From Minisyncoccota bacterium (GTDB lineage Bacteria > Patescibacteriota > Minisyncoccia > Minisyncoccales > Minisyncoccaceae), in contig JAQVLU010000001.1 of assembly GCA_028703995.1 (NCBI GenBank), forward strand, positions 1-30,215: a DNA stretch of 30,215 bases. Direction: 5' to 3'. Of this stretch, positions 1 through 30,215 are shown piece after piece. Below the pieces are notes generated by a model. The model searched no databases, had not been told where the DNA came from, and worked only from the letters and a program-made list of their open reading frames with translations. Each line of letters begins with the position of its first letter. Position 1 is the first letter of the stretch. Both the position numbers and the translations under genes were made by a program.

Positions 1-50
1 ATTACAATAACTACGAGTAGTTCAATTAAAGTGAAGGATTTATTTCTCAT
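1..50 (-). CDS. Type IV pilin / prepilin-type N-terminal cleavage-methylation protein; 5' end only, runs off the left edge
   Basis: Not in the ORF track. Reverse complement from the ATG at 50 reads MRNKSFTLIELLVVIV, a class III signal peptide (basic leader, F+1, E+5, hydrophobic helix). The ATG overlaps the alkD-like stop by 11 nt. Confidence 0.85.
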   Translation of the reverse strand, partial: MRNKSFTLIELLVVIV

Positions 51-729
51 TTTTTTTATTTAGAAAATATTTTCTTTTAGATTCTTCTAATCTTTCTATG
101 GCGTATCTTAACGTCATCCTAGACATATTATAATATTCTTTTTCTAAAAAATCAATCAACATTTCTTCATCTCTTTTTCCAACTTCTCTAAGCATCCAAC
201 CAACAGCCTTATGAATTAAATCGTGCTCATCTTTTAAAAGAATTTTTGCTATCTTCATCGTATCTTTAAAATCATTATTTTTAATAAAATAATAAGTAGA
301 AACTATAGCAATTCTTTTCTCCCATAAATTTTCTGATTCTGCTAATTTATATAATAAATTTCTATCTCTTTTAAATAAATGTTTTCCTACAATGTTTGGA
401 CAAGATAAATCAACTAAATCCCAATTATTAATATTTTTTAAATTGTTAATATAAAAATTAAAAACCTCTTCTTTTTCTTCTTTTTTAAAATTTTCAACAA
501 GAATTAAAAGAGCTGTTAGCCTATGTTCGTGAATATTGCTTTCTAAAAGCTCTTTAATTTCTTTAGGGCTAATGTTTAAATTCTTTTTCGCAACAATCCT
601 TATGTCTGGAACTTTAATCCCCAAAAAAACATCTCCTTCTCCATATTCACCTTTTCCTGTTTTAAAAAACCTTAAAAGAATTTTTGCTTTCTCTTTATTT
701 TTTAATTTTTGCAATTCTTTTTTAACCAT
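40..729 (-). CDS. DNA alkylation repair enzyme, AlkD-like HEAT-repeat glycosylase
   Basis: Motifs FFKTGKGEYGEGDVFLGIKVP, NNWDLVD, ENLWEKR, IHKAVGWMLREVGK and MSRMTLRYAIE. Preferred start is the ATG at 729, which overlaps the prmC stop; the track starts at 753. Confidence 0.88.
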   Translation of the reverse strand: MVKKELQKLKNKEKAKILLRFFKTGKGEYGEGDVFLGIKVPDIRIVAKKNLNISPKEIKELLESNIHEHRLTALLILVENFKKEEKEEVFNFYINNLKNINNWDLVDLSCPNIVGKHLFKRDRNLLYKLAESENLWEKRIAIVSTYYFIKNNDFKDTMKIAKILLKDEHDLIHKAVGWMLREVGKRDEEMLIDFLEKEYYNMSRMTLRYAIERLEESKRKYFLNKKNEK

Positions 730-1357
730 ATATTTTAACAAACCTATATTCATTAAAATGATCTTTGCAAAACTCGTATTTTGAATAAGTATTTCTTTTA
801 ATTAATTTTTCTATATCATCTTTCTGAGACTCATCATGCTCAATAACTAAAACTCCTTTTTCATTTAAAAAGTTAGGAGCTTCTTTGATGAGTCTTATAA
901 TACAATCCATTCCCTTATTCCCAGAAAATAAAGCAAGGTGTGGTTCATATTCTAAAACATCCTCACCAACTTCCCCTATTCTTTCCAGCGCTACATATGG
1001 TGGATTGGCAAGAATAAAATCATACCTTTCTTTAATATTTGAAAAAACATCTGTTTCTATTATATTATAACGTTCTTTTTCAAATCCTTCTAAATTTATT
1101 TGTATTTGTTTTAAAAGATTTTTATCAATTTCTCCAAAATCACAAAACGTATTTTCTATATTTTTCAAAACAGAAACTCCAATGCAACCAGAGCCAGAAA
1201 AAAGATCAAGACATTTTGACCCTTTTTTTATTTCTTTTAAAATTAAAGAAACCCAATACTCTGTTTCTTGACGCGGAATAAGTGGTCTAAAAGATAAGTC
1301 AATTTTAGACCCTAAAAAATATTTATAGTTTTTTTGGTACTCTTCTGGAATTCCCAT
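722..1357 (-). CDS. prmC: Release factor glutamine methyltransferase (HemK/PrmC), N-terminally shortened
   Basis: Motifs RPLIPRQETEYW, SAM-binding LDLFSGSGCIG, catalytic NPPY and EPHLALFSG. Confidence 0.88.
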   Translation of the reverse strand: MGIPEEYQKNYKYFLGSKIDLSFRPLIPRQETEYWVSLILKEIKKGSKCLDLFSGSGCIGVSVLKNIENTFCDFGEIDKNLLKQIQINLEGFEKERYNIIETDVFSNIKERYDFILANPPYVALERIGEVGEDVLEYEPHLALFSGNKGMDCIIRLIKEAPNFLNEKGVLVIEHDESQKDDIEKLIKRNTYSKYEFCKDHFNEYRFVKIYG

Positions 1358-1809
1358 TAAATTAAAATTATTGTAACTCCCACTCCTATTCCTATGATTA
1401 ATCCTGACAAAACCTCAAGCCAACTATGTCCTAAAACCTCTCTTAATGGCTCCATTTCTTTTATATTAACAAACTCTATCAAATCGTTTAATGACTGGGC
1501 TTGTTTTTGAGCGGCCCTTCTTAAAACAGATGCGTCATACAAAACAAAAACAGTAAAAGCTAGAGTTACTGCAAACATTATTGAATCAACTCCTGTCAAA
1601 AATCCAACGACTGTACAAAGAGCGGTTACAAAAGAACTATGAGAACTTGGAAATCCTCCAGGAATAAAAAACAACTCAAAGCTAAACCTTTTTTCTTTTA
1701 TCGTAGCAATAACTACTTTTATCGTTTGAGCAACAAACCAAGCTAAAAGTGGCGCCATAATAGCCGGATTATTATAAAAAGCAGATAGTGTTTCGTAATA
1801 ACTAATCAT
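1357..1809 (-). CDS. Divergent PAP2 family membrane protein (DUF212; acid phosphatase/haloperoxidase-related)
   Basis: Motifs AQTIKV, GGFPSSHSS, YDA and LGHSWLEV, with hydrophobic helices. Preferred start is the ATG at 1809; the track starts at 1818. Confidence 0.85.
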   Translation of the reverse strand: MISYYETLSAFYNNPAIMAPLLAWFVAQTIKVVIATIKEKRFSFELFFIPGGFPSSHSSFVTALCTVVGFLTGVDSIMFAVTLAFTVFVLYDASVLRRAAQKQAQSLNDLIEFVNIKEMEPLREVLGHSWLEVLSGLIIGIGVGVTIILI

Positions 1810-2023
1810 AAATTTCAAAAATTTTACTAGGGCTTCTCGCCCCCTTAATTAATTTTATTTTTTTACTTGAAATATTAAAATATTTAGCCAATATTTCAAA
1901 AATTCTTTTATTCGCTTCTCCTCTTTCTGGTTTTTCTTTTAAAAAAACTTCGAAAGCGTCTTCATCTTTTTTATTTATTATTTCCTTTTTTGATGAAGGG
2001 TGACATTTAACTTTAATTAACAT
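1802..2023 (-). CDS. DUF167 / YggU family protein
   Basis: IKVKCHPSSKKE...VFLKEKPERGEANK...LAKYFNISSKKIKLIKGARSPSKIF fits the DUF167 pattern. Preferred start is the ATG at 2023. Confidence 0.8.
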   Translation of the reverse strand: MLIKVKCHPSSKKEIINKKDEDAFEVFLKEKPERGEANKRIFEILAKYFNISSKKIKLIKGARSPSKIFEIYD

Positions 2024-2216
2024 ACTTCTTAGGTACAAAAAGAAGATAAAAAAGAGGAAGTAATCCTAGTGTGTTTAAAATAAGGATTGATATAAACCAC
2101 TTTTTTTGATTGTTTTTTGCTGCTCTAAATAAGGCAAAACCTTTAAGAACAAGTTCGATTAAACTGATTATAAAAAGTATGTTTAATACTTCTTGCGGAA
2201 TATCATTATATGTCAT
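2013..2216 (-). CDS. DUF5652 family small membrane protein
   Basis: LKGFALFRAAKNNQKKWFISILILNTLGLLPLFYLLF matches the KG.ALW.AA.N....WF...L..NT.G pattern. Confidence 0.75.
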   Translation of the reverse strand: MTYNDIPQEVLNILFIISLIELVLKGFALFRAAKNNQKKWFISILILNTLGLLPLFYLLFVPKKYVN

Positions 2217-2746
2217 ATTTTTTTAAAATCTTTTTTTAAAATATTAATCTTTTTATTATTATAAATTGCGAAAGCTGGATGATACATCGGAATAATCCTT
2301 AAATTGTCTATTTTAAAAACTTTTCCATGCACTTCCCCTATTTCAAAATTCTTTTTAAAATATTTGTTTAAGATATACTTACTAGAGAATCTTCCTAAAG
2401 GGCAAATTATTTCCGGTTTAATTATTTCAAGCTCTCTTTCTAAAAAATAAGCGCAACTATTTATTTCTGTTTTTTTTGGATCTCTATTCTTGGGAGGTCT
2501 ACATTTAATAATGTTTGTGACATAAACATCTTCTCTTTTTAAATTAATCGATTCTAAAAGTTCGTTTAAGATTTTTCCCGCTCGTCCGCAAAAAGGAGTT
2601 CCTGACTCGTCTTCATTTTTTCCTGGAGCCTCACCTATAAAAACAATTTTACTTTTTGTATTTCCATTATAAACAGTTGGTAAAATCCTCTTCTTATAAA
2701 GAGAGCATCTTTTACATTCCATTATGTCTTTGACAACTTTTTTCAT
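2213..2746 (-). CDS. Uracil-DNA glycosylase, family 4 (Fe-S type)
   Basis: Motifs CKRCSL, FIGEAPGKNEDESGTPFCGRAG, TNIIKCRPPKNRDP, a fourth Cys in NSCAY, and YHPA. Confidence 0.92.
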   Translation of the reverse strand: MKKVVKDIMECKRCSLYKKRILPTVYNGNTKSKIVFIGEAPGKNEDESGTPFCGRAGKILNELLESINLKREDVYVTNIIKCRPPKNRDPKKTEINSCAYFLERELEIIKPEIICPLGRFSSKYILNKYFKKNFEIGEVHGKVFKIDNLRIIPMYHPAFAIYNNKKINILKKDFKKI

Positions 2747-2838
2747 TGCCCAAGAACAACTCTCATAAGCATAACTAATGCTGTTACTGTAAGAATCATT
2801 AAAAGCATATAAAGTGTTGTTTTTCTTAAAATCATCAT
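2743..2838 (-). CDS. Small single-helix membrane peptide, 31 aa (MMILRKTTLYMLLMILTVTALVMLMRVVLGQ)
   Basis: Below the ORF-track cutoff. It fills the gap exactly, with ATGA 4-nt overlaps at both ends (2835-2838 and 2743-2746), a basic N-terminus and an ~20-aa hydrophobic stretch. Confidence 0.72.
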   Translation of the reverse strand: MMILRKTTLYMLLMILTVTALVMLMRVVLGQ

Positions 2839-4037
2839 ATAGATCCTAAAACGTTAGGGAAAAAGATTATAATAATACCTAATATAATTAATAATACTCC
2901 TGAAATAAATTTAGAAATTTTAATATATTTTTCTGATTCTTGCGCTAAATTAAAAGTAAATACAGCAATTAAAAATATAACAAAATCATCTAACATATAA
3001 AATATATCATAAATTAAAAGATAAAAATAGTATGACGCAGATGGTAAATTGTAAGAAGTTAATATCTTAGTAAAAGCAACCGGAAGTCCAAAAGAACAAA
3101 TTAATTCTATTGTATTGATACCTACGGCAACAAAAATAATTCCTCCAATTATTAAAAAGATAGACCTGTCAGAATTAATTACTTCTTGCATTTTTAAAAG
3201 TAATTTTTTCTGATTTCTGCTAAACCAGTTATCGTGCCTTGGATCGATATCACATAATTTACAAATTATTCCATTAAAATATTCTTTCAAAATATAAATC
3301 CCTAAAATTAATATTAATATTCCCACTCCATAAGTAATAACCTGAAGATGAGGTAATAAAAGAAAAATATTAAGCCAAGCGGCGATGAAAAAATAATAAA
3401 CTAATCCGGAAACAAGGATAAAAATCCCTCCTAAAAGAATTAGCTTTCTTTTGTCTCCAACTCCTATCAGTACCGCTAAAAGAAAAGCTAAAGCTGCCAT
3501 AGCGCAAGCATTGAATCCATCGATAAATCCAAAAAAAGCAGAAAAAACAAAAGGGGAAGCCTCTTTAAGATTAATAGTTCCTAAAAAAGGAACTTCTATT
3601 TTTGATTTCAATTCTTCTATTTCTGTAAAATTAGAAATGTTTTCGTGATCAGAAACATCTTCATTATTTAAAAAAGAATCAATAACTTTATTAATATTTT
3701 CTTCCGAAAAATCTTTTTGAAAACCAACAAAGTAATAATTTTCAATAAAAATAACCGGGACTCCGCCTCGATAGATCTCCTCTACATTATATTTATTATA
3801 ATATTCGTTAAGAAGTTCAACCGATCTCTTTTCACTTATATCAAACTTATTTACTTTAATACTCTCGTCTTTTAATGAAACTTCATTTAAGAAAAGATTA
3901 GCCGAGGCGCAATGTCCACAAGTTTTACTATAAAAGAAATCAATATCTATTTTGTCATCTCCTTCGACAATCTCCGCATTTGCAAAATTAACAAAAAGAA
4001 ATAAGCTTAAAAAAAATGTTAAAAATATTTTTTTCAT
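2835..4037 (-). CDS. Secreted thioredoxin/glutaredoxin domain fused to a CcdA/DsbD-like transmembrane domain
   Basis: Signal peptide (ANA-E), FYSKTCGHC active site, VPVIFI cis-Pro loop, then several TM helices carrying DGFNAC and ELICSFG. Confidence 0.75.
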   Translation of the reverse strand: MKKIFLTFFLSLFLFVNFANAEIVEGDDKIDIDFFYSKTCGHCASANLFLNEVSLKDESIKVNKFDISEKRSVELLNEYYNKYNVEEIYRGGVPVIFIENYYFVGFQKDFSEENINKVIDSFLNNEDVSDHENISNFTEIEELKSKIEVPFLGTINLKEASPFVFSAFFGFIDGFNACAMAALAFLLAVLIGVGDKRKLILLGGIFILVSGLVYYFFIAAWLNIFLLLPHLQVITYGVGILILILGIYILKEYFNGIICKLCDIDPRHDNWFSRNQKKLLLKMQEVINSDRSIFLIIGGIIFVAVGINTIELICSFGLPVAFTKILTSYNLPSASYYFYLLIYDIFYMLDDFVIFLIAVFTFNLAQESEKYIKISKFISGVLLIILGIIIIFFPNVLGSI

Positions 4038-4480
4038 TTGATCTCTAGAAGCTCAACCTCAAATATTAAAGTAGCTTTTGCAGGAATAATTGGATAATAT
4101 CCAGCTTCTCCATATCCAAGCTCATAAGGTATGGTTAATCTTCTTTTCTCATTTACTTTCATTCCAAGCATTCCTTCTTCCCATCCTTGGATAACTGAAT
4201 TTCTACCTAGAGTAAATTCAAAAGGAACGCCTCTGTCAACACTAGAGTCAAACTGTTTTCCATCTTCAAGAGTCCCTACATAATGAACAACAAGAGTGTC
4301 TCCTTTTTCTGATAATTCTCCCTCTCCTTCTTTTAAAATTTCTATTTCAACTTTTTTTTCCATAGTAGTATTATTAATTAATGGTTCTTCTTTTTCTTCT
4401 TGAGAAAAAAATTGAACAACAAAAACCATTAAAGTAATAAAGATTATTATTAATATTGTATTTTTAATTAATTTAACCAT
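4034..4480 (-). CDS. FKBP-type peptidyl-prolyl cis-trans isomerase with N-terminal membrane anchor
   Basis: Motifs VHYVGTLEDGKQFDSS, VIQGWEEG, LGYG and IPAKATLIFEVELL. Confidence 0.93.
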   Translation of the reverse strand: MVKLIKNTILIIIFITLMVFVVQFFSQEEKEEPLINNTTMEKKVEIEILKEGEGELSEKGDTLVVHYVGTLEDGKQFDSSVDRGVPFEFTLGRNSVIQGWEEGMLGMKVNEKRRLTIPYELGYGEAGYYPIIPAKATLIFEVELLEIK

Positions 4481-5328
4481 TATTTTTTGATTGAATAAGT
4501 AATATATGTATTGATAGTAATTTCGTTTTTAGAAATAGCATCAGTGATAGCTAAAGATCCAGCTCCTCCTCTCCCATAAATTGAATCATAATCATTGTCA
4601 GAATAATTTACTGGGTTAGATAATTTCACATTTAAACTTTGAGCGATACTCTCTGCTTTTTCCCTTGCTTTATTAACGGCATCAACACGAGCTGATTCAA
4701 CATAACTCTCCCTGTCTTTAACTTCAAACTTTAAATCGCTAATAGTGGTCGCACTTGCTTCAAGGGCTGTTTTAATTACCACTTCAACTTTTTCTACAGG
4801 CATTTTAATCTGAATAACTTCTTTTATTTTATAAGAAGAAATAATTATCTTGCCTTCTGGGTATTGTTTAAGATCAACACCTATTGTTTGTTTCTGATAT
4901 TGAGGTTCAATAGAGTATTCTATTATTTTAATATTTTCTTTTAAAACACCTTCTACTTGCACTTTATTTATAATATTTTCTGCTTTTCTATCGTTCTCAA
5001 GAGAAGCTTCTTCCATTGAAGCTCCTGAAGTTTCTATGCCGATACTCACTGAGGCTTCATCTGGAGTAACATAAACAGTAGAGCTAGCATTAACACTAAT
5101 TGTTCCTACTTGTTCATTAGTTACAATCTCTCCAGTTCCCTGGGTTTTTGAAACCAAGCTATAAATAATAGAAAAAGACAAGATTACTAAAAAAATACTA
5201 AAGATTATGAGAAATATTTTTAAAACGCTATTCTCTTCATTTTTATGCATTGGCTTAACCGGCATCTGCAAATTACTCTTAGGGGCATTATTTATTGGGT
5301 CTGGACTATTAAAATTTACATCGTTCAT
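4480..5328 (-). CDS. SIMPL domain protein (DUF541), copy 1
   Basis: TM anchor, then ISVNASSTVYVTPDEASVSIG, YSIEPQY and ARVDAVNKAREKAESIAQSL. Confidence 0.82.
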   Translation of the reverse strand: MNDVNFNSPDPINNAPKSNLQMPVKPMHKNEENSVLKIFLIIFSIFLVILSFSIIYSLVSKTQGTGEIVTNEQVGTISVNASSTVYVTPDEASVSIGIETSGASMEEASLENDRKAENIINKVQVEGVLKENIKIIEYSIEPQYQKQTIGVDLKQYPEGKIIISSYKIKEVIQIKMPVEKVEVVIKTALEASATTISDLKFEVKDRESYVESARVDAVNKAREKAESIAQSLNVKLSNPVNYSDNDYDSIYGRGGAGSLAITDAISKNEITINTYITYSIKK

Positions 5329-5338
5329 ATTTTTATTT

Positions 5339-5665
5339 TTAACTTATTATTGATCCTGGAGCGACTTCTTCTTCTCCAGTTAAAATTATTGCTCTACCTT
5401 CTTTTTTCGTAAAAAGAAGCATTCCATGACTTTCAATTCCAAAAATCACTTTTGGCTCTAAGTTTAAAACTATTATCACTTCTTTCCCTACTAAATCTTC
5501 TTCTTTGTAAAACTCAGCTACCCCCGAAATGACAATTCTTTTCTCGGTTCCAACATCAACCTCTATTTTTAAAAGTTTGTTAGAATCTTCTACTTTTTCT
5601 ACTGAGAGTATCTTAGCCATTCTAAGATCTATCTTTTTAAATTCTTCAAATGAAATGTTTTCCAT
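5339..5665 (-). CDS. Stand-alone tRNA-binding OB-fold protein (MetRS C-terminal / Trbp111 / CsaA-like)
   Basis: Motifs ISFEEFKKIDLR, KLLKIEVDVG, NLEPK and GIESHGMLL. Confidence 0.85.
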   Translation of the reverse strand: MENISFEEFKKIDLRMAKILSVEKVEDSNKLLKIEVDVGTEKRIVISGVAEFYKEEDLVGKEVIIVLNLEPKVIFGIESHGMLLFTKKEGRAIILTGEEEVAPGSIIS

Positions 5666-5675
5666 ATTATTTAAT

Positions 5676-6206
5676 TTACCTTAAAGTAAAGCTTTTGTAA
5701 ATTTCTTCAAAAACAGGTTTTGTTTCTTCAAATCTAGATTCAAGAGTATTCAAACTAACTACGAAAATAGTATCATTCAATCCCTTAATAAAAGACATAG
5801 CAATTATATAATTAACCTCTTCTTGGTTTGTCTTTAAAATAAGAACATGTGAACTATCTTCATCTTTTTCTTCTACAATTTCAACGCCCTCAGAAGAGTT
5901 TTCAACTTGAGTTTTTATATAATCAATGTATTGTTCGTAAGTTCTTCCTGTTAAATCATCTTTTATAAAAAATACGTAAGACTTAAAAGGATTTTCTCCA
6001 TTGTCTTCATTCTCGTTTAAAAAAGCAGTTATTCCAAGTTCTTCTGTCTCTGCCCAAGAAGGTGTCTTGAAAGAATAACCTTGTTCAATAAAATAGCCTT
6101 CCTTGCTTTCAAAATTATTTCCATTAATATTTAAACTACTTCCTAAGTAAAAGCAAAGAGCTCCAAAAAGGACAATAAAGAAACTTAATATAATGTTTTT
6201 TTTCAT
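5676..6206 (-). CDS. Membrane-anchored secreted protein, possibly PsbP/DcrB-like fold
   Basis: N-terminal hydrophobic helix; GYSFKTPSW near the N-terminus and FEEIYKSF at the C-terminus resemble PsbP-like proteins. The fold call is tentative. Confidence 0.45.
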   Translation of the reverse strand: MKKNIILSFFIVLFGALCFYLGSSLNINGNNFESKEGYFIEQGYSFKTPSWAETEELGITAFLNENEDNGENPFKSYVFFIKDDLTGRTYEQYIDYIKTQVENSSEGVEIVEEKDEDSSHVLILKTNQEEVNYIIAMSFIKGLNDTIFVVSLNTLESRFEETKPVFEEIYKSFTLR

Positions 6207-6211
6207 ATAAC

Positions 6212-6240
6212 TTGTTTTATTTAATTATCTTAAGTATAAT
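6212..6240 (+). promoter_or_regulatory. Putative sigma70 promoter for the GH3 gene
   Basis: TTGTTT (6212-6217), 17-nt spacer, TATAAT (6235-6240), 30 nt upstream of the ATG at 6271. Confidence 0.5.
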
Positions 6241-6270
6241 ATAACAATAAATCATATAATATTCAATATT

Positions 6271-7386
6271 ATGAAAAAACAAATACTACTTCTTTTATTA
6301 ATAATTCTAATCGCCTCTATTTTTATACTAAATAAAGAAAAAAAGGCTCCTTCTTTAGATGAAAAAATAGGAGAAATGCTTGTTTTAGGTTTTAGAGGTT
6401 TAGAAGTAGATTCTTCTTCAAAAATCATTAACGACATTAATAAATACAATCTCGGAGGAATAATTCTTTTTGATTACGATGTTCCTTCTTCAAGTCCGAT
6501 AAGGAATATAGAAAGTAAAGACCAAGTAAAAAAACTCATTTCTGATATAAAAAAACTTACGAATGAAAACCTATTAATCGCCGTTGATGCTGAAGGCGGT
6601 TACGTCAACAGATTAAAAACAAAATATGGCTTCACAAATATAAAAAGTGCCTTAGAAATGGGGCAAGGAGAAGTATCAGAAACTTTCAACCAAGGTTTAA
6701 TCTTAGGAGAGGAGCTTAAAGAGCTAGGCTTTAACGTTAACTTTGCCCCTGTTGTTGATGTTAATATAAACGAAGATAACCCTGTTATCGGATATTTGGA
6801 AAGATCTTTCTCAAAAGACCCTGAAGAAGTTTATACTCACGCAAGTTCTTTTATTGATGCCATGCATGAAAATAATATTATGACTGCAATTAAGCACTTT
6901 CCTGGGCACGGTAGTTCTGAAAGCGACAGTCATTTAGGACTAACTGATGTAACAAATACTTACAATAAAGAGATTGAGCTTTTGCCTTATAAAAAACTAA
7001 TAGAAGAAAACAAGCTAGACATGATTATGACTGCTCACATTATAAATAAAAATATTGACTCGGAAAATCCAGCCACCTTGTCTTTAATCTTCCTTAAAGA
7101 TATTTTAAGGGGTGAATTAAAATATAATGGCGTTATTGTTTCAGACGATATGCAAATGGGAGCCATCGCTGATAATTTCGGTTTTGAAGAAAGTCTTATT
7201 AAGGCTATTAATGCAGGATGTGATTTATTGATATTTTCAAACAATAATAAAGAGTATGACGAAAATATCGCCGAAAAAGCAGTTAAAATAATAAAGGAAG
7301 CTGTTTTAACTGGAGAAATAGAAGAAGCTCAAATAAATGAATCTTATAATAGAATTAAAAAATTAAAAGAAAACTATAATTTATAA
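6271..7386 (+). CDS. nagZ: Glycoside hydrolase family 3, beta-N-acetylhexosaminidase (NagZ-like), signal-anchored
   Basis: Motifs AVDAEGGYVNRL, NFAPVVD, KHFPGHG, DSH (His/Asp dyad loop), MTAH and SDDMQMGA. Confidence 0.88.
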   Translation: MKKQILLLLLIILIASIFILNKEKKAPSLDEKIGEMLVLGFRGLEVDSSSKIINDINKYNLGGIILFDYDVPSSSPIRNIESKDQVKKLISDIKKLTNENLLIAVDAEGGYVNRLKTKYGFTNIKSALEMGQGEVSETFNQGLILGEELKELGFNVNFAPVVDVNINEDNPVIGYLERSFSKDPEEVYTHASSFIDAMHENNIMTAIKHFPGHGSSESDSHLGLTDVTNTYNKEIELLPYKKLIEENKLDMIMTAHIINKNIDSENPATLSLIFLKDILRGELKYNGVIVSDDMQMGAIADNFGFEESLIKAINAGCDLLIFSNNNKEYDENIAEKAVKIIKEAVLTGEIEEAQINESYNRIKKLKENYNL

Positions 7387-8195
7387 ATTCCTGGGACATC
7401 TTTTCCTCCTCTTATGGCGCTTTTGATTTCAGCCATATTCACCTCTGCCGCCCTTTCTCCTTCTTTAATTGTTTCCTCAACTTTTCCTTGAAATATTTTA
7501 TAGAATCCTAAAATCCCATAATCTTCAAAATAAGGATCAATTAGAATATCAGCGTCTTTAAGTTCCCAATTTGATAAATTATGTTGAAGAATAGAAACAG
7601 ATCTCTCAGCCATGGCATAAATATTTTTTTTGCCTTGCCCAATTTTATCTTCAATCCTAACTCCAATAATAATATCTGCTCCCATATCTCTCAAAACAGC
7701 AACCGGAACTGGAGAAGATAACCCTCCGTCAGCTAGTTCTCTTTTTTTATATTTAACAAGTTCAAACATAAAAGGAATTGTCATGCTTGCCCTTAAAGCA
7801 AGAGCTACGTTTCCTTTTCTAATTCTTACTTGTTCTCCTGTTTTATAATCAGTTGCAACGATACATAAAGGAATATCTAAATCTTGAATTTCTTTATCTT
7901 TAAAAATATTATCTAAAAAATTAGCAACTTTTTTGCCTTTAAAAATTCCTCCTTTAAAAGAAATGTCGACGAGTGATTTTATTTTATTAAAATCAGTAAT
8001 AATTTTTTCAACTTCGTCTATGTTTTGATACAAGGAATACAAAGCACCAACAATAGCTCCGGCAGAAGAACCAGAGATGTAATCAATAGGAATCTTGTTT
8101 TTTTCAAGAACTTTAATAACTCCTAGATGAGCATAACCTTTCGCTCCTCCGGAACCTAAAGCCAAACCTATTTTTTTTCTATTTTTATTTTCCAT
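7374..8195 (-). CDS. Patatin-like phospholipase (RssA/NTE type)
   Basis: Oxyanion loop LALGSGGAKG, nucleophile motif GSSAG and the DGG motif. Confidence 0.9.
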   Translation of the reverse strand: MENKNRKKIGLALGSGGAKGYAHLGVIKVLEKNKIPIDYISGSSAGAIVGALYSLYQNIDEVEKIITDFNKIKSLVDISFKGGIFKGKKVANFLDNIFKDKEIQDLDIPLCIVATDYKTGEQVRIRKGNVALALRASMTIPFMFELVKYKKRELADGGLSSPVPVAVLRDMGADIIIGVRIEDKIGQGKKNIYAMAERSVSILQHNLSNWELKDADILIDPYFEDYGILGFYKIFQGKVEETIKEGERAAEVNMAEIKSAIRGGKDVPGIYKL

Positions 8196-8214
8196 TAACT
8201 AAATAATACTAAAA

Positions 8215-9420
8215 CTAAATACTTTGTGCAACAGCATAACCTGTAGTAAAACACATTTGAAGGTTAAAACCTCCAGACTCACCGTTTAAATCAATTATTT
8301 CTCCGGCAAAATATAAATTTGCGACTAATTTTGATTTTAATGTTTTGGCATCGATTTCTTTTAAAAGTATTCCTCCCTTAGTTACCATTGCTTTTTCAAA
8401 ACCTAAAAGACCAACAACATTAAACTCAATATTTTTTATATTCTTAACTAATTTTTTTCTTTGTTCTTTATTAATATTTCGACAAATCTCATTTTTATCT
8501 ATTCCTGAAAAATTAATAATAACTGGCGCTAATTTTAAAGGAAGTCTTCCTATTAAAACATTGTTGATTGTTTTTTTAATGTTTTCATCAAACAATTCCA
8601 AAAGTTCTTTCTCTAAATCTTCAGACCTCTTTTTTGGAAAAAGATCTAAAAATATTTTATCTTTTGATTTTACTTTTTGACTTAAGTTTAAAATGAGTGG
8701 GCCACTCAATCCAAAATGAGTACAAAGAACATCTCCTCTAATTTCTTTTTCATTGTTTAATTTAACTCCTACGTCTTTTAGAGTTACTCCTTTCAAAACA
8801 CTAATCCACTTCTCTCTTATTTCTATTGGTGTTAAGGCAGGACTTAAAACGCTTACCTTGTGTCCCATTTTTTTAGAAAAAGCGTATCCGTTAAAGCTAG
8901 AAATATTGTTTGGATAAGATTTTCCTCCGGTAGCAATTAAAAAATTATCAGCAAAAATTTCTTCATTATCTGTTAATAAAACTTTTTCTATTTTTTTATT
9001 CTTAAAAAGAAAATCAGAAACTTCTTTATTTGTAATTACGGTTACTTTATTTTTCTTAAGTTCACTTTTAAAAAAGTTTAAAACGTCTTTTGAATTTTCT
9101 GACTTTGGATAAACCTTACCCTCTTCTACTTTTAAAGAAAAACCTCTTTTTTCAAAAAAATCTATAAGCTCCTCTGGTCCAAATAAAGACATTGAAGATA
9201 ATAAAAAATCCCCTTGTTTTCCAAATTTAGAAACAAATTCTTTTTTTGTTAGTCCTTTAGATGTAAGATTACATCTTCCTCCTCCAGTTAAAAGTAGTTT
9301 TTTTCCAATGTCTTCGTTCTTTTCAATAAGAACTACTTTCTTATTTCTTTCTCCTGAAGCGATAGCGGCCATTATGCCCGCTGGACCCCCTCCTATAATA
9401 CATAAATCATATTTAAGCAT
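8215..9420 (-). CDS. HI0933/BaiN/YhiN family FAD-dependent oxidoreductase
   Basis: Motifs IIGGGPAG, GKKLLLTGGGRCNLT, ATGGKSYP, THFGLSGP, AMVTKGG and GEIIDLNGESGGFNLQ. Preferred start is the ATG at 9420. Confidence 0.9.
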   Translation of the reverse strand: MLKYDLCIIGGGPAGIMAAIASGERNKKVVLIEKNEDIGKKLLLTGGGRCNLTSKGLTKKEFVSKFGKQGDFLLSSMSLFGPEELIDFFEKRGFSLKVEEGKVYPKSENSKDVLNFFKSELKKNKVTVITNKEVSDFLFKNKKIEKVLLTDNEEIFADNFLIATGGKSYPNNISSFNGYAFSKKMGHKVSVLSPALTPIEIREKWISVLKGVTLKDVGVKLNNEKEIRGDVLCTHFGLSGPLILNLSQKVKSKDKIFLDLFPKKRSEDLEKELLELFDENIKKTINNVLIGRLPLKLAPVIINFSGIDKNEICRNINKEQRKKLVKNIKNIEFNVVGLLGFEKAMVTKGGILLKEIDAKTLKSKLVANLYFAGEIIDLNGESGGFNLQMCFTTGYAVAQSI

Positions 9421-10480
9421 TGCTTTTAATTTCAATGACGTCTCCGTCTTTAACTACATATTCTTTCCCTTCTGTTCTAATAAGACCTTTTAATCTTGCT
9501 TCTCCGTATGTTTTAGAATTGTAAAGCTCCTCCCAATTAATAACATCTGCTTTTATAAAACTATCTTTAAAGTCAGTATGAATTACTCCTCCAGCATCAG
9601 GAGCTAAACTTCCATTTTTAAGAGTCCATGCCCTAGTCTCGTCTTCTCCTGTGGTCAAAAAAGTAATTAATCCTAAAACTTTATAACATTCTTCAATCAA
9701 ATAATCTAATTTAGAATCTTTTATCTGAAGTTCTTTTCTCTCTTCTTCACTTAATCCTTCAGCATCTATTTCTTCTTTTATATTAATAATAATATATTCC
9801 CAATTATTTTTTTCAAACTCTTTTTTCATTTCTAGAGAAACATCTTCTTCATTTCCGTTTAAAAGATAAACTCTTTTTTTGTAAGTTAATAATTGATATT
9901 GTTTCAATAAATTATCTTCCTCCTCTTTAAAATCGTAATCAATTAAGACTTTTCCTTGTTCTAAAATCCCTTTTATTTTATTTAATAATTCTGCTTCTTT
10001 TTCGTCTTCTTTTTTAACTAAAGATTTCATCTTTTTGTTCACTGTTTCGATTCTTTTTTCAATTGTCATCAAATCCTTTAAAGCCATTTCCATATCTAGA
10101 ATCTCTTTGTCTGAAATTGGATCTATTTTAGGCCTTACATTCAAAACGTTATTATCATTGAAGCATCTTAAGACATAAAGAATCGCATCCACTTCCCTAA
10201 TGTTAGCTAAAAATTGATTTCCTAACCCTTCCCCCTTGTTTGCTCCTTCAACGAGTCCAGCAATATCAACAAACTCTATTGTCGTATAGATTCTTTTTTT
10301 TGAATTCATTAAATCAGCCAAAAGATCTACTCTTCTATCCGGAACAGTTACTACTCCAACGTTAGGATCAATCGTACAGAATGGATAATTAGCACAATCA
10401 ACCTGTTTTTTGGTAATCGCTTTGAATAAGGTAGATTTTCCTACATTTGGAAATCCAACAATACCTATATGTAATGACAT
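9413..10480 (-). CDS. ychF: Ribosome-binding Obg-like ATPase YchF
   Basis: Motifs GIVGFPNVGKST, NYPFCTIDPN, DIAGLV, GEGLGNQFLANIRE, AGGVIHTDF and EGKEYVVKDGDVI. Confidence 0.95.
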   Translation of the reverse strand: MSLHIGIVGFPNVGKSTLFKAITKKQVDCANYPFCTIDPNVGVVTVPDRRVDLLADLMNSKKRIYTTIEFVDIAGLVEGANKGEGLGNQFLANIREVDAILYVLRCFNDNNVLNVRPKIDPISDKEILDMEMALKDLMTIEKRIETVNKKMKSLVKKEDEKEAELLNKIKGILEQGKVLIDYDFKEEEDNLLKQYQLLTYKKRVYLLNGNEEDVSLEMKKEFEKNNWEYIIINIKEEIDAEGLSEEERKELQIKDSKLDYLIEECYKVLGLITFLTTGEDETRAWTLKNGSLAPDAGGVIHTDFKDSFIKADVINWEELYNSKTYGEARLKGLIRTEGKEYVVKDGDVIEIKSNA

Positions 10481-10531
10481 AAATCTTTAATTATTATTAT
10501 AGAAACACTCTAACTTTTAAAAAAGCAAAAG

Positions 10532-11362
10532 TCAATTAATAATTAAGCTAATTTCTTCTTTCAGTTTATTTAAATAGTTTCTATTAACTTTACTTTCTAA
10601 TGTTTTAATTTTTTCTTCAGTCAAGTTATTAATTAATAAAACATTTTCTTCAGCAAAAAGCTGGAGATAGTTTTTATTAAAAGAAGGCAAAATTGTTATT
10701 GGATACAAATTGTTATTACTAATAATAGTTTCTAGACCCTCCTTCTCTGGATAATTCCAACCAAGTATTTTAATATTTTTACACTTAGCATAACGAATAG
10801 CTTTTTCCGTAAATTTTTCGTTAGTAACTACCATTGTCTTGATCTCACAATTTAAATTATTACTTTTGATATCATCAAGAACCGCAAAACTTTTAAGCAA
10901 AACATTAACATCAATTCTTTCCCCTGTTCCATTTCTGTATTTACACTCTCCTAAATGTTTTGTTGTTTTTGTTTTAACAAGAAAATCAATTTCATAAGAA
11001 ATACATTTCCCTTGTATGATTCTATTATTAGTTACTTCGTAGCCTAATTTTTGAAGAATTTCTTTAATGAATTTTTCAAAAACAAAACCTTCTGGTCCTA
11101 ATCTTTTAATGGCGTACTTTAAATCAAACCTTAAGGAAGAGACTTCTTTTTCTTTCTCTAAATATTTCTTAGCTATTTTGTAAATTTCAAAGGTGGAAAT
11201 ATTCGGACGAACTTTTTTTCTAATAATATCAGTAATTTTTTGAGCAATAATTTCGCTCGCTCCGGCTCTTAACATAGACTGATAAACTTTTTCTGAAGAA
11301 AATGGCTCTGTTTCGCCTAGAGAATTAATAATATTTATTTTATCTATTGTCTCCATCTCCAT
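10532..11362 (-). CDS. ATP-cone domain fused to an Mrr-like PD-(D/E)xK restriction endonuclease domain
   Basis: N-terminal ETEPFSSEKVYQSMLRAGA...ISTFEIY is ATP-cone-like. The C-terminal part has GFVFEKF, EIDF...GECK, VVTNEKFTEKAIRYA and LGWNYP. The start may be 11356. Confidence 0.78.
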   Translation of the reverse strand: MEMETIDKINIINSLGETEPFSSEKVYQSMLRAGASEIIAQKITDIIRKKVRPNISTFEIYKIAKKYLEKEKEVSSLRFDLKYAIKRLGPEGFVFEKFIKEILQKLGYEVTNNRIIQGKCISYEIDFLVKTKTTKHLGECKYRNGTGERIDVNVLLKSFAVLDDIKSNNLNCEIKTMVVTNEKFTEKAIRYAKCKNIKILGWNYPEKEGLETIISNNNLYPITILPSFNKNYLQLFAEENVLLINNLTEEKIKTLESKVNRNYLNKLKEEISLIIN

Positions 11363-11669
11363 GAACCTTATCTCTTTCTAATCTTGAATAAAGTTTAGCA
11401 AGATTGCCTTCAGCAACATCCTCAAGAGTTAAACCAAGCTCTTTTGATAAATTGGCAATATACCAAAGAACATCACCTAATTCTTTTTTGATTTCTTCTC
11501 TTTTCTCTTCGGTAACCACACCATCATTATCTCTAATAACTTTTTTTATCTTTTCTGCCACTTCTCCTGTCTCTCCAGCAAGTCCTAGTGTTGGATAAAT
11601 AAAATTACTACCTACGTTTGGATAAATCGCTGTAGCTCTAGCTTTTTCTTGGTATTCGTTTAAGTTCAT
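11340..11669 (-). CDS. MazG-like nucleoside triphosphate pyrophosphohydrolase (single domain)
   Basis: LGLAGETGEVAEKIKK...ELGDVLWYIANL carries the ExxE...ExxD metal-binding motif; ends in KLYSR...GDGDNR. Confidence 0.9.
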   Translation of the reverse strand: MNLNEYQEKARATAIYPNVGSNFIYPTLGLAGETGEVAEKIKKVIRDNDGVVTEEKREEIKKELGDVLWYIANLSKELGLTLEDVAEGNLAKLYSRLERDKVHGDGDNR

Positions 11670-12996
11670 GTTTTTTATTTTTTATTTTTTTATTCTTCTT
11701 ATCTTTTTTACTAATAATATATAACAATAATAATGCTAAAATTGTTATTCCGTAACCAACAATTATCTCGGCCATTATCTTAAAATCTAATTTACTATCA
11801 ACAATTAAAATGATCTTTTTGTTTTCTTTGCTTAAATTATTGTCCTTAATTGCAATCAAATTTAAATCATATAAGCCTGGTTTTAAATCCTCTAAATAGT
11901 AAACGAACTGACCATCAGAAGAAGTTTCTAAAACTTCTTGTTTAAAAAAATCTTCTCCATTAATAGAGGTTATCACTTTCGTATCTTCCGATTCAATATA
12001 TCCAAAAATATAAACATTATTTTTTTCTAAAACAGCTCCCGAAAATTGTGGAGAAGAAACCCCTTCTACTTTAAATGAAATTTCTTTTTCAATATAATTT
12101 TTAGCTTTATCGTAAGCTCTTAAAATAACTTTATAAGTTCCCGCTTCTAAAAAAGAAAAATCAAAACTTTCAGAAGTTAAATATTTTTCATCAGTTGAAG
12201 GAATATATATTTCATAAGATAAGTCATCGTTTTTTTCAAATTCTATAATGTTTTTTTGTATAGAAAAATTAAAATCTTCTGGTTTTTTTGTATCAATCAT
12301 TATTCTTTTATTTTCAATTTCGCTCCAACCATCTTTATTAAAACACCTTATATGAAAATAAAAAATTCCATCATCAAGCTCAATCTCCTTCTCATTTATT
12401 ATTGGCTCGGTATACTCTACCGAAGGATAAGAGAATTCGTTCTCGTCTATTAATATCTTAATTTTTGAAGCATCTTTAGGAACCGTCCAATTAAGTCTAA
12501 CTTTACTTTCATTATAAAAAACATCTGAATCGGGATGAGTTGATGATTCAATATTAAAAAGACTTTCGCTAAAAGAGTTAATTCCTTCTAAAGAATAAAG
12601 CTCATCTTCGGCAAGAATCGTTCCAGAGTTCAAGTCTAAATTAAAATCAGCATTATTGTTTTTCTTAAAAACTAAACTAAAGATACTATTATCTAAAAGG
12701 GAATCAAAAACTCCACTAAAATAAATCTGATTTTCTTCGTATAAAAAAGGCTCTTTGATCCATTTATCAAAAGAAGAGTTGAAGCCTAAAAACTCAAAAG
12801 AGTTAGAATCAAACGAAAGAACTCCTTCAATGGCTTTAATAATTAAATCTTTGTTATCTAAACTAATTTCTACTTTAAAAGTTTCTCCCAAATTGACTTC
12901 CTTTGGCGGTTCATAATTTAAGGAAAAAGCGCTTGCTTTTAATAAAGGAAGAAATATTAAAGCTAATAATAAAAGGATAAGGTTTTTCTTTTTCAT
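11638..12996 (-). CDS. Secreted surface protein with a cohesin-like N-terminal domain, Ig-like beta domains and a C-terminal TM anchor
   Basis: Signal peptide (ASA-F), EVNLGETFKVEISLD...AIEGVLSFD, SSTHPD...NW, DGIFYFHIR, a C-terminal hydrophobic helix and a Lys-rich tail. Confidence 0.6.
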   Translation of the reverse strand: MKKKNLILLLLALIFLPLLKASAFSLNYEPPKEVNLGETFKVEISLDNKDLIIKAIEGVLSFDSNSFEFLGFNSSFDKWIKEPFLYEENQIYFSGVFDSLLDNSIFSLVFKKNNNADFNLDLNSGTILAEDELYSLEGINSFSESLFNIESSTHPDSDVFYNESKVRLNWTVPKDASKIKILIDENEFSYPSVEYTEPIINEKEIELDDGIFYFHIRCFNKDGWSEIENKRIMIDTKKPEDFNFSIQKNIIEFEKNDDLSYEIYIPSTDEKYLTSESFDFSFLEAGTYKVILRAYDKAKNYIEKEISFKVEGVSSPQFSGAVLEKNNVYIFGYIESEDTKVITSINGEDFFKQEVLETSSDGQFVYYLEDLKPGLYDLNLIAIKDNNLSKENKKIILIVDSKLDFKIMAEIIVGYGITILALLLLYIISKKDKKNKKIKNKKHELKRIPRKS

Positions 12997-12997
12997 A

Positions 12998-14158
12998 TTA
13001 TTTAAATTTAAAATAATTTAATTTTCCAACTTTAAGAATGGTTTCTTTTTTTATGGTTTTTATTTCTAAATTAATATCAAATATTTTTTCTCCATCAATA
13101 GAAACAGCTCCTGCTTCAAACAATTTTCTTACTTCGCTTTTTGATTTTTTGAGAAGATTGGCAATTAACTCTACTAGATTCTTTTCAGAACTTATTTCAA
13201 CCTCTATATAATCAATGTCTTCCAACTTTCTTTTTTGAAACTTATTTTCAAAATCTTTTTGGGCTTTCTCAGCTTCTTCTTTAGAAGTATATGTTTCAGT
13301 TATATTAAAAGCAATTTTCTTTTTAATGTTAATTGGATTCTCACCTTTTTTTAACAAATTAAAACAATTTTGTTTTTCTTCTTCAGAGAAAGAAGTCGCT
13401 AGTTTTAAATACTCTTCAATAAGATCATCTTTAATAGACATTGTTTTTCCATAAATATCATTAGAGCTATCGGTCAATCCAATGTAGTTTTTTAAAGATT
13501 TACTCATTTTTTGAACCCCATCAAGACCTCTCAAGAGAGGCACGCAAACAGCGACCTGAGGTTCTTGTCCATATTTTTCTTGCAAATATCTTCCAATTAA
13601 AAGATTAAATAATTGATCTTGTCCTCCGATTTCAACATCAGCCTTTATTTTAACAGAATCGTACCCTTGGATTAAAGGATAAATAATCTCGTGTAAAGAA
13701 ATAGGAACTCCTTTTTCAAAACGATCATGAAAGTCATTCCTTTCCATTATTTGTTGCACTGTGTATTTAGAAAGAAGAGAAATGAACTCATTAAAATCCA
13801 TAACAGAAAGCCACTCAGAGTTTCTTCTAACCTCTATTTTTTCAATATCTAAAATCTTTCCCAATTGATTGATATATGTTTTTGAGTTTTTTTCTATTTC
13901 CTCCGCTGATAGTGTTGGTCTTGTTTTATCTTTGCCAGAAGGATCTCCTATTAAAGCCGTATAATCACCGATAATGATTATAATTTTATGCCCTAAATCT
14001 TGGAACTCTTTTAATTTGCGAATAGCGACTGCGTGTCCTAAATGTAAATCTGGAGAAGTAGGATCAAATCCCATTTTAATATTTAAGACTTTCCCACTAT
14101 TTATTTTTTTAATAAGTTCCCCTTCTGGTAAATTAATTTCAATATTTTCTAATATCAT
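12998..14158 (-). CDS. tyrS: Tyrosine--tRNA ligase
   Basis: Motifs GFDPTSPDLHLGH (HIGH), YPLIQGYD, GGQDQLFN and KMSKS, plus a C-terminal S4-like domain. Confidence 0.96.
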   Translation of the reverse strand: MILENIEINLPEGELIKKINSGKVLNIKMGFDPTSPDLHLGHAVAIRKLKEFQDLGHKIIIIIGDYTALIGDPSGKDKTRPTLSAEEIEKNSKTYINQLGKILDIEKIEVRRNSEWLSVMDFNEFISLLSKYTVQQIMERNDFHDRFEKGVPISLHEIIYPLIQGYDSVKIKADVEIGGQDQLFNLLIGRYLQEKYGQEPQVAVCVPLLRGLDGVQKMSKSLKNYIGLTDSSNDIYGKTMSIKDDLIEEYLKLATSFSEEEKQNCFNLLKKGENPINIKKKIAFNITETYTSKEEAEKAQKDFENKFQKRKLEDIDYIEVEISSEKNLVELIANLLKKSKSEVRKLFEAGAVSIDGEKIFDINLEIKTIKKETILKVGKLNYFKFK

Positions 14159-14164
14159 ATTCCT

Positions 14165-14173
14165 ATATTAGCA
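14165..14173 (-). promoter_or_regulatory. Putative extended -10 promoter of tyrS
   Basis: Minus strand TG-C-TAATAT ends 6 nt before the ATG at 14158. Confidence 0.4.
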
Positions 14174-14199
14174 TAAAAATTTATTTTGTAGAAGATTTT

Positions 14200-15489
14200 C
14201 TAAGTAATTATTTTTAAGGTTTTTTCCATTCTTCTAATGTCAGCTAATAGTTTTGATCTATCTTGATTAAACAAAACAAGATTGCAAACAAATTTTCCTC
14301 CATTTTTAGCGAACTTGCAAACATCTCCTATTTTTTTATTAATTTTAATTTCTTTGAAAGATTCTAATTCTTGCACTTTTTTGACTCCCTTAATTGCTTT
14401 TAATCTTCCTTCTTTTTTAGCATAAAAAAGAAAAACTGCTGTGTGCCCTTTTACCTTTCTTGGAATAATTGGCTTTTGAGGAATTCTAATTAAGACATCA
14501 TTGAGAGCATGATTAATTCCATAAGACAATTGATACATAAGATGCCTATATCCACCCATTCTTGGACCAATCTCTATAACCTTCCAACCATCTTCAAGCC
14601 TCATAAGCTCTATGTGAACAGTTACGCTTCTTAATCCTAAAGCGTGAACTCCTTTTTTTGCTACTTCTTGCGCTTTTTCGCTAGAACTTTTTTTAATATT
14701 CGCAGGTAAGATTCTTTGATAACCAAAAAAATCATCAAAACCAATTTGTTTCCCTGTTTTAACTTTTACTAATGGACAAAAATATACTTTTCCCTTAGAG
14801 CTTACGTAGCCATCGATTGAAAACATCTCTCCTTCCATAAACTGCTCTACTAAAAGTTCGGGCTCTTTCTTTCGATCATTTTCTTTATATATCTTTCTAA
14901 TCACTTTAAAAGATTCTTCTAAAGTTTGTTCCAATTCTTCTTCGTAATAGCAAACAGAGATCAAAAGACTTGAAGCTAAACCCGATGGTTTTACGACAAG
15001 TGGAAAGCCTACTTTTTCTTTTACATTTTTAATAGTTTCTTTAGAAAAATTTTTAACAATAGAAAATTTTGGCGTAATTTTTTTATCATAAGCATTAAAT
15101 CTTTTTCTCATCATTGTTTTCTGAATTGCCCAATCAAGTGATTCTGAGGTTGGAGTTCTTAAATAAGGAACATTCGGCACTAGCTTTGAGAATGAATCAA
15201 TATTTATTTCACTGCGGCAAGTAACTGCCAAAATTTCATTTTGATAAGGAAGTAATGCTTTTTGAATTTTTATTGGATCTGAGAAATCACAAGATAAATA
15301 AATTATATCACTCGCATACTCTTTAGCTTCTCCAATTTCAATTCTTCTTGTGTCACGAATAATTGCTAACCTAAAACTCTTTTTATTTTTCTTTCCGTAT
15401 TCATTAAGATCCTTTCTCATAACCTCTGGATCATCTGGAATATCGTTTACAAAAAGAATTATATCTGGTTCTTTTTTTATTGGTGTCAT
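14200..15489 (-). CDS. ATP-grasp domain ligase (L-amino-acid-ligase-like), substrate unknown
   Basis: Motifs K..MR..F, FPLVVKP, LLVEQFMEG, HIEL and VIEIGPRMGG. Confidence 0.8.
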   Translation of the reverse strand: MTPIKKEPDIILFVNDIPDDPEVMRKDLNEYGKKNKKSFRLAIIRDTRRIEIGEAKEYASDIIYLSCDFSDPIKIQKALLPYQNEILAVTCRSEINIDSFSKLVPNVPYLRTPTSESLDWAIQKTMMRKRFNAYDKKITPKFSIVKNFSKETIKNVKEKVGFPLVVKPSGLASSLLISVCYYEEELEQTLEESFKVIRKIYKENDRKKEPELLVEQFMEGEMFSIDGYVSSKGKVYFCPLVKVKTGKQIGFDDFFGYQRILPANIKKSSSEKAQEVAKKGVHALGLRSVTVHIELMRLEDGWKVIEIGPRMGGYRHLMYQLSYGINHALNDVLIRIPQKPIIPRKVKGHTAVFLFYAKKEGRLKAIKGVKKVQELESFKEIKINKKIGDVCKFAKNGGKFVCNLVLFNQDRSKLLADIRRMEKTLKIIT

Positions 15490-15559
15490 GTCTAAAATTT
15501 ATATTTAATAATACTTCAAAAGTATACTAGATATAAAAATAAATTCAAGTCTTTTTTGC

Positions 15560-15593
15560 AAAAATTAAAACACTTAAAAAAGTGTCTTAATTT
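15560..15593 (-). terminator. Intrinsic terminator hairpin downstream of SIMPL copy 2
   Basis: 14-bp inverted repeat (15562-15575 and 15580-15593) with a 4-nt loop. The single mismatch is a G-U pair on the minus-strand RNA, and the 3' arm is U-rich. Confidence 0.6.
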
Positions 15594-15603
15594 ATTAGTT
15601 ATC

Positions 15604-16326
15604 TTATTTTAATACAAAGTTAGCTTTAACGGTAATCATGATTTCTTTCTTAACTGTTGAGGTATCATAAGTACCATAGCTTGAAATATCAGTTGAATCT
15701 GGTTGCATAACTTGTACTACCCCCATGTCCGCGCTCTTAAGAGTTCCTACTTTTCTATCAGTACTAGCGGCAATGGCTTCGGCTCTTTTTTGAGCATCTT
15801 TTACTGCTTCTGGTAAAAGATTAATTCTTTCTTCTGGAAGTTTTGTATAATAATATTCTGGTGAATTAGTTTGATAAATAACATCTAACTTAATAAGATC
15901 GTTTGCTTTTTGTGACAAGCTTTTTACCTTTTCAATATCAGTTGAAGTAATAATCACTTCTTGAGTCAAATTATATTGTTTCTCTTCGTAAGAGCTTTTA
16001 TTATAATTATACTCTTCATACATTCTAATTGGAGAAAGAATATATTCTTCTTCGGTTATATTATTATTTTTTAAAAATTCAACAACTTTTGCTTCGTCTT
16101 GGGCCATTAAAGTGTATCCTTCTTTTAATTTATCTTCAAAAACAACTCTTGAAAAATTAGAAGTCAATTTTGCTAAATCTGAATCAACAACTTTTATAGC
16201 TGAACCAGTAGTTGAAAGTGTGTTATCCAAATTTTGTATCTTAAAAAGATTATTTGAATAGATTAATACAGAAGCCATTAAAGCAATTGAAAGTATTACG
16301 GATGAAATGATTATTGTTTTTTTCAT
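15604..16326 (-). CDS. SIMPL domain protein (DUF541), copy 2, different subfamily from copies 1 and 3
   Basis: TM anchor, LSTTGSAIKVVDSDLA, EAVKDAQKRAEAIA, LKSADMGVVQV and KEIMITVKANF. Confidence 0.8.
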   Translation of the reverse strand: MKKTIIISSVILSIALMASVLIYSNNLFKIQNLDNTLSTTGSAIKVVDSDLAKLTSNFSRVVFEDKLKEGYTLMAQDEAKVVEFLKNNNITEEEYILSPIRMYEEYNYNKSSYEEKQYNLTQEVIITSTDIEKVKSLSQKANDLIKLDVIYQTNSPEYYYTKLPEERINLLPEAVKDAQKRAEAIAASTDRKVGTLKSADMGVVQVMQPDSTDISSYGTYDTSTVKKEIMITVKANFVLK

Positions 16327-16363
16327 ACTTGTTTAAATTTAACTTTTCTCTTTCTTTATTGTA

Positions 16364-17680
16364 TCAAAGTAAATAGGTTTTTTCAAGCTCGGCAAGAGTA
16401 GTTTCTGCCGAATCCTTCAACTCTTCCTTTAGCGCTAAAGCCCTTTCAATTTCTCCGTGATTAATAAAAATTCTTTTAGGTTTCATATTCAAAACCCATT
16501 TTTTAATTTTTACTGAATCAGCATGAGAAGAGAAAGAATCAATCTTTTCAACTTCAGCTAGAATAGGAACCCGAACTTCATTAATAAAAATATCTTCTTT
16601 GTTTTCTATCTTTCTTCCAACCGTTCCTTCGGCCTGATAAGAGTTTAGAAGAATGACATTATTTTTGTCTTTTCCATATTGTTTTATATAAAAAGGTATT
16701 CTTCCCCCAGAACACATTCCTGAACCAGCAATAATTATTTTAGGAACTGAGGCTTTTAATATTTTAAAAGAATCTTTTACGTCTTTTGTTTCTTTAAAGC
16801 CTTTAAAGTCAAAAATATCATCCCCTCCATCAATAATCGATATAGACTCTTTGTCAAAAATATTTTTATACTCTTTATATATTTTTGTTGCTTTGATGGC
16901 AAGAGGGCTATCTAAAAAAATATTAATGTCTGAAATGTATTTATTTTCAACAAAATTATTAATTTCAAATAATAATTCTTGGGTTCTTTCTATACTAAAA
17001 CTAGGAATCAAAAGAACTGCTTTCCTTTGGATAACTTCTTTTATAATTAGTAAAAGCTTCTCTACTCCCTCTTCTCTTTTTTTATGAATTAATCCTCCAT
17101 AAGTAGATTCTACAAAAACAATGTCAGCAGAATCAATAAACTCAGTGTCTTTGACAATAGGAGCATTATCATTTCCTAAATCTCCTGAAAAAACTAATTT
17201 CTTTCCCTCGACAAAAACTTCAAAAATAGTTGAACCTAAAATATGTCCTGCATCTCTTAATTTAATTTTAATGTTTTTAAAATCAAACTCTTCCCCATAG
17301 TTAAAACAATTAAATAGTCTCATCAAACCTAAAACGTCTTCGTATTTATACAATCCTATTCTTTTGTCTTTTTCAAAAATACGGACAGAGTCGTAAAGAA
17401 TTATTTCCGCCAAATCTTTTGTTGCCTTAGTTGAAAAAACTTTCCCTGAAAAACCTTCTTTGTATAATTTGGGTAATCTTCCGGAATGATCTAAATGAGC
17501 ATGAGTTAATAAAACAAAGTCTATTTTTTTAGGATCAAAATTAAAATCTTTCATATTCTTCTCATAAGAATTCAATCCTTGAAACATTCCAAAATCAACT
17601 AAAAAATTTGCCTCCTTTGATTCTATAAGTATAGAGGAACCTGTGACCTCTCCTGCAGCTCCTAAAAAAGATATCTTCAT
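16364..17680 (-). CDS. Metallo-beta-lactamase / beta-CASP family ribonuclease
   Basis: Motifs GAAGEVTGS, THAHLDHSGRLP, AGHILGS, SGDLG, ESTYG, FSSHAD and HGE. Confidence 0.9.
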   Translation of the reverse strand: MKISFLGAAGEVTGSSILIESKEANFLVDFGMFQGLNSYEKNMKDFNFDPKKIDFVLLTHAHLDHSGRLPKLYKEGFSGKVFSTKATKDLAEIILYDSVRIFEKDKRIGLYKYEDVLGLMRLFNCFNYGEEFDFKNIKIKLRDAGHILGSTIFEVFVEGKKLVFSGDLGNDNAPIVKDTEFIDSADIVFVESTYGGLIHKKREEGVEKLLLIIKEVIQRKAVLLIPSFSIERTQELLFEINNFVENKYISDINIFLDSPLAIKATKIYKEYKNIFDKESISIIDGGDDIFDFKGFKETKDVKDSFKILKASVPKIIIAGSGMCSGGRIPFYIKQYGKDKNNVILLNSYQAEGTVGRKIENKEDIFINEVRVPILAEVEKIDSFSSHADSVKIKKWVLNMKPKRIFINHGEIERALALKEELKDSAETTLAELEKTYLL

Positions 17681-17686
17681 AATTAA

Positions 17687-17714
17687 ATTATAGCAAGTGT
17701 TGAAAGAATTGCAA
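17687..17714 (-). promoter_or_regulatory. Putative promoter of the beta-CASP gene
   Basis: Perfect extended -10 TGCTATAAT (17695-17687) and TTGCAA 16 nt upstream. The -10 ends 6 nt before the ATG at 17680. Confidence 0.6.
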
Positions 17715-17728
17715 TAAAAAGATATATT
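17700..17728 (+). promoter_or_regulatory. Putative promoter of the DUF2090 gene
   Basis: TTGAAA (17700-17705), 17-nt spacer, TATATT (17723-17728), ending 6 nt before the ATG at 17735. Confidence 0.5.
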
Positions 17729-17734
17729 ATAAGT

Positions 17735-18553
17735 ATGAAATTATATATTTTACCATTTGATCATCGTTCTTCTTTTATTAAGCTTTTAAACAAGCCTGAT
17801 AAAAAGAAAGTTCAAGAATTAAAACAAATCATTTTTGATGGATTTCTAAAAGTTTACAATAATTATCCAAAGAAAAAAGACTTAGGCATCTTAGTTGATG
17901 AAAAATACGGAGAAGAAATAATTAAATTCGCTAAAGAAAAAAAGATTACTTTTTGTCTGCCAATAGAAAAAAGCGGTAAAAAAGTTTTAGAGTTAGAATA
18001 CAAAGACTTAAAAAAAATCAAAGAAATAAATCCTGATTACATTAAGATATTAATTAGATATAATCCTTTAAATATTAAAACAAACAAAAAACAACTTCTT
18101 ACTCTTAAGAAAGTTGATGCTTTTTGTTTAAAAAATGAATATAAGGTAATTTTAGAATTATTAGTTCCTCCCACAAAAAAAGATTTAAAATTAACCAAAG
18201 ACTATGATCGATATTTAAGGCTTGAAAGAACTATCGGCGCCTTAAAAGAAATACAAGAAAACATTAAAGTTAATATTTGGAAATTAGAAGGCTTTAATGA
18301 AAAAGAATGGAAAGAAATTAATAAAATAACAAAATCTAAAATAATATTTTTAGGTAGAGGTGAATCAAAAAATAAAGTAATAAAATGGCTTCTTCAAGCC
18401 AAAAAAAGTAAAAACATTATTGGTTTTGCTATCGGAAGAACAACTTTCTTAGAGCCAATAACAAAATACATTGAAGGTTCTTTTTCTAAAGAAAAAGCAT
18501 CTTTAAAGATAGCTAATAATTTTAAATATTTTATTGATCTTTTCAATAAATAA
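17735..18553 (+). CDS. DUF2090 family protein (stand-alone homolog of the IolC C-terminal domain; class I aldolase-like TIM barrel)
   Basis: Motifs LYILPFDHR, GILVDEKYG, PIEKSG, KILIRYNP, WKLEG, LGRG and GFAIGRTTF. Confidence 0.82.
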   Translation: MKLYILPFDHRSSFIKLLNKPDKKKVQELKQIIFDGFLKVYNNYPKKKDLGILVDEKYGEEIIKFAKEKKITFCLPIEKSGKKVLELEYKDLKKIKEINPDYIKILIRYNPLNIKTNKKQLLTLKKVDAFCLKNEYKVILELLVPPTKKDLKLTKDYDRYLRLERTIGALKEIQENIKVNIWKLEGFNEKEWKEINKITKSKIIFLGRGESKNKVIKWLLQAKKSKNIIGFAIGRTTFLEPITKYIEGSFSKEKASLKIANNFKYFIDLFNK

Positions 18554-19718
18554 TAATTTCTCCTTTTTCTATTTCCTCTTTAAGTTCCGAAGAAGAAATA
18601 GAAGCTAAAAAATTAAGGATACTTTTATCTCCCAAACTTGGCTGAGCCTTTTCTTCTTTTATGGGGAAAATACTGTAAACTTCTTTTCCTTCAACAAACT
18701 CTAAACCAACCATAATCCCTTGTTGCGTTTCTTCTGAAAAATATTGATCAAAGATAAAATTACCCAAAGAATAAAAAATTAATTTATTCTTATATTTTTC
18801 TACATTTTGAATTACGTGAGGATGTCCTCCGATAATTAAATCCGCCCCATTATCAATCATGAGGTGTGCTAATTCTTCTTGGAATAAAGAAGCTTTATGC
18901 TCGTATTCATTTCCAAAATGAGGCAAAACTACTAAGAACTTGTCGCTATATTCTTCCTTTATTTTTTTAATATTTTCTATGATCTTCTCATTATTACAAT
19001 TAAAATCAAAAGTCTTGTTTACTCCATAGAAAACAACTCCTGAAACAACCGCAATGTCAATCGCATCGCAAGTAACAGGATCTCCAAAATAAGAAATTTC
19101 TTTTTCGTTCAAATATTCTTTTGTTTCAATAAGGCCACTTGCATTCATATTAGAAGTATGGTTGTTAGCAAGAGAAAGAATATTGAAATTGTTTTCTTTA
19201 AGTGCTGAAGCAACCCTTTTATCAAAAGAAAAACTCATAGATGTTGCTGAAATAAAAACGGGTTCGCTCACAATCGGTCCTTCTAAATTTCCAATAAGAT
19301 TGTCTACTTTTTTTAAATAAGTTTCTATTTTAGAAAAAGGATAATTGAAATCATCATTTTTTTTCATTAAGAGTTCTACCCCCCTATCAAACATCATATC
19401 TCCTACGAATAAAAAATTAGGTTCAACTGATCCGCCACATTTATTCATAAAGTAAGAAACTCCATAAGAAGATAAAGTCTCTTTAAAAAAATCAGTTTCT
19501 ATAAATATTTTATTGTTGCAATCAAGAGTATCTAAAAAAGTCTCTAGAATAATTTTTTCTTTTCCTACTGAAACTATATTCTTTTCATAATCTATAGAAA
19601 AGAATTCAGAATCTTTTAAAGAAATATCCTTACCGGAAAAAGGAACTTCTAAATCTGAATCTATTCTATTAAAGAATAAGAAAGAAAGACAAATAATTAA
19701 AATTAATTTTTTAAACAT
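18543..19718 (-). CDS. CapA/PgsA family secreted metallophosphoesterase
   Basis: Motifs FVGDMMFDRG, NLEGPI, LANNH, PHFGNEY, IIGGHPHVIQ and YSLGNFIFDQ, with an N-terminal signal. Confidence 0.88.
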   Translation of the reverse strand: MFKKLILIICLSFLFFNRIDSDLEVPFSGKDISLKDSEFFSIDYEKNIVSVGKEKIILETFLDTLDCNNKIFIETDFFKETLSSYGVSYFMNKCGGSVEPNFLFVGDMMFDRGVELLMKKNDDFNYPFSKIETYLKKVDNLIGNLEGPIVSEPVFISATSMSFSFDKRVASALKENNFNILSLANNHTSNMNASGLIETKEYLNEKEISYFGDPVTCDAIDIAVVSGVVFYGVNKTFDFNCNNEKIIENIKKIKEEYSDKFLVVLPHFGNEYEHKASLFQEELAHLMIDNGADLIIGGHPHVIQNVEKYKNKLIFYSLGNFIFDQYFSEETQQGIMVGLEFVEGKEVYSIFPIKEEKAQPSLGDKSILNFLASISSSELKEEIEKGEIIIY

Positions 19719-20251
19719 ATTTTTCCTCTCAAAACCTCTAATTCGTTTTCGTTTTTTAAACTGACTAAAAGAGAAGGTTCTGATTTTGTTTCTCCAGAAT
19801 CGATATAAAAATCTATTTCTTCGGCAAAATACTTTTTGGCTTCATTAATATTTTTTGCAGGTAACTCCCCCTCTTTATTAACAGAAGTAGCTACAAGAGG
19901 TCCTGTTTTTTTAATTAAATCTATTAAATCTTTTTTTAAGGGCAATCTAAAAGCTAAAGAATTTAAGCCTCTATGCAAATGCTCGTATTTTTCACAAGGT
20001 AAAACAACGCTAACCTTACCAGGCCAAAACTCATTTAATATCTTAATTTGATTTAGAGTAAGTTTTATTCCAAAAACATCCGTCAAATCATTAAGAGAGG
20101 AAATTAAAATAACAAAAGGTTTTTTAGGATTTCTTTTTTTAATTTTATATATTCTTTCAACAACGTCTTTATCTAAAGCTTGCCCAACTATTCCATAAAT
20201 AGTATCTGTTAGAATAACTCCTATTTTTTTATTTAGTAAGGCTTTTTCCAT
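19703..20251 (-). CDS. tsaC: L-threonylcarbamoyladenylate synthase (TsaC/YrdC, single domain)
   Basis: Motifs TDTIYG, KKRNPKKP, WPGKVSVVLP, AFRLP and ATSVN. The ATG at 20251 has an AGGAAG SD-like motif upstream. Confidence 0.85.
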   Translation of the reverse strand: MEKALLNKKIGVILTDTIYGIVGQALDKDVVERIYKIKKRNPKKPFVILISSLNDLTDVFGIKLTLNQIKILNEFWPGKVSVVLPCEKYEHLHRGLNSLAFRLPLKKDLIDLIKKTGPLVATSVNKEGELPAKNINEAKKYFAEEIDFYIDSGETKSEPSLLVSLKNENELEVLRGKICLKN

Positions 20252-20882
20252 AAAAAGCACTTCCTTTACTTTTTAATTCTTTATAAATTTTAGCTCTAGC
20301 AACGATAGTTGTTGGAAGAGTGATTAATAGTCCTAAGCCAAAACAAAGTAATCCAGTAAAGTTAACAAATCCTAAAATTAATTCAAAGAAGAAAAGTTTC
20401 CAACAAAGAGAAGAGGTTAAAGAACTGCTTTTCTTAAATGATTCTCTTATGCCTACATTTTTTTCGTTTAGAACAATGAAGGGTGCAAATTGATATTTAA
20501 TTAAAAAAATTATTCCTGGAATGATAAAACAAATGAGTCCTAAAAAAATAATCAAGTTATAAGTAAATACAGTCAAAACAAATTTTGGAAAAACTGGTAA
20601 TAAATCATCTGTTTTTTTTATCTCTACTTTTTCTTTAGTTGTTAAAGACAAAGCTATTTTATATAAGCCAATAAAAAATACTAATGAAAGCAAAAGATAA
20701 ATTATAAAGAGAATAACATTAGATGTAAAAGCAATAAAAAATGGAAGCGAAGAAGGGTCTACATACGAAAAACCCATCATTAAAATAAAGATTGATAAAA
20801 AAACAAAAACAAAAAATACTAAATTATTAAGAACTCTATCTAAACCAAAACCAATATTTTCTCCTATGTTAAAATTTTTCAT
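20229..20882 (-). CDS. Integral membrane protein of unknown function
   Basis: Several TM helices and the GLICFIIPGIIFLIKYQFAPF motif. The track's extra N-terminal 29 aa lie inside the upstream gene; the ATG at 20882 follows the upstream stop by 4 nt. Confidence 0.7.
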   Translation of the reverse strand: MKNFNIGENIGFGLDRVLNNLVFFVFVFLSIFILMMGFSYVDPSSLPFFIAFTSNVILFIIYLLLSLVFFIGLYKIALSLTTKEKVEIKKTDDLLPVFPKFVLTVFTYNLIIFLGLICFIIPGIIFLIKYQFAPFIVLNEKNVGIRESFKKSSSLTSSLCWKLFFFELILGFVNFTGLLCFGLGLLITLPTTIVARAKIYKELKSKGSAFYGKSLTK

Positions 20883-20886
20883 ATTT

Positions 20887-21150
20887 TTATGCGCATCCTC
20901 CGCAAGCTCCGCATGAGCCAGAGCATCCAGAAGGAGGATTATTAAAAGCTTCTCTAAGTTCTTCTTCACTCAAAACAGTGCCAGAAGAAATTATTACATT
21001 ATTTATAACCACCAAAGGAAGTTCGTAAAGATCGCTTGTTTCTTCTACAAAACTAACCTCAATATCTTTAAAATCAAGAGAAACTTTCTTTGCTTTTTCA
21101 AAAAGCTCTGTTGATTCTTTTTGTTTATTCCCTACAATTAAAATTATCAT
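20887..21150 (-). CDS. Small thioredoxin-fold protein (MTH895/Thioredoxin_3-like) lacking the N-terminal CxxC, with a C-terminal Cys-rich tail
   Basis: MIILIVG...LPLVVINNVIISSGTVLSEEEL resembles small redox proteins (MKIKILG...TPALVIDG.V.SSG.VPS.EEI); the tail is GCSGSCGACGGCA. Confidence 0.6.
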   Translation of the reverse strand: MIILIVGNKQKESTELFEKAKKVSLDFKDIEVSFVEETSDLYELPLVVINNVIISSGTVLSEEELREAFNNPPSGCSGSCGACGGCA

Positions 21151-21170
21151 ATATTAAGATTATACTAAAA

Positions 21171-22355
21171 CTATTTTATTCGCGCAAGTCTTTTTTGATA
21201 GTTTATAGCGAAACGATGCGCCTCATCTCTTAAAGAAAGAAAAAGATTTTTATTGTTTTCAATAAAATCAATAGTCTCCTTATTATCTCCTCCATATATG
21301 AATTCATCTTTTTTTCTATCTTTTCCCTTAGCAATACCAAATACAAAAATATTTTTAAACATTTTTTTTCCTAGATTAACTTGCGCTCTTCCCCCATCTA
21401 TTAAAACAATGTCTGGAACGCCCCACTCTTTATGCTTAAGCCTTCTTTCAAAAACCTCCCTCAAACAATCAATATCGCTTTGCTTAAAAACAGTTTTAAT
21501 TTTAAATTTTTTATACTCTTTCTTAATCGGTCCATTTAAATCAGAAACAACCATACTCCCAACCTTGTTATCGTTCCCTAAATTAGAAATATCATAACCC
21601 TCTATTCTTAATTCTTTTTTCTTCTCATCAAAATAGTCTTCAACAAAACTTTTATTAATTAAAGAAGCGTCTTGTATCTTTTGTAATCTAAAAATTTGAA
21701 ACTTTACTCTGTTAGCCTCTTCGAAACGCTTTTCCTTAGCAAAAGCTTTCATTTGTTTTTCTAGATTTTTAATAACTCCTTTTTTGTTTCCATTTAAAAA
21801 TTGTATTAATGGTTTGATAACCCTTTTTTCATACTCCTCTTTATCAATTTTATTTATGCAAACCCCCAAACATTTTTTAATTTGATAATCAAAGCAAGGC
21901 TTTTGTTGATTAGGATTACATTTAGAAACAAAAAACAAAAAGTGCAAAAGCTTCATCATTTCTGCCGTTTTAATATTCGGATAAGGTCCAAATATCTTTT
22001 TCGCTTTTAACCCTTTCAAGTTATGTTCTCTAATTGCTTTCAATTTTGGAAAATCTTCCTTAGTCAAATAAAAATAAATCCAACTCTTGTCATCCTTTCC
22101 AATAACATTGTACTTAGGTTTAAATTTTTTAATATATTTTGCTTCTAATATAGAAGCTTCAATAACTGATTCTGTAACAATATACTTAATGTCATTGATT
22201 TCTTTTATTAAAACCTCAATCGGCCTCATGTTTTTAGAATGATTAAAATAACTTCTTACTCTACTTTTTAAAGAAGTTGCCTTTCCAACATATAAAAGCT
22301 CTTTATCTTTATAAAAAAGATAAATTCCTGATTTGTCTGGTAAATTTTTAATCAT
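21171..22355 (-). CDS. uvrC: Excinuclease ABC subunit C, short form (394 aa)
   Basis: GIY-YIG (GIYLF..YVGKA..LKSRVRSYF), a 4-Cys region, a UVR coiled coil, and an RNase H-like domain (RIEGYDIS, LIDGG, LRDEAHRFA). Confidence 0.92.
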   Translation of the reverse strand: MIKNLPDKSGIYLFYKDKELLYVGKATSLKSRVRSYFNHSKNMRPIEVLIKEINDIKYIVTESVIEASILEAKYIKKFKPKYNVIGKDDKSWIYFYLTKEDFPKLKAIREHNLKGLKAKKIFGPYPNIKTAEMMKLLHFLFFVSKCNPNQQKPCFDYQIKKCLGVCINKIDKEEYEKRVIKPLIQFLNGNKKGVIKNLEKQMKAFAKEKRFEEANRVKFQIFRLQKIQDASLINKSFVEDYFDEKKKELRIEGYDISNLGNDNKVGSMVVSDLNGPIKKEYKKFKIKTVFKQSDIDCLREVFERRLKHKEWGVPDIVLIDGGRAQVNLGKKMFKNIFVFGIAKGKDRKKDEFIYGGDNKETIDFIENNKNLFLSLRDEAHRFAINYQKRLARIK

Positions 22356-24880
22356 AAAACTTTTTTCAAATACTTCCCTGTATAAGAAGTGCTTGTTTTA
22401 AAAGATAAATCTTCAGGAGTTCCTTCGGCAATTACTTCGCCTCCAAAATCTCCTCCGTTAGGACCAAGATCGATTACCCAATCAGCTGTTTTGATAAAAT
22501 CTAGATTATGCTCAATAACAAGGACCGTGTTCCCTTGATCAACTAATTTTTGAATCACTTCTATTAACTTTTTAACATCTTCATAATGAAGCCCTGTTGT
22601 TGGTTCATCTAATAGATATAATGTCTTTGTTGTATTTTTTTTAGAAAGTTCTTTACTTAATTTAACTCGTTGTGCTTCTCCACCCGACAACGTTGTTGCA
22701 GACTGACCTAATCTTAAATATCCTAAACCAACTTCATTTAAAACTTTTAATTTATCGTAAATCTGAGGAATATCTTTAAAAAACAAAGCCGCTTCTTCTA
22801 TTGTTAAATTTAAAACTTCTGCGATATCTTTTCCTTTGTAATGAACTTCTAAAGTATCTCTGTTAAATCTTTTTCCCTTACAAACATCACAGACAACTTC
22901 TACATTTGGAAGAAAATGCATTTCAATTTCAATAACACCTCTTCCTTCACAATGCTCACATCTTCCTGAGGGCATATTAAAACTAAATCTTCCTGATTTA
23001 AACCCTTTAATTCTTGCTTCTTCTGTGGCTGCAAAAATTTCTCTTATATAATCAAAAACCTTTGTATATGTTGCTGGATTAGAACGAGGAGTTCTTCCTA
23101 TTGGAGATTGATCAATTTTTATTATTTTATCAATATATTCAAGATTTTTTATTTCCTTAACTTGTGTCTTATTTTTAAAACTTAATTTTTTATCAACCGT
23201 ATAATTATAGAGAACGTCATTCATTAAAGTTGATTTACCTGATCCAGAAACTCCAGTGAAACAAACGAATCTTTGAAGCGGTATTTTAACATTAATATGT
23301 TTTAAATTATTAGCAAAAGCATCTCTAATATCAAGCATTGGCATTAGCTTATCAACCATTCTTCTTTTTTTAGGAACTTCTATTGAAAGTTCTTTTCTTA
23401 AATATTTTCCAGTTAAACTTTTTTTAGAATCTCCTAAAATTTTAATTTCTGATTTAGGTTTAGTATTAAAAAGCATTGTTTCAAGCGGTCCAGAAAAAAC
23501 AATCTCTCCTCCATGCTCTCCCGCAAGTGGCCCAAAATCAACAATCCAATCAGAAGTTAAAATAGTGTCTTCGTCGTGTTCGACAACTATAATTGTATTT
23601 CCGATATCACATAGACTCCTTAATGTTTTAATTAATTTGTCGTTATCTCTTTGATGAAGCCCAATTGTTGGTTCATCAAGCACGTAAAGAGCCCCCACTA
23701 TTTTTGTACTAACTTGAGAAGCTAATCTTATTCTTTGCGCTTCTCCACCAGACAAGGTTCCAGACCTTCTATTTAAATCAATATAATTTAATCCAACATC
23801 TAACAAAAACTTCAACCTATTTTTAATTTCGTTTAAAATGTTTTCCGCTATTTCTTCTTCTTTTTTATTTAATTTTAAATTATTGATAAAATCAAAAGCA
23901 TCTTGAATGTTATAACTTGTAACGTCCCAAATATTTTTATTATTTATCCTTACGCTAAGAGCGTTTTTATTTAATCTTTTTCCCCCACAAACTGGACAAG
24001 GCTTATCTGAAAGGAAACTTTCTGTTCCAATACCTTTACAGTATTCGCAATATCCAAAAGGATTATTAAAACTAAACAATCTTGGTTCTATCTCAGGGAA
24101 ACTAAAACCACATTTAGGACAAGAATAACTTGTACTAAAAACATATTCTTTGTCTTCTGTTTTTAAAATACATAAACCGTCTGCTAAATCAATTGCTGTT
24201 TCTACTGCTTCACTTAATCTAAATTCAAAATCTTTATCTTTTTCTGTTTTATCAAATTTATCAATAACCACTTCTATATTATGTTTTTTACCTTTTTCAA
24301 TAATAATCCTTTCGGTCAGCTTTTTAATTTTCTTATCAATTCTCACTTCTAAAAAACCTGATTCATATAAATCTTGAATCAATTGATAATATTCACCCCT
24401 TCTTCCTCTAACAACAGGAGATAAGATTGAAAATTCAACCCCGTCTTTAATTTGATTTTTAATATTATCTACAATTTCGTCTAAAGACATTTTTTCAATC
24501 AAAACGTTACACTCGGGACAATAAGGTTTTCCTATTCTAGCAAACAAAACTCTTAAATAGTCATATATTTCAGTAATTGTCGCTACTGTTGATCTTGGAT
24601 TAGAGTTGTGAGCTTTTTGACTAATGGCAATTGCAGGAGATAATCCTTCAATTTCATCAACATCAGGTTTTTGCATTCCTCCTAAAAATTGTCTTGCATA
24701 AGTTGATAAAGATTCTAAATATCTTCTTTGTCCTTCGGCAAAAATTGTATCAAAAGCTAAGCTAGATTTTCCAGATCCAGAAAGTCCAGTAAAAACAATC
24801 ATTTTTTCTCTTGGTATTTCTAAAGAGATATTTTTTAGATTATGCTCCCTAGCTCCTTTTATAATAATTTTATTTTGCAT
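22352..24880 (-). CDS. uvrA: Excinuclease ABC subunit A, 842 aa, lacking the insertion domain
   Basis: GAREHNLKN, two Walker A motifs ([16 protein letters not shown]), two LSGGEAQR signatures, LDEPT motifs and Zn-binding CxxC pairs. Confidence 0.96.
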
Positions 24881-26879
24881 TTTTTTTTATTTCTTTTTCA
24901 AGCTCTTTAACTTCGTCTCTTAAAAGAGCCGCTAATTCAAATTCTAATCTTTCTGCTGCTTCTGCCATTTGTTTCTTTTTTTCTCTTAAGATTTCTTTTG
25001 TGCTTCTTCCATCTCCTAAAAGATCTAATTTAACAAGTTGTTTTTTCTCTCTACTTTTATTTAAATTAAACTGATCTAATATATTCGTAATATTCTTCTT
25101 AATTGTTTTTGGGGTAATATTATTTTCTTTATTGTATTTTACCTGAACTTCCCTTCTTCTATCAGTTTCGCTAATTGCTTTTTTGATAGAGTCTGTAATG
25201 TTATCTGCATATAAGATCACTCTTCCGTTTTCGTTTCTTGCTGCCCTTCCAATAGTTTGAATTAAACTAGTCTCGTTTCTCAAAAAACCTTCCTTATCTG
25301 CATCAAGTATCGCCACTAAAGAAACTTCTGGAATATCTAAACCTTCTCTTATTAAATTAACCCCGACAATAATATCTATTAACCCTTTTCTTAAATCAGT
25401 AATAATACCCACCCTGTCTAAAGTTTTAATATCTGAATGTAAATATTTTACTTTAAATTTTTTATCTTCTAAAAAAGAAGTTAAATCTTCAGCCATTCTT
25501 TTGCTTAGAGTGGTTACAAGTGTCTTTTCTCCTTTTTTAACTTGTTTTTCTATTTCTAAAATTAAATCGTCTACTTGAGATAAATTAGATAAAGAAGAAA
25601 CAATAGGCCTTATGTCTATTATAGGATCAATTAAACCTGTTGGCCTTACTATCTGCTCTACAATGTTTTCACTAGACGTCATTTCTTCTTCAGCTGGAGT
25701 AGCAGAAACATAAATAATATTGTTAATTAGATTATTAAATTCTAAATAAGTTAATGGTCGATTATCGTAAGCAGAAGGTAACCTAAAACCATTATCTATT
25801 AAAGCAGTCTTTCTTGCTTTATCACCATTATACATAGCTCTAATTTGAGGCAAAGTAACGTGTGACTCATCTATGACAATTAAAAAATCTTCTTTCGCAT
25901 TTTTAAAATAGTCTAAAAGAGTAAAAGGAGGCTCTCCTTTTTTTCTTTTATCAAAATGAGCAGAATAGTTTTCAATCCCTTGGCAATAACCAATGTTTTC
26001 TATCATCTCAAGGTCATAATTAACCCTCTTTTTAAGTCTTTCGTATTCAACTAGTTTATTTTCTTTTTTAAAATATTCTAACCTTTCCTCAAGCTCTTCT
26101 CTGATACTTTTTATAGCTGAAATTTTTTCCTCTTCATTGATAATGTAATGAGTGGCTGGAAAAATACTTACGGCTTCAATTTCTTCTAAAAATTCTCTCG
26201 TTAAATAATCTATTTTTTCTATTTTTTCTATTTTATCTGTGATAATAAATCGATAAATAACTTTTTCATTAACAGGCATTACTTCTAAAACTTGGCCTCT
26301 TAAACGAAAAGTTCCTCTTTTTAAATCAGTCGTTGTTCTTTCAAAATGAATTTCAATTAACTTTTTTGCTAATTCTTTGTGTTTTATTTCCTCTCCTTTT
26401 TTAAAGATAAAAATTATCTTTTCATATTCTTTAGGAGAACCCAATCCATAGATAGCTGAAACCGAAGAAACAATGATAACGTCTTTTCTAGTTAATAAAG
26501 CTTGTGTTGAAGCGTGCCTTAACCTATCTATTTCATCATTAATTTGCGCCTCCTTCTCTATATAGGTATCAGTCCGAGGAAGATAACTTTCTGGTTGAAA
26601 GTAATCATAATAACTCACAAAATACTCAACCGCATTGTCAGGAAAAAATTCCCTAAACTCATTACAAAGCTGAGCGGCTAAGGTTTTGTTGTGAGAAATC
26701 ACTAGGGTTGGTTTCTTTATCTTATCAATAACATTAGCAATCGTAAAAGTTTTTCCTGAACCAGTTACTCCAAGTAAGGTTTGTTTTTTAAACCCTTTTT
26801 TTAAACCTAATAAAAGCTCTTTTATAGCTTTTACTTGATCTCCTTTTGGCTTCATTTCACTTTTTAAATTAAAATCCAT
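24870..26879 (-). CDS. uvrB: Excinuclease ABC subunit B
   Basis: Motifs [20 protein letters not shown] beta-hairpin, DESH, GFRLPSA and [11 protein letters not shown], plus a C-terminal UVR domain. Preferred start is the ATG at 26879; the track starts at a TTG at 26888. Confidence 0.96.
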
Positions 26880-26888
26880 GGTAAACAA

Positions 26889-26917
26889 AATCTACCAAAT
26901 ATAATAAAATTAATCAA
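26889..26917 (-). promoter_or_regulatory. Putative sigma70 promoter of the uvrB-uvrA-uvrC operon
   Basis: TTGATT (26917-26912), 17-nt spacer ending TG-G, TAGATT (26894-26889), 9 nt before the ATG at 26879. Confidence 0.55.
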
Positions 26918-26924
26918 TATAAGA

Positions 26925-27674
26925 TTATTTTATTTTATAGGTGATGGTAATACTAGCAGTAATTGTGTTCTCTCCTGCTTCGATTGATGGAGTTGATGAA
27001 TCAAGACTTTCCGTCATTGCGACTTTAGCATAACTTATTTGAGGCGCAGAATAATAATTGTTTTCATAAAAACCAACTATTTCAGATAAAGAAATTCCTA
27101 AATCTTTTGCTAATTCTGAAGCTTTTAATTTTGCGTCATCAATAGCTTGTTTCTTTACTTGTGCTTTTAGAGCCTCATCGTCATCTATAATAAAACTAAG
27201 ACTGCTGATATCGTTAGAACCTCTTTCAGATGATCCTGCAATAATTTCTCCAACTGAATCTAAGTTTCTTATCTTAACTACTAAACTTTGAGTTACTTCG
27301 TATCCAGCTAAATATCTATTCCTGTAATCAGAATAATACTCGTATCTTGGATTGATATTGTAAGTGCTAGTTTTGATATCTTTATCTTCTATGCCATTCT
27401 CTTTTAGGAAACTAACGATTGCGTTTGTTTTTGTATTATTATCTTCTGTCGCTACTCCTAAGTCTCTATTTTCTGACAAAACAGAAATTGTTATTTGGGC
27501 TACATCTGGTTTAGCAGAAACTTCTGCATATCCAGTAATAGAAATAGTTTCTCCTGTTTTTTCTTTTTCAGTTAGATTGATTATAGAAAAAACAAAGAAA
27601 ATAATTAAGACTCCCACAAAAACATTGATTAAGTTTTTAAAAACTTTATTATTTAATATATTTTCTTTATCCAT
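26925..27674 (-). CDS. SIMPL domain protein (DUF541), copy 3
   Basis: TM anchor, ISITGYAEVSAKPDVA, YNINPRY, GYEVTQSL and AIDDAKLKASELA. Confidence 0.88.
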   Translation of the reverse strand: MDKENILNNKVFKNLINVFVGVLIIFFVFSIINLTEKEKTGETISITGYAEVSAKPDVAQITISVLSENRDLGVATEDNNTKTNAIVSFLKENGIEDKDIKTSTYNINPRYEYYSDYRNRYLAGYEVTQSLVVKIRNLDSVGEIIAGSSERGSNDISSLSFIIDDDEALKAQVKKQAIDDAKLKASELAKDLGISLSEIVGFYENNYYSAPQISYAKVAMTESLDSSTPSIEAGENTITASITITYKIK

Positions 27675-27692
27675 ATTTTATATTTTAATTAA

Positions 27693-28526
27693 TTATTCTC
27701 CTAAACTAAACTCTGTTAAATCTTGATATGGTCCATAAGTTTCTCCACTTAAGAAAACATAATATTCACCTTCTTTTACATAAGAATAACCCATATTTTC
27801 TCCATAAGCTTCAACTATTGGCCTTTCAGTGTATGGACCAAAAGCTTTTCCATTAATATTAACATACCACTTACTATTATACTCCATTAAAAGTCCCCAC
27901 TCTGAATCATTATAAATGATATATGACTTAGTGTATGGGCCATATTCTTTTCCATTAATAGTAATAGTCTCTTCTCCAGTAAGATTGCTTGAGTATTTCT
28001 TTAAATTAGTTTGAAGAACCGTTACTTCTTGCTTTAAAATTAATTCTTCCTCTACTTCTGAAACAGAAATGACCTCATCCTCCTCAATAACAATTTGTTC
28101 ATTATTCAAACAAGAAACATTTGTTTCCGTACAGAAAGGAGTATTTAAAATACCTTCGCTTTGACTATCTATACAAATATCAGTACCGTCTTTAGACAAA
28201 TAAAAGCAGAAATTTCCATTTTCTTTATCAATACTACTTCTCATATTTGAGACTTCTAAAGCCTGAAGAGCTTCTATGCTACTTAAAAAAGCTTGATTTT
28301 CATAGACAGAAATATATCCTCCAGAAATTCCTTTTTCTTGTTCAAAGATAATTTTAATGTTTCCAACCAATCCATTAACTTGATCTAAAGTATTTACAAC
28401 AGGTTCTTCTATTATAGGTTCTTCAACAGGTGCCTCCTTTTTAGAAAACATTGAAGAAATAATAAAAATTATTCCAATTAAAGCGATTAAAATAACTGTT
28501 AAAACGATGATTATTTTTTTGTCCAT
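27693..28526 (-). CDS. Membrane-anchored hypothetical protein with a 4-Cys domain and three C-terminal G-x-x-(Y/F)-GPY repeats
   Basis: N-terminal TM helix; FCFYL..DGTDICIDS...FC......C; repeats INGKEYGPY, INGKAFGPY and LSGETYGPY. Confidence 0.75.
   Translation of the reverse strand: MDKKIIIVLTVILIALIGIIFIISSMFSKKEAPVEEPIIEEPVVNTLDQVNGLVGNIKIIFEQEKGISGGYISVYENQAFLSSIEALQALEVSNMRSSIDKENGNFCFYLSKDGTDICIDSQSEGILNTPFCTETNVSCLNNEQIVIEEDEVISVSEVEEELILKQEVTVLQTNLKKYSSNLTGEETITINGKEYGPYTKSYIIYNDSEWGLLMEYNSKWYVNINGKAFGPYTERPIVEAYGENMGYSYVKEGEYYVFLSGETYGPYQDLTEFSLGE
27720..27960 (-). repeat. Degenerate intragenic repeats with a 34-35 codon period
   Basis: 27828-27858 and 27930-27960 match at 27 of 31 nt (offset 102 nt). 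A third weaker copy near 27727 is offset by 105 nt. Confidence 0.7.
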
Positions 28527-28540
28527 AATTTTTTAATTAT

Positions 28541-29416
28541 TTAATAAATAACTCCTTTTACTTCTTCTAAATTAGCTTCTTTTTCAATACATTGATAGCC
28601 CTTGTCATGTTTCCATGTGCCATCAAGGTAATTATATTTTTTTTCTAAATTAGAAGATAAAAATTCTGTACATAGCCTATACCTTGTACCGTCAATAACA
28701 TTATAAATATACTCTGCCTTAATACTTTCATTAACAATATTTATTTCGCCATTAATATCAGCTAATTCTTTAGGCATCTTTTCATATTTATAATAATAAT
28801 TATCAATAGAATATTTAATATTATTAAAATCTTGTAGAATATTTTGATCTAATTTTCTATTCCTAGCTTCGCTTGGAGATTCTATAAGAAAGAAAGAAGA
28901 AATAAGCGCAATAGCAACTATCGTTAACGTTGAAATAAAGAATATTCTATTTATTTTTTGATTTTTAAATTCTTTTCTTCTAATATCGTAAAAGTAAAAA
29001 CTAAAAATTAAAAACGCAATAAATAAAACTGCTAATGCTTTTAAAATAAAATTAATTGTTAAAGCTCCATCTAAAAAGTTATTTAGAATACTTATTAAAG
29101 AACCAATTACAACAACGCTAGAGATGAACAAAATAAAATAAGTAAGCCATTTCCTAATCTCTGCCTCTGCTTTAAGTTCGCCTGATTTTAAATTAGCATA
29201 TATTTTATGCATAATATAATAAAATATCGGCGTTGCTATTAATATTCCAGAAATAGCCATTTTTAAAGAAGAACTATCATTGTAATAATTTCCCCTAGTT
29301 ATATCCGGAAAAAACTTTTCTACTATTTCAAATAGAATACTTCCAAAAGATAACGACATTATAAATAACGTTACCAGTGAAAGCATATAATAAAATGCGT
29401 ATTTTGCTGAATTCAT
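28541..29416 (-). CDS. DUF5671 family membrane protein with an extracytoplasmic C-terminal domain
   Basis: AFYYMLSLVTL, IRKWLTYFILF and FILKALAV in a multi-TM N-terminus; C-terminal SPSEARNRKLD..LQDF..I..Y and YRLCTEF...W.H..GYQC. Confidence 0.72.
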   Translation of the reverse strand: MNSAKYAFYYMLSLVTLFIMSLSFGSILFEIVEKFFPDITRGNYYNDSSSLKMAISGILIATPIFYYIMHKIYANLKSGELKAEAEIRKWLTYFILFISSVVVIGSLISILNNFLDGALTINFILKALAVLFIAFLIFSFYFYDIRRKEFKNQKINRIFFISTLTIVAIALISSFFLIESPSEARNRKLDQNILQDFNNIKYSIDNYYYKYEKMPKELADINGEINIVNESIKAEYIYNVIDGTRYRLCTEFLSSNLEKKYNYLDGTWKHDKGYQCIEKEANLEEVKGVIY

Positions 29417-29447
29417 ACTTTAATCTTACCATTATAGAAAAAAAGAT

Positions 29448-30215
29448 TCAAGGATTATTTTTATAAATCTCCATCTGACATTTCTTGCAATCAAATTTAA
29501 GTAAAAACCTCTGCCCCTTCTCATTAATTAAATAAAGAGGTTCTTTTAAATCTTGTTTTTGACATTGCCCTAAAAAATATTTTAAGCAATGTTTTGTTGT
29601 CATAAGTTTTTCCCCTTCTTTAATTTCAAAAGCTTTATCAATTTCTTTAACTCCGTGTTTTTTGTAAAAATTTTCTGCTAATTTATTAGAAATATTGTAC
29701 TCATAGGAAAGTTTATCTAAATAATATTTTATCTTTGAATCTTTTTTAAGCTCTCTTTCCTCTCTTTTATAAATATAACTAGAATTAATTTCTTCTATCA
29801 ATTCTCTTCTTAAATTATTTAAAAGAGAAGAAGGAATAAACAGAGGTTTATTATAAAAATTAATTTTAATTTCTTTTAAATAAAAATCTGAATTACCTAA
29901 TTTAGAAAATTGTGTCTTTATATTTTCAAGCGCTTTTTCTTTATTTAAAGAAAATTCTTTTTTAATTTCCACTTCTTTACTAATAATGTTTTCACTATTT
30001 GAAAAAGAAACAAAAAAACCTTTTTGAGTTTCCCTAAAAACTACTTTTAAACCTATTTTTCTTTTAAAAGCTTCTTTCGCTCTTATATTTTTATCAAACT
30101 GAAGATCGTAATTTCTATAAATTTTATCTTTCAATCTTAAATCTTGTTTTTCGTTTAGGAATATTTTTTCTCCTTCCACTCTAACAACATTACTTCCTTT
30201 TAAATCATTATTTTT
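29448..30215 (-). CDS. Peptidase U32 family protein with DUF3656 (RlhA/YdcP-like); 3' part only, 5' end lies beyond the right edge
   Basis: FSKLGNSDF, LLNNLRRE, LSYEYNISNKLAENFYKKHGV, LMTTKHCL and LKFDCKKCQM match the RlhA/YdcP C-terminus as I recall it. The frame stays open from 30179 to 30215, so the track's GTG start is probably internal. Confidence 0.78.
   Translation of the reverse strand, partial: KNNDLKGSNVVRVEGEKIFLNEKQDLRLKDKIYRNYDLQFDKNIRAKEAFKRKIGLKVVFRETQKGFFVSFSNSENIISKEVEIKKEFSLNKEKALENIKTQFSKLGNSDFYLKEIKINFYNKPLFIPSSLLNNLRRELIEEINSSYIYKREERELKKDSKIKYYLDKLSYEYNISNKLAENFYKKHGVKEIDKAFEIKEGEKLMTTKHCLKYFLGQCQKQDLKEPLYLINEKGQRFLLKFDCKKCQMEIYKNNP

Follow-up and report, generated by a model that had tools for sequence, protein, structure and literature searches.

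Whether an ATP-cone can govern an enzyme that cuts DNA is the question raised by a locus of a Minisyncoccota bacterium. To our knowledge, deoxynucleotide synthesis is the sole process that this domain regulates, through ribonucleotide reductases and NrdR. In the window (the whole stretch of 30,215 nucleotides that was analysed), one gene joins an ATP-cone to a PD-(D/E)xK nuclease and overlaps a gene for a MazG-type NTP pyrophosphohydrolase. A preliminary description of this DNA had seen in the pair a candidate module, in which a nuclease switched by nucleotide levels is coupled to an enzyme acting on the same pool. The analysis presented here points to another arrangement: the fusion protein is probably a stand-alone, homodimeric DNA endonuclease of the AF1548 family under the control of adenine nucleotides, and the MazG gene beside it an unrelated house-cleaning gene.

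The locus and its overlapping genes

The features of the locus are collected in Table 1. Both reading frames lie on the minus strand where the preliminary description had placed them, and the overlap of 17–23 nt that it had reported is borne out, the lower value being obtained when the nuclease starts at the second ATG, at position 11356. Ahead of the first beta-strand of the cone the nuclease frame contains no further ATG, GTG or TTG. Overlaps of this kind are routine in the window: under the longest-ORF rule, 12 of the 26 same-strand junctions overlap, seven of these by at least 11 nt, and the MazG gene shares 32 nt with its own upstream neighbour. Scanning positions 8000–15700 for promoters and terminators was uninformative, with 27 promoter-like sites versus 33.8 expected by chance and, within the string of genes, no terminator-like site on the minus strand. 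The genes for the 452-aa membrane protein and the tyrosyl-tRNA synthetase are common only to the four closest loci of the survey described below (L002–L005).

Table 1. Coordinates of the genes and protein domains of the nuclease locus (positions in the window).
Feature	Position	Strand	Remarks and basis
HI0933-like flavoprotein gene, downstream of the nuclease	8215–9435	minus	Pfam
YchF GTPase/ATPase gene, downstream of the nuclease	9413–10480	minus	Pfam
ATP-cone/AF1548-type PD-(D/E)xK nuclease/HhH-like gene	10532–11362, including stop	minus	276 aa; ORF, Pfam, 1Y88 match, AlphaFold
C-terminal helix-hairpin-helix (HhH)-like domain, residues ~219–276	10535–10708	minus	PF22357 sub-threshold; 1Y88 alignment
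PD-(D/E)xK nuclease core, residues ~89–218 (E96, E124, D126, E139, K141)	10709–11098	minus	Mrr_cat, 1Y88
ATP-cone domain, residues ~9–88	11099–11338	minus	PF03477, family profile, fold
Overlap of MazG 3′ end and nuclease 5′ end	11340–11362	minus	23 nt; sequence read directly
Single-domain MazG-type NTP pyrophosphohydrolase gene	11340–11669	minus	109 aa; ORF, PF03819
452-aa signal-peptide/Ig-like membrane protein gene, upstream	11638–12996	minus	ORF; Pfam matches weak
Tyrosyl-tRNA synthetase gene, upstream	12998–14158	minus	ORF

The MazG protein matches PF03819 with 53 bits (cut-off 22; E 4e-14), and the acidic metal-binding motifs ExxE ... ExxD are visible in its translation. Relatives of the same length, 109 aa, with 65–89% identity are abundant in Patescibacteria. 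As the preliminary description had noticed, no DNA methyltransferase gene adjoins the nuclease gene. Genome-wide searches with PF01555 and PF02384 gave no match, and that with PF00145 gave a single C5 methyltransferase, on a separate contig (C40).

Domains of the nuclease

The N-terminal domain, described earlier as ATP-cone-like, is an ATP-cone by Pfam, profile search and fold. It matches PF03477 over residues 10–84, scoring 28.8 bits where the cut-off is 25.8, and 32.3 bits in the genome scan; the same Pfam family is present in most homologues, and a profile built from the N-termini of the family matches NrdD and NrdR at E ~2e-3. The model of residues 5–79 shows a cone of four helices capped by a beta-hairpin lid, the fold of the solved cones of ribonucleotide reductases and NrdR, and resembles those of NrdB, NrdR, NrdA and NrdD with Z scores of 7.0–8.5 and rmsd values of 2.0–2.5 Å (5olk, 8.5; 7p37, 8.4; 7agj, 7.8; 9fzf, 7.6; 9d3x, 7.6; 8vhu, 7.1; 8p23, 7.0). 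Foldseek matches it to NrdR cones with probability 1.0 and an rmsd of 2.0 Å.

Escherichia coli NrdR is a proven binder of ATP and dATP. Its nucleotide contacts are V51, K53, S54, E59, P60, F61, K65, L66, S105 and I108 (bioRxiv 10.1101/2025.03.28.645925). When the window cone is aligned to this protein, nine of the ten positions are kept: V51 corresponds to I11, S54 to S14, E59 to E19, P60 to P20, F61 to F21, K65 to K25, L66 to V26, S105 to T57 and I108 to I60. Several of them are strongly conserved among 175 sequences of the family (K25 in 169, E19 in 156, F21 in 160 and T57 in 170). The sole change is N13 in place of K53, the lysine that covers the adenine in NrdR (bioRxiv 10.1101/2025.03.28.645925), and because of it the affinity or the ligand of the cone could differ. 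No outer-site residue of the Tyr131 type was assignable. N13 opens the loop N13-S14-L15-G16, whose reading NSLG had been regarded as a sign that nucleotide binding might be altered. This caveat keeps its force as regards the missing lysine and is otherwise weaker than feared, since E. coli NrdR itself reads KSND at this place and Asn is common at position 13 of the family (69 of the 175 sequences, or 39%, with Lys in 100). In archaea, members of the family have the canonical KRDG at this loop. The choice between Asn and Lys does not track linkage to MazG: the MazG-linked clade holds 15 sequences with Lys and nine with Asn, and such alternation inside single clades suggests that both variants are functional.

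The second domain is a PD-(D/E)xK nuclease core, matching PF04471 (Mrr_cat) over residues 92–199 with 27.1 bits, also above the Pfam cut-off (21). The motif EID...ECK, reported earlier as intact, is formed by E124-I125-D126 and E139-C140-K141; not one of the 175 family sequences departs from D126, E139 or K141, and a single one departs from E96. At E ≤ 0.1, Pfam gave no Mrr_N-type domain, the N-terminus being occupied by the cone, and a search of NCBIfam with the nuclease gave no informative match.

The closest known structure is that of AF1548 from Archaeoglobus fulgidus (PDB 1Y88), a structural-genomics protein to which Pfam assigns Mrr_cat and AF1548-like_C. It matches the window protein in sequence at E 5e-23. 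Structurally, residues 89–276 of the AlphaFold model (mean pLDDT 88.8) align to it with a Z score of 21.7 and an rmsd of 2.3 Å over 181 residues at 27% identity; the Foldseek TM score is 0.84 by target. AF1548 was predicted as a restriction-like endonuclease in the GOS study, with the catalytic residues D38, E51 and K53 (PMC1821046), and has been listed under Mrr_cat (PMC3424549). These residues correspond to D126, E139 and K141, so that the two proteins are alike in nuclease core, C-terminal helical domain and predicted catalytic D/E/K. Unlike the window protein, AF1548 in its deposited and Swiss-Prot form (174–184 aa) begins within the first core helix and lacks an ATP-cone; full-length homologues of 265 aa from Archaeoglobus sp. 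carry one. Other fold matches of the core are AspBHI (Z 12.2), NucS (10.9), MspJI (10.5) and Hjc (6.4), and it superposes on the catalytic domains of Card1, Can2, Cdn1 and NucC at Z 8–10.

The C-terminal domain scores 20.5 bits with PF22357 (AF1548-like_C), below the cut-off of 23.9, which many homologues pass. Its structure aligns to 1Y88 up to residue 276, as expected of an AF1548-like C-terminal domain. Taken alone, it resembles the N-terminal domain of Rad51 (Z 8.0, rmsd 1.8 Å over 58 residues) and the HhH parts of Y-family polymerases.

A homodimer of the protein is predicted with an ipSAE of 0.67, versus 0.00 for the best control, and a partner pLDDT of at least 86; three runs agree in 100% of the contacts. 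In the calibration, 20 of the 30 proteins whose solved structures are pairs of one chain attained this ipSAE mark, as did one of the 23 whose solved structures are single chains. The predicted interface lies in the nuclease domain (residues 119–121, 152–164 and 187–195), and the cones stand at the periphery, where the model is uninformative on how they act. The score may also arise from structures that the model has memorised, such as 1Y88 or related dimeric nucleases. Three cysteines, C120, C140 and C194, are near-invariant in the family, and the predicted interface brings C120 and C194 together.

Distribution, gene neighbours and competing readings

The fusion gene is a member of a large, already catalogued protein family with a putative function. 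Clustered at 50% identity, its members found at E ≤ 1e-30 make up at least 588 clusters, and nearly all of the best 150 of these 588 are full-length proteins of 262–301 aa; the ESM Atlas holds at least 33 clusters with the same three Pfam families. Pfam, NCBI and the ESM Atlas already catalogue the family, to which the window locus adds nothing, and a literature search on ATP-cones with nucleases, Patescibacteria and anti-phage systems, and on AF1548/1y88, brought up no publication on a fusion of ATP-cone and nuclease. In the order of the window, the nuclease is present in 97 of 201 sampled genomes (48%), in single copy, and its presence or absence goes family by family. Across the phylum it is patchy (24 of 401 sampled genomes, 6%), and the family is also found in archaea; this patchiness, together with the sharing between bacteria and archaea, suggests transfer of the gene.

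The neighbourhood was surveyed in the best 80 or so of at least 543 species-level matches, of which 79 loci entered the tree. Of 81 loci, 27 have the YchF gene after the nuclease and 20 the HI0933 gene, and this synteny extends over 25 loci down to about 41% identity, a linkage as strong as that of MazG or stronger. Outside the MazG synteny the neighbours are varied housekeeping genes, with no methyltransferase among them, and integrases account for two of 103 downstream neighbours. Within two genes on either side of the 55 loci lacking MazG, the commonest neighbour families included no beta-CASP, nucleoside phosphorylase or methyltransferase, and only two Lactamase_B matches were found. Thioredoxin genes neighbour the nuclease in seven loci, and genes of AddAB type, Fpg and ExoVII do so occasionally. 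Neither the MazG protein nor the nuclease matched PADLOC-DB at E ≤ 0.1, a library that covers systems described by 2023, and none of 50,697 phage records was matched by the nuclease in a tblastn search.

The reading of the preliminary description, in which MazG would alter or clean the (d)NTP pool sensed by the cone and the overlap of the two same-strand genes would couple their translation, can appeal to 25 related loci with MazG upstream of the nuclease and, in four loci, to a thymidine kinase gene in the same block, a faint theme of nucleotide metabolism. We nevertheless regard it as very improbable. These 25 loci form a single clade of the 79 in the tree, so that the adjacency requires one change (support 99/94), and in 20 of them a gene for a DUF308 membrane protein separates the pair. 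The subclade with direct adjacency is nested among the interrupted loci on the nuclease tree. The direct overlap is thus a derived state, which in this very compact genome probably came about by loss of the intervening DUF308 gene. Co-occurrence is at the level of chance: among the 201 genomes of the order, 97 carry the nuclease, 39 a MazG orthologue and 21 both, versus 18.8 expected if the two were independent, so that 76 nuclease-bearing genomes lack the MazG orthologue and 18 show the reverse. Adjacency was observed in all six genomes of the window's family within this sample, in none of the 15 other genomes with both genes, in none of eight with a MazG paralogue and in none of 11 from the phylum sample that carry both; outside the window's family, it is absent from all of approximately 33 sampled genomes with the two genes. 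MazG is also far better conserved across the order (65–75% identity) than the nuclease (40–46%), YchF accompanies the nuclease no less frequently than MazG does, and overlapping genes are commonplace in the window. The overlap is a lineage-specific gene order, and a two-gene system is not supported. The recurring linkage to MazG, beta-CASP or nucleoside phosphorylase genes that a module would have left among the homologues was not observed in the loci and genomes sampled.

Two further readings keep the nuclease separate from MazG and differ from ours in its role or in its control. The protein could be a stand-alone defence nuclease, either a type IV-like cutter of modified DNA or an abortive-infection DNase triggered through the cone by a shift in ATP/dATP. 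The Mrr_cat match, AspBHI and MspJI as the closest folds after AF1548, the likeness to the ligand-activated defence nucleases Card1, Can2, Cdn1 and NucC, the lack of an adjacent cognate methyltransferase, and the patchiness in the phylum with occurrence in both bacteria and archaea all speak for this possibility. However, the gene matches no PADLOC model and has no homologue in the phage records; within the order it is inherited in single copy, family by family, in stable housekeeping synteny; its neighbours are not defence genes, and integrases are rare among them. In the place of the N-terminal domain with which Mrr and MspJI read modified DNA it bears the cone, and an m5C-dependent enzyme would need tight specificity, since the genome has its own C5 methyltransferase. 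A defence role is therefore judged unlikely. A similarly low probability is given to a cone that is degenerate in this lineage, serving purely for structure or oligomerisation or else specific for another ligand, with a nuclease that is constitutive or controlled in another way, for instance by its conserved cysteines. Such a reading draws on N13 in the place of the adenine-covering lysine, on a PF03477 score just 3 bits over the cut-off, on the three near-invariant cysteines with the C120–C194 contact across the predicted interface, and on the thioredoxin genes beside the nuclease in seven loci. Against it stand the nine contact positions of NrdR that are kept and strongly conserved throughout the family, the alternation of Lys and Asn within single clades, and the canonical loop of the archaeal members.

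A putative nucleotide-controlled endonuclease

Given that the fusion is conserved at full length, a nucleotide-controlled nuclease is a reasonable reading of the sequences. According to the stand-alone model that is preferred here, the 276-residue protein would combine an N-terminal ATP-cone, a Mg2+-dependent PD-(D/E)xK core and a C-terminal HhH-like DNA-binding domain. Its nuclease domains are predicted to pair in a symmetric homodimer with two active sites, and the HhH-like domain, judging from its fold, would grip the DNA backbone without sequence specificity. By analogy with ribonucleotide reductases and NrdR, binding of ATP or dATP to the cone may cause an oligomeric or conformational change, and cleavage of DNA might be confined to a certain nucleotide or energy state. 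The last helix of the cone leads through a conserved linker (K82, L88-G89-P90, G92 and F95) into the helix that bears the putative catalytic residue E96; as this linker runs straight into that helix, it offers a plausible route for allosteric coupling. Single copy, stable inheritance and housekeeping neighbours favour a role in the maintenance or turnover of the cell's own DNA, such as repair, recombination or recycling, over phage defence. MazG, in turn, would be an independent house-cleaning NTP pyrophosphatase, next to the nuclease by lineage-specific synteny.

Known systems share parts of this design. The cones of NrdR, NrdA, NrdB and NrdD have the same fold, and a common logic may be expected, in which an adenine nucleotide changes the oligomeric state or conformation of the attached effector; that effector is a reductase or a zinc-ribbon repressor in those proteins and a nuclease in the window protein. 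Can2, Card1, Cdn1 and NucC are PD-(D/E)xK nucleases of CRISPR type III and CBASS defence that are activated by nucleotide signals. Their layout is analogous, with an N-terminal sensor of adenine nucleotides, a C-terminal restriction-fold nuclease and assembly as a dimer or higher oligomer. However, their sensor is a CARF or SAVED domain instead of an ATP-cone and their ligand a cyclic oligoadenylate, whereas that of the window protein is presumed to be bulk ATP or dATP, and neither a gene for a signal-synthesising partner nor a defence context was found at the loci surveyed. EcoKMrr, MspJI and AspBHI have a comparable Mrr_cat-type core (Z 10.5–12.2) and likewise act without a methyltransferase, but they possess an N-terminal domain that binds modified DNA (winged helix or SRA-like), which the window protein lacks; the latter has in addition the HhH-like C-terminal domain and a housekeeping-like context. 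NucS/EndoMS and archaeal Hjc are small dimeric nucleases of repair and recombination with a similar core, a likeness at the level of fold only, and the N-terminal domain of NucS is absent from the window protein.

It is conceivable, although we hold this with less than even confidence, that the ATP-cone does switch the nuclease allosterically, and that the AF1548 family provides the first ATP-cone effector outside ribonucleotide reduction. An ATP-cone wired to a DNA-cutting enzyme would carry its sensor logic over to the degradation or repair of DNA, and in ultra-small symbiotic bacteria, as in some archaea, the balance of ATP and dATP would license the cutting of DNA. The cell might use this to recycle DNA into nucleotides when dNTPs are low, or to destroy itself once an infection has upset the pool. 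The nuclease family has been kept in genomes that are among the smallest known and have no room for idle genes, and for that reason it merits biochemical study.

Gene string and overlaps in the window

The window is contig C23 of a Paceibacteria-type Patescibacterium genome (405 kb, 48 contigs, 89% complete) and has a G+C content of about 28%. The minus strand holds nearly all of its genes (40-30179), and an unbroken minus-strand string runs from TyrRS through the HI0933-like flavoprotein gene. In this string, the preliminary description had recognized a MazG-like gene overlapping a fusion of an ATP-cone to a PD-(D/E)xK nuclease, and had proposed that both form a nucleotide-gated module. All of its domain calls are confirmed by Pfam, and the EID...ECK and NSLG residues are present (E124/D126, E139/K141 and N13-G16). 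The overlap is also borne out, being 23 nt long, or 17 nt if the fusion gene starts at its second ATG, which is preceded by AAGG 9 nt 5′. Nonetheless, this overlap is not distinctive, since overlaps occur at 12 of the window's 26 same-strand junctions, seven of them measuring 11-32 nt (longest-ORF rule, 40-30179). The absence of an adjacent methyltransferase was likewise correct: three genome-wide family searches gave a single, full-length C5 cytosine DNA methyltransferase (PF00145, E 1.5e-115), unlinked to the nuclease on another contig (C40:1152-2045), and no other DNA methyltransferase.

Features of the window, with the codons of three conserved cysteines of the fusion protein
Feature	Position	Strand	Basis or remark
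GH3 glycosidase	6271-7386	+	Pfam; among the few plus-strand genes
Patatin-like phospholipase	7374-8195		Pfam
HI0933-like flavoprotein	8215-9435	-	ORF + Pfam
YchF	9413-10480	-	ORF + Pfam
Fusion gene (ATP-cone nuclease)	10532-11362	-	ORF + Pfam
C194 codon	10781-10783		
C140 codon	10943-10945		within the catalytic E-C-K motif
C120 codon	11003-11005		
MazG	11340-11669	-	ORF + Pfam
Ig-like membrane protein, 452 aa	11638-12996	-	ORF; weak Pfam hits
TyrRS	12998-14158	-	ORF + Pfam
ATP-grasp ligase	14200-15489		Pfam
beta-CASP RNase/DNase	16364-17680		Pfam
PGA_cap capsule-synthesis protein	18543-19718		Pfam
UvrA and UvrB	22352-26888		Pfam

The ATP-cone nuclease and its family

The fusion gene is a real, intact member of an already catalogued family. 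In an AlphaFold model computed with 21 homologues (mean pLDDT 88.8), its product comprises three domains. Seven different solved ATP-cones, from NrdB, NrdR, NrdA and NrdD, can be superposed on residues 5-79 (Z 7.0-8.5), and a profile of the family N-termini matches NrdD and NrdR by sequence. The nuclease and C-terminal part (residues 89-276) superposes on AF1548 of Archaeoglobus fulgidus (PDB 1Y88; Z 21.7, rmsd 2.3 Å; sequence match E 5e-23), while residues 219-276 taken by themselves are similar to DNA-binding modules of the helix-hairpin-helix type, among them the Rad51 N-terminal domain (Z 8.0, rmsd 1.8 Å). AF1548 was predicted to be a restriction-like endonuclease with D38, E51 and K53 as catalytic residues (2007 GOS study, PMC1821046). 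Its solved chain and Swiss-Prot O28724 (174-184 aa) lack an ATP-cone, their N-termini falling within the first core helix of the nuclease. The Archaeoglobus sp. homologues P0084 and P0089 (265 aa; L084:6001-6798) carry a canonical VRKRDG cone, and the Archaeoglobus homologue is flanked by genes for a mechanosensitive channel and VIT1. The A. fulgidus ORF as annotated may be missing its N-terminal part, in which case the family's single solved structure would lack the sensor domain.

A word-indexed search found 98 full-length homologues, named in their sources "restriction endonuclease" or "ATP cone domain-containing protein", most of them composed of ATP-cone and Mrr_cat, with or without AF1548-like_C. 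An exhaustive profile search found at least 588 cluster representatives (E <= 1e-30), the best 150 of which are almost all 262-301 aa long and match end to end. The same architecture occurs in at least 33 ESM Atlas clusters, and a strict motif is matched in at least 543 species-level genomes, including Patescibacteria, several archaeal phyla, Actinomycetota and Nitrospirota. The gene is single-copy in the sampled genomes. Of 201 from the window's order, 97 carry it, with each family either having or lacking it throughout, as against only 24 of 401 (6%) across the phylum. No experimental paper on this family was found in the literature.

The preliminary description had cautioned that nucleotide binding might be altered, the usual KR(D/N)G loop of the cone reading NSLG. 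This concern is largely answered, because the equivalent loop is KSND in E. coli NrdR itself. When a profile alignment of the family N-termini is combined with the published contact list of E. coli NrdR (bioRxiv 10.1101/2025.03.28.645925), nine of the ten nucleotide contacts are conserved; what stands of the caveat is the sole change, Lys53 to Asn13. Position 13 is occupied by K in 100 and by N in 69 of 175 distinct sequences of the family; in the same set, K25, E19, F21 and T57 of the cone are near-invariant, and the catalytic D126, E139 and K141 are invariant. Three cysteines are also near-invariant (C120 in 170, C140 and C194 in 168 each); they may have a redox or metal-related function.

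MazG as a neighbour of the nuclease

The proposed partnership with MazG is not supported: in the loci and genomes sampled, the linkage is confined to one lineage. Of 81 loci, drawn from the best 80 of at least 543 species-level matches, the 25 closest have a MazG gene upstream of the nuclease and in the same orientation. Gene clustering gives the order MazG, sometimes thymidine kinase, DUF308, nuclease, YchF and HI0933; DUF308 separates MazG from the nuclease in 20 of these 25 loci, and YchF accompanies the nuclease in 27 of the 81. Sister lineages (L006:3712-3990, L007:3126-3680) have the 92-aa DUF308 membrane-protein gene in between, and thymidine kinase too in four loci; the window's subclade lost both genes. 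Loci with a linked MazG group in a single clade of the maximum-likelihood tree, with one change (support 99/94). Direct adjacency occurs in five loci, including the window, which are nested among interrupted ones; therefore, the overlap is most simply a secondary outcome of DUF308 gene loss. The block is preceded by [FeFe]-hydrogenase large-subunit-like and NuoF-like iron-sulfur genes in the sister clade (L006:308-2573), and by TyrRS and the Ig-like membrane protein in the window's subclade. Many contigs with close relatives in the same block (L003, L005, L007 and others) bear the record titles "Candidatus Saccharibacteria" or even "Pacearchaeota archaeon", which look unreliable because gene content and tree place them with Paceibacteria-type genomes.

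Across the 201 genomes of the order, the MazG orthologue occurs in 39 and together with the nuclease in 21, against 18.8 expected. Both are adjacent in all six genomes of the window's own family and in none of the 15 others holding both. Nor does a MazG paralogue adjoin the nuclease in any of the eight genomes with one, and in the phylum sample no MazG-family gene is near it in the 11 nuclease-bearing genomes that have one. According to tree, co-occurrence and neighbour surveys, MazG linkage does not recur among the homologues sampled, and the "module" comes down to gene order specific to one lineage with a compact genome. In 55 MazG-free loci, the two neighbours per side are heterogeneous housekeeping genes, among others AddAB-type PDDEXK_1 (8), HD (7), DUF3467 (6), thioredoxin (3) and DnaA (3); they include no methyltransferase, and the suggested linkage to beta-CASP or nucleoside phosphorylase genes shows no recurrence. 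Thioredoxin genes adjoin the nuclease in 7 loci.

Predicted dimer and cellular role

The fusion protein is predicted to form a homodimer (ipSAE 0.67 versus 0.00 for the best control), with runs agreeing in 100% of contacts and pLDDT of at least 86. In calibration, 20 of 30 proteins solved as one-chain pairs attained this ipSAE mark, as did 1 of 23 solved as single chains; these counts are only approximate here since the run used a custom alignment and accompanying ATP; the pass may also reflect model memory of related solved dimers. The predicted interface is formed by the nuclease domain (residues 119-121, 152-164 and 187-195), where C120 and C194 of opposite subunits touch. The proposed enzyme is a dimeric Mg2+-dependent endonuclease in which the helix-hairpin-helix-like domains would hold DNA and, by analogy with ribonucleotide reductases and NrdR, adenine-nucleotide binding to the cones would gate nuclease activity. 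A further precedent is the sensor-nuclease architecture of Can2/Card1, whose catalytic domains superpose with that of the fusion protein at Z ~10. Only one further ATP-cone is present in the genome, at the head of the anaerobic class III ribonucleotide reductase NrdD (NRDD, E 6e-148; contig C32, L082:1495-3273), and the assembly, 89% complete, yielded no cone of the NrdR type.

A nuclease of this kind could serve defence, a reading to which the resemblance of its core to Mrr and MspJI and its patchy occurrence across the phylum lend some weight. Nevertheless, we consider defence unlikely: neither protein has a PADLOC match (E <= 0.1), and tblastn against 50,697 phage records gave no phage homologue of the nuclease. 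Because these matches are absent and the gene shows stable single-copy inheritance, synteny with housekeeping genes and no mobile-element context, we favour a function in the DNA metabolism of the cell itself.
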